Shown in pieces: positions 1 to 64,000 of a stretch of 64,000 nucleotides of DNA. The DNA comes from an uncultured Thermodesulfobacteriota bacterium. Lineage in GTDB: Bacteria; Desulfobacterota; WTBG01; CAIYCZ01; CAIRTM01. The DNA is taken from contig CAYLYF010000001.1 of the NCBI GenBank assembly GCA_964387595.1, positions 18,747 through 82,746 on the forward strand, given 5' to 3'. A program made the translations under genes and the position numbers. The notes under the pieces were generated by a model that searched no databases, was not told where the DNA came from, and saw nothing but the letters and a program-made list of their open reading frames with translations. The first letter of the stretch is position 1, and each line of letters starts with the position of its first letter.

Positions 1-51
1 GAAGCAGGACTGTCACCTGAAAAAACCAGAGAGTTTGTATTAAGGGTCTAA
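1..51 (+). CDS. 3' end of an upstream CDS (partial; frame 1 ends with TAA at 49-51); possibly another V-ATPase subunit
   Basis: Open frame from the window edge to a stop 4 bp before the subunit F start. Too short to identify. Frame 2 also ends at 41-43, so the frame itself is uncertain. Confidence 0.25.
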   Translation, partial: EAGLSPEKTREFVLRV

Positions 52-54
52 ATT

Positions 55-366
55 ATGGAAGTTGTTGTTATCGGAGAAAAAAATACAATTACAGGGTTCA
101 GCCTGGCAGGGGTAAAAAGAACATATCTGCCGGATGACGGAAAAGAAAATTTAAAAAGCATGTTGTCGGAAGACGGACTTGGGGTTCTGATTCTAACCGA
201 ACGGTTTGCAGAAGATAACCGGAAAGCCATCGAAGATCATCAGTCGTCAAAAAGAGTGACCCCGATAATTGTTGAGGTGCCTGATGTTGCCGGTCCGATT
301 GAAAGGGAAGTTGATCCCATTAGAGAACTCATCCGCCGAGCCATTGGCGCTGATGTCAGTAAATAA
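55..366 (+). CDS. ntpF: V-type ATP synthase subunit F
   Basis: 103 aa, MEVVVIGEKNTITGFSLAGV... typical subunit F. Sits directly upstream of the A/B/D subunits. Confidence 0.8.
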   Translation: MEVVVIGEKNTITGFSLAGVKRTYLPDDGKENLKSMLSEDGLGVLILTERFAEDNRKAIEDHQSSKRVTPIIVEVPDVAGPIEREVDPIRELIRRAIGADVSK

Positions 367-454
367 AAGATAAGGTGCGACCGGCTGTTTTAATGTTTCG
401 CATTTAAAGTACAGACTAAATAAGTTTTATTCATTTTAAAGGGAGGAACTAAAA

Positions 455-2218
455 TTGCCCGAATATAAAGAAGGAATCATAAAGAGTATAGCAGGTCCTT
501 TGGTCATTGGTAAGGGGATGAAGGGCTGTGAAATGTATGAAGTTGTCCGTATCGGTAAGGAGGGTCTTATGGGTGAGACCATTCGGCTGGACGGTGACGA
601 GGCATATATTCAGTCATACGAAGATACCTCAGGTCTTAAGCCGGGTGAAAAGATCGTCCGTACCGGAGAGCCGCTGTGTGTTGAACTGGGTCCCGGTATC
701 ATTAAAAACTTTTATGATGGTATTCAGAGACCGCTTCTTAGAATAAAAGAGCAGTCCGGTGATTATATTGCCAGAGGAATAGATGTCCCGGGCCTTGATT
801 ATGAGAAAAAATGGGAATTTACCCCAACGGTTGAAGCCGGTGCAGAAGTTGAGGGCGGCGATATTATCGGTACAGTACCTGAAAGCCAGGTTGTTTCACA
901 TAAGATCATGATCCCGCCCACTTTGAGCGGTAAGATAAAAGACATAAAAAAGGGTTCTTTTACCGTAAAAGATACGATCGCAATTATTGAAAAAGACGGC
1001 AAAGAAACACCTGTGACCATGCTTCAGAAGTGGCCGGTGCGTATGGACAGGCCCTATAAGAAAAAAATCGATCCCACCATACCGCTTCTCACCGGACAGC
1101 GGATATATGATACCTTCTTTCCCATGGCAAAGGGCGGAACAGCAGCTATTCCAGGCGGCTTTGGTACGGGTAAGACAGTAAGCCAGCAGCAGATCGCGCG
1201 CTGGTCCGATGCCCAGATCGTTGTTTACGTGGGCTGCGGAGAGCGCGGAAACGAGATGACCGAGGTTCTTGATACTTTTCCCGAGATCGATGATCCAAAG
1301 ACCGGGTTTAAGCTCATGGAACGTTCTACCCTGATCGCAAATACATCGAACATGCCTGTTGCAGCCCGCGAGGCATCTGTTTACACTGGTGTGACCATTG
1401 CTGAATATTACCGGGATATGGGCTATGATGTGGCAATGATGGCAGACTCCACTTCACGGTGGGCAGAGGCGCTGCGGGAAATATCCGGACGTCTTGAAGA
1501 AATGCCGGGTGAGGAAGGTTATCCCGCCTATCTGGCCACCCGTATCGCTAGTTTTTATGAGAGAGCCGGCCGGGTTGAGACGATTGGCAGTAAAGAACAG
1601 TTTGGCTCGGTTTCTGTAATCGGTGCGGTATCTCCTCCCGGAGGTGACCTTTCAGAGCCGGTTTCCCAGAATACACTCAGGGTGGTCAGTTCTTTCTGGG
1701 CACTTGATTCTTCGCTTGCGGACAGACGTCATTTTCCCGCGATCAACTGGCTCAGAAGTTATTCTCTAAACCTTGATTTTACCAAAAAATGGTATGATGA
1801 TGAGATTTCGCCGGAGTTCAGGAAATTAAGGGACAAGGCCATGATTATTCTGCAGGAAGAGTCTGAACTGGCGGAGATTGTTCAGCTGATCGGACCGGAC
1901 GCCCTTCCGGAGCGTGAACGGCTGACCCTGGAAATTGCCCGTATGGTGAGAGAGGATTATCTGCAGCAGCATGCTTTTCATAAGATGGATACCTTCTGTC
2001 CCATTGATAAACAGAACCGGATGCTCAACATTATCATGGATTTCTGTGCTCTTGCCAATCAGTCTCTTGATAAGGGGATTGCCATTGAGGCCATTGGCGG
2101 TCTGGCAATAAAAGATGAGATCTCGAACATGAAATATCTGGATAATAATACCTTTGCTGATGATTCAGGGAAGATTGCCGACAGAATGAAAGAACAATTC
2201 AATTCATTAGGAGAATAG
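455..2218 (+). CDS. ntpA: V-type ATP synthase catalytic subunit A
   Basis: 587 aa. P-loop GGFGTGKT. Strong A-subunit-like sequence throughout. GGAGG-like RBS upstream. Apparent TTG start. Confidence 0.95.
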
Positions 2219-2219
2219 A

Positions 2220-3614
2220 ATGAAAGCGGATATAAAAACTAGGGAATATAAGACGGTTAAGGAGGTTGCGGGTCCTCTTATGGTTGTTGAGGGCGTTGAG
2301 GATGTAGCCTTCGGAGAGGTGGTCAGGATCCGGACCGGAACAGGTGAGGAAAGAAACGGTCAGGTCCTTGAATCCAGAGAAGGTCTTTCGATCGTCCAGG
2401 TCTTTGAAGGTACCTCGGGGATTGATACAAAAAACACATCGGTTCGTTTTACCGGTGACACCATGAAACTTGCCGTGTCAAAGGATATGGTGGGACGTTT
2501 CTTTGACGGCCTGGGAAGACCGATTGACGACGGACCTGAAATAATTTCAGATGTAAAACTGGATATTAACGGAGCACCCATCAATCCCACAGCCCGGGCA
2601 TTTCCGGATGAATTTATTCAGACCGGTGTGTCAACTATTGACGGAATGAACACGCTGGTGCGCGGACAGAAACTCCCGATTTTTTCCGGCGCTGGAATGA
2701 CCCATAATGAACTGGCGGCACAGATCGCACGGCAGGCAAAAGTGCTGGGCTCTGAAGAGCCTTTCTCAGTTGTTTTTGCTGCAATGGGAATTACCAGCGA
2801 TGAAGCAAATTTTTTCATCCGTGATTTTGAGCGTACCGGTGCCATGGAGCAGATCGTTGCATTTATCAACCTGGCAAATGACCCTGCGATTGAAAGGATC
2901 ATCACCCCGCGTATTGCTCTTACCACTGCTGAATACCTGGCCTTTGAATGCGATATGCATGTTCTGGTTATCTTAACAGATATGACCAACTACTGTGAAG
3001 CGCTGCGTGAGATCGCGGCCGCCCGTGAAGAGGTTCCGGGAAGGCGCGGTTATCCCGGATACATGTATACGGATCTTGCTATGAATTATGAACGTGCAGG
3101 ACGTATCCGAGGACGCAAGGGATCCATTACTCAGGTGCCGATTCTGACCATGCCTGATGATGATATCACCCATCCGATCCCTGACCTTACCGGGTATATT
3201 ACTGAGGGGCAGTTCGTGCTTTCGCGTGATCTGCACCGCAGGGGTATCTATCCGCCGGTTGATGTTTTGCCTTCCCTTTCAAGGCTGATGAACCAGGGGA
3301 TTGGCGAGGAAAGAACCCGGGAGGACCATTCGGCTGTTTCCGACCAGTGCTATGCAGCTTATGCAGAAGGCCGGGATGTGCGTAACCTGGTGGCTGTTGT
3401 GGGTGAAGAAGCACTGACAGAGAGAGACAAGAAATTTCTTGAGTTTGCCGATGCTTTTGAAAATGAATTCGTTGTTCAGGACAGGGATACCAACCGTTCG
3501 ATCGAAGAGACCCTTGATCTGGGCTGGAAACTCCTGACCATCCTTAATGAAGGAGATCTTAAACGGATCGATAACGATCTTATTCAGAAGTACCACCCGA
3601 AGTACAGGAAATAA
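2220..3614 (+). CDS. ntpB: V-type ATP synthase subunit B
   Basis: 464 aa. Non-catalytic B-subunit motifs. Starts 2 bp after ntpA. Confidence 0.95.
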
Positions 3615-3663
3615 GTTCATAAAGTACTCTAAGTACTATTTAGTTTTTTGGAGACAATGATTT

Positions 3664-4320
3664 ATGGCAGACATTATTGATGGTGTTAAACCTACCCGAA
3701 TGGAGCTTTTGCAGCTCAAAAAAAGAAAAGTTCTGGCAGAACGCGGACATAAGCTTTTAAAAGAGAAGCGGGATGCGCTGATATCAGAGTTTCTAAGTAT
3801 TGCAGGTAATGTAAAGAACGTCAGGCAGGAGGCGGAGGAACAGCTTACCCGGGCCTATCAGGATCTTCTTGCCGCTCAGTCCATAATGGGGTCTGGATCA
3901 GTAAAGGAAGCTTCTCTTAATTCTGAACAGGACATACAGGTTGAAATGAATGCCAGAAATGTCATGGGGGTAACCGTACCTCTGGTTGAGATCGGAAAAG
4001 TCGAAAGAACCATGATCAGAAGAGGATATGGTTTTGCGGATACGTCAGCAATGCTGGATGATGCAAGTAAAAAAATGGAGATTGCACTGTCAAAAATAAT
4101 TAAACTGGCAGAGATAGAGGAAACGGTCAGAAAGCTTGCACTTGAAGTGGAAAAGACAAAAAGGCGTGTTAATGCGCTTGAATATATAGTCATGCCCAGG
4201 CTGACGGCTACGGTTAAGTATATCCGTATGAGACTTGACGAGATGGAGCGTGAAAGCTTTATCCGCCTTAAAAAGATCAAGGCTGTACTTGATTCCCGGG
4301 ATAAGGCGGGGGCTGCTTAA
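3664..4320 (+). CDS. ntpD: V-type ATP synthase subunit D
   Basis: 218 aa coiled-coil protein, MELLQLKKRKVLAERGHKLLKEKRDAL, typical subunit D. Confidence 0.9.
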   Translation: MADIIDGVKPTRMELLQLKKRKVLAERGHKLLKEKRDALISEFLSIAGNVKNVRQEAEEQLTRAYQDLLAAQSIMGSGSVKEASLNSEQDIQVEMNARNVMGVTVPLVEIGKVERTMIRRGYGFADTSAMLDDASKKMEIALSKIIKLAEIEETVRKLALEVEKTKRRVNALEYIVMPRLTATVKYIRMRLDEMERESFIRLKKIKAVLDSRDKAGAA

Positions 4321-4540
4321 AAAGTGCGAAACCGTCTTTTGTATGATTACCATGCAAAAAAGAACAGGCAGGATGAAAATAAAAATTTCAGACTGTTTGT
4401 TTTGTCCCAGATCATAAGTTACGGCGCTCTGTTTTTACTTTTTCTGGGCGGGCTTGTTCTGGTCATAATTGCCGTTAGAGCACTGGTTTAATATTATTTA
4501 ACTAGAAGAGGGGGCTTGATCCTGAACCATAAATATTGAT

Positions 4541-4570
4541 GACTTTGTGAAAAGTTTATCCGGTTTTTTT
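4541..4570. repeat. intergenic motif copy 1 (TGAC-N-TGAAAAGTTTATCCGG-Tn)
   Basis: Exact 16-mer TGAAAAGTTTATCCGG at 4548-4563, repeated at 5223-5238. Confidence 0.5.
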
Positions 4571-4644
4571 GGCATCTGTTTATCATGTCAAATTTTGGTA
4601 AAAGGGTGTAAAGGTTAGTAAACCTAAAAAAAGAGGATTCAGCC

Positions 4645-5073
4645 ATGTCTTTACCCATATCCCACCTTATGAGGCCGGGAGCCTCGTTCAGCGAAGAAAA
4701 TACCTCTCTTAGAAAAGTCTCTGAAAAAATTCTTCAGGAAAATGTCGGATCGATAATCGTTAATCGCGGAGAAGAAAGTGTCGGTATTATTACATCCAAT
4801 GATCTGTTAAGGGCTGTACTGAATGGGTTTGATTTTGATGCTGCAAAGGCGGCTGAGATCATGTCTCAGCCGCTTGAGACATTTGATATGGAAAAGGATC
4901 TGGATGAGGCCTTAAAGAAATTTGAAGAGACCGGGCGTTCACGTCTTGTGATATTTAAGGATGGTAAAGTGGTCGGCATTTTAAAAAAGACCATAGCCGA
5001 ACGGTTTAAAGGTGTTTCCGGCGCATTTAAATTTTCCGCAAAGACACGTTCCCTTCCTTACCGGAGAGGTTAA
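4645..5073 (+). CDS. CBS domain-containing protein
   Basis: 142 aa with a CBS-pair-like pattern (IIVNRGEESVGIITSNDLLRAV...). Confidence 0.55.
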   Translation: MSLPISHLMRPGASFSEENTSLRKVSEKILQENVGSIIVNRGEESVGIITSNDLLRAVLNGFDFDAAKAAEIMSQPLETFDMEKDLDEALKKFEETGRSRLVIFKDGKVVGILKKTIAERFKGVSGAFKFSAKTRSLPYRRG

Positions 5074-5213
5074 GGCTGCAGCCAAAGTTATAACGTGTTT
5101 GCTGAAAAACCTTGCATTCCCCCCCATAAAGTATGTTATCATAATGGCACATATTCGATAAGGTTCGTTTAAAGCAGTTTAGGCGGGTCTTATGAGCCAT
5201 AAACATAATCGTG

Positions 5214-5245
5214 ACGATTTTCTGAAAAGTTTATCCGGATCCTTT
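5214..5245. repeat. intergenic motif copy 2 (TGAC-N-TGAAAAGTTTATCCGG-Tn)
   Basis: Same 16-mer plus similar flanks (upstream TGAC, downstream T-run). Confidence 0.5.
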
Positions 5246-5467
5246 TTATACCGGGACAGGGTCTGCCGCATTAAATCGCACCTCAAGTCATTTTTTAAAT
5301 GATCGGAAATTTAGAGCAGCGTACAGCTAAGTCTGCCTCCTTTCTACAGGGGTGTGTCGTTTTAAAGATGCACGCAAAATCTTTTCACAAAACCGTTTGA
5401 TCCCAAATTTTACAAGAGGACCTCTAATTAGAATTCCAGAATTATTCTGGTCAGGATTGGTAAACTC

Positions 5468-6250
5468 GTGATTATAATAAAGAGCAAACAGGAAATAATA
5501 AAGCTTCGGAAGGCAAACCGGATTGTAGGAGAAACGCTTCAGGAGCTTAAAAAGCATGTTGCTGAGGGAATATCAACTCTGGAACTTGACCGGATAGCCG
5601 AAAGTTATATCCGGTCAAAAGGCGGAGAACCCGCATTTAAGGGGTATGCAGGATTTCCGGCGACGCTTTGTGTGTCTGTAAATGATGAAGTCGTTCACGG
5701 TATTCCCGGGCCCAAAAAATTAAAAAATGGTGATATTGTAAGCTTAGATGTGGGGACACGGATAAAGGGTTTTTATGGCGATGCGGCAATAACTGTCGGC
5801 GTGGGTCAGATAAGCCCGGAAGCAGAAAAACTCATGAAAGTTACAAAAGAATCGCTTTATGCCGCCATCAAAAAGATGAGGGTCGGCAGAAGGCTTTCTG
5901 ATGTATCTGTCGCAGTGCAGAAACATGTTGAGGCCAACGGTTTTAGTGTGGTGAGGGATTTCGTGGGACATGGTATTGGTATGGATCTGCATGAAGACCC
6001 TCAGATCCCCAATTTTCATTCTCCCCAGTCTCATAATCCAAGGCTTAAAGAGGGAATGGTCTTCGCGATCGAACCTATGGTTAATCAGGGATTGTATGAT
6101 GTTAAAGTATTGTCGGACGGATGGACGGCAGTTACCCGGGACGGTAAACCTTCAGCTCATTTTGAACATACCGTGGCAGTGACATCCGGTGATCCGTGGA
6201 TATTAAGTGACCCTGATATGAAAAATGATTCTTATATACAGGCAGGATAG
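5468..6250 (+). CDS. map: type I methionine aminopeptidase
   Basis: 260 aa. Conserved Map metal-binding residues and overall pattern (DIVSLDVG, FVGHGIG, HFEHTV). Confidence 0.9.
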   Translation: MIIIKSKQEIIKLRKANRIVGETLQELKKHVAEGISTLELDRIAESYIRSKGGEPAFKGYAGFPATLCVSVNDEVVHGIPGPKKLKNGDIVSLDVGTRIKGFYGDAAITVGVGQISPEAEKLMKVTKESLYAAIKKMRVGRRLSDVSVAVQKHVEANGFSVVRDFVGHGIGMDLHEDPQIPNFHSPQSHNPRLKEGMVFAIEPMVNQGLYDVKVLSDGWTAVTRDGKPSAHFEHTVAVTSGDPWILSDPDMKNDSYIQAG

Positions 6251-6253
6251 ATT

Positions 6254-6757
6254 ATGGCTTTAATGGAGGTTTTACACTTTCCGCATCCGGTTCTCAGAAA
6301 AAAATGCGATAAGGTTGAGGCGGTTGATGAAGAAATAAAAAAAATTGCCGCTGATATGGCTGAAACAATGTATGCTGAAAAAGGTATTGGCCTTGCCGCG
6401 CCGCAGGTCGGGATAACAAAGCGGATCATTGTCGTTGATGTTGATGATGCGCTGATAACGCTTGTAAATCCTGAAATTAAGGTTTCAGGAGAAAAAGAAA
6501 AAATGGAGGAGGGCTGTCTTTGTCTTCCCAAAGTGTCTGTTGAGGTTGAAAGACTTACCCGTGTTCATATGGAAGGAATGGGGATAGCGGGTGAAAAAAT
6601 ATCAATTGATGCTGAAGATCTTCTTGCGAGGGCTTTTCAGCATGAGGTCGATCACTTAAACGGGATGCTGATAATTGATCACCTGTCCAAGGTGAAAAGA
6701 GATATGGTCGTTAAGAAGTTTAGAAAACTTCAGCTTAAGGAAAAAGAGGAAGAGTAA
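6254..6757 (+). CDS. def: peptide deformylase
   Basis: 167 aa. Motifs GIGLAAPQVG, EGCLS, HEVDHLNG. Confidence 0.9.
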   Translation: MALMEVLHFPHPVLRKKCDKVEAVDEEIKKIAADMAETMYAEKGIGLAAPQVGITKRIIVVDVDDALITLVNPEIKVSGEKEKMEEGCLCLPKVSVEVERLTRVHMEGMGIAGEKISIDAEDLLARAFQHEVDHLNGMLIIDHLSKVKRDMVVKKFRKLQLKEKEEE

Positions 6758-6835
6758 CTGCGCAAGATGCATAGGGCAGAGCGCATAGCAAAACCTTAAA
6801 TCAGTAATGTTTTATACTATGTCCTGTGTTCTCGA

Positions 6836-7648
6836 TTATGACTCTTCTGTTTTCCATTTTTGAAGCCGGCCTTTAATGAATTCAACCACCTTCTGGTGCT
6901 CCTCTTTGCCTGAGCCTTTAACTTCAAAAGGTTCTCCAAATTCAAAAAATATTTTTTTGGAAAGATCCAGCGGCCCGAAATCTTTGATTATTTTTCCGCT
7001 TGTCCAGAAATCGGTTTTTAAGGCCAGGGGAACAACAGGCACCTTGTTCCTTTTTGCCAGTTTGATGCCCAGGGAGTTGAAATTATCCGGGTTAAAGATT
7101 GTGTCCCGGGTGGACTGCGGAAAAATGATCACAGACTGTCCGCTTTGAATTTTTAAAGAGCCTTTCTGCATTACCTGCTTAAAGTCTTCAGAGGGACTTT
7201 TTCGGGTCACCCCTATGCATCCGGTGCTTTTTGTGTAGGGGCCGAAAAAAGGGATTTTAAAAAGCTGTTCTTTTATGACAAATATTGCATATCTGAAAGG
7301 CAGGACAAGAAAAGGAAGTATTACGGTCTCCAGGGTGCTCATGTGGTTACCGATGATGACCACAGGAGTATCTACCGCTTTTAATTTTTCCAGTCCCCTG
7401 ATGTTGAAAATTCCGCCGCAGTCTTCAATAAAGTTAAACATTGCAAGAGAGGAATTATACCAGTCTTCTCTTGACAGCCTGTTTGCGCGTGCTTTCGGCC
7501 ATGAATGGAAGACCACAAGTAGAAATCTGATTACATAATAGATGCGTGATCTGAAAAGCAGCCGGTGCAGAAGTTTTTCTTTTCCCGGTGCTGTTTGGTA
7601 GCGGTCTTTTTTAAGAAGGGGGTGTTTCATCTTCTTTTTTTGTCCCAC
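6836..7648 (-). CDS. lysophospholipid (1-acyl-sn-glycerol-3-phosphate) acyltransferase family protein
   Basis: 270 aa. IIGNHMSTLE (NHxxxxD/E-like acyltransferase motif) and a PlsC-like layout. The real start is probably an internal Met (MKHPLL). Confidence 0.6.
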   Translation of the reverse strand: MGQKKKMKHPLLKKDRYQTAPGKEKLLHRLLFRSRIYYVIRFLLVVFHSWPKARANRLSREDWYNSSLAMFNFIEDCGGIFNIRGLEKLKAVDTPVVIIGNHMSTLETVILPFLVLPFRYAIFVIKEQLFKIPFFGPYTKSTGCIGVTRKSPSEDFKQVMQKGSLKIQSGQSVIIFPQSTRDTIFNPDNFNSLGIKLAKRNKVPVVPLALKTDFWTSGKIIKDFGPLDLSKKIFFEFGEPFEVKGSGKEEHQKVVEFIKGRLQKWKTEES

Positions 7649-10600
7649 CAGCCGCCAAGGTCGTCAACAATGATCGCATATACTGATGGAAGGATAAAAA
7701 GGGTTAAAAGTGTTGCAAAGGCAAGACCCCAAAACAGCGTGTTGGCCATGGGCGCCCATATCTTTGATTTGCCGCCAAGCCCGATTGCCAGAGGCAGGAT
7801 GCCGAACATGGTGGTGACAGAGGTTAGGATAATAGGCCTTAATCTTAAACGCCCGGACTGGATGATTGATTGCCATCGGCCGACATTGTTTTTCCTGGCA
7901 TTGTTTATAAAGCTGATCATAACGATAGCATCGTTAACCGCAATTCCTGCCAGGCCGATAAATCCATACATCACAACAATGGAAAAGGGGTCGTTTGTTA
8001 TGATCAGTGACATGATTGCTCCGATGAACGCAAAAGGAACAGTCAGCAGAATAATAAAAGGCTGGGTATAGGACTTGAACTGTGCGCCGAGAATTATATA
8101 TATCAGAAAAAGGCTTAAGGCAAAAAGCTTGTAAAGGGAGGAAAAAGCCTCGTTCATTTCTCTGAACGCCCCTTCGAATCTGAGCCGGTACCCCGGATAT
8201 TTTCCAATTATATCCCGGGTTATTTCTTTTATCGTGGTGTTTACTTTTACGGTGGAATTGACCTGTTTGTCGATGCTTGCAGTTATTGCTGCAGCCCTGT
8301 CGAGTTTGTAGTGCTTGATCTTTGTATATCCCGGCTCGAATCTGATTTCGCCTACATTACTGAAAGGGATCAGCTGTCCCATGGGAGAAAGTATTTTAAG
8401 GTTATTGATGTCATCGATGTCTTTTATTTTTTCAGGATCGTATTTCACGATAACATCAATCTCTTCGTCACCTTCCCGGTACACAGTTGCAACAGTTCCT
8501 TCAAAAGCATTTCTTATGGTGGATGCTACCCTGAAAAGATCAAGGCCATAGATAGCCGCTTTATCTTCATCGACATAGATTTTCAGATCTTTTTTTCCGA
8601 AGGCAAGGTCATCTTTTATATCATAAATGCCCGGGATAAATGCTATGGCTGCCATGATCTCTTCGGATATTTTCTTAATGGTCTGAAGATACTTTCCCAC
8701 GACCTTGATCTCAACATCAGGCGAAACCGGAGGACCGGCGCGAAGCTTTTTAAAACCTATATTTTTGTAGCCGGGGATGTTCTGAAGATTTTTGCGGCAC
8801 ATCCTTATTATTTCATCTATTGAATGTTCGCGTTCTTTTGGTTCAACAAGGTCGATCATGATATGCCCGACAGCGGAGTTGAAAAGCCACGCTTCGTCAG
8901 TTATCAAAAGCCCGGTGTGGGTAACAAAAGATTTGACTTCATTCTTCGGCAGGGTAGATGCAAGCCTGCGCTCTATTTTTTCCATTACATTGTTGGTGGT
9001 CTCAAACTTGGATCCCTCTGTCAGTTCAACATTTACATTGAACTGCGAGATCTCATCCATGGTGTACATATCAACTTCAATAACCCGGAATAAAAGCAGA
9101 GAGCCTGCACCCAGAAAGAGCACAAATATTCCGCTGACAAAATAAAAGCGGTATCTTAAAACAAATTTTAACTGTCTGGAATAAATATCTTTAAGTCTGC
9201 TGATGATGCGTTTGCGAACTGCATTTTCTTTTTCTTTTTTACTCCAGTCTGCAATATGGCACGGCAGGATCAGAAAAGCTTCAAGAAGAGAGGCAACAAG
9301 TGCCAGACAGACAACGATCGGGACGACTCTTAAAAATTTCCCGATGATATCTGTCATCAGCATGAGCGGCAGAAAGGCCGCAATGGTTGTAAGACATGCT
9401 GTGAAAACGGGACCGATAACTTCTGTTGTGCCGGTGACAGCAGCTTCGTCCGGTTTCATGCCTTTATGAGAGTAGCGGTCACAGTTTTCGATGATGACAA
9501 TGGCATCATCAACAATTATACCGATGACCATCATCAGGGCAAAAAGGCTGCTTGTGTTAAGGCTTACTCCTGTTGCTTCCATCAGTATAAATGTTGACAT
9601 GATTGAAACAGGGATTCCTATGGCTGCAAAAAGCGCATTTCGCCATCCGATAAACAGGCATAAAAGGACTGCGACAAAAATAACGCCCATAAAGGCATTG
9701 GAGCCCAGTTTGTTTATGGAGTCACGGATCTGGATGGAGCTGTCATTTGTAATGATGATGTCACAGCCCGGGGGGAGGCGGTTTTTTTTGAAATCTTTAG
9801 AAAGTTCTTTTATCTGGTCAACAATTGCGATGGTGCTTCCCTTCTTCTTTTTTGAGATATTAAAGCTTATTCCGGGTTTTCTGTTGAAAAAGGAGAGGGT
9901 CCTTGTTTTCTTGAAAGTGTCTTTGATGTGGGCGACCTGACCGATCTTGACATGGTCTCCATTGGGGTCAGAACGCACGATAACATCCTCTATCTCGTTG
10001 GGGCTGTTATATTCACCGACTGTTCTTATGAGGTATTCAGAATTTCCGATCTCAAGCGTTCCGCCGGGCAGGTTGAAATTTGTGCCCTTAAGCGCAAGTG
10101 CAATCTGTTCAATTGAAAGTCCGTAACTGTAAAGCCGGTCTGATTCAACGTTTACCCATATCTCCCGGTCACGTGCACCGGTCAGTTCAAGTTTTCCGAT
10201 ATGATCCACTTCGAGCAGGAGGTCTTTGAATTCATCTGCAAGCTCCTTGAGCTCTTTCTCAGGAACATCCCCGGTGATGGTTACCTGCAGCGAAGGCAGA
10301 AACTCTCCTGTTTCAATGCTCACAATCCGGGTGTCTTCCGCTTCTTCAGGGAGATCATTGACTTCGTTTACAGCTGCCCGAAGGTCCTGGAGGATGATTT
10401 TAAAATCATCATCCGACATTTCATCGAAACGGACCAGAATGGCAGATTCACCCTCACCGGAAGTAGAGACAATGTAGTTGATGTTGTCAACATTCTTGAT
10501 TTTTTCTTCAATAGGGTTGGTTATGAGTTTTTCAATTTCTTCAGGAGCTGTTCCCGGATAGACCGTAAGGATGAGTGCAATGTTGAAGGTCAGGTCCGGA

Positions 10601-10710
10601 AGATATTCTCTGGGCAGCCGGCTGAGGGAAAAAAACCCCAGGATTAAGACCGTAATCATTATGGTGTTTACGGTTACCGGATTGTTAACTGAAATTCTGG
10701 CAAGTTTCAT
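7627..10710 (-). CDS. RND family efflux transporter permease (AcrB/HAE1-like)
   Basis: 1027 aa, 12-TMS RND architecture with two large periplasmic loops. Immediately downstream of a membrane fusion protein gene. Confidence 0.9.
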   Translation of the reverse strand: MKLARISVNNPVTVNTIMITVLILGFFSLSRLPREYLPDLTFNIALILTVYPGTAPEEIEKLITNPIEEKIKNVDNINYIVSTSGEGESAILVRFDEMSDDDFKIILQDLRAAVNEVNDLPEEAEDTRIVSIETGEFLPSLQVTITGDVPEKELKELADEFKDLLLEVDHIGKLELTGARDREIWVNVESDRLYSYGLSIEQIALALKGTNFNLPGGTLEIGNSEYLIRTVGEYNSPNEIEDVIVRSDPNGDHVKIGQVAHIKDTFKKTRTLSFFNRKPGISFNISKKKKGSTIAIVDQIKELSKDFKKNRLPPGCDIIITNDSSIQIRDSINKLGSNAFMGVIFVAVLLCLFIGWRNALFAAIGIPVSIMSTFILMEATGVSLNTSSLFALMMVIGIIVDDAIVIIENCDRYSHKGMKPDEAAVTGTTEVIGPVFTACLTTIAAFLPLMLMTDIIGKFLRVVPIVVCLALVASLLEAFLILPCHIADWSKKEKENAVRKRIISRLKDIYSRQLKFVLRYRFYFVSGIFVLFLGAGSLLLFRVIEVDMYTMDEISQFNVNVELTEGSKFETTNNVMEKIERRLASTLPKNEVKSFVTHTGLLITDEAWLFNSAVGHIMIDLVEPKEREHSIDEIIRMCRKNLQNIPGYKNIGFKKLRAGPPVSPDVEIKVVGKYLQTIKKISEEIMAAIAFIPGIYDIKDDLAFGKKDLKIYVDEDKAAIYGLDLFRVASTIRNAFEGTVATVYREGDEEIDVIVKYDPEKIKDIDDINNLKILSPMGQLIPFSNVGEIRFEPGYTKIKHYKLDRAAAITASIDKQVNSTVKVNTTIKEITRDIIGKYPGYRLRFEGAFREMNEAFSSLYKLFALSLFLIYIILGAQFKSYTQPFIILLTVPFAFIGAIMSLIITNDPFSIVVMYGFIGLAGIAVNDAIVMISFINNARKNNVGRWQSIIQSGRLRLRPIILTSVTTMFGILPLAIGLGGKSKIWAPMANTLFWGLAFATLLTLFILPSVYAIIVDDLGGWWDKKRR

Positions 10711-10749
10711 AAGCGGCTGAAGTATTTGCTGTGATGAAAAGACTTTTTA

Positions 10750-11910
10750 TTAAGGTTTATCAATTATTTGAACCTGGCTTCCTTCAAGGAGCCTTTCCCT
10801 GCCGGAGACAACGACTATCTGGTTCGGACTGATGCCTTTGCTGATCACGACGTTTGTTCCGATAAAAGATGAAGGGATGATCTTTGTTCTGTGTGCCGTA
10901 TTGTCTTTGATTGTCCATGCATAATAAACCCCGTTATTTTCATAGATCGCTTCTTCGGGAAGTGAGATCACGTTTGAGAAGTTGTCCGTATTTATGGTCG
11001 TTCTTGCAACCATTCCGGGCTTTAAAATAGGATCTTTGTCATTGTTTATCATTATTTCCGCCGGAAAGGACAGGGTCTTGTCGTCTGCTTTTGTGCCTAC
11101 ACTGTCTATGGTTCCCCTGTATTTTTTGCCGGGATAGGCATCTGTTTCTATGATGACTTCCTGATCTTTCTGGAGCCGTGCCACCACCTGTTCAGAAACA
11201 CCGATTTTTATTTTTACCTTGTCTATGGCCACAACTGTTGCCACCATTGTTCCCAGTCCCACATTTGATCCGATGTCAACGGTGCGTTCTGCCAGTATTC
11301 CTTTAAAAGGGCTTTTTATCAGTGTTTCGCGCAGTTCTCGCTGCGCGATTTTAAGGGCGGCTTTGGAAGACTTTAAAAGTGCTCTTTTGGTTTTTTCATT
11401 TGCTTTTGCCGCATCAAATTCAAACTCTGAAATGACCTTTTTATCAAAAAGATTTTTCTTCCGGGCAAGGTCCTTTTTGCCCACATCATGGGCAGCTTCA
11501 AGCTGCAGTACATTTGCTTCAGCCTGTTCAACAGTGTATCCCAGTACTTCGTCATCGATTTTAAGGATGGGATCGCCGGGTTCGAGCGGATCACCAATCT
11601 TTGCATTGATTGATTTTACTTTTCCGGACACTTCTGAAAGTATCCGGGCCTGCTGCCTTGCCTGGATCACACCTGAATACTTTATGAATTTTGAGATGTC
11701 TCCCGGTTTTGCCTTTACAACCCTTACCGGCACAAGGCTTTCTGTTTTTATTGAGGCGTCGGACCTCTGCAAAGCTTTCTTTTTTATTGTGCGTCCGGCA
11801 AGAAGACAGATAAAGAGTAAAACCAGGACCAGTGGAATAATGATCCATATCCTTTTTTGCTTTTCCAGTTTGTGATTTACAGGTTTTTTCGGGCTTAGCG
11901 GTTCAGTCAT
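10750..11910 (-). CDS. RND efflux membrane fusion protein (HlyD/AcrA family)
   Basis: 386 aa. N-terminal TM, coiled-coil and lipoyl/beta-barrel domains typical of membrane fusion proteins. Confidence 0.85.
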   Translation of the reverse strand: MTEPLSPKKPVNHKLEKQKRIWIIIPLVLVLLFICLLAGRTIKKKALQRSDASIKTESLVPVRVVKAKPGDISKFIKYSGVIQARQQARILSEVSGKVKSINAKIGDPLEPGDPILKIDDEVLGYTVEQAEANVLQLEAAHDVGKKDLARKKNLFDKKVISEFEFDAAKANEKTKRALLKSSKAALKIAQRELRETLIKSPFKGILAERTVDIGSNVGLGTMVATVVAIDKVKIKIGVSEQVVARLQKDQEVIIETDAYPGKKYRGTIDSVGTKADDKTLSFPAEIMINNDKDPILKPGMVARTTINTDNFSNVISLPEEAIYENNGVYYAWTIKDNTAHRTKIIPSSFIGTNVVISKGISPNQIVVVSGRERLLEGSQVQIIDKP

Positions 11911-12277
11911 AATTAAAGAGTTTCACGTTTTAGTTTTGTCGGCTTTGTAAAAACCAATGTTGTGGGTTAAAGCCGGCTTTCAGTTCTTTTCTGAGGGCGG
12001 GCTGCGTTCATATATATCTGGTCCAAACCTTCTGGTTACCCTGCTCTGCAGCAGATGCTTTTTACCAGGCCTTGTTTCTGCGTCTGGTTTTACTTATTAT
12101 TGAAGGTTCAGATTATTGCAAAATAGAGAAAAAGTAAAGGAAAATTTGAGTATTGTGTGATTTGAGGGGCTTCATCCGGACGGTAAAAGTTAAAAATATA
12201 AAAATAAACAGGATCATATTAAATTAATAAAAAGCCGGACAGAACGCCAGTTATGAAACCTCTTAAAAGGCAGGGCC

Positions 12278-13672
12278 TTATGATGCAATTGGAAGGGTGA
12301 AGGAGATGCGGGTGCCTTCCCCCGGTTTGCTTTCAGCACTTATTTTTCCGCCGTGAGCTTTGGTGAACTGTCTGGCAATGGCAAGTCCCAGCCCCGTTCC
12401 TCCGGTTGAGCGGGACCTTGATTTATCGATCCGGTAGAATCTTTTAAAGATATGAGGCAGTTTTTCTTCGGGAATTCCATGTCCATTATCCTTCACCCAT
12501 ACTTCGACCATTTTCTCCTGCTTTTCCGCACCTATTTCTATTGTTCCGCTTTCAGGGGTATATTTTATGGCATTGGTTAAAATGTTGGACAGGACCTGAC
12601 CGATTCTCTTCGGGTCGATCATAACTTCAGGCAGGTTGTTGCTGACAGACTGTATGAGATTTATATTGTTTTCTTTTGTTCTCAGTATGAAAAGAGAAGC
12701 TGTGTCGGAGATGATCGCTTTTATTTTATACGGAGTAAAGGACATCTCAACCTGATTAAGTTCCAGTCTTGAAAGTATGGAAAGATCTGCGATCAGCTGG
12801 TCAAGATTATTAACATCAGTACATATTGCCTTCAAATGCTGATTTTGTTCATCTTTATCCATCTTTCTATCGATAAGAATTTCTGCATCAGAAAGAATCC
12901 TTGCCAGAGGGGATCTGATCTCATGGGATATGTCTGCAAAAAGTTCTTTTCTTGAATTTTGGAGCTCTTCAAGACTTTGTGACATGTCGTTAAATGTTTC
13001 TGCAAGCAGGCCCACTTCGTCATGTGACCGTATCTGCACTTTTATGCCGAAGCGTCCTTTTGCCATTTCCCGGGCAACTCTGGTGAGTTCCCGCATCGGC
13101 TTTGTCAGGTATCGTGACAGAAAACCTGTAAGTCCGCCTAGGATAATAATTGCGATAATTTCCGGAAGGCCTCTTGGCAGGACTCTTTGCAGATGTCTTG
13201 TCCTTGGATAATAGCTTTGGACAATGCCGATCACCTCGTTATTTTTTTTCAGAGGAACAGATACAATTGGGGTTAATATCCAGAAATGATAACTTTTCTG
13301 GATGTCCCAGCCATTTTTTAAGGCGGATTTAATGGTCTGCGAATGGTCACCGGTTGTTTTTTTCAGGCCTTCTTCGATGAAAGAGGCAAGCTCATTACCT
13401 TTCGTATCCAAAACCATTATGTCGGCTTCTTCATTTACGTGCAGAGTCTCTATAATATTTTTAAGCGAAGAATTGCTGTTTTCAAGCGCGGTTGTGATCC
13501 GGTCGGCATGGAGCTTTGTCTGGTTTATGAGGCTTTTTTTTGTCTGAGTATGGATTTCTGTAAGGGGGGCAAATCCAGAATAAAGCATGCCGAGAATGAC
13601 GGAGGTCAGCAAAATGAATAATAAAATAGTAAAAAAAAGTTTCCAGTAAATACTGATGCGGATGTTTTTCAT
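12278..13672 (-). CDS. sensor histidine kinase (TM-HAMP-HisKA-HATPase)
   Basis: 464 aa. H-box SHEIRSPL. N/G boxes DNGHGIP and GGTGLGLAI. Two TM segments. Confidence 0.85.
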   Translation of the reverse strand: MKNIRISIYWKLFFTILLFILLTSVILGMLYSGFAPLTEIHTQTKKSLINQTKLHADRITTALENSNSSLKNIIETLHVNEEADIMVLDTKGNELASFIEEGLKKTTGDHSQTIKSALKNGWDIQKSYHFWILTPIVSVPLKKNNEVIGIVQSYYPRTRHLQRVLPRGLPEIIAIIILGGLTGFLSRYLTKPMRELTRVAREMAKGRFGIKVQIRSHDEVGLLAETFNDMSQSLEELQNSRKELFADISHEIRSPLARILSDAEILIDRKMDKDEQNQHLKAICTDVNNLDQLIADLSILSRLELNQVEMSFTPYKIKAIISDTASLFILRTKENNINLIQSVSNNLPEVMIDPKRIGQVLSNILTNAIKYTPESGTIEIGAEKQEKMVEVWVKDNGHGIPEEKLPHIFKRFYRIDKSRSRSTGGTGLGLAIARQFTKAHGGKISAESKPGEGTRISFTLPIAS

Positions 13673-13673
13673 C

Positions 13674-14381
13674 TTATTCAGCGATAAACTTATATCCGGT
13701 TCCCCAGACAGTTATTATGTAGGACGGATTTTTGGGTGAGTCCTCTAGCTTTTTTCGAAGATGACTTATGTGTGCGTCAACCGAACGGTCAAAGGGTTCC
13801 AGTTCACGGTCTCTTAATTCATCAAGAAGTTTGTCCCGGCTGAAAACGATTCCGGGCTGGGACATCATCATCCACAGCAGGTTGAACTCGGTGCCGGTTA
13901 AGGTAAGAGGAGATCCCTTTTTTAAGACTTCTCTTTTTGAAGGATTCAGGCTGATGTCTCTGCAGGAGAGGATATCTTCTTTTGTTTCAGAAACTTCATT
14001 GGGCGGAGCAGGTCTTCTTAACCGTGCTTTTATTCTTGCCTGGAGTTCGCGCAGGCTGAAAGGTTTGGTGAGATAATCATCTGCTCCGACTTCAAGTCCT
14101 GCAACGATATCAGGCTCCTCTCCGCGGGCTGTAAGCATGATAACCGGAACACAGCTTGTTTTTCTGATTTCTCTGCAGACATCAAGCCCGTCGATTTCAG
14201 GCATCATAAGATCGAGGATTACCAGGTCCGGTGAAAAAGACCCCATTTTTTTTAAGCCTTCAGTGCCGTTATATGCGGCTTCTGTTCGGTAGTTAAAATC
14301 TTTTAAATAAGTTGAAACATTTTTTACCAGTCTTGCATCATCATCTATTATTAGTATCTTGTTCATAACTCCTGTTTTCAA
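13674..14381 (-). CDS. OmpR-family DNA-binding response regulator
   Basis: 235 aa. Receiver domain (DLMMPEIDG, KPF) plus a C-terminal winged helix (TVWGTGYKF). Confidence 0.9.
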   Translation of the reverse strand: MKTGVMNKILIIDDDARLVKNVSTYLKDFNYRTEAAYNGTEGLKKMGSFSPDLVILDLMMPEIDGLDVCREIRKTSCVPVIMLTARGEEPDIVAGLEVGADDYLTKPFSLRELQARIKARLRRPAPPNEVSETKEDILSCRDISLNPSKREVLKKGSPLTLTGTEFNLLWMMMSQPGIVFSRDKLLDELRDRELEPFDRSVDAHISHLRKKLEDSPKNPSYIITVWGTGYKFIAE

Positions 14382-14496
14382 TAAAATAAATATAAAATGA
14401 ACATTAAGTTAAACTCTGTTTTTTAATCCAATATTAAATTATTATAACATAAGCAGTTAAAATAAACATCAAACAATAAAATTACCTAGAATTTTA

Positions 14497-14829
14497 TTGT
14501 TTCCAGCTATTTTTTTTGTTAGATTAGTTATTAAAAAAATAAATATTTTGATCATTGAAGATGAAAAAGCTGTCAGTGAAATGTTTGAGGAACTGCTTAT
14601 AAGCGAAAGGCATGAAGTGGCTGTTGCCTGTGATGGAAATCAGGGGCTTGATATTTTCAGAAAAAAGAAGTTTGATCTTGTTTTTACGGATCTTGCAATG
14701 TCTGGAATGTCAGGCTGGCAGGTCGCAAAAGAGATAAAAAAGATTGACGACGCGGTGCCGGTCATTTTAACAACCGGTTATGAAATTAAATCTTCAGAAA
14801 AAGATGCTGATAAAAAAATGTTGATATAA
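14497..14829 (+). CDS. stand-alone CheY-like receiver domain protein, apparently frameshifted at an A7 run; the intact product would extend to 14924
   Basis: Phosphoacceptor region DLVFTDLAMSGMSG. The receiver C-terminus (IIKKPFTVSRIIAVILEALKK) is encoded in another frame from 14814 to 14924. Confidence 0.6.
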   Translation: MFPAIFFVRLVIKKINILIIEDEKAVSEMFEELLISERHEVAVACDGNQGLDIFRKKKFDLVFTDLAMSGMSGWQVAKEIKKIDDAVPVILTTGYEIKSSEKDADKKMLI

Positions 14830-14941
14830 TTATAAAAAAGCCTTTTACTGTTAGTAGAATAATAGCGGTTATTCTGGAAGCATTAAAAAAAAGAGACAGG
14901 ACCTCTGAAAAACCGAACAAATAAAGACGGGATGAAAAGAG

Positions 14942-15874
14942 ATGAAAACCAGTGAAGTGATCAGAAAAAAAATTGATAACGATGATGGAACCGCAACCCT
15001 TGTTTTTTACAGTGGCGGAAAAGAGGTCGCAAAAACAGTCGTTGACAAGAATTACGATGTAATAAAGCTGGAGGGTGAAATACCGGATGGTGTTGTAAAT
15101 CAGTATTATGATAATGGTAATCTCCTGGCAAAAGCGTATTATCTGTACAGCAAAAGGGAGGGGATGACCCGGATCTACCATGGAAACGGTATGCTGTGGC
15201 TTGAACTTAATTTTAGTGATGACAAGGCGGAAGGCGTTACCAAAGAATTTTATAAAAATGGCCGGATATACAAGGAAACAAATTTTAAAAACGGTAAAAT
15301 AGAGGGAAAGACAGTAGAATACTATGAAAACGGAAATCTAAAAAAAGAGGGTACCGTTATTAATGGTAAATCCGAAGGAATGGTTAAGGAATATTATGAA
15401 ACCGGCAATCCGTATCGAGAGTGGGAAAATGTTGCGGGTAAACCTGAGGGATTATTTAAAGAATATTGTGAAAGCGGGCAGTTAAGGGAGATTAAAAATT
15501 ATACAAATGGTGTTTTGGGAGGCCTTCATAAACAGTATTATGACAGCGGAGTTCTAAAGGGTGAATGGAACTATAAGGATGATAAAAAAGAGGGTATTGC
15601 AAGAGAATATTTTGAAAATGGTCAGATAAAATATATTGATACCTATAAAAAAGACCAGAGAATAGACCGGAAAGCATATCTTGATCAGGCAGAAGGAAAA
15701 AAAGAGGTTAAAGGTGGACAGGGCATTGATGAGCTTAAAAATATAATCTTATCGCAAAATGAAAGTTATATAGCATATCAGGACCAGATACTTGAGAGGC
15801 TTCGGCTTGTTGATAAAAGGATCTCCGGTCTGGAAAATGTAGTTTCTGAGCTGCGTGATCTTTTGAAAAAATAG
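14942..15874 (+). CDS. MORN-repeat (MORN_2/YwqK-like) protein with C-terminal coiled coil
   Basis: 310 aa with 7-8 repeats of the Y-x-N-G-x-L/K-x-E-G type. No signal peptide. Confidence 0.75.
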   Translation: MKTSEVIRKKIDNDDGTATLVFYSGGKEVAKTVVDKNYDVIKLEGEIPDGVVNQYYDNGNLLAKAYYLYSKREGMTRIYHGNGMLWLELNFSDDKAEGVTKEFYKNGRIYKETNFKNGKIEGKTVEYYENGNLKKEGTVINGKSEGMVKEYYETGNPYREWENVAGKPEGLFKEYCESGQLREIKNYTNGVLGGLHKQYYDSGVLKGEWNYKDDKKEGIAREYFENGQIKYIDTYKKDQRIDRKAYLDQAEGKKEVKGGQGIDELKNIILSQNESYIAYQDQILERLRLVDKRISGLENVVSELRDLLKK

Positions 15875-15922
15875 GGTGGAGAAACCGGAGAGGGTGGTAG
15901 CTCAGTTAAGAAAGGCTGATCT

Positions 15923-16375
15923 TTGATTAAACTTTATCTTGCAGGGCCGCTTTTTACCCGGGCAGAGCAAAACTGGCTAAGAAACCTAAAGGCAGAGATT
16001 GAGTCTCTTGCTGTCAGTAAAGGTAAAGAAATTGATGCTGTGTGGCCCTATGAACTTGTCTCTCAAGAAGACCTTGAAAAATGGGGAGACAGGTCAAAAC
16101 ACAAGATCTTTTCTTTGTGTGAAAAACATCTGAAAGAAACGGATGTTTTAATTGCGCTTCTTGACGGGCCCCTTGTGGATGACGGTACTTCCTGGGAGAT
16201 CGGCTATTTTTATTCCATCAGAAAAGACGGGCAGCCCATACTTGGGATAAGGACGGATTTCAGGAGCGCAGGAGATGTGCCGGGCGCACAGGTCAACCTT
16301 ATGATCGACTGTTCCTGCGACCTTATCTTTTCCTCATCTGAAGCACTTTTAAAGAAGCTGGAAGAAATTTTTTAA
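15923..16375 (+). CDS. nucleoside 2-deoxyribosyltransferase-like protein
   Basis: 150 aa. YLAGPLF N-terminus and DGPLVDDGTSWEIGYFYS catalytic-region motif of the Nuc_deoxyrib_tr fold. TTG start. Confidence 0.7.
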   Translation: MIKLYLAGPLFTRAEQNWLRNLKAEIESLAVSKGKEIDAVWPYELVSQEDLEKWGDRSKHKIFSLCEKHLKETDVLIALLDGPLVDDGTSWEIGYFYSIRKDGQPILGIRTDFRSAGDVPGAQVNLMIDCSCDLIFSSSEALLKKLEEIF

Positions 16376-16416
16376 AAGCGTCTTTTTTAAGGGGGCTTTC
16401 CGGTGTAACCGTTACC

Positions 16417-16707
16417 CTATATCTCTTCTGTAATTCTTAAAAACTCTTCAATCGGCAGGGCCTGGAGCGTCTTTGGAACGATTCTTCCGGAGGCAGCTAT
16501 TTTAAGTATGGTTGACGCAAGGGTGCTTTTGTTGGGCATTTCCATTATGGTGATAATATCATATTCTCCTATCAGGCCGTAGATCTTAACCAGCTTTCCG
16601 CCGTTTGCTTCTATGATCTTTTTTACGGCTTCAAAGCGTAAGGCCGTATTTTTTATATCTCTAAGTCCTTCTGATGTATATTTCCATAGTGTGATAAAAA
16701 GCGGCAT
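16417..16707 (-). CDS. GYD domain protein
   Basis: MPLFITLWKYTSEG...GEYDIITIMEMPN matches the GYD family. Start refined to the internal ATG with an AAGGAG RBS. Confidence 0.7.
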   Translation of the reverse strand: MPLFITLWKYTSEGLRDIKNTALRFEAVKKIIEANGGKLVKIYGLIGEYDIITIMEMPNKSTLASTILKIAASGRIVPKTLQALPIEEFLRITEEI

Positions 16708-16878
16708 TTTGATCTCCTTTATAAAGTATTTATATTTATAATCCGCAAACCCGATACGTATGGATTTGCAATTTTTGACTGTAAAAAACCATTGCATAGT
16801 GAAAGGAGCATAGAGGAGAGCATCTTTGTTGTTTTCTTTCAGGTTTTAAACTCCATGCACTTACCGCTATGCGCTAAG

Positions 16879-18465
16879 CTATTTATCCATTGCCTCTGTT
16901 TCTTCTTTTTTAAGAATATTTTTCTGTACTTTACCGATTGATGTTCTCGGGAAGTCCTCTTTAAACTTTACAAAACCCGGAACTTTGAATTTTGCCAGCT
17001 TTTCTGCGCACCAGTCGATGATTTCCTGCTCTTCACAGGTTTCTCCCGGATTCAGGATGATCAGGGCCATGATGGCTTCGTCGCGAATGGGGTCAGGAAC
17101 GCCGATGACAACATTCTCTTTTACTTTAGGATGCAGGCTGATGACATATTCGACTTCAGTGGCGGCCACATTTTCGCCTGACCGTTTAATCATGTCTTTC
17201 TTTCGGTCAACAAAATGAAAATAACCGTCTTCGTCCATGTAGGCATTATCTCCAGTGTAGAGCCAGCCGTCCCGAATTGTTTCTGCCGTTGCTTCAGCGT
17301 TGTTATAATAGGCTTTCATCAGGGTTCTGCCGGGCACACCCTTTACAATAATCTCTCCCACGGTTCCCGGGGGCACTTCATTTCCGCTTTCATCGATTAC
17401 TTTGATGGCATTTTCTGCTCTTGGCATTCCAATACAGTTTCTTTTTAAGACACCGTCAATGGGATTAAGTGTGGTGGCGCCTAAAGTCTCTGTCATGCCC
17501 CACAAATCGCATAGCTTTGTATCAAACCTATTTTCAAATCCCTCCCATATTTCGTCAGGGATGACGATCGCATACATGACGATCCGCAGGTTGTTTTCTG
17601 CATCAAGTTTATGGGAAGGCTGGTTATAGGCCATTTTTAAGGTTGCTGCAACAAGACTGGTCGTGGTTGCACCATGCGCGCGTACCTGGGGCATGAATTT
17701 TGTTGCGCTGAACTGTTCGGCCATGATAAGTGTTGCCCCTGCGGTCAAGGTGGGCATAACTGATATGAACTGACCGTTGACATGGAAAAGGGGAAGCACA
17801 ATAAAGTGCCGGTCAGCCGGGGTTACTTTCCAGGCCTGTGCACCGAATATTCCGGCAAAGACCGCATTTGCATGGGTGAGCTGTACCGCTTTGGGCCGTG
17901 ATGTTGTTCCTGAAGTAAACAGCCACATCAGATCATCTTCGTTGTCAATTTCTGTTTCGGGTAATTCAGTGGGCGTGTCTCTTAAAAGGTCTGCCATAAC
18001 GATTGAATCGGGATAGAGCTTCTGGCTCGGGTAGCGCGGAGAGGTCCTGGATAAAAATATCTGTTTCACGCTTTTGCATTTTTCAAGAAGTCCGGTAAAG
18101 GTCTCCATATAGCCGGGCTCGGTGATAACAGCAACGGATTCAGAGTAGTTAAGATAATATTCCAGTTCAAATCCACCGGAAAACACATTGGTGGGAATCG
18201 TAACCGCACCAATTTTCCCCAGGCCAAACCATGAAAAGAGATATTCAGGGGAATTGAGCATGTGGACAACAACCTTGTCCCCTTTTTTAATGCCTTTATC
18301 AAGAAGAATATTGGCATATTTGTTAATCATCATATTAAATTCTGTGTAGCTGTAGCGGATAACATTTTCTTCCCGGTCTTCAAAAACAATACATTCCTTG
18401 TCCGGAAACTGGCTGACTTTCAGTTCGATGACGTCTCTGAGATTTTTTGTTCCGATAATGTCCAT
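16879..18465 (-). CDS. AMP-dependent acyl-CoA synthetase (long-chain fatty acid-CoA ligase-like)
   Basis: 528 aa. AMP-binding motif LFTSGTTSRPKAV. C-terminal conserved Lys region. Confidence 0.85.
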   Translation of the reverse strand: MDIIGTKNLRDVIELKVSQFPDKECIVFEDREENVIRYSYTEFNMMINKYANILLDKGIKKGDKVVVHMLNSPEYLFSWFGLGKIGAVTIPTNVFSGGFELEYYLNYSESVAVITEPGYMETFTGLLEKCKSVKQIFLSRTSPRYPSQKLYPDSIVMADLLRDTPTELPETEIDNEDDLMWLFTSGTTSRPKAVQLTHANAVFAGIFGAQAWKVTPADRHFIVLPLFHVNGQFISVMPTLTAGATLIMAEQFSATKFMPQVRAHGATTTSLVAATLKMAYNQPSHKLDAENNLRIVMYAIVIPDEIWEGFENRFDTKLCDLWGMTETLGATTLNPIDGVLKRNCIGMPRAENAIKVIDESGNEVPPGTVGEIIVKGVPGRTLMKAYYNNAEATAETIRDGWLYTGDNAYMDEDGYFHFVDRKKDMIKRSGENVAATEVEYVISLHPKVKENVVIGVPDPIRDEAIMALIILNPGETCEEQEIIDWCAEKLAKFKVPGFVKFKEDFPRTSIGKVQKNILKKEETEAMDK

Positions 18466-18856
18466 GGATCTTCCCCCTATCTTTGTTTTGGTTAAATATT
18501 ACGATATATGTTTAGTTACAATAAAAACAAATTAAATATAGAGATACGATTAATAACGATTTACACAGTTTATGATATAACTAATTAAATTTAAATATGC
18601 AAGAGAATATCTAAATAAATTAAAATCAATGTTAAATATGGTTCTACATGCTAACGCAATGGTAACTCTCATCTATTATAATATATTATAAAGAATAATT
18701 AGCAGGTTACGGAGATGCGGGAGTATGAAGGTAAATATTAGGGGATTTGTATAATAATGTTTTGTGAAAAATTCGGAAATTTCTAGAAAATAAAAAAATA
18801 TAAGGTGATTTAAAATTGATTTGGATTAGCCGCAGTATATTTTGAATTGTAAAAAA

Positions 18857-19846
18857 CTAAGGAGAAAGAAGTTTAATAAGAGAATGATATTCTCCGGCAC
18901 CTATCTGTTCTGCCCCTTCCTTGCCATAATCAGGGAAATTAACGCTTCCAACTGGTTGAAAAACGTAGATATTGGTAAAATCGGCATATCCAAAACCCAG
19001 CTCGCCGTTACTATTACTACCGGCTGCCAAAAGAGAGCCGTCGCAGTTTAAAACGGAGAAGCTGGCGCCACAGCCCATGTTTGTTACAGAAGAAAGAATA
19101 ATCTCGGGCGTTTCAGCATAGTCGCCGCCCGAATCGCTTCCTAAACCGATCTGTCTATTAGTATTACTCCAGCAGGCATAAAGAGCGCCTGTGGTCAGGC
19201 GGATCAGGGTATGCCTTAACCCGGCCCTGGCAAAATCAACACCCGTTTTACTTTGGACTAAAGTTTTATAATCATTATTACCGTCTGTATGAATGGTGCC
19301 GTCAGTTGCAAGATAAACTGTAAATGAAACACCTCCGGCAACCTGTACCACGTTGTCAGCCAGTTTAGTCCATTCAGTGACCGGATTATTGTGTCCAAGC
19401 CCAAGCTGGCCATCAAAATTAGATCCCACACCCCACAGCTCATCTGTGTCCGTAATGACATAAGAATTATATCGTGTTGCACAGATGCTATTTACTGTTC
19501 CTGAAAAGGTGCAGGCTGTCCAGGTGCTCCTGTTTATATTTGTTCCGTCACCCCGCTGATAGCTGCTGTTGCTGCCCGTTGCAAATAAAGTATAGTCGGC
19601 TGTTATCAGAAAGAGCTCGCTCTCATCAAAAACATCCGGGCCATCAGCAGAAGCTATTTTTATTATATAATCACTTTCGGCGACGCCTTCTACCGTCCAG
19701 TAAAAGCTGTCGGTATTCGGCGCAGGATTTGAAATGGTAATTGTCTGGGCATAAGAGGTTTGATCCATATCTAAAACTGCAAAGGTTAAAAACATTGCAG
19801 CAGTCATAAACAGGGGCAAAAAATATTTTATGTTTTTAAAGCGCAT
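18857..19846 (-). CDS. secreted RCC1-repeat (beta-propeller) protein
   Basis: N-terminal signal peptide. Several GxLGLG / GELGFG RCC1-type blades. Confidence 0.7.
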   Translation of the reverse strand: MRFKNIKYFLPLFMTAAMFLTFAVLDMDQTSYAQTITISNPAPNTDSFYWTVEGVAESDYIIKIASADGPDVFDESELFLITADYTLFATGSNSSYQRGDGTNINRSTWTACTFSGTVNSICATRYNSYVITDTDELWGVGSNFDGQLGLGHNNPVTEWTKLADNVVQVAGGVSFTVYLATDGTIHTDGNNDYKTLVQSKTGVDFARAGLRHTLIRLTTGALYACWSNTNRQIGLGSDSGGDYAETPEIILSSVTNMGCGASFSVLNCDGSLLAAGSNSNGELGFGYADFTNIYVFQPVGSVNFPDYGKEGAEQIGAGEYHSLIKLLSP

Positions 19847-20031
19847 ATAAATTACTCCCCCAAAGATTTATAAAGCCTATTTATAGTATATATTAAATTC
19901 TCATCGATTTATCCATGGGTGTAAACCCCCGGATATTTTGGGTGTTTATGGTTTGTTATGGTTTTACGGTGTGTTAAAGATGTTTTGGTAATACAGGCAA
20001 AGCGGAAATAAAATAGAGTGAAGAAGGGGGT

Positions 20032-21042
20032 TTAACAGATCCTGGGCAGAAGTTCTCCTGCAGGAAGGTCGATCTGTCGGGTTCCGCCGATCACGGTTTG
20101 AAGAATGAGTCTGCCTTTTTTTTCTTCACTGACTTCTCCGATGATGGCGGCATTTTTTCCAAAAGGATTATTTTTCATTATTTCCAGGATATTTTGAGCA
20201 TAAGATGATGGACAAAAAAGCACCATCTTTCCCTCATTGGCAAAAAAGAGCGGATCAAGACCCAGTATTTCACAGGCTCCCCGAACCTTGTCATTAATCG
20301 GGATTTTCACCTCATCAATATTTATGGTGTGACCGGATTGTGATGCGATTTCTGAAAGGATGCCGCCGAGTCCGCCCCGGGTGGCATCCCGCATGCAGTG
20401 GACTTCAGGACAGGATTTAAGTATCTGTTCAACAAGTTTATTCAGTGGGGCTGAATCGCTGATAATGTCTGAACTTAGATTAAGGTCTTCTCTTTTGTTA
20501 AGAATGGCGGCTGCATGATCGCCGATGGTGCCGTTTATGATGATGGCATCGCCCGGTCTTATTTCCTGGACAGAGATGTTTGCCTCATACTTAATGAGGC
20601 CTATGGCGGAAGTGTTGATAAAGATTTTGTCTGCGGCCTCTTTATTAACGACTTTGGTGTCCCCGGTAATGATGTGAACGCCGGCATTTTTGGCAGCTTG
20701 ACCCATTGATGAAACAATTTCCTCCAGTTCTGAAATCTCAAATCCCTCCTGGATGATAAATCCCGCACTCAGGTAAAGGGGTTTTCCGCCGCGCATGGCA
20801 ATATCATTTACGGTGCCGTGAACTGACAATGAGCCGATGTTTCCACCGGGAAAGAAGATCGGATTTATGACGTATGAGTCTGTGGTGAAGCAGAGTTTGG
20901 TGCCGTTTATATCAAAGGCGGTGCTGTCTTCCATCTGGGAAAGAAGGGGGTTGTCAAAATGGGGTTTAAATTTTTCGGAGATGAGTTCCCCGGTTAATAG
21001 GCCGCCGCTGCCGTGGTCGAGGAGAATCTTGTTGTCACTCAT
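20032..21042 (-). CDS. hypE: hydrogenase maturation protein HypE
   Basis: 336 aa, AIR-synthase-like. MSDNKILLDHGSGG N-terminus. C-terminal PRIC. Confidence 0.9.
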   Translation of the reverse strand: MSDNKILLDHGSGGLLTGELISEKFKPHFDNPLLSQMEDSTAFDINGTKLCFTTDSYVINPIFFPGGNIGSLSVHGTVNDIAMRGGKPLYLSAGFIIQEGFEISELEEIVSSMGQAAKNAGVHIITGDTKVVNKEAADKIFINTSAIGLIKYEANISVQEIRPGDAIIINGTIGDHAAAILNKREDLNLSSDIISDSAPLNKLVEQILKSCPEVHCMRDATRGGLGGILSEIASQSGHTINIDEVKIPINDKVRGACEILGLDPLFFANEGKMVLFCPSSYAQNILEIMKNNPFGKNAAIIGEVSEEKKGRLILQTVIGGTRQIDLPAGELLPRIC

Positions 21043-21204
21043 AATACACCTTTTTGTTTATAATATGTTTTGGTTTTTAGAGATAATTCTTTTTCTTTAA
21101 AGGGTCCAGGGTTTCTCGGTCGTAGCAGAGAGCAGAGTAGAGCATTTTTGTTTCCAGATGTTATTCTCTATGCTTTTACCGTCATGCGCTTTGTATTCAT
21201 CGTC

Positions 21205-23472
21205 TTACAGCTGTGAAGCAGCACAAACGGCCTGTCCCAGGGAGATGCCGCCGTCATTGGGGGGGACAAGGCTGTGGGTGATGACTTCAAAGCCTTTATC
21301 CGCCATTTTCTTTACGCATCCTTCAAGAAGTATTCTATTTTGGAAACATCCACCGCTTAATACTACCCGGTTTAATTCTTTTTCATTTCTTAATATTTCA
21401 GCCATTTTTGTAAAAGAATCTACAAGCGTAGCGTGAAAAGTCGATGCCAGATATTTATTGTCTTTGCGGTCAAGCTTCATTTCAATAATATGCTTTATTG
21501 CAGGCATCAGGTCAAGGATATGGGCGTTTTGTTCATGGGTGATGCTGAATTCAAGTTCTGTATCATCACGCTGTTCTGCAATTGCTTCAAGTTCCATGGC
21601 AGCCTGTCCTTCAAAGCTTACGCTGTTTTTTATGCCGATCAGGCAGGAAACGCCGTCAAAGAGTCTTCCCAGACTTGAGGTGGTAAAACAGTTAATTTCT
21701 TTTTTAATGGCAGTTTCAAAAAGGTCAAGATTTTCATCTGTTGGGCAAAGGCTGAGTTCTTTTGCCAGCTGTTTCCATGAGCCGGGATGGGTTGTTCTGA
21801 TCAGGGAAAGTGCAATGCGCCATATCCGGCGGATGGAACTTTCTCCTCCGGGAATGAGGATGTTTTTTAAATGTCCTGCACGGCTAAAATCTTTTTCATT
21901 TGCAATTAAAAATTCTCCGCCCCAAACTGTATTCTCCGGGCCGTAACCGGTACCGTCCATTGCAATTCCAATAACATCTCCGGATATATTATTTTCTGCC
22001 ATACAGCTTACAATATGGGCATGGTGATGCTGGACCGGGATGATTCTTTCAGGTCCCATTTCTTTTGCAAGGGCCGTAGAAAAATAATCCGGGTGCATGT
22101 CGCAGGCAATGATTTTTGGGGATGTATTTGAAACAGCTTTAAGCAGGTTTACGCTTTCGCGAAGAAAATCACGGGCCTCAGGTGTTTCAAGGTCACCAAT
22201 ATGGGGGCTTAAATAGGCTTTTCCCCCTTTCGTAATACAGGCTGTTGATTTCAGGTGAGGGCCCAGAGCTAGTACCTCAGGATAGTTCTTGTTAAGCCTG
22301 ACGGGTGAGGGCACATAACCCCGTGAACGGCGAAGCATAACCGGATTTCCGGATAATACCATTGCGATCGAATCATCGTTTCTGACCCGTATGTCCCGGT
22401 TGTGGATCAGGAAAAATTCTGCAATACCTGAAAGTCTTGTTACGGCTTCTCTGTTCCCAATGCAGATCGGCTCATCTTTTTTATTGGCACTTGTCATGAC
22501 AAGTGCCTGGAAACTGTTTTCAAAAAGAAGATGCTGAAGCGGTGTGTAGGGAAGCATGATTCCAAGAGAGGGAAGATCTCCGGCGATCACTTTTGCAAGG
22601 GAAGAAAAAGTTTTCTTTTTTAACAGTACAATTGGGCATTCTGGAGAAAGAAGCAATTTTTTTTCTTTTTCATTTATCTCACACAGCTCTGCGGCCTGCA
22701 GTATATCTTTTACCATTACAGCAAAGGGTTTTTCTTCCCTGAACTTGACTTCCCTTAGTTTTTTCACTGCCTCGCTGTTATATGCATCAGCACACAGGTG
22801 AAAACCGCCAAGACCTTTTATGGCTGCTATCTGCCCGTTTGAAAGAATCTCTATAATATCAAGAACCGGATCATCCGAGCTTATTTCGTTACCTTCTTTG
22901 TCCAGCAGCCATAATTTTGGGCCGCAGTCCGGACAGGCATTGGGCTCAGCATGGTAGCGCCGGTTATTCGGATCTTCAAATTCTCGGCTGCAGGAGCGGC
23001 ACAAAGGAAAACAGGACATGGAGGTATTGGCCCGGTCGTAAGGCACATTTTTTAATATGGTTAATCTCGGGCCGCAGTTTGTGCAGTTAATAAAAGGATA
23101 GCGGTATCTCCGGTTGAGCGGGTTTAAAAGGTCATCTTTGCAGGCGATGCAGGTGGCTATGTCAGGCGTGATCAGAACGTCAGGACGTGCGTCAGACGTA
23201 CTTTTAAGGATTTTAAATTGCCGGTCATTTTCCGGAGGAATATCTTCTGTTACGACTTTTTCAACCTGTGACATGGGGGGGTAGCAGCTTGATAGTTCAT
23301 TGTAAAAGAGATCCAGTGCAAATGATCCCCCTTCAACCTCAAGCAGAACCCCCTTTCCGGTGTTTTTTATAAAGCCTGTAAGGCTATGACGGCACACAAG
23401 TCTGTAAAGGGAAGGGCGAAAACCCACTCCCTGAACAATTCCTGTAAATAAGGAGCGAAGCCGTTTCTGCAT
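21205..23472 (-). CDS. hypF: carbamoyltransferase HypF
   Basis: 755 aa. Acylphosphatase domain, two CxxC Zn-finger pairs, YrdC-like and Kae1-like domains. Confidence 0.9.
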   Translation of the reverse strand: MQKRLRSLFTGIVQGVGFRPSLYRLVCRHSLTGFIKNTGKGVLLEVEGGSFALDLFYNELSSCYPPMSQVEKVVTEDIPPENDRQFKILKSTSDARPDVLITPDIATCIACKDDLLNPLNRRYRYPFINCTNCGPRLTILKNVPYDRANTSMSCFPLCRSCSREFEDPNNRRYHAEPNACPDCGPKLWLLDKEGNEISSDDPVLDIIEILSNGQIAAIKGLGGFHLCADAYNSEAVKKLREVKFREEKPFAVMVKDILQAAELCEINEKEKKLLLSPECPIVLLKKKTFSSLAKVIAGDLPSLGIMLPYTPLQHLLFENSFQALVMTSANKKDEPICIGNREAVTRLSGIAEFFLIHNRDIRVRNDDSIAMVLSGNPVMLRRSRGYVPSPVRLNKNYPEVLALGPHLKSTACITKGGKAYLSPHIGDLETPEARDFLRESVNLLKAVSNTSPKIIACDMHPDYFSTALAKEMGPERIIPVQHHHAHIVSCMAENNISGDVIGIAMDGTGYGPENTVWGGEFLIANEKDFSRAGHLKNILIPGGESSIRRIWRIALSLIRTTHPGSWKQLAKELSLCPTDENLDLFETAIKKEINCFTTSSLGRLFDGVSCLIGIKNSVSFEGQAAMELEAIAEQRDDTELEFSITHEQNAHILDLMPAIKHIIEMKLDRKDNKYLASTFHATLVDSFTKMAEILRNEKELNRVVLSGGCFQNRILLEGCVKKMADKGFEVITHSLVPPNDGGISLGQAVCAASQL

Positions 23473-23474
23473 GT

Positions 23475-24131
23475 TTATCCTTTAAACTGTTCTATTTGAC
23501 CGGTCAGCCAGGAGACCCATTGGTCAAGCCCTTGACCTGTTTTGCATGAAACCCCAAAGATGTTTAAGTCCGGGTTAATGCTTTTTGCGTCTTTTAAAGC
23601 CTTTTTCATATCAAAATCAACATAGGGTAAAAGGTCGGTTTTGTTGATGAGCAGCGCGGTGGATTCCTTGAACATGAGCGGGTATTTCATGGGTTTGTCC
23701 GCACCTTCCGGCGTGCTTAGCAGCATTACTTTTATATTCTCCCCAACTGAAAATTCTGCAGGGCATACTAGGTTTCCCACGTTTTCATTGATGATGAAAT
23801 CGATCTCATCCATATTAAACCCGGGGAAGGTCTCACGGATCATATTGCCGTCAATGTGACAGGCCCCGCCGGTGTTGATCTGGGCAACCGGAATGTCGAG
23901 CTTTGCGATCCGCTCAGCATCATAGGTGTCCTGAATATCGCCTTCGATGACTGCTATCCGGAACTTATCTTTAAGCGCCTTGATCGTTTCTTCAACCAGG
24001 GTTGTTTTTCCGGCTCCCGGTGAACTCATCAGGTTGATCACGTAAATATTTTTTTCGTCAAACAGTTTCCTGTTTTCCTGAGCGATCCTGTTGTTTGCGT
24101 CAAGTACATTCTTTACCACGTTTATTTTCAT
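23475..24131 (-). CDS. hypB: hydrogenase nickel-incorporation GTPase HypB
   Basis: 218 aa. P-loop SPGAGKTT. CH motif GGACH. Confidence 0.9.
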   Translation of the reverse strand: MKINVVKNVLDANNRIAQENRKLFDEKNIYVINLMSSPGAGKTTLVEETIKALKDKFRIAVIEGDIQDTYDAERIAKLDIPVAQINTGGACHIDGNMIRETFPGFNMDEIDFIINENVGNLVCPAEFSVGENIKVMLLSTPEGADKPMKYPLMFKESTALLINKTDLLPYVDFDMKKALKDAKSINPDLNIFGVSCKTGQGLDQWVSWLTGQIEQFKG

Positions 24132-24148
24132 TTTTAAAACCTCTCGGG

Positions 24149-25237
24149 TCAGTGATATTTATAATAGGTTGAACAGGTGCCTTCAGAAGACACCATGCAG
24201 GGGCCTATGGGATTTATAGGGGTACATGCTTTCTTGAAAAGCGGGCACTCCCCGGGATTTTTTATGCCGCGCAGGATGTCCCCGCAGGAACAGCCTGTAA
24301 TTTCTTCAGGAATGATTTCCGGTATTTCAAAACGTTTCAGAGCATCAAAACTGCTGTATTCATTTTTAAAGACAAGTCCGCTTCCGGGAATGTTGCCGAT
24401 GCCTCTCCATTCAGCAGAACAGGCTTCAAAAACTTCAAACAGGATGTTCCGTGCCTTTTTGTTTCCCTCCGGGGAAACCGCTCGTTTGTACTGAATCTCG
24501 ATTTTTTTCGTATCGTTAATAATCTGTTCGAGTATTAAATAGATGCCTTCCAGAATATCAACAGGCTCAAATCCGGTGATGACTGCACTGCGTCCTGCCT
24601 TTATAATATCTTTATAAGCCTCTGTTCCGGTAATGGTGCTCACATGTCCTGGACACAGAAAGCCGTCAATGGCAAGGGCTGGATCTTCAATCAGTATCTT
24701 TATAGCCGGGGGCATTGTCTTCATTACACAATACACAGAAAAATTCCAGATATCTTTTTTATGACATGTTTTGATTACAGATGCAATTGTTGGGGAAGTG
24801 GTCTCAAATCCGATTCCCATAAAGATGATCTCTTTTGAAGGATTGTCCTGGGCTAGTTTGATGCAGTCGGCAGCAGAGGTAACGATCCGGATGTCTGCGC
24901 CTTCTGCTTTTGCCGTCTGAAGGCTTCTCCGGTTTGAACCCGGCACCCGTATCATATCTCCAAAGGTTGTAAATATGGTATTTTTAATATTGGAAAGAAA
25001 GACGGCCGTATCGACTTCGCGGGCAGAAGTGACGCATACCGGGCAGCCCGGGCCTGAAACCAGTTTGATGTTTTCAGGGAGCAGGTTCCGTATACCGAAT
25101 TTACCGATGGCATTTGTGTGGCTGCCGCACACTTCCATGAGGGTGATATTTCCGGGTATTTTTTCTGCACGGGTTTTTATGCCTTTAATCAGGCTTTTTA
25201 CCAGGTCAGGGTTTCGGTATTCATCAATTAATTTCAT
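24149..25237 (-). CDS. hypD: hydrogenase maturation factor HypD
   Basis: Motifs CPVCVTS, GFETT, CPGHVS. Start refined to internal Met (MKLIDEYRNPD). Confidence 0.9.
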   Translation of the reverse strand: MKLIDEYRNPDLVKSLIKGIKTRAEKIPGNITLMEVCGSHTNAIGKFGIRNLLPENIKLVSGPGCPVCVTSAREVDTAVFLSNIKNTIFTTFGDMIRVPGSNRRSLQTAKAEGADIRIVTSAADCIKLAQDNPSKEIIFMGIGFETTSPTIASVIKTCHKKDIWNFSVYCVMKTMPPAIKILIEDPALAIDGFLCPGHVSTITGTEAYKDIIKAGRSAVITGFEPVDILEGIYLILEQIINDTKKIEIQYKRAVSPEGNKKARNILFEVFEACSAEWRGIGNIPGSGLVFKNEYSSFDALKRFEIPEIIPEEITGCSCGDILRGIKNPGECPLFKKACTPINPIGPCMVSSEGTCSTYYKYH

Positions 25238-25252
25238 GGGTTTAAAAATATT

Positions 25253-25280
25253 TTGCCGGTGGCAGGCCACCGGCAAAATT
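25253..25280 (-). terminator. perfect 12-bp-stem, 4-nt-loop hairpin with flanking A/T runs between the barrel gene and hypD (candidate intrinsic terminator or attenuator)
   Basis: ttttgccggtgg-cagg-ccaccggcaaaa. On the minus strand it is followed by tattttt. Confidence 0.5.
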
Positions 25281-25318
25281 CTATTGCTTATTGTGAACTT
25301 TATTCTATGAACATCATA

Positions 25319-26224
25319 CTAGAAATAGAATACAACATCAAAGGTAAAACGGTCGCGCATCAGGTTGGCATTCTTGTCTGTGAGGGGGGTCTCGTAGGCA
25401 ACACCAATATCCATATTGTCCATGCAGCGGAAACGCATGCCTGCTGCCAGGGTCACGATATGTTTGTTTCTTTTTCCATGGCTTGAACCCAGGTTGATCA
25501 GGTCGCCGCCTTCAAATTCAGCAATGCTGGCGACCAGCTCTTTGCGGTTTCCTTCTTTTACAACAGCAAAATGATTTAGCTCGATGAGCGGAAATATTCT
25601 GGGGGTTAATGCATAACTTACGTGAAGGTTGTTGAACATGATGGTGCTTTCGTCATCACGGTCTAAAGGAATGATCGCTCCCGTTCCGCCGTTGATCTGG
25701 AATTTGCCCAGTCCTTTTAAGAAACTAATTTGAGCAGAAATGTTTCCGTCTCCATTACCCTGGAATACGTCGTTGCTTCCCTGGGTGAGTTCAACCATCA
25801 AGCGTCCGGAAACGATAAGTTCTTTTTCAGGATTATAGATAAATGCATATTTTACGCCGGCACCATAGTCGCCCCAGCCGTCTTCACTTGAAAGGGTATT
25901 GTCAGGATTAAAATCAATATAACCTGTTTTTTCTGCAACAAGTGAAAGCTTTTCATTGATTGCATACGTGAGCTGAAGTGCTGTGACATTTAGGTCACCG
26001 TCAAGTTTAACATCACCAAGTGCAGTTTTGATATGTTCAGGCATTTTCTGACGAGCATGAATCACTCTAATTGATGTTTCATTACGTGGATCAATTGAAT
26101 AGACCGGGTTGCTTAAGGGCCTGATAAACCGTGAAAACGGTTTTTCATCCTCAGCAAAAGCTGAAATGCTGGTCAAGAAACTGAGTGCAGTTGTGATTGC
26201 AAGAATAATCAATTTGTTTTTCAT
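25319..26224 (-). CDS. outer-membrane beta-barrel protein (MetA-pathway/transporter-like OMP)
   Basis: 301 aa. Signal peptide. Alternating amphipathic strands. C-terminal aromatic ...VVFYF. Confidence 0.55.
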   Translation of the reverse strand: MKNKLIILAITTALSFLTSISAFAEDEKPFSRFIRPLSNPVYSIDPRNETSIRVIHARQKMPEHIKTALGDVKLDGDLNVTALQLTYAINEKLSLVAEKTGYIDFNPDNTLSSEDGWGDYGAGVKYAFIYNPEKELIVSGRLMVELTQGSNDVFQGNGDGNISAQISFLKGLGKFQINGGTGAIIPLDRDDESTIMFNNLHVSYALTPRIFPLIELNHFAVVKEGNRKELVASIAEFEGGDLINLGSSHGKRNKHIVTLAAGMRFRCMDNMDIGVAYETPLTDKNANLMRDRFTFDVVFYF

Positions 26225-26321
26225 GGGTTGCCTCCTCTTGAAGTTCTATAGTTTAACCTAGTTTATACAGTATTCGTTTTTGCTTGACGGGGTGTTTCCT
26301 TTTGTATTTCTTTCCTTTCTG

Positions 26322-26573
26322 TTAGGGATGTGATTCTATTTTTTTGTCCTCGTCTTTATCTAATATTTCCTGTAACAGCTTAAGCCGTTCTCGGGCTTCA
26401 ATATGATCTACCTTATGAATGGCAAAGCCGGCATGACAAATTACGTAGTCTCCAATGCTGACATCTTCATCTATAATGTCGAGACAGGTCTCTCGCTGTG
26501 TACCGCCCACATCTATGGCAGCATAGTTGTCTTCATCTATGGAGAGGATCTTACCCGGGAAGCCTATGCACAT
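26322..26573 (-). CDS. hypC: hydrogenase assembly chaperone HypC/HupF
   Basis: Start refined to MCIGFPGKI (essential Cys2). 84-aa HypC-sized product. Confidence 0.85.
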   Translation of the reverse strand: MCIGFPGKILSIDEDNYAAIDVGGTQRETCLDIIDEDVSIGDYVICHAGFAIHKVDHIEARERLKLLQEILDKDEDKKIESHP

Positions 26574-26772
26574 GATTTTTCCTTTAATAGTGGATGGCTC
26601 GTCAAAAGTCCAACTTCTGTGTTGCACTGCTTCCTCTGTCATTGCAGCGTACGAAAGTACGCCTCATTCCTTTGGACTTGCGCGCCTTGAATTTGAAGCT
26701 TTTTACTTTGCCATCTTTTTAAATTATCATGACTTAAACAGCAGTATGAATTTTGTTAACTAAGCTGTTAAA

Positions 26773-27117
26773 TCAGTCTACATCCATATCAATAATTTTT
26801 AGCTCTTCAGTCCCACCGATAAGGGTGACCTCGGGACTGCCACACTTCGGGCAGTCTGATCCGAACTCTTTTACCTCCAGGTCTTTGCTGCATTCGAAGC
26901 AGTGAATTCGGGGAGGAAGTATCTTGAAATTCAGTTTAGCCCCTTCTGCGCAGCTGCCTTTTGCCTGTATTTCAAAGGCGGTACAAAGGGTGGAAGTCTC
27001 AACGCAGGCAAGTCTGCCAAGTGTCAGACTAAGAGAATTAACCTTTTTAAAACCGTGTTTTCCAGCATACTCATCAATTATTTCAAGTATGGACTGTGCC
27101 AGAGAAAGTTCATGCAC
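26773..27117 (-). CDS. hypA: hydrogenase nickel insertion protein HypA
   Basis: GTG start giving (M)HELSLAQSI. Zn-finger CFECS...CPKCGS. Confidence 0.85.
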   Translation of the reverse strand: MHELSLAQSILEIIDEYAGKHGFKKVNSLSLTLGRLACVETSTLCTAFEIQAKGSCAEGAKLNFKILPPRIHCFECSKDLEVKEFGSDCPKCGSPEVTLIGGTEELKIIDMDVD

Positions 27118-27607
27118 AATTTTTAAGCTCCGGAACAATATTAAGTTTTTGAAGCTCCTTTAATAGTAAATCTTCCATCTTCTGAAAACGCTTTTGTATT
27201 TTATCAGTCATCTCAAGATTCATATCTCCGTATTCATACGGGACGATACAGAGAAAAACTGTTTCAGGCGAGTCTTCAATGAGTTCTGCCTGATTGAGGA
27301 CATCAAAGAATTCCACTTCGTGCGCAGAGGTAGGCTCTGGCAGATGAAGCTTCATTTCCTCTTTGTTGAAACGGTAAATAGACCCCGGCGTGTCATCTGT
27401 TTTTATGGTATCTATGACGATCAGGTTTTGGGTTCCGGAGATAGTGTCCAGCAGGCTGTATCCAAGTGTTCCTCCGTCAACAATATCTGCATTTTCAGGG
27501 AAGCGGTATTTTTCATTGAAAATTCGTGTGAAATGGACACCGAAGCCTTCATCTGTCAGGAGAATGTTGCCGAGTCCGAGTACTCTCAGGTATTTTTTTT
27601 CTTCCAT
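27110..27607 (-). CDS. [NiFe] hydrogenase maturation endopeptidase (HyaD/HybD family)
   Basis: 165 aa. N-terminus LRVLGLGNILLTDEGFGVH. Confidence 0.85.
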   Translation of the reverse strand: MEEKKYLRVLGLGNILLTDEGFGVHFTRIFNEKYRFPENADIVDGGTLGYSLLDTISGTQNLIVIDTIKTDDTPGSIYRFNKEEMKLHLPEPTSAHEVEFFDVLNQAELIEDSPETVFLCIVPYEYGDMNLEMTDKIQKRFQKMEDLLLKELQKLNIVPELKNCA

Positions 27608-27663
27608 TAGGTAAGCCGTGCAGGACAGACAGAAAGGGATTTTTCTGTCTGTCCTGTAAAAGA

Positions 27664-28332
27664 TTATTTATTTTTCTTCTTAAACAACAGGCCGCTTATC
27701 ATGGAAGAAACCGTTCCTTCGCGAAAAACGCAGTCGTACCAGAAAGCCATATAAAGATGTACAATAAAAAACAGCATAAATAGCCACATGACGATGTGGT
27801 GGATGTAGCGTACACCTGCCAGACCGCCCATCATTGTTTCGACGGGTCTTAACAGTTCATATGTCCAGGCCGTGATGCCTGCATGATAGCCTGCCCCGGT
27901 TAAGATAATGCCGGTGAGAACGATCATAAACAGCATAAAGATACAGCCGCCATAAGCAAGGGATTGCATGGGCCCGTATAAAAAACGATGTGCAGGTGGT
28001 TTGTTTGATACCAGCATATAGAATTTTATCTGTTTGATCATGTTTTTTGGATCTGCCCAGGCAAAGAAGTCTTTCCAGTCTGCGTGAAAACTGGAAAAGA
28101 ACATTAAATACATTCTCCAGATGAAAATAAAAACAAGAAAAACCCCGAATAGAATATGGATAAAACGCATATCTCCCATCAGGAATTTCCAGGTTGTTTC
28201 GCCGGAGGAAACAGAGAAGGGCATTGCAATGTAAAAGCCGGTAACGATAAGTGTGATTATCGATGCTACCATGCCCCAGTGGTTAACTCGTATAGCTGGT
28301 GACCATTCTTTTTTTGCGGTCCTGGTATCCAC
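27664..28332 (-). CDS. Ni/Fe-hydrogenase b-type cytochrome subunit
   Basis: 222 aa, four TM helices with conserved His ligands. Immediately downstream of the large subunit. Confidence 0.8.
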   Translation of the reverse strand: MDTRTAKKEWSPAIRVNHWGMVASIITLIVTGFYIAMPFSVSSGETTWKFLMGDMRFIHILFGVFLVFIFIWRMYLMFFSSFHADWKDFFAWADPKNMIKQIKFYMLVSNKPPAHRFLYGPMQSLAYGGCIFMLFMIVLTGIILTGAGYHAGITAWTYELLRPVETMMGGLAGVRYIHHIVMWLFMLFFIVHLYMAFWYDCVFREGTVSSMISGLLFKKKNK

Positions 28333-28419
28333 CGTTAGCTCCTTTCAAATTTAACAGCTAAGTATAAACAATGTTTTTAGCTGTGTTTTTTGTTTTATTT
28401 TATGACTTTAGTCTTTCAC

Positions 28420-30090
28420 CTAAGCCACTTTAAACTTCTTCACTTTGTTTGTTTTCGGATCAATGATATGAACAGCACATGCCATGCATGGATCAAAGGA
28501 ATGGATGGTCCGGATGATCTCAAGCGGCTGATCAATGTTTGAAAGTTTTGTTCCAATAAGAGCTTCTTCATACGGGCCGCGTTTTCCGGATTTATCCTTT
28601 GGCGCCGCATTCCAGGTGGACGGGACGATGGCCTGGTAGTTTTCAATGACCTTATTGTCTATGTTAATCCAGTGACCCAGTGCACCGCGGGGAACTTCGT
28701 TCATGCCGCGTCCCTGGCTTTTTTGCGGAACATCACAGCGGGTCCAGGTCCGGGTGTCGCCTGATTTAAGGTTTGCGATCAGTTCATTGACCCAGCCTTC
28801 GGTACGATCAGCCACCAACTTTGTTTCAAGTGCACGGGCTGCTGTTCTTCCCAGGGTTGAAAAAAGAACTGTTATCGGAAGACCGGTTGCTTTCAGGGTG
28901 GAGTCGACCAGATGCTTGATCTCGTTATGTCCTTGTGAGTAACCCACTATAAAACGGGCCAGAGGACCGACTTCATAGGGCAGTCCATCGTAACTCGGCG
29001 CTTTACACCAGGTGTATTTCTCATCTCCTTTTACATTTCCTTTGCTGTCATAGCCGGTATATTCTGGTTCTGTCTTTCCTTTGTAGGGGTGAAGCGATTC
29101 TTCGCCCTTATACCAGGAATGTTTTACTCCTTCGGTTATTTTGTTTTCATCCAGTTCTAGAGGATTTGAGATGTCTCCGCCAACCACAACGCCTTTTGGG
29201 AGGAGAGTTTTCTGCCAGTCATCGTCAAGCGGGAATCCGCCGTAACACAGGTAATTCTTCACGCCTGCGCCGATACCGGCTGCGCCTTCATCTTTGTATG
29301 CGCCGGCTGCGATCAGCACGTCAGGAATATAGGCTGTTTCCATAAAGTTCTGTAATTCTTTGAATTTGAAAAGATACTGTCCGATCCTGTTTGCATTAAG
29401 GTCGTCTACGCAGGTCACTCCGCCCACCACAAGGCTTTGCGGGTGGGGGTTCTTTCCGCCGAAGATCGCCATCATCTGTGCGCCGAGTTTTGAAACCTTA
29501 AGTGCGTCGAGGTAATGAGAGACGATCACCAGGTTTTCTTCCGGAGACAGTTTGAAGGATGAATTGCCCCAGTAGGCATTGGCAAAAGGTCCGAGGCGTC
29601 CGGATTTTACAAACTTGGTCAGTCTTTTCTGTACGGCCCTGTAGTTTGTTTCTGAGCAGTTGTATGGATTATCATTATAGCTCTTGGCCAGATCCACTGC
29701 TTTTTTCGGGTCTGCTGAAAGTGCACTGACGATATCTACCCAGTCCAGTCCGTGCAGGTGATAGAAGTGCATGATGTGATCATAAATAAACTGTGATGCC
29801 TTGATCAGGTTCCTGACCAGACGGGCGTTCGGTGGCGGGGTCACGCCAAAGGCATCTTCACAGGCCATGATGCTTGCTTCATAGTGAGAGTAGGTACATA
29901 CACCGCAAAAGCGCTGTACGATGAGTCCCGCATCTCTCGGGTCACGGCCTTTTAAGATGGTTTCGATTCCGCGCCATAGCGTTATTGAACTCCAGGCATC
30001 CTGGATTACATTATTGTCATCTACTTCGACTTCTATTCTTAAATGTCCTTCGATCCGTGTGATCGGATCAACAACAATTCTTTTTCCCAT
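28420..30090 (-). CDS. [NiFe] hydrogenase large subunit (group 1, Cys-type)
   Basis: 556 aa. N-terminal RIEGH...CGVC. C-terminal DPCMACAVH plus a cleavable tail. Confidence 0.95.
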   Translation of the reverse strand: MGKRIVVDPITRIEGHLRIEVEVDDNNVIQDAWSSITLWRGIETILKGRDPRDAGLIVQRFCGVCTYSHYEASIMACEDAFGVTPPPNARLVRNLIKASQFIYDHIMHFYHLHGLDWVDIVSALSADPKKAVDLAKSYNDNPYNCSETNYRAVQKRLTKFVKSGRLGPFANAYWGNSSFKLSPEENLVIVSHYLDALKVSKLGAQMMAIFGGKNPHPQSLVVGGVTCVDDLNANRIGQYLFKFKELQNFMETAYIPDVLIAAGAYKDEGAAGIGAGVKNYLCYGGFPLDDDWQKTLLPKGVVVGGDISNPLELDENKITEGVKHSWYKGEESLHPYKGKTEPEYTGYDSKGNVKGDEKYTWCKAPSYDGLPYEVGPLARFIVGYSQGHNEIKHLVDSTLKATGLPITVLFSTLGRTAARALETKLVADRTEGWVNELIANLKSGDTRTWTRCDVPQKSQGRGMNEVPRGALGHWINIDNKVIENYQAIVPSTWNAAPKDKSGKRGPYEEALIGTKLSNIDQPLEIIRTIHSFDPCMACAVHIIDPKTNKVKKFKVA

Positions 30091-30145
30091 TTTATTTATT
30101 CCTCCTCGGAATTAACATTAAAGATATTATATAAAGGTCGGCTCT

Positions 30146-31339
30146 TTATTCATCCTCAGGTTTAGGGCGTTTTATTGCAGAGGCAATGCCGTGAGCTGCA
30201 ATACCTGCTGCGGTAACTCCCAGAAGAGTGGCACCTATTTTGTCCACTGTTTTTTCACCGCCGCCGATGGTTTTTTCGGATATGGGTTTTTCAAAAGGCG
30301 ACATGGTGTCCCAGAAGCCCGGTTCGGTACAGCCCATGCAGCCGTGTCCAGCCTGTACCGGCCAGGATGTACCGTCATTAAATTTTATTTTACTGCAGTT
30401 TGCATAGGTGTAGGGACCCTTGCAGCCCATTTTATAAAGGCACCATGCCTTCTGTGCGCCGGCATCTCCCCATTCTTCAACAAATTCAGCTGCATCATAG
30501 TGGGCACGGCGTTCGCAGAAATCATGGATCCGTTTACCGTATGCCCATAAGGGCCTTCCCAGAGAATCTGCAGGCGGTAAAGATCCGAACAGAAGGAAAT
30601 GGAGCAGGGTTCCCACAAAGTTAGCCGGATTCGGAGGACAGCCCGGAATGTTTAAAGTTTTTATGCCGATGGCATCACTGATGCCTTTTGCATCGGTTGG
30701 ATTAGGCTTCGCCGCCTGAACACCGCCGTAAGAGGAACAGGTTCCGATACAGATGGTGGCAGCCGCTTTTGAAGTGACCTCTTTTGCGATTTCGAGCCCT
30801 GTTTTTCCTTTGGGACCCAGGGTCAGATATTTTCCGTTCATGCCAGTGGGAATGGCACCTTCAATAACACAGATAAATTTTCCTTCAAAATCATGCATGG
30901 CCTTTTCAAGGCATTCTTCTGCCTGATGTCCTGCGGCAGCCATGAGTGTTTCGTGATATTCAAGGGAGATGGTCTCAAGCAGGATATCATCTATGTTCGG
31001 GTAAGATGTCCGAAGCAGAGATTCGCTGCATCCGGTACATTCTGCAAAATGAAGCCATACCACAGGGAGACGGGAAAACTTTTCTGCTGCTTCGGCTACT
31101 TTTGAGCTGAATACCGGCGGAAGCATAAGTGCGGCAGTCATCAGAGAGGACCATTTTACGAAATCCCTCCGGGTGACGCCGTTTTCCTTAAGCGCTTCGT
31201 TCAGATCTTCTTTTGCCGGCGGTAATTCCGTGTTTATTTTTTCCAGATTAAGATTGCAGCGTTCCATTAGATCCTGGTACTGCCTGGAAAGGTTGTCTTT
31301 TCCATCGCTCTTCTTGTAGCCCATACTGATTCCTTTCAA
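30146..31339 (-). CDS. [NiFe] hydrogenase small subunit with Tat signal
   Basis: Twin-arginine RRDFVK. FeS-cluster Cys pattern. C-terminal TM anchor. Confidence 0.9.
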   Translation of the reverse strand: MKGISMGYKKSDGKDNLSRQYQDLMERCNLNLEKINTELPPAKEDLNEALKENGVTRRDFVKWSSLMTAALMLPPVFSSKVAEAAEKFSRLPVVWLHFAECTGCSESLLRTSYPNIDDILLETISLEYHETLMAAAGHQAEECLEKAMHDFEGKFICVIEGAIPTGMNGKYLTLGPKGKTGLEIAKEVTSKAAATICIGTCSSYGGVQAAKPNPTDAKGISDAIGIKTLNIPGCPPNPANFVGTLLHFLLFGSLPPADSLGRPLWAYGKRIHDFCERRAHYDAAEFVEEWGDAGAQKAWCLYKMGCKGPYTYANCSKIKFNDGTSWPVQAGHGCMGCTEPGFWDTMSPFEKPISEKTIGGGEKTVDKIGATLLGVTAAGIAAHGIASAIKRPKPEDE

Positions 31340-31822
31340 ACTTTATCAATTAAGGGTTGTCTTAAATATCTCTAGTAAAAAAAACGCAAAAACGTTTTAC
31401 TTTCCTTGAAAACGCTGTTACCACTCTTTTTGAAGGTAAAAATTTGAAAAATTGTACATTAATAAAAAAGGTATGACAAGCCGCAATTATGTCTTAAGCC
31501 AAAGTAAATTGTCATCTTAACTGCTTTGCGACAATGTCATTTAAAGTGTATTTTGGCGTATGCAAAAAATAGAATGTTATTTAATGTATTTTAAAAAAAT
31601 AAAAAAATGGATGTTTTGAAAATAAAAGGACGGGGTATTGTTTTTAGATTTTTTTTAACCTTAAAGTCATTCTATGTTAACTATCCTTCTTAACAAAGAG
31701 CCCGGCGGTATGTGGCTGGAATTAGTGCAAGAATTACCTTAGATATCCTGTTGCTGAGGGATATCTAAGAAGGGTTTCTGGAGAGAGAATAACAGATGTG
31801 AAAGGTTAAGTTGTAAAAAGGG

Positions 31823-32299
31823 CTATTTTTTTTCCTGTTCCCGTGCTGCCAGCCGGTTCTTTCTCCGGGTCTGGGCCTGGCTGTTTCGCTGCTTTCCATC
31901 TTCTGTCTCAAAGATAAGTGGCGGGATCTGAGTGGGTCTGCCGGCTTTGTCCAGAGCGACAAAGGTAAGATAGGCAGAGGCATTGTGTCTGACCTCTCCG
32001 GTCAGCAGGTTTTCAGATTCTATCCTGACTCCGATCTCCATGGAGGATTTCGCAGTGAGGTTGATGCTTGCTTTAAGGGTCAGAAGGTCGCCCACAAAAA
32101 CCGGATAGTGAAATACCAGACTGTCAATGGATGCGGTGACAGAGTTATTTCGGCTGTGTCTGAAGGCAACAATGCCGGCTGTTTCATCAACATGTTTCAT
32201 GATGATGCCGCCGTGGACATTTCCAGCAGGGTTCGCATCTTCCGGCATCATTATTTTGGATGTGGTTATAGCGCTGTCTTTTACTTTTTTGCTTTCCAT
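31823..32299 (-). CDS. acyl-CoA thioesterase (hotdog fold, YciA-like)
   Basis: Motif GNVHGGIIMKHVDETAGIVA. The start may be an internal Met. Confidence 0.7.
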   Translation of the reverse strand: MESKKVKDSAITTSKIMMPEDANPAGNVHGGIIMKHVDETAGIVAFRHSRNNSVTASIDSLVFHYPVFVGDLLTLKASINLTAKSSMEIGVRIESENLLTGEVRHNASAYLTFVALDKAGRPTQIPPLIFETEDGKQRNSQAQTRRKNRLAAREQEKK

Positions 32300-32405
32300 C
32301 GGTTAACTCCTTAAGCCCTTTATGCTGGCGTTATGACCTCTGTTTTTATCGGAAAAATTTGAGGTTTTTTGTTTTGTCATATTTTTATGATTTTTTACGG
32401 CTGTA

Positions 32406-34010
32406 TTATCTATAACGTATTCTGTTCTCTTTTGTCAGTGAGAGACTGGACAGGCTGTTTAGTCTGTTTTCAACAATACTTCGCAGGGTAATATATGTCG
32501 ACATTTTTTTTTGGTTCTTAAATATGAAATATTTGTCACCGCCGGATGCCAGAAATGAATTTATAGCAACTTTATAGGATCTTTCAGAAATAAGTGGTTC
32601 ATATCCCCGGTTAGGGTCAAGAATTTTTATATTTGATACCCGTTTCCCCTTGTTGATGATTTTTAATTCACCGGTTGTTTTATCTTTTTTTATTTTAAAA
32701 GAGTTCTTGTTTGTATCCACATCAAAACGAAGCCCTGAGACCTGGAGAAAACCGCCGTATTCTAAAGGAAGAAAAGAGACGCTCTGTTCAAGGATCTGTT
32801 TTATTTCATACCCCTTAAGCGAAAGTATGGAAATCTGGTTTTCAAAAGGAAGCATGGTATCAATATCTTCAGTTGTAATATTTCCGGGAGGTATTATCCT
32901 TTCTCCTCTTATTCCGCCGCTGTTTTGAAAGGCAACGTCTACGTTAAAATGTTCTCTGATTATGTCAGCTATCATGTTTCCGGCTGCTGCTTCCCGTGTC
33001 CTCAGGGTCTCTCCTCTGCAGTCCAGTGCTTTTTTTAAAATGGTTAAAACTTTTCCTTCGGGAAGATCTTTATTGTAGGATGTTATAAGGTCAAGCGCTT
33101 TTTTATCCTGCCTTATCTTTGAGGTGACCCTGATCGGTTCCCATAAGTGACTTATGATGTTTCCCTTTTCTACGACCATACTCAGCAGACCCAGATATTC
33201 ACCTCGTGCCCCGGCATGGGTTATTATTGTCTTTCGGCCGTCTGCATGGTTAATAACCGTTTCTTTTTCTTTTTCCATCAGATCATGTGAATGCCCCCCG
33301 CAGATCAGGTCGATCTCCGGTACTTGACCGGCAAGCTTAATATCTTCTTCAAGGCCGAGATGGGTTAAGGCCACGATCAGGTCCGGGGATTCTTTCTGCT
33401 TCAGACTTCTGATCATATTAACTGCCGATCCTGCGATGTCAGGATCAACAGCAACATTATTGCCGGCGTTTGAGATAAAGCTAAGGTCTGGGGTCATCAG
33501 ACCGATGACACCGATTTTTATACCGTTTCTGTTAATGATCTTAAATCTTTCAAAGCTGTTTTTTAAAGAACTGTTGTCTATGGTCTCAAGGTTTGATTCA
33601 ACAATCGGGAAACTGCAATATTTTAACGCATTGGAGAGTGCTTCCACTCCCCTGTCAAACTCGTGGTTTCCAAGGGTGGCCGAATCTATCCCGAGCAGGG
33701 ACATGGCTGAAAAGATGGCCTCACCCTTAAACCGGAGAAAGTATTTGCCGGTCAGGCTGTCTCCCGAAGAAAATAAAACGGTTTTTTGCTTGTTCAGTTT
33801 TTTTATTGTTTTAACAACAGAGGCGATGCGGGTTATCCCGCCGGCGTTTGAAGTGCCATTATCTTTTTCAGCGGCAAAAGGTTCCAGCTGACCGTGGAGG
33901 TCTGAGGTCGTCAGAATAATAAGCTCTCTCGGTTCAGCCCGGGAAGAAACTGCAATCAGGAGAATGACAAAAAAGAAGAAAAATGATTTTATCAGGCTGT
34001 TTTTTTTCAT
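32406..34010 (-). CDS. secreted bifunctional metallophosphatase/5'-nucleotidase (UshA-like)
   Basis: Signal peptide. DLHG, GNHEFD and GGHSH motifs. C-terminal 5'-nucleotidase domain. Confidence 0.8.
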   Translation of the reverse strand: MKKNSLIKSFFFFFVILLIAVSSRAEPRELIILTTSDLHGQLEPFAAEKDNGTSNAGGITRIASVVKTIKKLNKQKTVLFSSGDSLTGKYFLRFKGEAIFSAMSLLGIDSATLGNHEFDRGVEALSNALKYCSFPIVESNLETIDNSSLKNSFERFKIINRNGIKIGVIGLMTPDLSFISNAGNNVAVDPDIAGSAVNMIRSLKQKESPDLIVALTHLGLEEDIKLAGQVPEIDLICGGHSHDLMEKEKETVINHADGRKTIITHAGARGEYLGLLSMVVEKGNIISHLWEPIRVTSKIRQDKKALDLITSYNKDLPEGKVLTILKKALDCRGETLRTREAAAGNMIADIIREHFNVDVAFQNSGGIRGERIIPPGNITTEDIDTMLPFENQISILSLKGYEIKQILEQSVSFLPLEYGGFLQVSGLRFDVDTNKNSFKIKKDKTTGELKIINKGKRVSNIKILDPNRGYEPLISERSYKVAINSFLASGGDKYFIFKNQKKMSTYITLRSIVENRLNSLSSLSLTKENRIRYR

Positions 34011-34306
34011 GATTTAAAATCTGTGCGGGTTATCAGTCTGCAACAGTGATAATATTACGTAATTTTATAAAATTTACAAGTTAAATCAATATATTATCTT
34101 ATAGCCTTTTGAAATATTGTGAACTCTCTTGGAATTTATAGGTCGTTTTTTCTATTTTCGTAAATTTAACTAAAAAAACAAATCAGTGCTAAGTAAAGCT
34201 TGATTTTTGAATTTTTTATGCAATAATTTGACCAAAACGTGTTTATGTGCCTTTTTAAAAGTTTTTTTAGTTTAATCATAAATAAAAAATTTAATGGGAT
34301 AGTATT

Positions 34307-35596
34307 ATGCTTATTGAATTCAGTGTAAAAAATTATCGTTCGATCCGGGATAAACAGACATTCAGTATGGCTGCCGGTTCTGCAAAAGAAATGTTTGACG
34401 AGAATACCTTTAATTCCGGTATTGCACGGCTTCCGAATCTGCTTAAATTAGCTGTCGTCTATGGCCCGAATGCAGCGGGTAAAAGCAATTTTGTGAAAGC
34501 AATTCAATTTATGCGTCAGTTTGTTAAATTGTCGTCAAAAGATTCTCAGCAGGGAGAACGGATTGAAGTCATTCCTTTCCTTTTTGATAAAGAGAATCGT
34601 TCCGTACCGAGTGAGTTTGAAGTTGTTTTTGTACAGGAGCAGGTTCGCTATCAGTATGGATTTTCTGTCACCTCTCAAAATGTAACTGCCGAATGGCTTA
34701 TTGCCTACCCTCAGGGGAAACCACAGCGGTGGTTTGAACGTATGTATAACCCTGAAACCGGTAAAACGAAGTGGCACTTCAGTCCAAAGTTTACGGGTAA
34801 ACGAGAGGTTTGGAAAGAAGCCACCCGTACGAATGCTCTGTTTCTGTCAACGGCAATTCAGTTGAATAACCAACAGCTTAAGCCGGTTTTCGACTGGTTC
34901 AATGTTGTGTTAAGAATTATGCCACCTATCGCCCAAGAAGATTTGAACATTAAATATACTTTTAAGAAATGTGAAACCGGGGAAGGTAAAAAAAATGTTT
35001 TAGACTTTATGAACGCAGCAGATATCACCATTGCTGACATTGAGGTAAATACCGAACCTCTAATGCCGGAGAAACTTCCGGACGACATGCCTCAAGATAT
35101 GAAAGATGCTTTTCTTAAGATGATTGAGGGTGCAGATAAAGAACCGAAGCTTACTTCCTGTAAAATGCACCACAAAACTGGAGCTGCCGATGAAAGAGTC
35201 ACTCTTGATCTTGGTGAGGAATCGGATGGTACGAAAAAACTGTTTTCCTTGGCGGGTGTTTGGATGCATTTACTTTCTGAGGGACTTATCCTTGTAGTTG
35301 ATGAGCTTGATAACAGTTTGCATCCGTTATTGTTAAGATTTTTGGTAAAACTTTTGCAGAATCCCGAAGTAAATAAGAATAATGCGCAGTTGATCGTTGC
35401 TACTCATAATACGGCTTTGCTTGACAGTGAAATTTTACGGCGTGACCAGGTCTGGTTTATGGAAAGGGATGATTCAAGTGCAAGCAGGCTTTATCCACTT
35501 TCTGATTTTTCTCCGCGCAAAAACGAGGCAATCGGTAAGGGCTATCTCCAGGGCCGGTACGGGGCTGTGCCTTTCATCGGACAGTGGGTATTTTAA
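34307..35596 (+). CDS. AAA family ATPase (AAA_21/ABC-like, AbiLi/RloA-type)
   Basis: 429 aa. Walker A GPNAAGKSN. C-terminal ATHN His-loop. Overlaps the downstream gene by 13 bp. Confidence 0.8.
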   Translation: MLIEFSVKNYRSIRDKQTFSMAAGSAKEMFDENTFNSGIARLPNLLKLAVVYGPNAAGKSNFVKAIQFMRQFVKLSSKDSQQGERIEVIPFLFDKENRSVPSEFEVVFVQEQVRYQYGFSVTSQNVTAEWLIAYPQGKPQRWFERMYNPETGKTKWHFSPKFTGKREVWKEATRTNALFLSTAIQLNNQQLKPVFDWFNVVLRIMPPIAQEDLNIKYTFKKCETGEGKKNVLDFMNAADITIADIEVNTEPLMPEKLPDDMPQDMKDAFLKMIEGADKEPKLTSCKMHHKTGAADERVTLDLGEESDGTKKLFSLAGVWMHLLSEGLILVVDELDNSLHPLLLRFLVKLLQNPEVNKNNAQLIVATHNTALLDSEILRRDQVWFMERDDSSASRLYPLSDFSPRKNEAIGKGYLQGRYGAVPFIGQWVF

Positions 35597-36279
35597 TGGG
35601 GACCGACGACCTCTTCCACAAAAAACGAGAGCGTGGTATTCGTGATTTGAAGCGTAAAAGAGCGTTGCGTTCTCCTTATGGCAGGGTTCTAATTGTTTGT
35701 GAAGGCAAAAAAACTGAGCCGAATTATTTCAGGGAGCTTATTCGGGATAAAAAATTGAATACGGCAAAGGTTAAGGTGGAAGATAATAAACAAGGGTCTG
35801 ATCCAATGAGTGTTGTCAAATATGCACTGGCTTTGTATAAGAAGGATTCCGAATATGATCGGATCTTCTGTGTTTTTGACAGGGACCGTCACACGACTTA
35901 TGATGCTGCTCTGGATAAAATCAGGCAGCATCGTTTTGGAAAATCTGGAAAGCTTGCAGCTGTTACCTCGGTGCCATGTTTTGAGTTTTGGCTGTTGTTA
36001 CACTATGAGTATACAGCCAGACCTTTTGGCCAGGGTGTTGGTTTAAGACAGTCATCTTGTGAAGCTGTTATGACACGCCTTGAAAAATTTCTTCCCGGGT
36101 ACAAAAAAGCTGATCAGGGCATTTATGATAAAATCAAAAACAAAATAACCGATGCGATAAAACATGCCGAACAGCTTGAATCTGCTAGCCGTACCAGCGG
36201 CGCAACTGATCCCTCAACAGAAGTTCATAAACTTGTACAATGTTTATTTGATCTGGGAAAGGTTGAATCGGTGGCTTGA
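35584..36279 (+). CDS. RloB-like protein (AbiLii-type partner)
   Basis: 231 aa. VLIVCEGKKTEPNYF is the hallmark N-terminal RloB motif. Confidence 0.8.
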   Translation: MGILMGTDDLFHKKRERGIRDLKRKRALRSPYGRVLIVCEGKKTEPNYFRELIRDKKLNTAKVKVEDNKQGSDPMSVVKYALALYKKDSEYDRIFCVFDRDRHTTYDAALDKIRQHRFGKSGKLAAVTSVPCFEFWLLLHYEYTARPFGQGVGLRQSSCEAVMTRLEKFLPGYKKADQGIYDKIKNKITDAIKHAEQLESASRTSGATDPSTEVHKLVQCLFDLGKVESVA

Positions 36280-36373
36280 TGTTTTTATGAGCATTTTGCA
36301 ATGAAAACCAGCTAATATGTTCAGGTTAGTCTAAAAAAGAGTATCAATAATTATGTATCCTGTCCCTGAATTT

Positions 36374-37405
36374 TTATTCCGGCTGTGCGATGGTTCTGCC
36401 TGCAGCTTTTGCAAAGCCCGACAGATTTTTCATCATTCTTTCAAACTTTTCCGGTTTTAAAGACTGCAGTCCGTCGCTTTCCGCGTGGTCCGGATGGGGA
36501 TGAACCTCGATCATCAGGCCGTCTGCGCCGGCTGCCACAGCAGCGTTTGCCATGGGTTCGATATATTTCCAGTGTCCGGTAGCATGGCTGGGATCGATGA
36601 TAACCGGCAAATGGGTCATCTGACGGAGTACGGGTATGCAGCTGATATCCAGTGTGTTTCGGGTTGCGGTCTCAAAGGTTCGGATTCCTCTTTCACATAG
36701 AATGACGTTCGGGTTTCCGGATGAAATAATATATTCCGCCGACATCAGGAACTCTTCTATGGTGGTCATCATGCCGCGTTTTAAAAGAATGGGCTTGTCT
36801 GCTTTCCCAACTTCTTTTAAAAGTGCAAAGTTCTGGATATTTCTGGCGCCGACCTGGAGGACATCCGTATATTTGCAGATCAAATCAAGGTCGGCGGGCT
36901 TTAATATTTCAGTAACAATGGGAAGGCCGGTCTCTTCTTTGGCTTTTTGGAGAAGGACGAGGCCTTCTTCTTCCATGCCCTGAAAACTGTAGGGGGAAGT
37001 CCTGGGTTTAAAGGCCCCGCCTCTCAGCATGGTTGCGCCTGCTTTTTTGACCGCTTTTGCCGTTTCGATGATCTGTTCTTCCCCTTCTACAGAACAGGGG
37101 CCGGCCATAACAATGACTTCATTTCCGCCGATTTTCACTTTTCCGTTTACGGAAATAATGCTTTTATCAGGTTTTACTTCCAGACTTGCAAGTTTATAGG
37201 GTTTGAGTATCGGGACCACATTTTCGACCCCGGGAAGGTTTTCCATGGCCTGGAGCTTGTCTTTTCCCCTGTCGCTTCCCACTGCGCCGATAACCGTTCT
37301 TTCTTCGCCTTTGATGATATGAGCCTGATATCCGAGAGATTCAATGGTATCTTTTATTTCCTGGAAATCTTTTTGCGAGATGTCTTTTTTGAGGATAATA
37401 ATCAT
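36374..37405 (-). CDS. aroF: 3-deoxy-7-phosphoheptulonate (DAHP) synthase, type I-beta, with N-terminal ACT-like regulatory domain
   Basis: 343 aa. KDO8P/DAHP synthase core (GPCSVE... [12 protein letters not shown]). Confidence 0.85.
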
Positions 37406-37638
37406 TTTTGTTCTCCAGTCTTATTTTTAGGCATAGTTTCTTGATGACCCTTACTCTTTATAGTGTTTTTTTTCACTTTTTTGCAAGTATATTTATAACT
37501 GTTTGAGAGTCGGGGTGTTTATTCTATTGTAGGGGTTTTCCTTGACTTTCTTGTGCTATATGGTATTTTCATCTACTTGTTTAAAGAGAGTTTTTTGTTT
37601 AATAAAAAGCTTTAATTATTGTTTTTTTGGAGAATTAG

Positions 37639-40431
37639 ATGGATTACAAAGATAGTATCAATTTGCCGAAAACAGCATTTAAGATGAAGGCCAGCCTTCC
37701 GCAAAAAGAACCTCAACGTTTGGAACTCTGGGAGGAAATGGGACTGTATGAGAAGATAAAGTCTTCAAGGAAAGATGCTGAAAGATTTATTCTTCATGAC
37801 GGCCCCCCCTATGCGAATGGAAATATTCATATCGGGCATGCTTTAAACAAGATATTAAAAGATATTATTATCAAGTGCAAGACTATGGAAGGGTTCGGTA
37901 CGCTCTATGTTCCTGGATGGGACTGTCATGGTTTGCCCATTGAGATTAATGTGGAAAAACAGCTGGGTAAGAAAAAGCTCAGTATGTCAAAAGTCGAGAT
38001 CCGGGAAACCTGCCGTGAATATGCCAGAAAGTTTGTGGATATTCAAAAAGAGGAATTTAAAAGACTGGGCGTTCTGGGGGAGTGGGATGAGCCGTATTTG
38101 ACCACGAATTCTGTATATACCTCAACTATTGTGCGTGAGTTTGGTAAATTTGCAGATTCTGGCAACCTTTTTAAACAGAAAAAACCCATCCAGTGGTGTT
38201 CTTCATGCCGGACCGCTTTGGCTGAGGCTGAAGTGGAATACAGGGATCATAAGTCTCCTTCTGTTTATGTTAAATTTGAAATGGTTTCGGATATTGGTGC
38301 AAAGATTCCGGCACTTCAGGGCAAAAAAGTGTCTATGCTGATCTGGACCACAACGCCGTGGACTCTTCCGGCAAATCTTGCTATTTGTCTGCATTCTGAT
38401 TTTGAATATGTCGCAGTTCAGGCTGGTGAGGATATTCTTATTCTGGCTGAAGGTCTTTTAAACCAGACCATGCAGACCTGCGGGATCGAGGGGTTTGAGA
38501 TTATTGAAAAGTTTAAGGGCAGTGTGCTTGAAAACATGAAATGCAGGCACCCTCTTTATGACCGGGAATCCCTGATTATACTTGGACACCACGTTACTCT
38601 TGAGGCTGGAACAGGGTGTGTACATACGGCTCCAGGTCATGGTCTTGAGGATTATATCGTAGGCATGAAGTACGGCCTTGATATTTATACGCCGGTTGAT
38701 GATTTTGGAAAATTTACTGATGATGTTGAGTTTTTCGCCGGACAGTTTGTGTTTGATGCGAATAAGGTCATCAATGAGGCTTTGCTTGAAAAAGGCGCGC
38801 TCTTAAAAGAGGAAGAGATCTCTCATTCCTATCCGCATTGCTGGAGATGTAAAAAACCGGTTATTTTCAGGGCAACAGAGCAGTGGTTTATCTCCATGGG
38901 GAAAAATGACCTTCAGAAAAAGGCGCTTGAGATTATTGATGAGGTAGAATGGATTCCTCCTTGGGGTAAAGAAAGAATCCAGGGAATGGTTGGAAATAGA
39001 CCGGATTGGTGTATCTCAAGACAAAGGTCCTGGGGCGTTCCGATTGTTGCATTTTACTGCAAAGACTGTGGAGAGGTTCTTCTTTCAAGCGAGATCATTA
39101 ATTATGTGGCAGACCTGTTTGAAAAAGAGAGCAGTGATATCTGGTTTTCCCGTGATGCTTTGGAACTTCTTCCCGAAGGGACGACATGTGCCTCATGCGG
39201 CAAAAATGATTTTGAAAAAGAAACAGATATTCTGGATGTCTGGTTTGATTCCGGTGTGAGTCATGCAGCTGTTCTTGAAACAAGAGACGGGCTTGAAAGC
39301 CCCTGTGACCTGTATCTTGAGGGAAGCGATCAGCATAGAGGCTGGTTTCAGAGTGCACTGTTGACCTCGGTGGGCACGCGCGGTAGAGCGCCTTTTAAGT
39401 CTGTTTTAACCCATGGTTTTGTTGTTGACGGCAAGGGCCGGAAAATGGCCAAGTCAGAAGGCAATGTGATTGCTCCAGAAAAGATAATTAAGCAGTATGG
39501 TGCTGAGATCATAAGACTTTGGGTTGCTTCTGAAAACTATCATGACGATATGCGGATATCCCAGGATATCTTGCAGCGGATGTCTGAGGCGTATAGAAAA
39601 ATAAGGAATACCTGCCGGTTTGTCCTCGGTAATATTGGTGATTTTGATCCTGGAAAAGACATGGTGCCCCTGGAAGATTTACAGGAAATAGACAAATGGG
39701 CACTTCACCGGCTTAATGTCCTGGTTGAAAAAGTAAGAACAGCATATGACAAATATGAATTTCATACCGTGTATCATTCTGTGACAAATTTTTGTATTAC
39801 CGACATGAGTTCAGTATATCTTGATATTTTAAAAGACAGACTTTACTGTTCCTCTCCATCCGAGCCTTTAAGAAGAACGGCTCAGACAACCCTTTATATT
39901 ATTCTGAGAGATATGGTTAAGCTTCTGGCCCCGGTTCTTTCATTTACGGCTGAAGAAGTCTGGGGGTTTATCCCCGGGGAAAAAGAGGAAAGTGTTCATC
40001 TTTCGGTTTTCCCGTCCGTTAACAAAGACTTTGAAAACGAGGAGGTCGCAAAGCGCTGGGAGGTGGTGCTTAAGGTCAGGGATGCAGTTCTCAAAAGCCT
40101 GGAGGAGGCGCGGGTCAGTAAAGTTATCGGAAACTCCCTGGAAGCTTCTGTTACACTTGAAACGTCACAAAAACTTTATGATCTTTTGCAGCAGTACAAA
40201 GAAGAATTGGCAGATATATTCATTGTGTCGAATGCTGAACTTGTATTGAAAGAGGATAGTGCCGGCCCGTCTGTTTTAGAAGCAGCAGAAAACGTATCTG
40301 TTTCTGTTGTCCGGGCAGAGGGTGAAAAGTGTGAGCGGTGCTGGAAATACTTTAAAGATTCACAGGAACCGAAACAGGCTGTTTGCAGCCGCTGCAGGGA
40401 GGCGTTGAAATCCTACGATGCTGTCGATTAA
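37639..40431 (+). CDS. ileS: isoleucine--tRNA ligase
   Basis: 930 aa. HIGH (PYANGNIHIGH) and KMSKS (KMAKSEGN) motifs. C-terminal Zn-binding Cys. Confidence 0.95.
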   Translation: MDYKDSINLPKTAFKMKASLPQKEPQRLELWEEMGLYEKIKSSRKDAERFILHDGPPYANGNIHIGHALNKILKDIIIKCKTMEGFGTLYVPGWDCHGLPIEINVEKQLGKKKLSMSKVEIRETCREYARKFVDIQKEEFKRLGVLGEWDEPYLTTNSVYTSTIVREFGKFADSGNLFKQKKPIQWCSSCRTALAEAEVEYRDHKSPSVYVKFEMVSDIGAKIPALQGKKVSMLIWTTTPWTLPANLAICLHSDFEYVAVQAGEDILILAEGLLNQTMQTCGIEGFEIIEKFKGSVLENMKCRHPLYDRESLIILGHHVTLEAGTGCVHTAPGHGLEDYIVGMKYGLDIYTPVDDFGKFTDDVEFFAGQFVFDANKVINEALLEKGALLKEEEISHSYPHCWRCKKPVIFRATEQWFISMGKNDLQKKALEIIDEVEWIPPWGKERIQGMVGNRPDWCISRQRSWGVPIVAFYCKDCGEVLLSSEIINYVADLFEKESSDIWFSRDALELLPEGTTCASCGKNDFEKETDILDVWFDSGVSHAAVLETRDGLESPCDLYLEGSDQHRGWFQSALLTSVGTRGRAPFKSVLTHGFVVDGKGRKMAKSEGNVIAPEKIIKQYGAEIIRLWVASENYHDDMRISQDILQRMSEAYRKIRNTCRFVLGNIGDFDPGKDMVPLEDLQEIDKWALHRLNVLVEKVRTAYDKYEFHTVYHSVTNFCITDMSSVYLDILKDRLYCSSPSEPLRRTAQTTLYIILRDMVKLLAPVLSFTAEEVWGFIPGEKEESVHLSVFPSVNKDFENEEVAKRWEVVLKVRDAVLKSLEEARVSKVIGNSLEASVTLETSQKLYDLLQQYKEELADIFIVSNAELVLKEDSAGPSVLEAAENVSVSVVRAEGEKCERCWKYFKDSQEPKQAVCSRCREALKSYDAVD

Positions 40432-40936
40432 AAAAAAATGTTTCTCATTGTTTCTGGTCTCATTCCTGATCGTTGGACTGGACCAGATCACAAAATATCT
40501 TATTTGCAGACTCGTCCCTCTTTATTCAAGGGTCGAGGTCATTGACGGTTTTTTTAATATTATCCATATTAGGAACTCCGGAGTTGCTTTTGGTCTTTTC
40601 AAGAGTTTCGGCAGTCAGTACAGACTGATTTCTATGCTGGTCGTTGCTGCTATCGCTGTTTGTTTGATAATTTTTCTTATTTCTCAGCTTAAAGCGGGTT
40701 TGAAACTCCAGGCTTTCAGCCTGTCTTTGATCCTGGGCGGAGCCATCGGGAACCTGATTGACCGTTTGTTGATCGGGGAAGTCATTGATTTTATGGATAT
40801 CCACTGGGGCTCTGTGTATCATTGGCCCGCATTTAATCTGGCAGACTCCGCGATCACGGTGGGCATAATATTTATTATCTTAGACGAGCTTTTTCTAAGC
40901 AGAAAGAGGGAAAAAGAAGAAGCTTCCCGCGCATAG
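40418..40936 (+). CDS. lspA: lipoprotein signal peptidase II
   Basis: 172 aa. Conserved NSGVAFG and FNLADS motifs. Classic ileS-lspA pairing. Confidence 0.85.
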   Translation: MLSIKKKCFSLFLVSFLIVGLDQITKYLICRLVPLYSRVEVIDGFFNIIHIRNSGVAFGLFKSFGSQYRLISMLVVAAIAVCLIIFLISQLKAGLKLQAFSLSLILGGAIGNLIDRLLIGEVIDFMDIHWGSVYHWPAFNLADSAITVGIIFIILDELFLSRKREKEEASRA

Positions 40937-41051
40937 AGTCAGGTGCAGAGGTCATAGCGTAAAAGATTTTCTTTACGGATGACTGATGACGTTCTATGTT
41001 ATATGTGATACACAGATTTTTTAATTGTTCTAAAAGAGAGGGAAACGATCC

Positions 41052-41819
41052 TTGCATCCAATACTTCTTGATCTCGGCTTTTTTTCCATAAAGACCTACG
41101 GTTTTCTTATTGCTACCGGTTTTCTCATCGGGATATTCGTGGCAACGCGGGAAGCCAGGCGTTTACGTGTTGATACCCAGGTAATCATGGATCTTGCTTT
41201 TTATATAATTGTCGGTGCAATTGTCGGATCCCGTCTTTTTTTTGTTGCAACTCGTTTCAGCTATTACAGGCAAAACCCTCTTGATATATTTAAAGTATGG
41301 GAGGGCGGACTTGTTTTTTACGGTGGTTTTATTCTTGCGGCAATCGTCTGTGCCTGGATGATAAGAAAAAACAATCTTAAGGTATGGCAGACCCTTGATA
41401 TCTTTGCGCCGGCTCTTGCCATTGGCGTCTTTTTTGGAAGGCTGGGCTGTTTTTTTGCCGGCTGCTGTTACGGCAAGCCGTGCAGTCTGCCCTGGGCGGT
41501 TACATTTAGTGACCCTCAAGGTCTGGCAATGCTTAATGCGCCGCTTCATCCGACCCAGCTGTATTCTTCTCTGGGCGCGCTTTTTACGTTTATTATTATT
41601 TATTCTTTTAGAAAAAGAAAAATCTTTGACGGACAGCTTACCCTGATATGGGTTTTTATGTATTCAGGCTTAAGGACAATTATTGAGTTTTACCGCGGAG
41701 ATGCCCGGGGGATGCTTTATTCCGGGCAGTTTTCTGTTACCCATGTTCTTGCTTTTTTATTAGCGCTGTCCTCGCTTATTGCACTGATCGTTCTCAGCAA
41801 AAAGGCTTCTAAGAAATAA
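41052..41819 (+). CDS. lgt: prolipoprotein diacylglyceryl transferase
   Basis: 255 aa. Lgt signature GRLGCFFAGCCYG. Confidence 0.85.
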   Translation: MHPILLDLGFFSIKTYGFLIATGFLIGIFVATREARRLRVDTQVIMDLAFYIIVGAIVGSRLFFVATRFSYYRQNPLDIFKVWEGGLVFYGGFILAAIVCAWMIRKNNLKVWQTLDIFAPALAIGVFFGRLGCFFAGCCYGKPCSLPWAVTFSDPQGLAMLNAPLHPTQLYSSLGALFTFIIIYSFRKRKIFDGQLTLIWVFMYSGLRTIIEFYRGDARGMLYSGQFSVTHVLAFLLALSSLIALIVLSKKASKK

Positions 41820-41827
41820 TAATATTA

Positions 41828-43108
41828 TTAATCAACGGCCAAAAGCGAAAAAAGTACTTTTAAATCTTTGTTTTTTCGCAGTTTTCTTAAAGCCTTGTTT
41901 TCAAGCTGTCTGATTCTTTCTCTTGAAACACTAAAAATTTCGCCCACTTCTTCAAGGGTTTTTTCTCCCTCATCCCCAAGACCAAAACGAAGTTTCAATA
42001 TGCATGCTTCTCTCGGTGACAGGGTCTCGATTAGTTTTGAGGCATTCTTTTTTATTGTTTTTTTACACATATTTTCAATGGGAGAGGGCTGGCTGTCTGA
42101 TAAGAAGTTTTCCAGAGGATCTGATTCGTCTGCGGATGAGGTCTCAAGGGACAGGGGTTCTTTAAAAGCGTTGATGATCTTCACAGTCTCCTGGGGGGAG
42201 ATTTCAAGCTTACAGGCAATTTCTGATATGGTCAGGTTTTCTCCCTGCTGCTGAAGGACTTCTTTTGTTGCTTTTTTAATTTTATAAAATTTTTCATTAA
42301 CATATACCGGTACCCGGATAACCCGGCTTTTCTCTTCGATCGCTCTGTTAATGGCTTCTTTTATCCACCAGGATGCATATGTGCTGAGTCTGAAACCTTT
42401 TCTATAATCAAATTTTTCAACAGCCTTGATAAGACCGATATTGCCTTCCTGTATGAGATCTCTAAACGGCAGGGAACTGTTTTTATAATATGAGGATATG
42501 CTTACGACCAGGCGCAGGTTACTCTGTATTAGTTTTTGTCTTGCTTCTTTAAGCTTTGGTTCTATCTTTTTTATCTCTTCCCAGATCTCCTGCAGTTGTT
42601 TTATCTTTTTTTCAGGAAGGGCACTGTCTTTTTCTATCAGTTCCTGCCATTCGTTCAGTTCAGGCGCATCTATTTTTAGAAGAATGACTGAAAGCGATGA
42701 TTCAAGTTTGATCTTCTCTTTGGCAAATCTATTTTTATCTTTTGTGGAAGGTGCTTTTGAGAGCTGATTTTTTACTTTGTTAAGTTTCTTGTGTGTCAGT
42801 AAAGCATTTTTCAGATTTATATATCCGTATATTGATTTTTTGTTCAGGACCAGAAGCTGATTTAAGGGTTTGTGGTGTTCGAGTGACCTTAGGATCTCAA
42901 TGGCTTTTTTGAGCCGTTTTATTTTGTCATGTTTATTGTTCCATACGATCGTCGCCCATGATGTTTCATCCGCATGATTTAACAGCTGCGTTTTTCTTAT
43001 TTCTCTGAGATATATTTCAAGGGGGTCATGGCTGGAAGCCTCTTTTGGAATGTACAGGCTCTGCCGCTTCTTTTTTTTAATTGGGGTGTTATGTTTTCCT
43101 TTTTCCAA
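41828..43108 (-). CDS. RNA polymerase sigma-70 family factor (RpoD/RpoS-like) with Lys-rich N-terminal extension
   Basis: 426 aa. Regions 2 ([18 protein letters not shown]), 3 and 4 ([18 protein letters not shown]). Confidence 0.85.
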
Positions 43109-43343
43109 AACAGCACCAATTTTGTATTTTTGTGAAATTTATTTTGTTCCTGTTTTAGGAATATATTTTTACTTAAGGAATGTCAAAATATTTAATCATA
43201 TCCTTCCCGCAGCAGGTAAAAGGCTATCGCTGTAATTATTTTATTATTTCCCGGACAGGTGTCTGTGCTCAGGTGACAGTTATACATGGCATGGATCCGG
43301 TTATGATGAGCAGTTGTTTTGTTGTGCAAGGGAAAACAAGCTG

Positions 43344-43589
43344 TTAGGCTTTAAATTTCTTCATACATTCTTTGCTGCAGAAATAGTAGGTCGTTCCGGA
43401 ATCACTTATGGACAGGGAGCTGTTTTTTGGCACATAGACTTTGCATACCGGGTCCTGGACCATTTCATTTATTGCACTGGAAGTGCCTGGTTGAGGCGGT
43501 TTTTTCTGTTCGGGCGGTTTTAGGAATAACAGCTTGAAAAATTTAACAAGCAGGTACAAAAAAATAGCAATAAGAATAAGTCTCAGCAT
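43344..43589 (-). CDS. membrane-anchored YHS/TRASH-like small protein
   Basis: 81 aa. N-terminal TM. C-terminal YYFCSKECMKKF. Confidence 0.45.
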   Translation of the reverse strand: MLRLILIAIFLYLLVKFFKLLFLKPPEQKKPPQPGTSSAINEMVQDPVCKVYVPKNSSLSISDSGTTYYFCSKECMKKFKA

Positions 43590-44080
43590 AATATTTTCAC
43601 TGTTTTTTTAGAGTCAGCAAGTTTGTTGAACAGCAGCTGTATGGGCTGATTTATTGCCGGATGAATAAAGTCCGGGGCAATTTCTGTAAGCGGTTCAAGA
43701 ACAAAACGTCGCAGGTGAAGAAGCGGATGGGGAACTTTGAGCTCAGGCTCAATAATAATCTGAGTTCCAAAAAAAAGAAGGTCAATATCGATATTTCTGG
43801 GTCCCCAAAACCTCTCTTTTTCTTTACTCATGTCTTTTTCCGTCTTTTGTAAAAGAGAAAAAAAATCAAATATATTTTTTTCTGTTTTTATTTCCACAAC
43901 ACAGTTTATGAAATTGTCCTGGTTTTCATCTCCCCATGCTTCAGTCTCATAAAAGGACGATTTTTTGATGAGACTTGAGTTTCTAAATGTTGCAAGCGCT
44001 TTGATTGCGGTCCCACAGTTTTTTTTTCGATCGCCTTTGTTTGAACCTATTCCGATAAAGGCTTTGCTGCTCACCGTCAT
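43583..44080 (-). CDS. folK: 2-amino-4-hydroxy-6-hydroxymethyldihydropteridine pyrophosphokinase
   Basis: 165 aa. HPPK pattern (IGIGSN...WGPRNIDIDLLFFG). Confidence 0.85.
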   Translation of the reverse strand: MTVSSKAFIGIGSNKGDRKKNCGTAIKALATFRNSSLIKKSSFYETEAWGDENQDNFINCVVEIKTEKNIFDFFSLLQKTEKDMSKEKERFWGPRNIDIDLLFFGTQIIIEPELKVPHPLLHLRRFVLEPLTEIAPDFIHPAINQPIQLLFNKLADSKKTVKILC

Positions 44081-44081
44081 A

Positions 44082-44897
44082 TTATCCTAACCCGAGTACG
44101 TCCTGCATATCATAATAACCGTTTGGTTTGTCTGCTACCCAGGCCGCAGCAAAAAGTGCACCCTGGACGAAACAGTCGCGGTTCTGAGCTTTATGGACGA
44201 GCTCAAGCCGTTCTCCGATGCCGCCGAACATAACGGTGTGTTCCCCAACGATATCTCCGGCACGTATGGTCTGAATGCCGATCTCCTCTTCTGTGCGCTG
44301 CCCGATAAACCCCTTCCTTTCATATACCCCTGCTTTTGAAAGGTCACGGTTGTAAGCCTCTGCAAGGATTTCAGCCAGTCTCATGGCCGTTCCGCTGGGC
44401 GCGTCTTTTTTGAATTTGTGATGGGCTTCTATGATCTCCACATCAAAACCTTTTGTTAATATCTTTGCCACATCGTTTGCGATCTTAAACAGGGTGTTGA
44501 CGCCCATGCTCATATTAGGCGCGCAAACACAGGGAAATGAGCTGCTTCGTTTTTTTATTTCTTCTTTTTCCGCATCAGAAAAGCCAGTGGTCCCGATGAC
44601 GGCTGCTTTCCTGCTTTTTTCGGCAAACCGTATTGTTTTTATGGATGTTTCCGGAAAGGTGAAATCTATGATCACATCAAAGGGGGTGGTTATTTTTTCC
44701 AGTGATTCGGCAAAAACAGCAGTGTCGCACTGTATCCCAACAGCATCTTTTAAGTTTTTTCCAATATGGGGGCTGTCCGGCTGTTCGGTCATTCCTGCCA
44801 GATCAAGATTTTCAGAGTCCAGGATCATTTGGCAGATACGCTGTCCCATTCTTCCGGCGGCACCGATAACGGCACATGCTATGGTTTTATCGCTCAT
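44082..44897 (-). CDS. dapB: 4-hydroxy-tetrahydrodipicolinate reductase
   Basis: 271 aa. N-terminal GAAGRMG Rossmann fold. DapB C-terminal domain. Confidence 0.9.
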   Translation of the reverse strand: MSDKTIACAVIGAAGRMGQRICQMILDSENLDLAGMTEQPDSPHIGKNLKDAVGIQCDTAVFAESLEKITTPFDVIIDFTFPETSIKTIRFAEKSRKAAVIGTTGFSDAEKEEIKKRSSSFPCVCAPNMSMGVNTLFKIANDVAKILTKGFDVEIIEAHHKFKKDAPSGTAMRLAEILAEAYNRDLSKAGVYERKGFIGQRTEEEIGIQTIRAGDIVGEHTVMFGGIGERLELVHKAQNRDCFVQGALFAAAWVADKPNGYYDMQDVLGLG

Positions 44898-44931
44898 TTT
44901 ATTGTCCTTCCAAAAAATATTTAATTGTTCC

Positions 44932-46284
44932 CTACATGCCTTCAGGGCATTTTACCTGGGTCAGGTATTCATCGTAATCAAAATTGGGACTGTTTTTTTG
45001 ATCATGACATGTGAGGCAGCCCTTTATACCCGTGTTTCTCAGGATTCCGCTTTTTTCCGTGTGATTGCTACCGGGGCCGTGACAGGATTCGCACTGGACG
45101 TTTAAGAAGGGTGATTCTCTGCCTTGAGAAACATCAAAACCGCCGGGTTCTCCGTATCCGGCCGTATGGCAGGGCAGACATTCCATGTCGTAGTTGTCTC
45201 CGTCCTTTTTAAGGGTTGCATAAGCGTCCGAATGAAAGGTCTGTTCCCAGTTCTCATATTGCGGTATATGACACTCACCGCATTTTTCAGCCCCAAGGTA
45301 ATGTAGACGATCTGGTGCTTTGCCGTCTTTTGCGGCTAATTCTGCTTTGAAAAACTCCTGTTTATTCATTGATATCAGAGCTGTTTTGTACTTTTTTACA
45401 ATGTTTTTTATTTCATTGTTTTCCCCGGTGCTGTTGTCAAGCGGTATCAGGCTGTTCTTGATTTTAAACCCGGATCTTTTTTTAAAACCGATGTTGATCT
45501 TTCCTAGGTGCTGGCCTCTTTTGTGTGTCTGAGTTATCCATGTTTTATTTACCCGGACAGGTGCTGAGATTAAATTTTCAGATTTTGCTGAAATAATAAG
45601 TGAGATTCCTTTTATCTGTGCCGCCAGTTTTTTATCATTTTCCAGCCCCAGTGAAGAAAGTAATATTATATAATCGCTTTTTCCAGCTATTGATTTTACC
45701 CATTTTTGGGCACTTTTAAAAGGGTCATTAATTAGTATGTCCGGTGAAAGTAAAGAGACTTCTTCACAAAGGCCGATTATACCGATTTTTATCCCGTTAA
45801 TTTCTTTTATCATGCAGGGATTAAAAACCGGTGTATTACTGTTTTTGTTTAATATGTTGGAAGATATAAAAGGAAAGGATGACTTTTTCTGAAGTTCAGT
45901 CAGGGGTTCGATCCCGAGCAAAAGATCTTTGCTTCCGATATTTAAAGCGTCTAATCCCATCAGGTTGCAGGCTTTAAGGATATATTCTGATTTTAACAGA
46001 AACTCGTTTTCCTCAATTTTATTTAAAGGCTCTTTTCTGAAAAACAGATTACCGGCATCAAAGTTCAGGATGTGTTTGCTCTCTTTTTTAACCGCATTTA
46101 TGGCTTCTGCTTTTCTGGACAGGCTGCCAAGCTGTCTGTCGTCACAGCCGCAGTTTTCCAACTCAGCCAGGATATCATTTGAATAGATAAGGGTTATGTC
46201 TGACTTGAAATCACAGCCTGTGAATGAAATAAACAGTACAGTGAGCAGCGGTATTATCAGGTATGATAAGAATTTACAAAACAT
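44932..46284 (-). CDS. lipoprotein: N-terminal calcineurin-like/5'-nucleotidase-like domain fused to a C-terminal tetraheme cytochrome c
   Basis: Lipobox FTGC. Four CxxCH motifs (CGECH, CLPCH, CESCH, CLTCH) in the last ~120 aa. Confidence 0.6.
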
Positions 46285-46368
46285 TTTTCTTTACTTGTGA
46301 TGAAAACTAAATTAAATATGTTTATATCTGTATTTAACGGTCATGTCAACACTGAGAAGAATAACATA

Positions 46369-46818
46369 ATGCGTGCAGTTATCCAAAGGGTTAAAACAGC
46401 TTCTGTTACAGTTGCCGGAGAAGAGGTCGGAAGAATAAAACAGGGTTTTCTGGTGTTTTTAGGGGTGGGAAAAGGAGATGAAAAAGCCGACCTTGAATAC
46501 ATGGTTAACAAGATCACGGGGCTTCGCGCATTTGAAGATGATAACGGAAAAATGAATCACTCCATTTTAGATACAGGCGGGGAGCTTCTTGTGGTGTCCC
46601 AGTTCACACTTTTCGGTGATTGCCGAAAAGGGAGAAGGCCGTCATTTACAGCGGCTGCTGATTCTGCTGTGGCGCAAGGCCTTTATGATGATTTTATTAT
46701 AGCGATTAAAAATAAAAAAGTTAAAGTGTCCGCGGGTGTTTTTCAGGCAAGGATGGATGTGTCTCTGGTCAATGACGGCCCGGTTACTTTTATGCTGGAC
46801 AGAAAAAAAATATTTTAA
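46369..46818 (+). CDS. dtd: D-aminoacyl-tRNA deacylase
   Basis: MRAVIQRV...SQFTL pattern. Start refined to an internal ATG. Confidence 0.85.
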
Positions 46819-46836
46819 TAAAAAGGGGCTAAAATA

Positions 46837-47205
46837 ATGAGACTTACAAATAGAGGCGATTCAAAAATTGGCTGTACGATCTATATTCTTATTATAGGCG
46901 TTATACTCTATTTTGCTTTTATGTGGGGAACGGCACAGTGGAATTATGAAACCATGAAAAAGGAGACCACTGATATTATAAAGATCCTTGCGTCAGAGAA
47001 GAAGCCTAATCTTGAGAAATATAAAACCATACTGGTTGATAAAGCCGAAGCAGCTGATGTTGATCTTTATGAAGAGGATATTGAAATAACAATTAAAAGC
47101 GACAGCGTGGAAATAGAGCTTTTTTGGGAAGCACCGGTGGCGTTTCCGGGGTATACGTATTATCTGGAGTATGATCTAGTGAAGGTTCATAAAAAGAGAT
47201 ATTGA
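46837..47205 (+). CDS. hypothetical membrane-anchored protein
   Basis: 122 aa with one N-terminal TM. No recognisable motifs. Confidence 0.4.
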   Translation: MRLTNRGDSKIGCTIYILIIGVILYFAFMWGTAQWNYETMKKETTDIIKILASEKKPNLEKYKTILVDKAEAADVDLYEEDIEITIKSDSVEIELFWEAPVAFPGYTYYLEYDLVKVHKKRY

Positions 47206-47219
47206 TGAGGTCTTAGCTG

Positions 47220-48224
47220 TCAGGATTTTCTTTCCATTATAAATTCTGCAAGTTCGATAAGCGGTTTCATCTTTTCCGGGTCAGCGATTATTGAAAGCGA
47301 ATCAATTGCTTTTTTAACATGCTGTTCAGCTTTTCTTACGGCATAGGCATTGCCCTGATACTTGTCAATAATATTAATCACCTCGACAAGTTCTTTACTG
47401 TCCCTGTTTTCGTTCTGCATGACTTCTATTAATTTATTTTTATCTGCAGGGGAGCTTTTATTCAGGGCGGCGATAAACGGCAGCGTGATGCTTCCTTCCT
47501 GGAAATCTTTACCGATCGTTTTTCCAAAATCATTTTCGTTTGAGTAATAGTCCATTACATCATCCATTATCTGGAACGCAATACCGATATTCAGCCCGTA
47601 ATCTTCAAACGCTTTTTCTTTTTCTGCTGTCACATTTCCCAGTATGCCGCCTATTCTGGATGCTGCGGCAAGCAGAATAGCGGTCTTGTTCTTTACGATA
47701 TAAATATAGTCATCTTCAGAGATCAGCGGGTCATCTGTTTTTGAGACCTGAAATGTTTCTCCTTCTGCAATGAGTTTTGATGTGTTTGCAATTACTTTAA
47801 GGGCTCTGATGTTGCCTGTTTCAACCGCAATGGAAAAGGCTTTTGAAAAGAAAAAGTCTCCGGCAAGGATCGTTGACTGGTTTCCCCATAGTTTGTTTGC
47901 AGATGAATTGCCTCTGCGGATTTCAGCATGGTCAATCACATCGTCATGGAGAAGGGTGGCGGTGTGTATGTATTCGAGAACGCATGCAAGCGGGATGTGT
48001 TCGTCACCTTTATATTCGCATGCTTTTGCTGAGAGCAGCAGGATAAGCGGACGGAGTCTTTTTCCGCCGCTGCTTAAAATATGACCGCAGATATCTTCCA
48101 GTATGTTAACTTCACTAGAGGCTGAGGCAATGAGCATTTTTTTAACTCTATCCATGTCTCCTTTTACCAAATTCAATAAGCTGTCAACAGAACTCAAAAC
48201 TTTTCTCCTAAGTTGTCCTTGCAA
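47220..48224 (-). CDS. ispB: polyprenyl diphosphate synthase (IspB-like)
   Basis: 334 aa. DDVID and DDVMD aspartate-rich motifs. Confidence 0.85.
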   Translation of the reverse strand: MQGQLRRKVLSSVDSLLNLVKGDMDRVKKMLIASASSEVNILEDICGHILSSGGKRLRPLILLLSAKACEYKGDEHIPLACVLEYIHTATLLHDDVIDHAEIRRGNSSANKLWGNQSTILAGDFFFSKAFSIAVETGNIRALKVIANTSKLIAEGETFQVSKTDDPLISEDDYIYIVKNKTAILLAAASRIGGILGNVTAEKEKAFEDYGLNIGIAFQIMDDVMDYYSNENDFGKTIGKDFQEGSITLPFIAALNKSSPADKNKLIEVMQNENRDSKELVEVINIIDKYQGNAYAVRKAEQHVKKAIDSLSIIADPEKMKPLIELAEFIMERKS

Positions 48225-48933
48225 GTGTTAATACGTCGACTTTTAAAGCACCGCTTTTTTTTAAAACCTTTGCACATTCACTGACGGTTGATCCGCTGGT
48301 ATATACATCGTCAATTAATAAAAGGTTCTTGTCCCTTATTCTTTCCGGTCTGCAGGAAAAAGTTCCTTTTATATTTTTGTGCCGCTCTTTTCTTGTGAGC
48401 AGGGTTTGGGGCGGCGCCCATTTTTTTCTTTCCAGTGATCTGGTTTCAACCCTGATGCCCCACGTTTCACCGGCTTTTTTGGCAAGTACCTGGGCTTGGT
48501 TAAAGCCTCTCCGGCGGAGTCTTTTCGAATGCAAAGGTACGGGGATTATTATATCATAATTTTCTGTTTCTAGAATTTCTTTGCCAACTGCCGCCAGAAT
48601 TTGAGATAAAGGCTCTGAAAGCAGTGATTTTTCGTTGTATTTAAAGCCGTGAATAGCCTTTCTTAATGTTCCCTCATATTTGCCGATTGACCGCGCTCTG
48701 TCAAAAAAAGGTTTACTTTTTATACATTGTCCGCAAAGGTGATCTGCTCCTTCTTTTGTCTGGAACGAAAGGCCGCATTTTTCACAGATGGGCTTTGTTA
48801 CAAAAGAGAAACCATCATAACAGTTATTGCAAAAATATCTACTGTTTTCAGGCGTAAAAAAATCATTGCACAGCAGGCATTTTGGCGGGATCAGAAAGTC
48901 AGCTAAAGCGTAAAAAAAACTTTTTAGACCCAT
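48208..48933 (-). CDS. comF: ComF family phosphoribosyltransferase-like protein
   Basis: 241 aa. N-terminal Cys4 Zn finger. PRTase motif LLIDDVYTSGST. Confidence 0.7.
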   Translation of the reverse strand: MGLKSFFYALADFLIPPKCLLCNDFFTPENSRYFCNNCYDGFSFVTKPICEKCGLSFQTKEGADHLCGQCIKSKPFFDRARSIGKYEGTLRKAIHGFKYNEKSLLSEPLSQILAAVGKEILETENYDIIIPVPLHSKRLRRRGFNQAQVLAKKAGETWGIRVETRSLERKKWAPPQTLLTRKERHKNIKGTFSCRPERIRDKNLLLIDDVYTSGSTVSECAKVLKKSGALKVDVLTLARTT

Positions 48934-48994
48934 ATCCGTATTGGTGTCTCCCTGTAGGTGTTAGAAACATTGCTTTAAGCTGCTATTTTATATT

Positions 48995-49363
48995 TTAACC
49001 GCATGGAATTTTGGGACATTCGTCCCACAGGCTTTCGAGATCATAAAATTCTCTTTCTTCTGCCTGGAAGATGTGAATTATGACGTCATCATAATCAAGC
49101 AGTATCCATTTTGATTCCTGCAAGCCTTCTTTTCCAAGATATTTTATCCCTTTTTCTTTCAGTTTCAGTTCTATGTCTTCTGCTATTGATTTTGAATGTC
49201 TGTCAGAGGTTCCGCTGCAGATAATGAAGTAGTCTGAAAGTGCGGTCTGGTCTTTCAGCTCCAGTATAACAAGGTCTACAGCCTTGTTTTCGTTTGCTGT
49301 TTCTGAACAAAAAAGTGCTTTTTCTAGTGAATCCAAAGGATACCCTCCCGTTGTATGATGCAA
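48995..49363 (-). CDS. rsfS: ribosomal silencing factor RsfS (Iojap)
   Basis: 122 aa. Motif DYFIICSGTSDRHSKSIAEDI. Confidence 0.8.
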   Translation of the reverse strand: MHHTTGGYPLDSLEKALFCSETANENKAVDLVILELKDQTALSDYFIICSGTSDRHSKSIAEDIELKLKEKGIKYLGKEGLQESKWILLDYDDVIIHIFQAEEREFYDLESLWDECPKIPCG

Positions 49364-49400
49364 TATTTTGTACTGTTTATTATGATCGAATATTCGTCGT

Positions 49401-50066
49401 TTACCGGTAAAGCTGATGATCTTTTATGTAGTCCGCAACTTTTTCCGGTATAAGGCCGGTTGTTTTCCGGCCGTTTTTTATTTTTTTACGGATATCTGTT
49501 GAAGAGATATCGTGGGGCGTAACCTCAACATAGTGAATACTGTACCCTGATGTATGCCTAAACGAGCTGTTCTCAGAATTATAAACAAATTCAGCTGCCG
49601 TGTCTGCCGGAAGAATATCTTCCGGGTTTCTATTGCTGCAGTCAGGGCGGTTCATTACTATAAAATGGCACTCTGAAAAAAAACAGGGATAATTTTTCCA
49701 GGTATGAATTTCCAGAAAAGCATCTAGTCCCATAATAAAGAAAAGCTCTGGTTTTTCTTTGTGGAGCTCTTTAAAATGTTTAATTGTCTGAAATGAATAG
49801 GAACTGGAGTCTCTTTTGATCTCGGTGTCTGAAATTTCGAACAGATCATATCCTGAAATCGCCTGCCTCACCATTTCCAGACGATGAGCAGAACCTGTCC
49901 CGGGCGTTTTTTTGTGCGGCGGAATATGGCTCGGAATAAATATCGTTTTAGTGAGCTTGAATTTATTCTGGATCTCCTCAGCCGTATTTATGTGCCCATA
50001 ATGGACCGGATCAAATGTGCCGCCGAAAAGGCCCAGCCTTATTTTTTTCCCAGGATTCCTTTCCAC
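49401..50066 (-). CDS. nadD: nicotinate-nucleotide adenylyltransferase
   Basis: 221 aa. GGTFDPVHYGH (H/T)xGH motif. Confidence 0.85.
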   Translation of the reverse strand: MERNPGKKIRLGLFGGTFDPVHYGHINTAEEIQNKFKLTKTIFIPSHIPPHKKTPGTGSAHRLEMVRQAISGYDLFEISDTEIKRDSSSYSFQTIKHFKELHKEKPELFFIMGLDAFLEIHTWKNYPCFFSECHFIVMNRPDCSNRNPEDILPADTAAEFVYNSENSSFRHTSGYSIHYVEVTPHDISSTDIRKKIKNGRKTTGLIPEKVADYIKDHQLYR

Positions 50067-50068
50067 GT

Positions 50069-51325
50069 TTATTTTCTTATCTGCCCTTCCCCAAAAACAA
50101 TAAACTTTTTCGTGGTGAGTTCTTCAAGTCCCATGGGTCCGAAGGAATGAAGCTTTGAAGTGCTTATTCCTATTTCAGCGCCAAGGCCAAGCTGTCCTCC
50201 GTCATTAAACCGGGTGGATGCATTAACCAGGACAACAGAAGAATCAACAGCAGACAAAAACTTTCTTGCGTTGTTATAATCTGAAGTCACAATTGTCTCC
50301 GTGTGTTTTGAACCATAACGATCAATATGGTCCATTGCTTCATCCATGTCAGAAACCACACGTACGGCAAGTCTCAGATCAAGGTATTCCTCATGCCAGT
50401 CAGTCACAGAGGCTTTTTCAATAGCATTTGATATGCCGCAGGTTTTTTCGCAGCCTCTTATGATAACGCCTTTTTCTTTCAGCTTCTCAATCAGGTCCTT
50501 AAGATGATTTTCCGCAAAAGAGCTGTGAACCAGAAGTGTTTCAAGGGCGTTACAGACACCCGGGCGATGTGTTTTTGAGTTTATTGTAATCTCTTCGGCC
50601 ATTAAAGGATCAGCTGACCGGTCAATGAATACGTGGCAAACACCCTTATAATGAGCAATCACAGGGATGCGTGAATTTTCATATACGGTGCGGATAAGTC
50701 CTTCTCCGCCCCTTGGGATGATTACGTCGATCAGTTCCTGAAGCTTTAGCAGCTCTGTGACTGCTTCACGGTCAATTACTGGTATTATCTGTACTGCCGT
50801 TTCCGGCACACCTGATTTTGTTAATGCCTGCTGGACAATGTCGGCCAGTGCAAGGTTGGAATTGAGCGCTTCTTTTCCGCCTCTTAAAATAATTGCATTT
50901 CCTGATTTAAGACACAAGGCTGCCGCATCTATGGTTACGTTAGGCCTTGATTCATAGATCATTCCGATAACACCAAGCGGTATCCGCATTTTTCCGACCT
51001 GCAGCCCGTTTGGACGTTTCCACATTTTTTCTATTTCCCCCACAGGGTCGGGCAGGTTTATGACATCTTCAAGGCCTTCTGCCATTCCCTCGATAACCTT
51101 ATCGCTTAATGTCAGTCTGTCGATCATGGCTTTTGAAAGCCCCTGTTTTTCTGCGGCTTCAAGATCTTTCCTGTTTTCTTCTTTCAGCTGTTCTTTTTTA
51201 TCAAGGAGAAGGTTTTTTATGTCTGTAAGAACTTTGTTTTTCTGTCCGGTGTTTAAGCCGGCTACATGTCTTGACGCTGCTTTTGCTTTTTTTGCAATAT
51301 CTGTGATCTGCTCTGTTATGCCCAT
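50069..51325 (-). CDS. proA: gamma-glutamyl phosphate reductase
   Basis: 418 aa. ProA-like throughout. Confidence 0.9.
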   Translation of the reverse strand: MGITEQITDIAKKAKAASRHVAGLNTGQKNKVLTDIKNLLLDKKEQLKEENRKDLEAAEKQGLSKAMIDRLTLSDKVIEGMAEGLEDVINLPDPVGEIEKMWKRPNGLQVGKMRIPLGVIGMIYESRPNVTIDAAALCLKSGNAIILRGGKEALNSNLALADIVQQALTKSGVPETAVQIIPVIDREAVTELLKLQELIDVIIPRGGEGLIRTVYENSRIPVIAHYKGVCHVFIDRSADPLMAEEITINSKTHRPGVCNALETLLVHSSFAENHLKDLIEKLKEKGVIIRGCEKTCGISNAIEKASVTDWHEEYLDLRLAVRVVSDMDEAMDHIDRYGSKHTETIVTSDYNNARKFLSAVDSSVVLVNASTRFNDGGQLGLGAEIGISTSKLHSFGPMGLEELTTKKFIVFGEGQIRK

Positions 51326-51326
51326 T

Positions 51327-52472
51327 TTAATTTCCCTTCAGGATTACCATGTCATCCCTGTTAATGACTTCCGGAGGACTGTCATGACCGAGTATTCCTC
51401 TTACTTCGGATGTTTTAGCCCCTTTTATTTTTTCGATTTCTTCTGATGAATAGGCACTTAGGCCCCTCGCAAATTCAACTCCTTTTTTATCGCAGCAGCT
51501 GACGGGCTCTTCCGGATCAAAGTCGCCGGTAACACCTGTAATTCCGGAAGGCAGAAGACTCCGGGCTTTTTCAATGATTGCTGTTTTTGCGCCATCATCA
51601 ACATTAATCTTGCCGTGGGGTTTTAAGGTGAAAGCGATCCAGTGCTTTCTGCTGGTGAGTTTGTTTTTTTTCGGCAGGATCAGTGTGCCGACTTCTTCAC
51701 CCCTTAGTATCTTTGAAAGGTTGCCCTCTGTTTTACCGTTTGCAATAATTGTGGGTACACCAAAGAGCGCTGCCGTTTTTGCGGCTTTTATTTTTGTGGC
51801 CATGCCGCCCCGGGCTATTTTACTTTTTGTTCCAAGGGCCAGTTTCTCGATCGAGGAATCGATATTTTCAATCAGGGATATAAATTTTGCATCATCAAAT
51901 TTTTTGGGGTCCCGGTCATAAAAGCCATCAATGTCTGTAAGTATGATTAACAGGTCTGCCTGGACCAGGTTTGTGACCAGAGAAGAGAGGTAGTCATTGT
52001 CGCCGAATCTGATCTCTTCCACAACGGTGGTATCGTTCTCATTTATAATGGGAACAGCACCGTATTCAAGCACACTGTTTAAGGTATGACGGGCGTTTAA
52101 GAAGCGCTGCCGGTTTCTCAGGTCGCTGTGGGTCAAAAGTATCTGTGCCGCATTAATATTGTATTTTCCCAGCAGCCGGTTGTAAAGGCCCATCAGGCCG
52201 ATCTGACCGATGGCTGCAGCGGCCTGTTCCTGTGAGATGAGTTTTGGCCGTTCTTTTAATCCCAGCGTGCCCATTGCAGACGCAATGGCCCCTGATGACA
52301 CCAGAACGGATTCGATGTTTTTTTTTCGAGCTTCTGCTATTGTATGGACCACATCCGAAAACACCTTCCTGTCAAGTTTGAAGGAAGGTGTTGTAAGTAC
52401 ATAGCTGCCGAGTTTTATTACAACTCTTTTGGCCCTGCTGACAATATTTTTCCTGGTACTGTTTTTGGTCAC
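51327..52472 (-). CDS. proB: glutamate 5-kinase with PUA domain
   Basis: 381 aa. Amino-acid kinase fold. C-terminal PUA domain. Confidence 0.9.
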   Translation of the reverse strand: MTKNSTRKNIVSRAKRVVIKLGSYVLTTPSFKLDRKVFSDVVHTIAEARKKNIESVLVSSGAIASAMGTLGLKERPKLISQEQAAAAIGQIGLMGLYNRLLGKYNINAAQILLTHSDLRNRQRFLNARHTLNSVLEYGAVPIINENDTTVVEEIRFGDNDYLSSLVTNLVQADLLIILTDIDGFYDRDPKKFDDAKFISLIENIDSSIEKLALGTKSKIARGGMATKIKAAKTAALFGVPTIIANGKTEGNLSKILRGEEVGTLILPKKNKLTSRKHWIAFTLKPHGKINVDDGAKTAIIEKARSLLPSGITGVTGDFDPEEPVSCCDKKGVEFARGLSAYSSEEIEKIKGAKTSEVRGILGHDSPPEVINRDDMVILKGN

Positions 52473-52508
52473 AGCCGTCTTTTATTTGATTAGCTTTAAA
52501 CCTCTGTT

Positions 52509-52769
52509 TTACTGCTGGACCGGAATGACGCTGACCTTTTTTCTGTCTTTTCCGTATCTTTCGTATTTTACCTTACCGTCAATTTTAGCAAAGATGGTGT
52601 AGTCTCTTCCCATGCCGACGTTATCACCGGGATGGATTTTGGTTCCAAGCTGTCTGATCAGGATGTTTCCTGCTTTTACGACCTGATCGTCAAAGCGTTT
52701 GACACCGCGTCTCTGCGCGTTACTGTCTCTTCCGTTTCTTGAGCTTCCGCCCGCTTTTTTGTGTGACAT
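52509..52769 (-). CDS. rpmA: 50S ribosomal protein L27
   Basis: 86 aa. [16 protein letters not shown]...[10 protein letters not shown] is the L27 signature. Confidence 0.9.
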
Positions 52770-52808
52770 TTCTTACCCTTCCTTCTGTTTCTATTATATT
52801 AAATCAAT

Positions 52809-53753
52809 TTATTTTTTATCATACTGTTTTAAATACTGGAAAAAATCACTGTTGGTGCTCAGGATTACTTTTATATTTTCATCCAGAGATTTCTTGTAGA
52901 TCTCAAGGGTGTTGATAAATGAATAGAACTCAGGGTCTTTGCCGAAGGATTCCGCATATATGTTTGTTGCTTCAGCATCTGCTTTACCCTTGATCTCTTC
53001 AACTTTTTTGTATGCTTCAGACTGTATTCTTCTAAGTTCTTTCTGCTGCTCCCCCTGGATTTTTTTGCTTTCTCCTTTTCCTTCTGAACGGAATTTTTCA
53101 GAGATCTGATTTCTTTCTGCGATCATCCGCTCATAAACTTTCTGCCGGACTTCTTCAACATAGTTGATCCGTTTAAATCGGAAATCAACGATCTCAATCC
53201 CGAATTCCGCAAGTTTGGGCGCGGCCGACTCCAGAATTCCCTTGGTCATTCCCTTACGGCCGATCGTTATATTATTAAGTTCCGGAATATCCTGCGGGCC
53301 TTTTTTTGCTTTACTTTCTCTGGTTGTTAAGCGGTCGGTGCTTCTGACGGCTTCGATCAGATCATTAGACGCAATAAAGTTGTTTATGGTGGGATTCAGG
53401 ATGTCGTCCAGTTTTTTCTGGGCCAGCATCTCATTGTTAACCGCCTTATAAAACATTAACGGGTCTTTTATTTTCCAGCGTGCAAATGTATCCACCCAGA
53501 TAAAGGTTTTATCTTTGGTCGGGATCTGTCCGGGGTCGCCGTCCCATTCCAGCAGGTTCTTTGCAAAAAAGCTTGTTTTCTGGATAAAGGGCACTTTTAT
53601 GTGCAGCCCGGGTTCGGTGATGGCGTTGCCGATAGGCCGTCCAAACTGCGTGATGATGACCTGTTCTGTTTCATCGACCGTGTACAGGGGTCTTCCGATG
53701 ACCAGAAAAAAGATGATGACTATTGCGGCGATGCTCAGTATTTTGTTTATCAT
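52809..53753 (-). CDS. hflC: protease modulator HflC (SPFH/band-7)
   Basis: 314 aa, N-terminal TM plus SPFH domain. Overlaps the hflK stop. Confidence 0.85.
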   Translation of the reverse strand: MINKILSIAAIVIIFFLVIGRPLYTVDETEQVIITQFGRPIGNAITEPGLHIKVPFIQKTSFFAKNLLEWDGDPGQIPTKDKTFIWVDTFARWKIKDPLMFYKAVNNEMLAQKKLDDILNPTINNFIASNDLIEAVRSTDRLTTRESKAKKGPQDIPELNNITIGRKGMTKGILESAAPKLAEFGIEIVDFRFKRINYVEEVRQKVYERMIAERNQISEKFRSEGKGESKKIQGEQQKELRRIQSEAYKKVEEIKGKADAEATNIYAESFGKDPEFYSFINTLEIYKKSLDENIKVILSTNSDFFQYLKQYDKK

Positions 53754-54784
53754 TTTTTGCCTCCATTCTCACCCAGGTTGAGAAGCGGAAGCAGGCCGCT
53801 TTGCTCAGGATCAAGGATATATTTTGTGCCGAGTTTTGGGATGACTTCTCCCATGGTCTCCAGGTAGAGCCGTCTGCGGGTGACATCTTTTGCTTTGCTG
53901 TACTCTTTCCACTGCATTAAAAACCGGTTTGCATCTCCTTTTGAGCGGTTGATACGCTCCATGGCATATCCTTCGGCATTTTTAATATTTCTTTCCGCCT
54001 CTCCCTTGGCCTCAGGGATGATCTTGTTATATGCTTCGCGGGCCTCATATATCATCCGCTCTTTTTCCTGCTGGGCCTGGTTGACCTCGTTAAAAGAGGG
54101 TTGTACAGGCGCCGGTACGGTGGTCCGTTTAAGTTCCAGGTTGACCAGGGTGATGCCTGTTTCTGCGTCGTTTAATGCCTGCTGCAGGTTTTTTTCAGCT
54201 GTGGTGGCGATTTCTCTTCTTTCACTGATGACTTCATCTATTGTTCTGTCACCGACCACCTGTCGCATCACAGCTTCAGACAGATCACGGAGTGTGCTGT
54301 TTACATTTTTTACCTTAAACAGATAGTTTGCCGGATCTCCTATTCTGTACTGAACGATCCACGGGACGAGTGCGCCGTTTAAATCCCCGGTAAGCATCAG
54401 TGATTCGTTTAAAAACTGGTTGCTGGATGCATACTGTGACCGGACAGCGGCTTTCATGGTTCTTGCACCGAATTCCTCTTCATATACTTTCTGCTCTTTA
54501 ACCAGAGTCACTTTTTCGATGCCGGCAGGCCACTTGAAGTTTAAACCCGGATTAACAATTCTTGAATATTTGCCAAATCTCTGTACCACACCGACTTCAT
54601 CTGCCTGAACACTGAAAAAACAGGAAAAAGCAAAGAGAGCGACGACTGCGACAGCTACCGCAATTGCGCCGGTGTAGCCGCTGTTTTTGAACTGCTCTTT
54701 CACCTTTTTTAAGATAGCGTCCAAGTCGGGCGGTTCCTGTTTGTTCCAGGGATTTCCTTTGTCTTCATCGTCATTAAAGGCCAT
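53750..54784 (-). CDS. hflK: protease modulator HflK (SPFH/band-7)
   Basis: 344 aa, TM plus SPFH domain. Paired with hflC. Confidence 0.85.
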   Translation of the reverse strand: MAFNDDEDKGNPWNKQEPPDLDAILKKVKEQFKNSGYTGAIAVAVAVVALFAFSCFFSVQADEVGVVQRFGKYSRIVNPGLNFKWPAGIEKVTLVKEQKVYEEEFGARTMKAAVRSQYASSNQFLNESLMLTGDLNGALVPWIVQYRIGDPANYLFKVKNVNSTLRDLSEAVMRQVVGDRTIDEVISERREIATTAEKNLQQALNDAETGITLVNLELKRTTVPAPVQPSFNEVNQAQQEKERMIYEAREAYNKIIPEAKGEAERNIKNAEGYAMERINRSKGDANRFLMQWKEYSKAKDVTRRRLYLETMGEVIPKLGTKYILDPEQSGLLPLLNLGENGGKK

Positions 54785-55503
54785 TTTTTCTCCTTATGGA
54801 AGAAGGGTTATGGTTGTTTATTTTTGAGCTTAAATGCTTTTATAATAACTATATAATTTAAATAAAATAAACAAAAAAGTCAAGTTTCTTTATGTTTTGT
54901 TGGGAAAACAGTTGGTTAAATCTGTAACCATTTGAAATTACTTTTAAATTTTTATTAAGTTTGGTCTGCTTTGCATTTTAAGGCCGGGAAAACACATTTA
55001 TAGTAGAATGAGTCCAGGTTATAGTTGATTTCGGCGGCAACTGGCGACAAAACGGTAAATGATTATTCGACTAAATTCAACGCAGATTTAATAATACAGG
55101 TTAAGGCGTTAAGATTTAAAATTTAGCACTTAAATCTATATTTTAGAACCTTAACTTGAGACTCATCTCTTATTTTACTTTCTATTTCGCAATAAAATCT
55201 TCTGAAACCTTTAGAAAGACCTTTTTAAAGGCTGATATTCATAAAATGGATTGATTTTAAGTCTTGTATTTGGTATACATATACAGCTGGAAAACATGAA
55301 TTTTATTAGATTTTTTTAAATTAAAAAAACAGGCAGGAAGGCTGATCCAGAGACTCAAACGACTTGTTGGATAACTCGGGCAGTGAGGGGCTCGTTGATG
55401 GGTTATTGTTTAAAAGAATATAAGCAACAATAAAAACACCAAAAATCCATCTATGCTTTCTGGCAGCTGAATAAAAATTTTCACGATAGAGAAGTTTAGA
55501 AAA

Positions 55504-55543
55504 AAACCGGTACTCACAATTATCAAAGAGTGAGTGCCGGTTT
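55504..55543. promoter_or_regulatory. 14-bp-stem hairpin in the PFOR upstream region (5'-UTR structure or minus-strand intrinsic terminator)
   Basis: aaaccggtactcac-N12-gtgagtgccggttt, with an A8 run just upstream (a U-run on the minus strand). Confidence 0.45.
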
Positions 55544-55599
55544 CCTGTATAAATTGTAAATTTAAATTTAAAATATATAAAATAATAATAAGGAGTTAA

Positions 55600-59106
<3,507 letters not shown>

Positions 59107-59136
59107 TATTAATAAGACAATAAAAAGTTAAGTTAA

Positions 59137-59169
59137 AAGAGGCGGATGAACAGTCCACCTCTTTTTTTA
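59137..59169 (+). terminator. rho-independent terminator after PFOR
   Basis: aagaggcgg...ccacctctt imperfect stem followed by a T7 run. Confidence 0.55.
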
Positions 59170-59421
59170 TGTCCGGATTTGTTTTATAATTGACACTGAA
59201 CCTTTAATGAGTGAACATCATTTACGTAAGGGAAAGTCAGGGGCACTTTCTTGTTTACTTACTTAATGTCAAAAGCAAAAGATCAAATGACAAAAAATAA
59301 AAAGAAAAAAAGTATAAAAGCGTTTGGCATTGGTGTTTTTCAGTTTCATTTGAAATTTTTAATTTAATTTTTTGATTTAACCGGGGAGACCTCTCTGGTT
59401 ATTAAATGAAAGGGAAGCGTT

Positions 59422-59769
59422 TTGAAGGTAAGGTCAATCGAAAGCACCCCGGAACGGGAAGTCTCCCATAACCCGAAGATCAGGAAACATCAGCTGATCT
59501 CAAAAGGGGAGGCCAAAAATATCAATATGTTTTCCAGGGCAATATTTCCTCCCGGAGAAACTGCTGATGCACACAGCCATTCTGATATGACAGAAGTTTT
59601 TTATGTTGCGTCCGGGCAGGGGGGTATCGTAGTGAACGGGACATCTGTTCCTTTACCGGCGGGTACCTGTGTGGTTGTTGAGCCCCTTGAAATTCATGAG
59701 CTTAAAAATACCGGTTCAGCGGAAATGGTTGTTTTGTATTTTGGTATAAGAACAGAGCTGGAAAAATGA
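59422..59769 (+). CDS. cupin domain protein
   Basis: 115 aa. HSHSDMTEVFYVASGQG and a second His in the cupin motifs. Confidence 0.6.
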   Translation: MKVRSIESTPEREVSHNPKIRKHQLISKGEAKNINMFSRAIFPPGETADAHSHSDMTEVFYVASGQGGIVVNGTSVPLPAGTCVVVEPLEIHELKNTGSAEMVVLYFGIRTELEK

Positions 59770-60785
59770 TGATAAACGAACTTGTTGATATTTCTCTGTT
59801 CAGCCGCGGCGGGCAGTTTTTTATGTACGGTCTTTTAGTGGTTGGCGTGCTGCTGGGAATTTCCGGTGTCATTAATCTTCTGCGGCCGCGCCCTGTGATG
59901 GAACGCATGACGGTCCGGACTCTGGTTGTGGTTAATGTTGTTTTTATTGCCGGATTTTTATGGATCTGCAGGCTGCATTATCAGATCTACTGTTACCTGC
60001 CCCTTGAGATGTCAGAGTTTCTGGTCGGATGGTTTAACCAACACATTCAGGGTTCGGGAATGCCCCTGCTGGAGTCATCGGCTCCTGTCCGTTACACTGT
60101 TCCCTTGTGGATTGAAAATGAAAAATACTATTTCTGGTTCATGTGTTACAGCATGATGTCTCTGGCGGCACACAGTAGAATAACCCGTCATCGTTTGCGG
60201 GCACTACTGCATATTATGCTTTCAGGTCAGGTCCTTCTTCTGTTTTTTTGGTTTGACCCCTTCAGTCAGCCGTTGTCAGGATTTTTTTCAGAAGTACAGC
60301 CCTGGTTTGCAGGTTCGCAGACCCCCATGGAACGTTTACGGCTTTTTATGCAGCTGTATCCGCGGATGATTTATTATTACAATGCCTCCTACATGTGGAT
60401 ACATCCCCCCATGCTTTTTCTATCCTATGCCTGCATCACCATTACTTTTGTGACCTCAATTTTTATGCTTTTTGTCCGGGATATGACAATTGAAAACACA
60501 GGATATGATTTTGCTAAGCTGGGCTTTGTGCTGCTCACCCTTGGAATGCTTCTTGGATATCCATGGGCGCTTCAGGCCTGGGGAGAGAACTGGTGGTGGG
60601 ATCCCAAGATTTGCAGCTCAATTATGATGTGGTCGATTTACAGTACCTATCTGCATACCCGGCTTTATGCTGCCCGGTCCGGCATGTGGTATTTTACTTC
60701 AGTGATGGGTATTCTCTGTTTTGTTTCCATGGTATTTACACTGTTATCCTCCCTTTATTTTCCGGGTGAACATTCTTTGCAATAG
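59766..60785 (+). CDS. cytochrome c-type biogenesis protein CcsA/ResC-like (heme handling, W-rich motif)
   Basis: 339 aa polytopic. AWGENWWWDPK...YLHTR matches the WWD heme-handling motif. Conserved His residues. Confidence 0.65.
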   Translation: MMINELVDISLFSRGGQFFMYGLLVVGVLLGISGVINLLRPRPVMERMTVRTLVVVNVVFIAGFLWICRLHYQIYCYLPLEMSEFLVGWFNQHIQGSGMPLLESSAPVRYTVPLWIENEKYYFWFMCYSMMSLAAHSRITRHRLRALLHIMLSGQVLLLFFWFDPFSQPLSGFFSEVQPWFAGSQTPMERLRLFMQLYPRMIYYYNASYMWIHPPMLFLSYACITITFVTSIFMLFVRDMTIENTGYDFAKLGFVLLTLGMLLGYPWALQAWGENWWWDPKICSSIMMWSIYSTYLHTRLYAARSGMWYFTSVMGILCFVSMVFTLLSSLYFPGEHSLQ

Positions 60786-60790
60786 GATGA

Positions 60791-61426
60791 ATGATGAACT
60801 CTAAAAACAGTTATGATTATTATCTGATCCTGGCAACCACGGTGGTACTGTTTATCATTTCAGCGATCTGTATCTGCAGCATGTTCTATTTTAAGCTGGA
60901 AAATATTCAGCAGCTGCCCATGACGGTTAAGGCCGGCTACATGAACAACATGAATACGGTGATGGCCCCTTTTCTGATCGCACTGATCGTGCTTTTGGGA
61001 ATTTGTGTGCCGAAACGTCTGTTACCGTCAGTCTGGCTGAACCGTTTTTCAGCTGTTCTGGTTTTGCTGGCTGTTATCATCAGTATTATCTGGAATGTAA
61101 AGGTCGGTCTTGCTTTTGTTCTTATTGTGTCGGCTGTTCTGCAGGTTGTGGTCCTCTTAATGGCTTTGGCCGGCAGCAAAAGCTTAAACTTTGAAAAGAC
61201 CGGTTACTGGATCCGGGTAGGGTCGTCACTTTTGCACCTGGGTTTGATAATGTTCATCCTAGATGTTTTCTTCTACCGTTACCCGGGGCTGCACCTTATC
61301 CTCTTCTGGCTAACGACTGTTTCAACAACCCTAGGGATGGTGGTTTGTTTTTATGCTGATTCCTGCGGTAGACTGGTCAAAAGAACACGGAATATCTTTT
61401 TGAGACAAGGAACAAAAAAGGAGTAA
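60791..61426 (+). CDS. hypothetical polytopic membrane protein
   Basis: 211 aa with about 6 TM helices. No motif recognised. Starts 5 bp after the CcsA-like gene. Confidence 0.4.
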   Translation: MMNSKNSYDYYLILATTVVLFIISAICICSMFYFKLENIQQLPMTVKAGYMNNMNTVMAPFLIALIVLLGICVPKRLLPSVWLNRFSAVLVLLAVIISIIWNVKVGLAFVLIVSAVLQVVVLLMALAGSKSLNFEKTGYWIRVGSSLLHLGLIMFILDVFFYRYPGLHLILFWLTTVSTTLGMVVCFYADSCGRLVKRTRNIFLRQGTKKE

Positions 61427-61500
61427 TGTTTCAGCCTGACAAAAAATTTATAGATCTGACAATTCTAAAACTATCATGGATCTAACAGGACTTTTTGTGC

Positions 61501-62322
61501 TTAGGAAATCTGCTTTTGGCATGTGCTGCAGAAAAAGGTTGAGCGCTGTCCAATGACGATCCGTTCAATCGTGCGCTTGCAGACCGAACATTCTTTTCCT
61601 TCCCGCTGATACACTTTCAATTTCTGAGGAAAATAACCGCCCCACTCTTTGTCCGGTTTGAAGCCCATTATTTTTGCCCCATTCTTAACGGCTTTTTTAA
61701 GTACTTTTTTTATGGTGCAGGCAAGTCTGTCACCGCTTTTTTTAGAAAGTTTTCCTGAAGGGGTTAATGGGTGTATTTTGCTTATAAAAAGGGACTCATT
61801 TGCGTATATGTTTCCAATCCCTGCCACGATCCTGCTATTCATAATCAGCTGTTTAACGGGTACTTTTCTGTTTCTGCTTTTTTGAAACAGATAGCCTCCG
61901 TTAAAACCGGCGGTTAATGGATCCGGGCCAATGTCCTTTAAGAATCTGTGCTTATGCGGATCAGCGTCTGTCCAGATGATCATGCCGAATCTGCGGACGT
62001 CATTATACCGGAGTATTGTCCGGTCTTTAAATACGATATCGAAAATATCATGTTTGCCGGGTTTTGCAGGTTTAGACAGGATATTGATATATCCGGTCAT
62101 GCCCAGATGCATGATCAGGGTGCCGGTTTTCGTGTTTATAAGCAGGTATCTGCTACAGCGGGCGATGCTGATTATCTTTTGGTTTGGAAGATTTTTTGTG
62201 AGCAAATCTGAAATTGGCAGGCGAAGTTTTGGGGTATAGATTCTTATTTTAGAAATTGTTTTCCCCACGGCGTAAGGGGATATTCCCAGTCGGGTTACTT
62301 CAACTTCAGGCAGTTCAGGCAT
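61501..62322 (-). CDS. mutM: formamidopyrimidine-DNA glycosylase
   Basis: MPELPEVE N-terminus. C-terminal CxxC-x16-CxxC zinc finger. Confidence 0.9.
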   Translation of the reverse strand: MPELPEVEVTRLGISPYAVGKTISKIRIYTPKLRLPISDLLTKNLPNQKIISIARCSRYLLINTKTGTLIMHLGMTGYINILSKPAKPGKHDIFDIVFKDRTILRYNDVRRFGMIIWTDADPHKHRFLKDIGPDPLTAGFNGGYLFQKSRNRKVPVKQLIMNSRIVAGIGNIYANESLFISKIHPLTPSGKLSKKSGDRLACTIKKVLKKAVKNGAKIMGFKPDKEWGGYFPQKLKVYQREGKECSVCKRTIERIVIGQRSTFFCSTCQKQIS

Positions 62323-62457
62323 GATGCTTGTCCAATTGATAAAAATTATGAACTAACGTTTCCCTTGGACCGGGGTTGGCTGCTTGGCCCTGTTCAAAAG
62401 GGTTCGAGGGTTCGAGGGCTCAAGGTTTTAGCATAGAGCAGAGAGTGATTTTCGTTT

Positions 62458-63813
62458 TCAAGATTTATGCGCTATACCACTATGCTCTCCGGCATACTCC
62501 ACAGCCTGTTTCATTTGGATAATTGCCCGCTCGATTTTTTCCAGTTCTTCAAAACCGTAGGACAGACGAAGCTGACGCGAACCTTTTTCCACAAGGACAC
62601 CTTCCGGGTGGACACAGAACTGTCCAGGCAGGTAGATGACTTTTGGGGTTTTATTTTCTTTAGGGCCGTCAATGTCCGGATCTCCTGTTGAACGGGACAG
62701 GAACTTAAAAAAAGACGAGCCCTCTTGGGTCAGGGTATTTTTAAAGGTGAGATAGAAATAGAATCCTGCCTGTCCGCCGGTAATTTCCTCCAGGTGCTCT
62801 CCAAGATGTTCTTTTACCCACCCTGCTGTTTTTTCAGCTTTAAGGCGGTAGCCTTTATTTACCTGGTCAAGCTGTCTGTCAATGTGGTGCTCCAGCAAAT
62901 AACCGGCAATTTCCTGAGTGATAAGCGGTGCGCTGAAACCCGCATCACTGGTTTTTTGAACCATGGCCTGTATAAAAGGGCTGTCCGGGCCGATCATATA
63001 ACCGATCCGCAGGGCAGGGGAGAGAATCTTTGAAATGGTTCCCACCTCATATACCAGATCATGGCTGTCATGAATAAGACCCGACTCCGGCGGGATTACA
63101 GCCGGGTCATGAATCAGGTCTTCATATGCTTTGTCAAAGATGAGGGGAACCTTTCTCCCGAGCTTTTCAGAAACCCTGCTCACGATACGGATGATTTCTC
63201 TGCGCCGGTCGTTTGAAAGGATGCTGCAGGTGGGATTGTTAATGGTCACGATATAAAAGAAGCTTAACTGTTCAAGTCTTTTACCGAGTTTTTGAAGTTT
63301 TTCTTCAAGCAGGTCAGTTCTTATTCCGTTAGGGTCTTCGCTAATGGTTATTATTTCAAAGCCCTCACGCTCAAGATAATCACAGTAGATGTAATACATC
63401 GGGTCAGAGGTTATCACGATTCCGGGGGAAAGGACCCTGGCTGTGCCTTCAAGCAGGCTGGTGGCTCCGTTCGGACCGATAATTATTTCATTTCTGTTCA
63501 GGAGGTCTTCTGAAAGACCGCCAATATGATTGCTCGTATAATAGTTTTTAAGTGAAGTGATCAGGTTGTCTGAGCCATGGGGGCCGCCGTAATTTAAGGC
63601 GAGTTTATATTTTCCAGGATTATTGATTATTGCTTCTAATGCTTCAAGGATACGTTCTCGCGGTATGGTGTTTTCATTGACATAGCCCACGCCCAGATTG
63701 ATGTCCTTATCAATTCTGAATTCAGCAGCAACTTCAGCCATCATCCTGCTCACAGGAGAGGGGACACTTGAAATGCGCCCGTATTCTGACAGGTAAAAGT
63801 CTTTCAGATCCAT
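62458..63813 (-). CDS. PLP-dependent aminotransferase, class I/II fold
   Basis: 451 aa. SKILSPALRIGY region resembles the SxSK...GxRxG PLP-lysine motif. Confidence 0.6.
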   Translation of the reverse strand: MDLKDFYLSEYGRISSVPSPVSRMMAEVAAEFRIDKDINLGVGYVNENTIPRERILEALEAIINNPGKYKLALNYGGPHGSDNLITSLKNYYTSNHIGGLSEDLLNRNEIIIGPNGATSLLEGTARVLSPGIVITSDPMYYIYCDYLEREGFEIITISEDPNGIRTDLLEEKLQKLGKRLEQLSFFYIVTINNPTCSILSNDRRREIIRIVSRVSEKLGRKVPLIFDKAYEDLIHDPAVIPPESGLIHDSHDLVYEVGTISKILSPALRIGYMIGPDSPFIQAMVQKTSDAGFSAPLITQEIAGYLLEHHIDRQLDQVNKGYRLKAEKTAGWVKEHLGEHLEEITGGQAGFYFYLTFKNTLTQEGSSFFKFLSRSTGDPDIDGPKENKTPKVIYLPGQFCVHPEGVLVEKGSRQLRLSYGFEELEKIERAIIQMKQAVEYAGEHSGIAHKS

Positions 63814-64000
63814 TATTAATGCCTGTTTTTAATGGTAATTATTGATTATTATATCTTCGAATAATTCTTGAGATTAGTCAAGAGGCTTGTAATGCGGTGA
63901 AACGTGAGAAGTGAAGGGTGAATATTATTTAAGTTGACTGTTCAGGATTCGTTATATATCTAATCTTAACAGAAAGTGTTGTGCCGACATTTTTAAAAAA

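Follow-up and report, generated by a model that had tools for sequence, protein, structure and literature searches.

Four open reading frames lie between a two-component and RND efflux locus and an acyl-CoA synthetase gene in the window, by which we mean the whole 64,000-nucleotide stretch of DNA that was analyzed. An initial annotation had read them as a stand-alone CheY-like receiver, a MORN_2-repeat protein, a nucleoside 2'-deoxyribosyltransferase (NDT)-like protein, and a convergent GYD protein, together perhaps forming one small signaling or nucleotide-processing module. All four frames are present, the receiver frame at 14497-14829 (+), the GYD frame at 16417-16797 (-), and the other two at the positions given in Table 1. 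The family assignments were all correct, with Pfam scores that exceed the curated cut-offs for Response_reg (70.4 bits), MORN_2 (99.6 bits), Nuc_deoxyrib_tr (64.7 bits versus a cut-off of 28.8, with profile positions 1-117 of 117 covered), and GYD (75.9 bits versus 31.4). The flanks are also as described: one side holds an RND pump, a membrane-fusion protein, a histidine kinase, and an OmpR-type regulator, and the other holds an AMP-binding acyl-CoA synthetase. The interpretation fared less well, as the four-gene module did not hold up, whereas a narrower linkage of the MORN and NDT genes was found in two independent genomic contexts. The locus is ordinary; of modest interest is one hitherto undescribed gene pair, consisting of the MORN-repeat gene (called MORN-CC here, for its long C-terminal helix) and the NDT gene.

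Table 1. Features of the locus, with positions in the window
Feature	Position	Strand	Basis
AT-rich intergenic promoter region that separates the divergent OmpR-type regulator gene (-) and former hybrid kinase operon (+)	14382-14532	.	GC content, alignment
Deletion junction; loss of ~1.82 kb that encoded the PAS domains and kinase core of a hybrid sensor kinase	14533-14536	+	Alignments to relatives
Receiver-domain remnant of the kinase C terminus, pseudogene	14533-14924 (two frames, 14533-14817 and 14820-14924)	+	Alignment to hybrid kinases
A7 homopolymer with frame-shifting 1-nt deletion (A8 to A7)	14812-14818	+	Comparison with relatives
MORN-CC, cytoplasmic MORN_2-repeat protein with long C-terminal helix, 310 aa	14942-15874	+	PF07661, E=9e-30
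DpNDT-type nucleoside 2'-deoxyribosyltransferase-like enzyme, 150 aa, TTG start	15923-16375	+	PF05014, E=1e-17
GYD-domain protein, 96 aa, convergent to the NDT gene	16417-16707	-	PF08734, E=2.5e-21

The supposed stand-alone receiver is not an intact gene; it is the pseudogene remnant of a deleted hybrid sensor kinase. Its Pfam match covers profile positions 1-82 and stops there, at position 82 of 111, and NCBIfam returned only generic receiver matches far under their cut-offs. The first 12 residues of the frame are translated intergenic DNA. The missing beta5/alpha5 segment (VDIIIKKPFTVSRII...) is found in another frame, after the A7 run, so that no single frame encodes a complete (beta-alpha)5 fold with its beta5 Lys; the essential KKPF strand is out of frame, whereas the receiver of the relatives reads DKKNVDIIIKKPF within a single frame. 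At the orthologous position, syntenic relatives (related loci are given by L numbers) carry a PAS-kinase-receiver hybrid sensor kinase of 707 to 875 aa, of which the receiver is the C-terminal domain rather than an independent gene. Once repaired, the translation matches residues 584-704 of the L002 kinase (707 aa) at 83% identity over 121 aa and residues 745-865 of the L003 kinase (865 aa) at 62%.

Alignments map the boundaries of the deletion. From position 14533 on, the window aligns to L002 from 3554, to L003 from 4565, and to L087 from 4498, and window positions 13601-14536 align at 87% to L002 795-1732, a stretch whose end is 72 nt short of the start codon of the L002 kinase; A-rich microhomology lies at the joint. 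The homopolymer has eight A residues in L002 and L003, is absent from L087, and is an identical A7 in an independent Logan assembly (L001). The ~1.82-kb deletion joined the promoter region directly to the end of the gene that codes for the receiver, and the loss of one nucleotide in the A8 run then broke the remnant. Like the receiver domains of L002, L003, and L087, to which it is orthologous, the remnant keeps the acidic pocket (EDE) and the phospho-acceptor Asp (FTDLAM). Unlike the hybrid kinases, it has no PAS, dimerization, or ATPase parts, no native start codon or ribosome-binding site, and a frame that is broken before the conserved Lys.

The fourth gene belongs elsewhere. The GYD frame is present and convergent, as annotated, and extends over 16417-16797 at most, but the gene itself most likely starts at the ATG that follows AGGAG, as in the independent assembly, and gene calls in L001-L004 and L087 give a product of 96 aa. 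It shares a strand with the acyl-CoA synthetase gene (16879-18465) and lies downstream of it, only 25 nt away in L003; its dN/dS is 0.045. Its strand and position show that it is part of, or follows, the synthetase unit on the opposite strand; being convergent, it is transcribed separately from the NDT gene. The two genes adjoin only in L001-L004, L087, L090, L092, L093, L110, and L113, in every case beside the synthetase gene. GYD never adjoins NDT outside this close, fully syntenic lineage.

The proposal that the receiver, MORN, NDT, and GYD genes form one small signaling or nucleotide-processing module can draw on their adjacency in the window and in at least five related lineages, and on the hybrid kinase of the relatives being the first gene of a same-strand operon, 26 to 43 nt upstream of the MORN gene. 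However, gene-neighborhood comparison limits the co-location to a narrow lineage in which the flanking acyl-CoA synthetase, RCC1-like, and HypE genes are kept as well, and we reject the module on this ground. Furthermore, a deletion and a frameshift have reduced the receiver to a remnant, and GYD is convergent and goes with the synthetase gene; beyond the fully syntenic lineage, neither has any linkage to an NDT gene. Of 80 species-level NDT loci, about 70 lack a MORN, GYD, or receiver neighbor, and two-component genes tightly flank the NDT gene in only ~5, which by a rough estimate we judge to be no more than chance. We regard a single four-gene module as extremely improbable. A probability of about 60% is our estimate for the reading that the locus is a vertically inherited patch of chromosome with three unrelated units, namely, a dead kinase, a MORN-NDT pair of predicted enzyme and putative partner, and GYD with the synthetase, rather than one system. 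The apparent orphan receiver is thus a case of gene decay and the four-gene "module" an accident of synteny, which removes a false lead.

MORN-CC was modeled with AF2, using an alignment built from database homologues (pLDDT 87). The model has 21 beta-strands over residues 6-245, disorder at 249-262, and a helix at 261-309; the predicted architecture is a single beta-sheet followed by a 49-residue C-terminal helix, in line with the coiled coil that had been proposed for this end of the protein. The closest folds are the MORN1 proteins 6t69 and 6t4d. Eukaryotic MORN arrays, such as those of MORN1 and junctophilin, are protein-binding or dimerizing rulers. MORN-CC resembles these arrays (6t69, 6t4d, and 7rxe) in a predicted elongated single-layer beta-sheet of repeated hairpins (Foldseek E=1e-8 to 1e-6), but identity is only 15 to 19%, MORN-CC is bacterial and cytoplasmic, and its dimerization element would be the separate C-terminal helix. 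Full-length homologues are restricted to a narrow group of uncultured Thermodesulfobacteriota or "delta proteobacteria"; syntenic orthologues are 76 to 86% identical, with dN/dS of ~0.11. Other MORN_2 proteins match the repeats only, at 25 to 40% identity, and an NCBIfam search of the MORN protein gave only a weak match to the LIC20035 adhesin repeat.

The NDT protein is closest to DpNDT, the type II NDT of Desulfotalea psychrophila (PDB 7o62; PMC12372993). The family profile matches 7o62 (E=5.5e-21), which is also the top Foldseek match, and the two proteins share the Pfam family, a size of ~150 aa, and ~33% identity, DpNDT being the best match in both sequence and fold; NCBIfam matched neither the NDT nor the GYD protein. 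Tyr16, Asp94, Glu100, Asn127, and Met129 of DpNDT correspond to Y5, D86, E92, N125, and M127 in the window. The catalytic Glu nucleophile is thus retained (E92, with Y5), as it is in 79 of 80 family members (77 of 80 for the polarizing Tyr), and the sugar-binding Asp (D86) and the NLM motif contributed by the neighboring subunit (N125, M127) are also present. So are the tetramer-holding interface residues Phe22, Glu26, and Arg119 (here F11, E15, and R114) and a C-terminal CxC motif.

One active-site residue departs from this pattern. The second active-site Asp, Asp74 of DpNDT and D62 of CtNDT, is Cys66 in the window and Cys in 74 of the 80 family members, with Asp in only 4, DpNDT among them; Met78 of DpNDT is likewise replaced by Leu. 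A D62N mutant of CtNDT keeps ~50% of its catalytic efficiency (PMC10913048), so an Asp at this position is not essential. At a position that contacts the base and the 2'/3'-OH, the change from Asp to Cys would be expected to alter sugar or base preference rather than abolish catalysis. Most likely, given the conserved catalytic and tetramer-interface residues, the enzyme would act in salvage, cleaving the N-glycosidic bond of 2'-deoxynucleosides via a covalent deoxyribosyl-Glu92 intermediate and then handing the sugar on to a different base or to water. Its gene has a dN/dS of 0.12. The annotated TTG start is conserved in two relatives, and the canonical, ancestral ATG one codon downstream has been mutated to ATT in the window. 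The replacement of Asp74 by Cys and the lost ATG count against taking the putative NDT activity, or its expression level, for granted.

A further difference from DpNDT is that a subclade of the window's NDT family is paired with a MORN-CC gene. The gap between the two genes is 48 nt in the window, as first reported, and NDT follows MORN-CC in 12 of 20 nonredundant MORN-CC lineages, in two unrelated genomic contexts. The window-type context holds the pair in L002, L003, L087, L092, L093, and L008. In the second context (L006, L009, L011, L012, L013, L016, L096, L098, L100, and L111), NDT comes immediately after MORN-CC, the stop and start of the two genes overlapping by 4 nt, in the order PK_C-like, Kdo-like kinase, MORN, NDT, Gate, Gate, MBL, which is unrelated to that of the window; the whole window holds no homologue of the Kdo-like kinase, Gate, MBL, or PK_C-like genes or of an SDR gene that is inserted between MORN and NDT in L002 (and in L109). 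Only these two contexts are truly independent, because the window-type loci, L008, and loci with a 5'-nucleotidase in place of NDT share the same upstream regulator and kinase. In phylogenetic trees, the MORN-linked NDTs form one clade and the NDT-linked MORN types are paraphyletic, and the trees suggest that the pair is ancestral and was lost two or three times.

The linkage is obligatory in neither direction. NDT genes 72 to 74% identical to that of the window are solitary in unrelated contexts (L007 and L089) and are nested inside the MORN-linked clade. Downstream of MORN-CC, five lineages have an exported 5'-nucleotidase lipoprotein in place of NDT, and one has a flavodoxin-like gene. We considered the 5'-nucleotidase as a functional displacement of NDT and rejected it, as its lipoprotein signal peptide makes a common cytoplasmic pathway unlikely. 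In one genome (L101/L132), MORN and NDT are split by 7.7 kb of opposite-strand genes.

These observations bear on whether the adjacency is inherited synteny between genes of unrelated function, with NDT a stand-alone salvage enzyme and MORN-CC a protein that might serve the envelope or efflux neighbors. Consistent with such a history are the lack of a MORN neighbor in most NDT family members, the variable gene downstream of MORN-CC (NDT, 5'-nucleotidase, or flavodoxin-like), the separation of the pair by 7.7 kb, and the position of MORN-CC, which in the window-type loci, L008, the 5'-nucleotidase type, and L101 stays beside orthologues of the OmpR regulator, kinase, and RND locus. On the other hand, the pair is kept, with its 4-nt overlap, in a second context that has no flanking gene in common with the window, and the MORN and NDT trees are congruent; we consider synteny alone a somewhat unlikely account. 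From the gene linkage, MORN-CC would most plausibly be an oligomerizing binding partner (a scaffold or regulator) of NDT. More specifically, it could be a dedicated inhibitor or a coiled-coil-dimerized gating scaffold of a Cys-variant NDT-fold N-glycosidase, the two forming an undescribed nucleoside- or nucleotide-processing module that in one lineage was originally under the control of a sensor kinase and in another was coupled to a Kdo-like kinase and to a pair of membrane proteins with Gate ("nucleoside recognition") domains, a proposal that we hold to be distinctly doubtful. Our literature search returned no paper linking MORN proteins with NDT enzymes.

The small testable item is thus a narrowly distributed MORN-CC that is co-inherited with a DpNDT-like enzyme bearing Cys for an active-site Asp. 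If the two interact, a bacterial MORN_2 protein would have a cytoplasmic, non-immunity partner, and an enzyme class of interest to nucleoside biocatalysis would have a regulated form; if they do not, the locus is ordinary.

An immunity role had been suggested by analogy with YwqK, the partner of the LXG deaminase toxin YwqJ in Bacillus subtilis. MORN-CC shares with YwqK the PF07661 repeats, a small cytoplasmic product, and a gene beside that of a nucleotide-acting enzyme, but the analogy does not go beyond the naming of the repeat family. Its partner gene follows rather than precedes it, and it has an extra N-terminal beta-hairpin region in addition to the 49-residue helix. Upstream of MORN-CC genes are the hybrid kinase or its remnant, an OmpR-type regulator, or a Kdo-like kinase, and no polymorphic toxin gene (LXG, Rhs, or similar). 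A PADLOC-DB v2 scan of the MORN, NDT, and GYD proteins gave 0 matches at E<=0.01, and the main text of two large Aravind-group surveys mentions neither YwqK nor MORN.

A related possibility is a toxin-antitoxin or immunity-like pair in which the NDT-fold protein would be a nucleotide- or DNA-damaging N-glycosidase neutralized by the YwqK-like MORN protein encoded upstream. MORN_2 (YwqK) proteins are annotated as antitoxins, YwqJ-YwqK being an LXG toxin/antitoxin pair, and in the second context the order of the genes and their 4-nt overlap are reminiscent of type II modules; toxin-antitoxin and restriction-like genes occur near the locus in L006 and L013, and NDT relatives occur on 32 IMG/VR viral contigs (32 loci). 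Yet MORN-CC is on no IMG/VR viral contig, and the 32 viral NDT loci have no MORN, GYD, UmuC, or S24 neighbors. Nor does the toxin homologue always come with its antitoxin, as in type II systems: the close NDT relatives in L007 and L089 have no MORN-CC, and MORN-CC occurs without an NDT gene in at least six lineages. A DNA-binding domain is missing from MORN-CC and a trafficking domain from the NDT protein, PADLOC matched none of the proteins, and the closest characterized relative, DpNDT, is an ordinary transferase. A pair of this kind is quite improbable.

The AT-rich promoter region ahead of the remnant was confirmed (GC of 0.26 to 0.28 over 14200-14650) and contains one weak sigma-70-like match, at 14463-14492. 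Over 14200-17000, a terminator search found none and Rfam at a permissive threshold gave only a spurious lncRNA match (E=0.1) and no riboswitch; the convergent gap between NDT and GYD folds no better than shuffled sequence (z=-0.8). As no terminator or long gap intervenes, the former kinase promoter probably continues to drive both MORN and NDT. Upstream of them, the A7 run might permit rare -1 slippage that would give a full receiver (DKKNVDIIIKKPF).

All four open reading frames that the initial annotation had grouped as one small module lie where it placed them, and each belongs to its assigned family, scoring above the Pfam gathering threshold (table below); the stretch upstream is AT-rich as claimed, with a GC content of 0.26 to 0.28. 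The flanks likewise agree with Pfam labels, which were read not on the window itself but on L001, a Logan-assembly contig (SRR7528366) with the same gene order, an NDT (nucleoside 2'-deoxyribosyltransferase-like) protein identical to the window's, and 100% identity across the 521 bases aligned. Genes for an RND pump, membrane-fusion protein, histidine kinase, and OmpR-type regulator lie on the minus strand on one side, and a gene for an AMP-binding acyl-CoA synthetase lies on the other. The observation was largely right, but a four-gene module is not supported: the receiver is a remnant, the GYD gene is a separate unit, and only the pair formed by NDT and MORN-CC (the MORN_2-repeat protein with a long C-terminal helix, and its full-length homologues) is left. 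The remnant comes from a decayed sensor kinase, the GYD gene is unrelated, and the pair is lineage-restricted and appears to be ancestral.

Features of the window and of homologous loci (L-numbers) discussed in the text
Feature	Locus	Position	Strand	Remarks
Response_reg ORF	window	14497-14829	+	Pfam
Kinase remnant	window	14533-14924	+	
MORN_2 ORF	window	14942-15874	+	Pfam
NDT ORF	window	15923-16375	+	Pfam Nuc_deoxyrib_tr and Nuc_deoxyri_tr2; TTG start; 150 aa
GYD ORF	window	16417-16797	-	Pfam
RCC1/WD40_RLD-repeat gene	window	18857-19846	-	329 aa
Hydrogenase maturation cluster	window	20032-26224	-	HypE-like AIRS, HypF, cobW/HypB-like GTPase, HypD, HypC
Compact MORN-NDT operon-like locus	L013	2746-8522		
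Compact MORN-NDT operon-like locus	L006	1914-6474		
Compact MORN-NDT operon-like locus	L098	2916-9934		
MORN and 5'-nucleotidase	L005	8001-10680		
Short-chain dehydrogenase (SDR)	L002	4960-5724		between MORN and NDT
Short-chain dehydrogenase (SDR)	L109	603-1367		between MORN and NDT
Separated MORN and NDT	L132	1-8462		contig Ga0272442_10000170
NDT, UmuC-like, S24	L068	4687-7035		Thiocapsa
Split NDT	L034	6001-6449		124-aa and 97-aa ORFs
Fragmented MORN	L113	5001-5861		

The receiver had been described as a stand-alone CheY-like protein. Its Response_reg match stands but covers the profile only to position 82 of 111; the rest of the domain, VDIIIKKPFTVSRIIAVILEALKK..., is encoded in another frame at 14820-14924, immediately preceded by an A7 run at 14812-14818. 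In relatives that are syntenic throughout the region, with NDT identities to the window of 91% (L002), 81% (L003 and L004), and 70% (L087 and L088), a PAS-PAS-...-HATPase_c-Response_reg hybrid sensor kinase of 707, 865, or 875 aa occupies the receiver's position. At the site of the A7 run, L002 and L003 have A8, and with one A added back the window receiver aligns to L002 kinase residues 584-704 at 83% identity over 121 residues and to L003 kinase residues 745-865 at 62% identity, giving exactly the DKKNVDIIIKKPF of those kinases. Window DNA to 14536 aligns to L002 up to 1732, 72 nt before the kinase start codon, and window DNA from 14533 aligns to L002 from 3554, so that about 1.82 kb of the kinase gene is missing; the joint has A-rich microhomology, and the ORF as listed draws its codons 1-12 from intergenic DNA. 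Because L001 has the identical A7 and the identical junction within the 521 bases aligned, these lesions are not a one-off assembly error. Judged by sequence, the receiver ORF is a pseudogene remnant of a hybrid sensor kinase. At 0.21, the dN/dS of this remnant measured against L002 does not exceed the value for two intact kinases (0.23), so the decay is probably recent or not resolvable.

For the GYD gene, the family and convergent orientation were correctly recognized, but cluster membership was not. The gene lies downstream of the acyl-CoA synthetase gene on the same strand, at a distance of 25 nt in L003 and 157-171 nt in other relatives, and its convergence with the NDT gene makes a shared transcript impossible. 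It adjoins NDT solely in fully syntenic relatives (80 species-level NDT loci screened with phmmer), and at metagenome loci it was found only along with the synthetase gene. Translation probably begins at the ATG at 16707, which follows AGGAG; the resulting length of 96 aa matches the calls in every relative. A dN/dS of 0.045 indicates strong purifying selection and thus a real gene, though one outside this cluster.

The NDT structure model is confident (pLDDT 86), and by both sequence profile and fold the top match is DpNDT (PDB 7o62), a tetrameric type II transferase from Desulfotalea psychrophila (PMC12372993), followed by EfPDT and CtNDT. The DpNDT active-site residues Tyr16, Asp74, Asp94, Glu100, Asn127, and Met129 and tetramer contacts Phe22, Glu26, and Arg119 (PMC12372993) correspond in the window to Y5, C66, D86, E92, N125, and M127 and to F11, E15, and R114. 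The catalytic Glu, whose retention had been proposed as a check, is therefore present (E92), and the sole difference among these residues is Cys66 for Asp74, a family-wide trait (74/80 members). In CtNDT, the equivalent D62 is in contact with the 2'/3'-hydroxyls as well as the nucleobase, a ribose 2'-OH clashes with it, and D62N leaves about half of the catalytic efficiency (PMC10913048), from which we infer that the window enzyme would keep glycosyl-transfer chemistry with a changed sugar or base preference. At 15923-15928 its start reads TTG ATT AAA, against TTG ATG AAR in L002 and L003; with the ancestral ATG lost, initiation must use TTG or ATT, and the TTG one codon upstream, common to L002 and L003, is the likely start. 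The lost ATG and the kinase deletion may together reflect weakening expression of the operon.

The MORN protein, in which no signal peptide was detected, is modeled (pLDDT 87) as 21 beta-strands in one long sheet (residues 6-245), from which a disordered linker leads to one helix (residues 261-309), and resembles MORN1 and junctophilin arrays in fold. Conservation runs through the whole of MORN-CC, N-terminal hairpins and helix alike (mean column identity, 70%). Full-length homologues are rare: a search of 5.8 billion proteins returned 4, all other matches being repeats-only. A metagenome scan supplied more, and once sequences had been collapsed at 95% identity, 20 lineages had enough downstream sequence to be informative. 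The window-type order (regulator/kinase divergent from hybrid kinase, MORN, and NDT, with GYD and synthetase convergent) occurs in 5 of these, plus L008 without the hybrid kinase; a tightly spaced order of PK_C-like, Kdo/WaaP-like kinase, MORN, NDT, Gate, Gate, and MBL genes in 6; and regulator/kinase divergent from MORN and a 5'-nucleotidase in 5. In single lineages, MORN is followed by a flavodoxin/FMN-reductase-like gene, is followed by an unknown gene, or lies 7.7 kb from NDT with opposite-strand genes between. NDT is thus the next gene or next but one in 12/20 lineages. Since L008 and L005 have upstream regulator, kinase, and membrane-fusion genes that are orthologues of those in the window (64-70%, 44-52%, and 54% identity), the independent MORN-NDT contexts number two, not many. 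The neighborhood comparison links MORN and NDT in two contexts, but does not link the receiver or GYD to them beyond fully syntenic relatives. A tree of MORN-CC places the other types within a paraphyletic set of NDT-linked ones, which fits an ancestral pair lost two or three times, and dN/dS values of 0.11-0.12 indicate purifying selection on both genes.

The second context is compact and operon-like, with a PK_C-like protein (~200 aa), a Kdo/WaaP-like kinase (~415 aa), MORN-CC, NDT, two Gate ("nucleoside recognition") membrane proteins, and an MBL-fold hydrolase; a putative role in nucleoside uptake or processing is conceivable. The 5'-nucleotidase type (Metallophos plus 5_nucleotid_C; L005, L102, L104, L105, L107, L108, and L112, representing 5 non-redundant lineages) has the gene 13-16 nt after MORN-CC, the same OmpR-type regulator and kinase upstream, and no NDT. 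That nucleotidase bears a lipoprotein signal peptide, making a cytoplasmic role shared with MORN-CC unlikely. The SDR gene of the closest relative, L002 (GCA_024449895.1), and of the metagenome contig L109 has left no trace in the window. In L132, MORN-CC and NDT share a strand, and the interval between them encodes, on the opposite strand, DUF362, squalene-cyclase-like, CarboxypepD_reg, and 1388-aa NHL/peptidase C13 proteins; this interval has the appearance of an insertion that divided the two genes. Broken reading frames, whether from sequencing error or real decay, affect MORN in L113 and L110 and NDT in L034.

From the NDT side, among 80 loci that a profile search retrieved from GTDB species genomes, a full-length MORN-CC homologue lies directly upstream with a 4-nt stop/start overlap in L009, L011, L012, L013, and L016, an arrangement also seen on ENA contig L006, and 419 nt upstream in L008; the remaining loci had no MORN_2 gene within 6 kb. 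When the neighboring ORFs were all clustered, no universal partner for the family emerged. Other recurrent contexts were a UmuC-like polymerase with an S24 peptidase (Thiocapsa), a Ros/MucR regulator (Syntrophobacteraceae-type genomes), and hybrid kinases (3 loci). MORN-linked NDTs form one clade in a neighbor-joining tree, with the solitary NDTs of L007 (74% identity to the window's) and L089 (72%), from unrelated neighborhoods, nested within it. Relatives at 29-49% identity are encoded on 32 viral or prophage contigs from IMG/VR (L133-L164), with no MORN, GYD, UmuC, or S24 genes within 4 kb; MORN-CC was not found on viral contigs.

The best reading of this gene linkage is that MORN-CC would be a binding partner of the NDT enzyme: a DpNDT-like, salvage-type transferase would be bound by a MORN/coiled-coil protein. 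That the adjacency is synteny only is a serious rival. A comparison with YwqK-type immunity, raised by the initial annotation, is unlikely to hold. In B. subtilis, YwqK serves the LXG toxin YwqJ as its antitoxin or immunity partner (PMC8321402), whereas the MORN gene of the window has no toxin gene ahead of it and is followed by its partner gene; moreover, MORN-CC is missing from close NDT relatives and NDT is missing beside some MORN-CC, each occurring without the other. PADLOC gave no matches, the region contained no detectable riboswitch or terminator, and the literature yielded no publication that connects MORN proteins to NDT enzymes. We regard the locus as of low to moderate interest.

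In Thiocapsa (L068; also L059, L065, L071, L073, L075, and L076), the UmuC-like gene, a Y-family polymerase (IMS, IMS_C, DUF4113), shares a 4-nt overlap at its end with the NDT-family gene, with the S24 (UmuD/LexA-like) peptidase gene next, 55 nt on, which suggests a link of this branch to DNA damage. A few kilobases downstream of the four ORFs in the window, the hydrogenase maturation cluster is kept in syntenic relatives. The neighboring RCC1/WD40_RLD-repeat protein measures 567-574 aa in L002 and L087 and 290 aa, with no Pfam matches, in L003; it, too, varies through large insertions or deletions.

Follow-up and report, generated by a model that had tools for sequence, protein, structure and literature searches.

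Models of hydrogenase maturation, and of respiration with H2, formate or O2, generally disregard passage across the outer membrane (OM). The locus described here raises the question of why a gene for an OM beta-barrel protein should lie between hypC and hypD of a hydrogenase operon and whether such a protein could supply nickel for hydrogenase maturation, as suggested in the original prediction made from this DNA. We analyzed a 64,000-nt stretch of DNA from an uncultured Thermodesulfobacteriota bacterium (hereafter, the window) together with about 170 loci, comprising 80 genome and 80 metagenome loci with relatives of the barrel gene, plus individual look-ups. The loci were screened with the hydrogenase and Hyp proteins of the window and with markers derived from recurrent neighbors, the identities of which were checked by Pfam.

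Organization of the Hydrogenase Operon

The barrel gene occupies positions 25319–26224 of the minus strand. It starts with an ATG codon, preceded at a distance of 6 nt by the ribosome binding site (RBS) GAGGAGG (26231–26237), and encodes a protein of 301 aa ending with FDVVFYF. Both flanking genes were identified by Pfam and NCBIfam, which corroborates the placement of the barrel gene, in the same orientation, between hypC and hypD. The former (26322–26642; HupF/HypC family, PF01455, E = 1.9e-23; TIGR00074) is separated from the barrel gene by a 97-nt spacer holding the RBS (26225–26321). The latter (24149–25237) matches PF01924 (E = 2e-144), with the alignment beginning from residue 25 of the long ORF. 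Judging by the sequence, hypD most likely starts with the ATG at 25237 (MKLIDEYRNPD...) and not with the TTG at 25276, which is located within a hairpin; hypD homologs are mostly 362 aa long. The interval singled out originally, 25238–26224, is made up of the barrel gene and the 81-nt spacer to hypD, since its left edge abuts the hypD start codon (ATG, 25237–25235).

The operon consists of 11 genes in the order SSU-LSU-cyt b-hycI-hypA-hypC-barrel-hypD-hypB-hypF-hypE, all on the minus strand from position 31339 down to 20032, with short intergenic gaps (−29 to 162 nt). Its structural part (26773–31339) includes genes encoding the [NiFe] small subunit (SSU, 30146–31339) with the Tat motif TRRDFVKW, the [NiFe] large subunit (LSU, 28420–30090), cytochrome b (27664–28332), a HycI-type protease (27110–27607), and HypA (26773–27138). 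The maturation genes further downstream form the block 20032–24131, composed of hypB (23475–24131), hypF (21205–23472), and hypE (20032–21042). The operon is thus that of a periplasm-facing, cytochrome-b-linked [NiFe] uptake hydrogenase with a full maturation set.

Strand, spacing and synteny suggest that the barrel gene is co-transcribed with the hydrogenase genes. The spacer between hypC and the barrel gene (26225–26321) contains neither a terminator-like site nor a promoter match above background. Promoter-like matches near the barrel gene reach 9/12 at best and are no more numerous than in shuffled sequence, being uninformative as to a promoter of its own. The GC content of the gene (43.2%; GC3, 42.7%) is like that of its neighbors and thus gives no compositional sign of recent transfer. 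Recent horizontal insertion was rejected on these grounds, and also because the palindrome found at the junction with hypD is not a dispersed REP-like repeat. An identical barrel gene is listed in 50 blocks of the collection, and 24 of those contigs were examined.

Features of the Barrel Protein and Its Family

The N-terminus of the protein, MKNKLIILAITTALSFLTSISAFA/EDE, resembles a signal peptide cleaved by SPase I and contains no lipobox Cys. This signal peptide spans residues 1–24 (26153–26224), with cleavage after SAFA; in the AlphaFold model residues 2–19 form a helix, followed by a low-confidence linker. The C-terminal V-V-F-Y-F fits the OM beta-signal. Both the signal peptide and the C-terminal aromatic residue were attributed to this 301-aa ORF in the original prediction. 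The AlphaFold model, built with 22 homologs (mean pLDDT 81, pTM 0.78), bears out the predicted beta-barrel: it displays 12 long antiparallel strands and a short hairpin in loop 1, and the top Foldseek hits agree with this model-based assignment. The fold is of the COG4313/FapF-like type. Besides the number of strands, the signal peptide and the C-terminal aromatic beta-signal, the protein shares with COG4313 channels the size of its mature form (277 aa; family range, 270–320 aa).

The 26 residues preceding strand 1 (residues 25–50, EDEKPFSRFIRPLSNPVYSIDPRNET; 26075–26152) are non-regular, yet confidently placed (pLDDT about 85), and include P36, N39, and P40, which are nearly invariant in the family. 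Owing to these properties, the segment is a probable plug of the barrel lumen, by analogy to Pput2725. The family of the latter comprises 12-stranded barrels in which the N-terminal segment occludes the lumen and leaves a very narrow pore, and uptake of hydrophobic or amphipathic compounds has been proposed for it (PMC4493636). As predicted by strand parity, 9 acidic and 7 basic residues point into the lumen, along with a single conserved His and numerous conserved Gly and polar residues. We detected no His/Cys/Met cluster and no metal-binding signature in the predicted lumen or in the conserved core. In the model, this composition looks more like an interior that holds a plug than like a cation filter. 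The conserved extracellular loops are rich in Asp, Asn, and Gly (DFNPD, VxQGxGDG, and FEGxDxxNxG). Also conserved are H201-x-S203 and E215-x-N217, which by strand parity face the lumen near its periplasmic end.

As for family membership, the window protein has no significant Pfam or NCBIfam assignment: it gives no PF13557 match at E ≤ 0.1, and the only Pfam hit is to DUF3187 (E = 0.0095). Neither the single protein nor the family profile retrieved more than noise from PDB sequences, and Pput2725 (PDB 4rl8) was not recovered by the profile. In turn, 15 of the 22 aligned family members match PF13557 (best E = 6.3e-11), and many homologs at 43–48% identity carry a precomputed PF13557 domain. Through these relatives, the window protein is linked to COG4313/PF13557 by transitive homology, as a peripheral relative. 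The proposed affiliation with the MetA-pathway (COG4313-type) OM barrels is therefore supported by the fold match and by transitive homology, but not by the PF13557 model itself, which the window protein misses. On sequence grounds, we regard the barrel family as a distinct compact subfamily at the edge of COG4313/PF13557, rather than a member in good standing.

A word-indexed search at E ≤ 1e-3 yielded 232 homologs, the most distant with about 40% full-length identity, and a profile search with the same E-value limit returned 962 clusters (50% identity) from 1.84 billion representatives. By this measure, the barrel gene is a real gene and not a chance ORF. Across 151 sequences, 56 alignment columns are conserved at ≥85% whatever the genomic context, which argues for one shared pore property. 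Sequence differences between the hydrogenase- and cbb3-linked copies (see below) track phylum, with no hydrogenase-specific His, Cys, or Met positions.

Conservation of the hypC-barrel-hypD Order

We found that the hypC-barrel-hypD order (arrangement A) is shared by relatives. It is present in the identical contigs and at 77–80% barrel identity (L003/L087/L088 and L170), and is kept at 67% (L086), 60% (L011), and 51% (L009/L092) identity; L112 has the same arrangement. The premise that hypC and hypD usually lie adjacent is exemplified by L172, a Syntrophales-type relative (HypD 65% identical) with the same ten-gene operon devoid of the barrel gene. There, hypC overlaps hypD by 14 nt, which represents the canonical coupling. 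In neighbor-joining trees of HypD and of the large subunit, which are distance trees without support values and indicative only, L172 nests inside the barrel-bearing operons. This nesting suggests an old insertion, with either a single loss of the barrel gene or more than one gain.

The barrel gene shows neither the universality of hyp-type genes nor their restriction to [NiFe] hydrogenases: it is absent from L172, and only 24 of the 166 barrel-bearing loci are located within 6 kb of hydrogenase or hyp genes. The encoded protein is not a Hyp maturation protein. That an OM channel gene is unusual for hyp operons agrees with our full-text literature search, in which no barrel gene was described in hyp, hydrogenase or cco clusters, absence there being no proof.

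Other Genomic Contexts of the Barrel Family

Members of the barrel family were detected at distances of up to a few hundred bases from [NiFe] hydrogenase genes of the group-1 type, in no fewer than four gene orders. Apart from arrangement A, these are the SSU-LSU-..-hycI-barrel-hypA-hypB-hypF-hypC-hypD-hypE order (arrangement B; L020, L094, L095, and L102), the hycI-barrel order, in which the 6 kb examined downstream contain no hyp genes (arrangement C; L126), and the barrel-SSU-LSU-cyt b order (arrangement D; L139, L142, L144, L149, and L151). Further hydrogenase-linked loci are L093 (barrel-LSU) and L106, where the genes are divergent. The large subunits of the other arrangement groups are 41–46% identical to that of the window and fall into separate clades, giving at least three hydrogenase lineages; hence, the linkages represent independent recruitments.

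In Verrucomicrobiota, the barrel family is found inside cbb3-oxidase clusters (24 loci) in several orders: ccoNO-ccoP-barrel-ccoG-DsbD_2-ccoI, DsbD_2-barrel-ccoI, and barrel-ccoI-ccoNO. In Rubritalea-type loci, the barrel gene is adjoined by a gene for an AraC/PocR-type regulator. Three other respiratory contexts were observed: a Tat/selenocysteine periplasmic formate dehydrogenase gene beginning 45 bp after the barrel gene (L169), a cydA-cydB-barrel module encoding cytochrome bd oxidase (L113), and the hydAB genes of a Tat-exported periplasmic [FeFe] hydrogenase 850 bp upstream of the barrel gene (L008). Each of these links is real, but with one locus apiece they serve as supporting anecdotes.

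The remaining contexts are more diverse. In eight loci, the barrel gene is positioned between the ATPase and binding protein genes of Liv-type ABC uptake operons. A CstA/DUF6512/isoamylase neighborhood is also recurrent beside barrel copies, as is the CBS-GNAT-barrel-formate-THF ligase-RACo order. In 46 loci flanked on both sides by 3 kb or more, no hydrogenase, cco, or CstA-group marker was matched; some of these loci correspond to the Liv-ABC, formate-THF-ligase, cydAB or [FeFe]-hydrogenase contexts. Some MAGs contain two barrel copies (L029/L033; L042/L074), and the neighborhood of the copy from the cultured Desulfuromonas acetoxidans (L167) is uninformative.

Among 155 non-redundant loci, the commonest neighbor families are the [NiFe] large subunit (16), the small subunit (13), CcoNO (13), and CcoI (13). 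Across contexts the barrel gene travels with structural genes, usually at the edge of their module. The link to hydrogenase is a single case of an association with respiratory enzymes that arose repeatedly and independently: a compact conserved barrel family was wired many times into operons of periplasm-facing respiratory enzymes. The carriers are Desulfobacterota, including lineages with HypD closest to that of Syntrophales, and Verrucomicrobiota. We found no description of this linkage in the literature searched, and it points beyond nickel supply.

A Conserved Hairpin at the barrel-hypD Junction

The spacer between the barrel gene and hypD holds a palindrome with a 13-bp stem (25250–25279, minus strand), which reads ATTTTGCCGGTGG-CCTG-CCACCGGCAAAAT and is followed by ATTTTT; written generally, its arms are TGCCGGTGG-N4-CCACCGGCA. 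It is separated by 39 nt from the barrel stop codon upstream and by 12 nt from the hypD ATG downstream. With a dG of −20.9 kcal/mol, the hairpin is the longest-stemmed terminator-like site (13 pairs) in the 19.8–32 kb region. The core, TGCCGGTG...CACCGGCA, does not vary among five operons with otherwise unalignable spacers, and four outer pairs covary. No second copy of the palindrome exists in the 64-kb window, and in related loci it is found only at the barrel-hypD junction.

We determined that the presence of a hairpin depends on the position of the barrel gene. A hairpin with a dG of −20 to −34 kcal/mol follows the barrel gene when this gene closes the structural block and the assembly block comes next (arrangements A, B, and C; ccoP-barrel-ccoG). 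No such hairpin lies 3′ of the barrel gene when it comes first (arrangement D, L169, barrel-ccoI, and the operons of the Liv and formate-THF-ligase types). The element is likely to act as a partial terminator, an attenuator or an RNA 3′ stabilizer closing the structural transcription unit, while an operator is a further candidate function. The barrel-hypD junction may thus be a control point at which the ratio of structural to maturation gene expression is set.

Possible Role of the Barrel Protein

The contexts described above all involve a periplasm-facing enzyme or an uptake system whose substrate is a very small molecule from outside the cell (H2, formate, O2, amino acids or pyruvate). With somewhat less than even confidence, we favor the explanation that the barrel protein is a narrow OM channel coupling envelope permeability to periplasmic respiration. 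According to it, the protein would be a probably N-terminally plugged, 12-stranded channel from a distinct subfamily at the COG4313/PF13557 edge. Its gene would be expressed as the last of an SSU-LSU-cyt b-protease-hypA-hypC-barrel transcription unit, and the conserved hairpin directly after it would lower the expression of hypDBFE or separate it from that of the preceding genes. Some very small species needed or made by the enzyme would cross the OM via the channel, in this way coupling OM permeability to the activity of the periplasm-facing respiratory enzyme. H2 is a candidate permeant, as are other small solutes of neutral or hydrophobic nature, small ions (Ni2+ among them) and, in the sister loci, formate. 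The barrel protein would not be a dedicated nickel-maturation factor; the link is to hydrogenase, and not demonstrably to nickel.

This explanation has a weak point. H2 and O2 cross lipid membranes unaided, so that the two commonest contexts do not obviously need a channel. Furthermore, the characterized COG4313 members take up amphipathic or hydrophobic organic compounds, not gases or ions (PMC4493636).

Because of the marker-negative loci and the Liv-ABC, CstA, and formate-THF-ligase contexts, the barrel protein may instead be a general small diffusion porin with no specific tie to hydrogenase. Its genes would drift into highly expressed or anaerobically/microaerobically regulated operons, and their placement would reflect co-regulation only. 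Such a porin would fit the diversity of contexts, the two copies in some MAGs, the core that is invariant whatever the context and the functioning of L172 without a barrel gene. Yet, we consider it unlikely, as independent recruitment across four or more gene orders and three or more hydrogenase lineages, and again in cbb3 clusters, is hard to attain by drift. The hypC/hypD position is, moreover, kept down to 51% identity together with the invariant flanking palindrome, and the family is small (962 clusters, as above). A pore of the Pput2725 type would also be too narrow for general nutrient flux (PMC4493636).

The role put forward originally, nickel supply for hydrogenase maturation, can be extended to trace metals in general. 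The protein would then be a divalent-cation channel admitting Ni2+ to the periplasm, for its import and HypA/HypB-dependent insertion, or, in cbb3 clusters, providing Cu for CcoI-dependent assembly. This agrees with arrangements A and B, which place the barrel gene among or next to hypA, hypB, hypC, and hypD, and with Verrucomicrobiota, where it often directly adjoins the gene of a CcoI-type P-type ATPase (gaps of 9–170 bp). The Asp/Asn/Gly-rich extracellular loops are consistent with it too, as is the electronegative, weakly ion-conducting vestibule of Pput2725 (PMC4493636). However, the associated enzymes need Ni, Cu with haem, Mo/W (taken up as oxyanions) or no special metal, as for the haem-only cytochrome bd and the Fe-only [FeFe] hydrogenase, whereas the barrel core is the same beside all of them. 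The barrel gene flanks structural and not maturation genes at the formate dehydrogenase locus as well as in arrangements C and D, and neither the Liv-ABC nor the CstA context has a relation to metals. The predicted lumen is balanced in charge (9 acidic and 7 basic residues), with its single conserved His and no His/Cys/Met cluster. In the window, no Ni transporter gene (permease or ABC) was found within 10 kb on either side of the barrel gene, nor among ten more distant ORFs, and no NiCo or other riboswitch was detected in the 19500–32500 region. Metal supply is hence improbable in our judgment. A nickel-specific role, in particular, is unsupported, given the different metals of the associated enzymes, the common core and the lack of a metal-binding signature; the family has neither the Ni-only association nor the pore metal residues of a dedicated Ni-uptake system.

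Quite improbable, in turn, is that the subfamily constitutes a dedicated OM conduit for dissolved respiratory gases, supplying periplasmic hydrogenases with H2 and the high-affinity cbb3 and bd oxidases with O2. The hydrophobic-solute pathway of COG4313 would then bypass the LPS layer at nanomolar substrate, and the protein would be the first OM gas channel tied to respiration; the unaided passage of both gases weighs on this proposal as well. Very unlikely is a classical COG4313 role in amphipathic or hydrophobic uptake by lateral diffusion, or an OM lipid hydrolase like OMPLA, PagL, or LpxR acting through H201-x-S203/E215-x-N217, with an incidental location: the fold and distant homology to COG4313 channels (detergent-binding and implicated in trichlorophenol and sphingosine uptake) and the regulator gene in Rubritalea-type loci would count in favor, but no aromatic or lipid catabolic genes were identified beside the hydrogenase-, cco-, or fdh-linked copies, the window protein is below the PF13557 threshold, and the hydrolase is not favored since its residues are predicted to face the lumen and not to be on the lipid-facing surface where OMPLA and PagL act.

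Should the link of the barrel family with periplasmic respiration be functional, as in the narrow-channel explanation that we favor, the protein would represent an unrecognized component of the envelope, which could determine the affinity or threshold of H2/O2 scavenging or else gate cofactor supply. It would also provide a new physiological setting for the large and poorly understood COG4313 family.

Comparison With Known Systems

Transport genes embedded in hydrogenase or hyp clusters, namely those of HupE/UreJ, HoxN/NiCoT, and NikABCDE, set a precedent for cofactor-supply genes at such loci. These proteins are inner-membrane helical transporters or ABC systems, whereas the window protein is an OM barrel whose family is not restricted to Ni enzymes. 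The known OM routes for Ni and Cu are the TonB-dependent FrpB4/FecA3 of H. pylori, OprC/NosA, and PcoB. In contrast to these, the window protein has no Met/His-rich funnel, and it gives no Pfam match to TonB-dependent receptors. The latter consist of 22 strands and a plug domain, while the passive 12-stranded barrel of 277 aa is far too small for this class. FapF (PDB 5o65), the amyloid-secretion barrel of Pseudomonas, is 13–15% identical to the window protein, which differs from it by the lack of a coiled-coil or trimerization N-domain. FapF exports a polypeptide, but there are no fap genes nearby and nothing at the window locus suggests secretion.

The closest likeness is to the COG4313/PF13557 channels (Pput2725, PDB 4rl8; TcpY; SphA). 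It includes the signal peptide and mature size, the conserved N-terminal segment before strand 1, probably located in the lumen, and the clustering of conservation in extracellular loops L2–L5; moreover, members of the barrel family at about 45% identity score on PF13557. The window protein differs from them in its own lack of a PF13557 match at E ≤ 0.1, and 4rl8 is missed by the family profile. The two groups also differ in their settings: the characterized COG4313 channels originate from gamma- and beta-proteobacterial degraders, whereas the barrel subfamily occurs in Desulfobacterota, Verrucomicrobiota, and Planctomycetota, where it is encoded beside respiratory enzymes and not beside pathways of aromatic or lipid catabolism.

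Palindrome at the barrel-hypD junction and the start of hypD

The junction between the barrel gene and hypD is marked by a palindrome with the invariant core TGCCGGTGG-N4-CCACCGGCA. It is placed exactly at this junction in the window (25250-25279) and in four loci that share the hypC-barrel-hypD order, L003 (10969-10996), L170 (about 4992-5021), L086 (8957-8986) and L009 (about 10928-10956), with covariation in the outer stem pairs. The palindrome occurs only once within the window and was found in none of the other fetched loci. It could serve as a terminator or attenuator, as an RNA stabiliser or as a protein-binding site.

The longest hypD open reading frame in the window begins with TTG at 25276, and in the public gene call for the identical contig hypD (373 aa) also starts inside the hairpin. 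Both of these starts are probably wrong. HypD homologues are mostly 362 aa long, and their N-terminus is matched by MKLIDEYRNPD, read from ATG 25237; no Shine-Dalgarno sequence was found upstream of this ATG.

Sister operon, neighboring genes and host

The barrel gene is absent from the Syntrophales-type sister operon L172 (4784-6095; 10160-10576), where hypC overlaps hypD by 14 nt and a NikR-type regulator gene lies 3' of hypE. In both the HypD and the large-subunit trees, L172 is placed within the barrel-bearing operons. In the window, hypE is directly followed on its 3' side by a gene encoding a secreted RCC1-repeat (beta-propeller) protein (18857-19846, minus strand). L003, a relative at 79% identity, lacks this gene and instead has one for a DUF2971 protein, located between its hypF and hypE genes.

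The nearest named relatives of the window HypD belong to Syntrophales/Smithella (~65% identity). Elsewhere (455-3614, 7627-11910, 44932-46284 and 55603-59106), the window encodes the A and B subunits of a V/A-type ATPase, an RND efflux pump together with its membrane-fusion protein, a multihaem protein resembling cytochrome c554 and pyruvate:ferredoxin oxidoreductase, a gene content consistent with an anaerobic, Desulfobacterota-like host.

Barrel genes near other respiratory enzymes

Members of the barrel family also lie near other respiratory genes. In locus L169 (6001-12438), a periplasmic formate dehydrogenase operon lies 45 bp downstream of the barrel gene; its fdhA was called as two pieces (187 and 816 aa), which would fit an in-frame TGA read as selenocysteine. 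In L008 (3764-7116), a barrel gene with 60% identity is preceded, 850 bp upstream, by a periplasmic [FeFe] hydrogenase (large subunit of 417 aa; small subunit of 109 aa with the Tat motif RRQFVK), itself preceded by fdhAB and fdhE-like genes. The cydA-cydB-barrel order, found in a single locus (L113, 7505-10870), places the family next to cytochrome bd, a high-affinity, copper-free oxidase. In the Rubritalea-type loci L034, L035, L036, L046 and L133, the barrel gene is located downstream of the cbb3-oxidase cluster. It is directly adjoined by two genes, one for a regulator of the AraC family that contains a PocR sensory domain, the other for a small protein of 111 aa bearing a CxxCH haem-binding motif.

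Polar residues of the barrel

The homologue in L126 (10001-10908), a locus with the hycI-barrel order, is split into two reading frames (10001-10642 and 10627-10908), reflecting either a frameshift/pseudogene or an assembly error. The window protein (25319-26224) carries a His-x-Ser motif (H201, S203) on strand 8 and Glu-x-Asn (E215, N217) on the adjacent strand 9, residues conserved at 86-96% across the family. They recall the catalytic clusters of OMPLA and PagL but, by prediction, point into the lumen.

Follow-up and report, generated by a model that had tools for sequence, protein, structure and literature searches.

Two co-directional open reading frames, abiLi and abiLii, fill the interval between a 5'-nucleotidase gene and a DAHP synthase gene in the 64-kb stretch of DNA analysed here (the window), which comes from an uncultured, sulfate-reducer-like bacterium and where the first-pass annotation had placed them (Table 1). 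That annotation read them as an ATPase plus RloB pair of the AbiL or RloA/RloB type, and profile searches gave strong positive results for this reading. The abiLi protein matched Pfam AAA_21 (E = 1.3e-38), AAA_15 (E = 1.1e-10) and the PADLOC AbiLi HMM PDLC02335 (E = 1.8e-101, 337 bits), and the abiLii protein matched Pfam RloB (E = 9.9e-41; 140.5 bits, cut-off 31.5) and the PADLOC AbiLii HMM PDLC02337 (E = 1.9e-30). With both matches lying in adjacent, co-oriented genes of one operon, the locus agrees with PADLOC's definition of AbiL. A further PADLOC match of AbiLi, to AriA, probably reflects a generic AAA_21 model, since the AriA model has 304 positions, equal in length to Pfam AAA_21. No match near cut-offs was returned for the pair by NCBIfam (MAD3 matched AbiLi weakly, at 28.9 bits versus a cut-off of 420), and an Rfam search of positions 33800–36600 gave no match at E ≤ 1. 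Judged by homology, the pair is an unremarkable but intact representative of AbiL, a known (RloA/RloB-like) family of phage-defence systems; it encodes an ATPase and a predicted nuclease, and is nothing new in kind.

Pfam annotation of the called genes, covering nearly all of the 64-kb window, found no restriction–modification (R-M) or other defence-type genes, in agreement with the initial description of the pair as the only clear defence-type cargo. The pair sits among housekeeping genes, outside any defence island.

Table 1 Features of the AbiL locus and its flanks, in window coordinates.
Feature	Positions	Strand	Remarks
5'-nucleotidase gene	32406–34010	minus	Left neighbour of the pair
Conserved element GATAATATTACGTAATTTTATAAAATTTACAA	34047–34079		Holds palindrome TTACGTAA (34055–34062)
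AT-rich leader of AbiL cassette	34080–34306	+	Present in AbiL-carrying loci only
38-bp block	34194–34231	+	Identical in the window and sister species L083; longest exact-match run of the spacer
Promoter-like site TTGATT-16 nt-(TG)cAATAAT	34200–34227	+	From promoter scan; extended -10; ~80 nt 5' of ATG
abiLi	34307–35596	+	429 aa; ABC/SMC-type (AAA_21/AAA_15) ATPase; Pfam and PADLOC matches
abiLi Walker A	34460–34489	+	K59
abiLi signature S306-x-G308	within 35213–35245	+	
abiLi Walker B/D-loop	35282–35326	+	D332, E333
abiLi H-loop H367	within 35384–35416	+	
abiLii	35596–36279	+	227 aa from ATG; RloB-family predicted Toprim nuclease
AbiLii E36	35701–35703	+	Candidate metal ligand
AbiLii E41	35716–35718	+	Candidate metal ligand
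AbiLii D95-x-D97	35878–35886	+	Candidate metal ligands
AbiLii E130	35983–35985	+	Candidate metal ligand
AbiLii K171	36106–36108	+	Kept in ≥90% of diverse homologues
abiLii–DAHP synthase spacer	36280–36373		94 bp between convergent stops
DAHP synthase gene	36374–37405	minus	Right neighbour of the pair

The Walker A motif and ABC/SMC-like His-loop reported for the first protein are both present, as YGPNAAGKSN at residues 52–61 and as the H-loop histidine H367. Across 37 homologues, G53-K59-S60, S306-x-G308, D332-E333 and H367 are invariant. When AbiLi was aligned with P2 Old by hhalign, the signature, Walker B and H-loop fell into register (E = 7e-4). Sequence and profile searches of the PDB returned only marginal matches to AbiLi (the retron Ec83 ATPase, PtuA and SMC), and its AlphaFold model (pLDDT 59.6) was too poor for a fold search.

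The second gene was initially described as overlapping the first by 13 bp, a value that rests on a GTG start at 35584 (231 aa); an ATG at 35596 gives a 1-nt TAATG overlap instead. From this ATG, the N-terminal pattern MG.D.L is invariant across 46 homologues, and in the gene calls, as in all six other contexts examined, the stop codon of the first gene contributes its final base to the start codon of the second. The true start of abiLii is thus almost certainly the ATG. The RloB signature recognized at the outset, VLIVCEGKKTEPNYF, occupies residues 31–45, exactly at the start of the Pfam RloB match. It is preceded by a conserved basic N-terminal helix (residues 1–30, with invariant M1, G2, D4 and L6), and the protein has its own helical C-terminal domain.

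Among 68 diverse RloB proteins, E36, E41, D95 and E130 of AbiLii are invariant, and D97 and K171 are kept in at least 90%. This acidic set and K171 parallel the E400/E404/D455/D457/E508/K562 site of Burkholderia OLD (PMC6755086). In the AF2 model of AbiLii (pLDDT 82), four beta strands alternate with helices, as in a Toprim core, with E36 at the end of strand 1 and the DxD at the end of strand 3. As modelled, AbiLii fits the Toprim pattern of an invariant Glu after strand 1 and a DxD after strand 3. Alignment of the RloB profile with P2 Old by hhalign gave the correct register at a non-significant E of 0.08, sequence and profile searches of the PDB with an RloB query found no AriB, OLD or other Toprim chain and, by sequence, no solved RloB structure, and a Foldseek search of the AbiLii model against the PDB gave no significant match. 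With Pfam at E ≤ 1, the 68 RloB proteins matched, besides RloB, only DUF3226 and DUF4276, both below threshold and in two members each. A protein search for OLD Toprim sequences yielded only five fragments.

Upstream of abiLi, the AT-rich flank first put at about 300 bp is a 296-bp spacer (34011–34306) with a GC content of 0.236, the lowest among the 20 intergenic regions longer than 100 bp in the window (next lowest, 0.246). Near-identical copies of its GATAATATTACGTAATTTTATAAAATTTACAA element lie upstream of the 5'-nucleotidase gene in AbiL carriers (the window and L083, a locus of a sister species) and in the AbiL-less relatives L098 and L100, so that the element probably belongs to the ancestral upstream or regulatory region of that divergent gene. 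It also marks the approximate left edge of AbiL-specific DNA. From 34080 onwards L098, L100 and L101 no longer align with the window, while L083 still does; on the other side, homology with L083 stops at ~36285, the approximate right edge of the cassette. Overall, the spacer upstream of abiLi is 69% identical between the window and L083. We propose the promoter-like site at 34200–34227 as the promoter of the abiL operon. An inverted repeat around it (34164–34179 and 34261–34276) was dismissed, being not conserved in L083. No terminator-like hairpin was detected in 36280–36373. Hallmarks of mobile elements were likewise not found: the cassette has no flanking direct repeats, and the 64 kb hold no tRNA gene, integrase or transposase.

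Relatives of RloB type are numerous, with 10,275 representatives of 50%-identity clusters at E ≤ 1e-3. The ATPase–RloB pair with its 1-nt overlap recurred in seven of seven independent contexts (the window and six others), and its neighbours varied from one context to another: toxin–antitoxin (TA) pairs, methyltransferases, an AAA_21 plus DUF4276 pair, IS200 or housekeeping genes. From this genomic distribution, the AbiL pair is a self-contained module. Relatives also occur on 75–180 plasmid records and in a Klebsiella temperate phage. A tblastn search of 72,556 plasmids with AbiLii hit 75 records, and Lactococcus was absent from the ten leading organism names listed.

Horizontal acquisition, proposed in the first-pass annotation from base composition and codon usage, held up by synteny and failed on the arguments first given for it. 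We compared GC, GC3, Arg codons and a codon chi-square gene by gene. The genes themselves, described as AT-rich, have GC contents of 0.419 (abiLi) and 0.421 (abiLii) versus 0.430 for the window, only the upstream spacer being AT-rich. For Arg codons, where a contrast had been alleged, the pair has a CGN:AGR ratio of 26:12 and the remainder of the window one of 419:360, a difference that is not significant (Fisher P = 0.095); the AGR fraction ranges from 0.12 to 0.83 over window genes. By codon chi-square, AbiLi ranks third and AbiLii eleventh among 47 genes. Composition was rejected as support for recent transfer, given the Arg result and the higher chi-square ranks of IleRS and PFOR.

Synteny, not composition, reveals the pair as accessory. 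The loci of relatives were recovered by a metagenome scan with the 4HBT thioesterase; a scan with low-complexity 5'-nucleotidase patterns gave no confirmed matches, and a GTDB scan with the DAHP synthase found best relatives at 70–77% identity, with no synteny downstream of that gene. Occurrence of the pair at this locus in all relatives, which had been named as evidence against an insertion, is not what we observed: one sister species has the pair here, and the other locus variants seen lack it. In L101, the DAHP synthase gene is followed by 419 bp and then the 5'-nucleotidase gene, a junction lacking AbiL. Within the sister species, AbiL occupies the same site in L083, and L095 carries a deletion scar, the flanks of the two being 98.7% identical. 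Between the window and L083, dN/dS is 0.095 for abiLi and 0.146 for abiLii at a dS of ~0.8, which the flanking genes equal; such divergence between two carriers, combined with a dN/dS of 0.10–0.15, marks an old, selected resident. The comparison therefore indicates that the acquisition lies far back, and that the pair has since been maintained under selection and lost again in some close relatives. In the assembly collection, 47 blocks index the exact AbiLi protein, and two housekeeping proteins of the same genome give equal counts.

The best explanation, to which we assign a probability of about 78%, is that the locus holds a two-gene defence module of AbiL type, intact and expressed-looking, that is an old maintained insertion; AbiLi would gate the predicted nuclease AbiLii. 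An unlikely alternative is that the pair is a selfish TA module with AbiLii as toxin and AbiLi as antitoxin, persisting since its loss is penalized and having no current anti-phage role. AAA ATPase plus RloB/Toprim pairs fall into the type II TA network of NetFlax, which validated related pairs as TA (PMC10440598), homologues often adjoin classical TA pairs, and relatives are found on very small plasmids of 3.9–5.3 kb. However, the module has been cleanly deleted in a sister-species strain and in other lineages, so any addiction is not absolute; AbiL was originally defined by a phage phenotype, and TA and abortive-infection roles are not mutually exclusive.

Somewhat less probable still is a domesticated nuclease and ATPase that serves the cell in housekeeping or under stress, for instance in RNA processing or DNA repair, rather than in defence. 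The location of the pair among core genes, its host-like composition, its retention at one site across a dS of ~0.8 with low dN/dS and its apparent fixation in the sampled population of the window species would all suit such a role. Yet it is absent from close relatives with the same neighbourhood, the family is patchily spread over plasmids, defence islets and a phage, and no relative is known with a housekeeping role. We consider it very improbable that the pair is an RloA/RloB-type accessory working with a type I R-M or anticodon-nuclease locus: although the RloB family takes its name from genes within Campylobacter type I R-M loci, hsd, methyltransferase and PrrC-like genes are absent from the Pfam annotations of the 64-kb window, and none adjoins the pair in the six other close-homologue contexts; in two of these, unrelated N6_N4 methyltransferases lie at a distance of several genes. 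An old insertion now in decay, its function lost, would fit the missing mobile-element hallmarks and the recurrent deletion in relatives, but as far as sequence can tell is already refuted by full-length reading frames in two species, intact catalytic motifs throughout, a dN/dS of 0.10–0.15 and a conserved promoter block.

Under the preferred reading, an AbiL defence module, a ~2.2-kb cassette would have entered the interval separating the DAHP synthase gene from the 5'-nucleotidase gene in an ancestor of this lineage and its sister species, and would since have been under purifying selection and occasionally deleted. Translation of abiLii would be coupled to that of abiLi through the TAATG overlap. 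By analogy with PARIS and P2 Old, AbiLi oligomers may bind AbiLii and hold it inactive until the ATPase senses a cue from the phage (a protein or an aberrant nucleic-acid structure), whereupon AbiLii would be released or activated. Its putative two-metal Toprim site would then cleave host nucleic acid, for which tRNA is the likeliest target, as for PARIS AriB and P2 Old, and DNA the alternative; translation would stop and the infection abort.

Published work bears on several of these steps. [quoted passage not shown] The AbiLii of F. nucleatum is toxic in E. coli, and the only test published, also on F. nucleatum, found no neutralization of this toxicity by AbiLi supplied in trans (PMC3985639), so that restraint and release is conjectural for this family. 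A 2026 review still lists the trigger, target and assembly of AbiL as unknown (PMC13064643). A tentative extension is that RloB proteins, beside PARIS AriB and P2 Old, make up a third line of ATPase-gated Toprim tRNases that diverged independently, with the basic N-terminal helix possibly docking AbiLi or gripping tRNA. If so, the desulfobacterial cassette, kept at one chromosomal site over a dS of ~0.8, would be an immune gene in long-term residence rather than island cargo with a fast turnover.

AbiL is among the older named abortive-infection systems, and this locus offers a clean, minimal, stand-alone example with a defined, if predicted, promoter. It supplies invariant residues to mutate (K59, D332/E333 and H367 in AbiLi; E36, E41, D95, D97, E130 and K171 in AbiLii), and strains with and without the cassette form a natural comparison. 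It also illustrates that host-like GC content and codon usage do not exclude an acquired defence gene; here synteny alone exposed its accessory status.

Among known systems, the pair resembles AbiL of Lactococcus lactis plasmid pND861 (AbiLi/AbiLii) in its two-gene operon, where the gene for an AAA_21/AAA_15 ABC-type ATPase precedes that for an RloB-family protein; the likeness was drawn through the PADLOC models, and the pair described here differs in being chromosomal and in an uncultured Thermodesulfobacteriota-like host. With PARIS (AriA/AriB), with which AbiL has been grouped (PMC11464382, PMC13064643), it shares a split architecture, in which the ABC ATPase and, after it, the Toprim-type nuclease are separate proteins, and the expected logic of a sensor or antitoxin and a released nuclease. 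The effectors differ: AriB is a DUF4435/OLD-type Toprim protein, whereas RloB (PF13707) is the only Pfam family above threshold in AbiLii. Unlike the OLD family (P2 Old, class 2 OLD and Gabija GajA), AbiL carries its ATPase and nuclease on separate polypeptides, and AbiLii adds the conserved basic helix at its N terminus and a helical C-terminal domain of its own. The RloA/RloB proteins of Campylobacter type I R-M loci likewise pair a Pfam RloB domain with an ATPase, but the pair here is neither in nor beside an R-M locus in the Pfam-annotated 64-kb window. MADS MAD3/MAD4 (an AAA_21 ATPase and DUF4276) similarly joins a related ATPase to a small Toprim-like partner, and an AAA_21 plus DUF4276 pair adjoins an AbiL pair at locus L092; at the present locus the partner is RloB rather than DUF4276, with no methylation genes.

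The interval between the 5'-nucleotidase (5'NT) and DAHP synthase (DAHPS) genes holds two plus-strand ORFs between two minus-strand genes. Profile matches were strong and bore out the first-pass annotation's assignment of an AbiL/RloA-RloB-type pair: AbiLi matched Pfam AAA_21 (E = 1.3e-38), AAA_15 end to end (E = 1.1e-10) and PADLOC AbiLi (E = 1.8e-101), while AbiLii matched Pfam RloB (E = 9.9e-41; 140.5 bits versus a cut-off of 31.5) and PADLOC AbiLii (E = 1.9e-30). An NCBIfam search gave nothing close to its cut-offs. Automated defence finders would reach the same identification, and the pair adds one more AbiL example of an already known type: we counted 1,966 RloB-type proteins at E <= 1e-5, 10,275 representatives of 50%-identity clusters matching the RloB profile at E <= 1e-3, and about 8,000 ATPase relatives in a 90%-clustered database. 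One sister sequence shares 85% (AbiLi) and 77% (AbiLii) identity; the next relatives share about 50–57%, most coming from Deltaproteobacteria or Thermodesulfobacteriota MAGs, with a Pedobacter protein equally close.

Positions of the AbiL pair and associated features in the window
Feature	Position	Strand	Remark
AMP-binding ligase gene	16879-18465		
hyp maturation and [NiFe]-hydrogenase cluster	~18857-31339		~13 kb, RCC1-like gene to small subunit
4HBT thioesterase gene	31823-32299		
Homology with sister-species locus L083	32405-36285		unbroken
5'NT (Metallophos/5_nucleotid_C) gene	32406-34010	minus	left boundary of interval
Interval	34011-36373		
Conserved 5'NT-upstream element	34047-34079		
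AbiL-specific DNA	~34080 to ~36285		
Exact block shared with L083	34194-34231		38 bp
abiLi	34307-35596	plus	429 aa
abiLii, longest reading	35584-36279	plus	231 aa from GTG
abiLii, start adopted	35596-36279	plus	227 aa from ATG
AbiLii residues 1-30	35596-35685	plus	N-terminal helix
DAHPS gene	36374-37405	minus	right boundary of interval
PFOR gene	55603-59106		1167 aa
Gene after PFOR	59766-60785		

The two genes are tightly coupled, as first noted, but the 13-bp overlap reported for them resulted from taking the first in-frame start. Gene calls on identical public contigs (JGI 3300022838 Ga0222681_1000010; ENA ERZ27315831) begin abiLii at an ATG overlapping the TAA stop of abiLi by one base (TAATG). 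Because this start also gives an N-terminus (M1, G2, D4, L6, then F-H-K-R-K) that varies little or not at all among 46 homologues, and the same one-base overlap is called in six other contexts of the pair, we regard the longer overlap as an artefact.

To recover locus variants, we scanned metagenomes with the neighbouring 4HBT thioesterase. The window order is IleRS, DAHPS, abiLii–abiLi, 5'NT, 4HBT and [NiFe] hydrogenase. In a sister species (L083), the order is IleRS, abiLii–abiLi, 5'NT, 4HBT and AMP-ligase; nucleotide identity to the window is 78% over the shared stretch, DAHPS is missing, and the AbiLi and AbiLii proteins are 85% and 77% identical to those of the window. A more distant locus (L101; IleRS 81%, DAHPS 87%) has an empty site, with IleRS, DAHPS, 419 bp, 5'NT, 4HBT and hydrogenase. 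The pair is also absent from four loci with IleRS, a ~180-bp 3' remnant of 5'NT and 4HBT (L096, L097, L099, L123), from two with intact 5'NT and unrelated genes upstream (L098, L100), and from L095, where ~20 codons of the DAHPS 5' end are fused beside a 5'NT 3' remnant. Over 3,956 bp, L095 and L083 share 98.7% identity and therefore belong to the same species; the L095 scar indicates a deletion that took out everything between DAHPS and 5'NT. In the simplest history, the ancestor of the two species had a window-like order with the AbiL cassette inserted between DAHPS and 5'NT, and at least one deletion, within the sister species, has removed the cassette since then. The AbiL-less variants thus uphold horizontal acquisition, which had been proposed on composition and codon usage.

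Other parts of the locus also vary. The L095 contig ends at the variable junction (locus start, 371 bp upstream of 4HBT), which fits an assembly break from strain heterogeneity at the locus in that sample. DAHPS is itself an indel, present in the window and L101, replaced by 153 bp between AbiLii and IleRS in L083, reduced to its ~20 codons in L095 and gone from the four loci with IleRS beside the 5'NT remnant; genomes lacking it here must rely on a DAHP synthase encoded elsewhere or on a different isozyme. The hydrogenase cluster lies between the AMP-binding ligase and 4HBT genes in the window and adjoins 4HBT in L097, L098 and L101; in L083 and L095 the ligase adjoins 4HBT without it, so its presence is variable in the clade.

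Base composition gives no support for island status. The description as AT-rich holds for the upstream spacer (GC 0.236, the window minimum, with another spacer close at 0.246) but not for abiLi (0.419) or abiLii (0.421) against the window's 0.430. In codon-usage deviance the genes rank 3rd and 11th of 47, with PFOR (pyruvate:ferredoxin oxidoreductase) and IleRS higher, and neither stands out after gene length is taken into account; the arginine-codon contrast taken as a sign of transfer was not significant (26:12 in the pair versus 419:360 in the rest, p = 0.095). The pair has no repeats at its flanks and no tRNA gene, integrase or transposase nearby, and the whole window (1-64000) contains no tRNA or tmRNA gene. 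Among window genes, PFOR deviates most in codon usage (chi-square/df 4.05), with 12% AGR among arginine codons versus ~46% overall and the same bias in the next gene, probably owing to high expression rather than transfer.

The spacer contains an element, GATAATATTACGTAATTTTATAAAATTTACAA, with palindrome TTACGTAA, conserved upstream of 5'NT: in the window and L083 it sits ~40–70 bp from the start codon, in L098 and L100 ~420 bp upstream. As it is common to the AbiL-less L098 and L100, it is probably ancestral 5'NT upstream DNA, which sets the approximate left limit of the AbiL-specific DNA; it may act as operator or promoter for 5'NT. The window and L083 spacers are 69% identical overall; the exact block shared by them carries TTGATT, 16 nt and TGcAATAAT (an extended -10), the promoter-like site with the best placement.

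Between window and L083, dS was 0.81–0.92 for 4HBT, 5'NT, abiLi and abiLii, indicating that all four diverged together. With dN/dS of 0.095 (abiLi) and 0.146 (abiLii), compared with 0.050 for 4HBT and 0.258 for 5'NT, both genes are under purifying selection, stronger than on neighbouring 5'NT. The exact AbiLi protein occurs in 47 indexed blocks of the assembly collection, a count equal to that of two same-genome housekeeping proteins; the pair thus seems to have reached fixation in the population sampled for this species.

Each of the six other contexts has the same combination of ATPase and RloB, next to differing neighbours: toxin–antitoxin pairs (PhdYeFM/PIN, PhdYeFM/ParE, RHH/PIN, HEPN/NTase), a large helicase, a reverse transcriptase, N6_N4 methyltransferases, plain housekeeping genes and, in one (L092), an AAA_21 + DUF4276 pair bracketed by IS200-type transposases. 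None of the six had a type I R-M locus around the pair. In L092 (5102-13070), the AbiL pair directly adjoins the AAA_21 + DUF4276 (MAD3/MAD4-like) pair and a ParE-like/HTH pair; two flanking IS200/IS605-type Y1 transposase genes make this group look like a composite-transposon defence islet. Relatives at 27–40% identity occur in 75 (RloB) and 180 (ATPase) plasmid records, including small plasmids of E. coli (3.9 kb) and Klebsiella (5.25 kb). Klebsiella phage ST13-OXA48phi12.1 also carries one relative. The AbiL module is self-contained and mobile across phyla.

The first gene encodes an intact ATPase of ABC type, and translational coupling links it to a gene whose protein bears a conserved Toprim-like two-metal acidic set. 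In AbiLi, Walker A (G53...G58-K59-S60), Q116, the signature S306-x-G308, Walker B (D332-E333) and the H-loop H367 are invariant in 37 homologues. Across 68 diverse AbiLii sequences (34–77% identity to the query), E36, G37, E41, Y44, P70, D95, P127, E130, W132, H136, P206 and T208 are invariant, and D97, H99, S125, C128, Y169 and K171 are kept in at least 90%. An AlphaFold model (pLDDT 82, pTM 0.78) predicts four beta strands alternating with helices, like a Toprim core, then a helical C-terminal domain. E36 ends modelled strand 1 and D95-x-D97 strand 3, a predicted placement that is the Toprim signature (PMC6755086, PMC12065111). Ahead of the RloB domain lies a strongly conserved basic helix, MGTDDLFHKKRERGIRDLKRKRALRSPYGR, modelled at low confidence (pLDDT about 55), which may dock onto AbiLi or grip nucleic acid.

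E41 and E130 are placed similarly to metal-B ligands E404 and E508 of Burkholderia OLD, and K171, which lies in the helical domain, may correspond to its K562; we infer these correspondences from PMC6755086. In PARIS, the Toprim nuclease AriB stays caged by the ATPase AriA until a phage protein is sensed; it is then released and cleaves tRNA (PMC11464382). In P2 Old, the Toprim site opens when the oligomer is destabilised, and tRNA is cut (bioRxiv 10.64898/2026.07.10.737580). By analogy, AbiLi would sense infection and gate AbiLii, which would then cleave tRNA or another nucleic acid, aborting infection. Consistent with this proposal, lactococcal AbiL is listed in a review table as acting after phage transcription (PMC13064643), and the F. 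nucleatum AbiLii protein is toxic to E. coli; that AbiLi did not neutralise this toxicity in trans argues against a simple toxin–antitoxin picture (PMC3985639). A 2026 review leaves still to be determined whether AbiL operates like PARIS (PMC13064643). The window pair is useful as a minimal AbiL module that stands alone, for which the residues to mutate are defined and relatives with and without the pair exist in nature.
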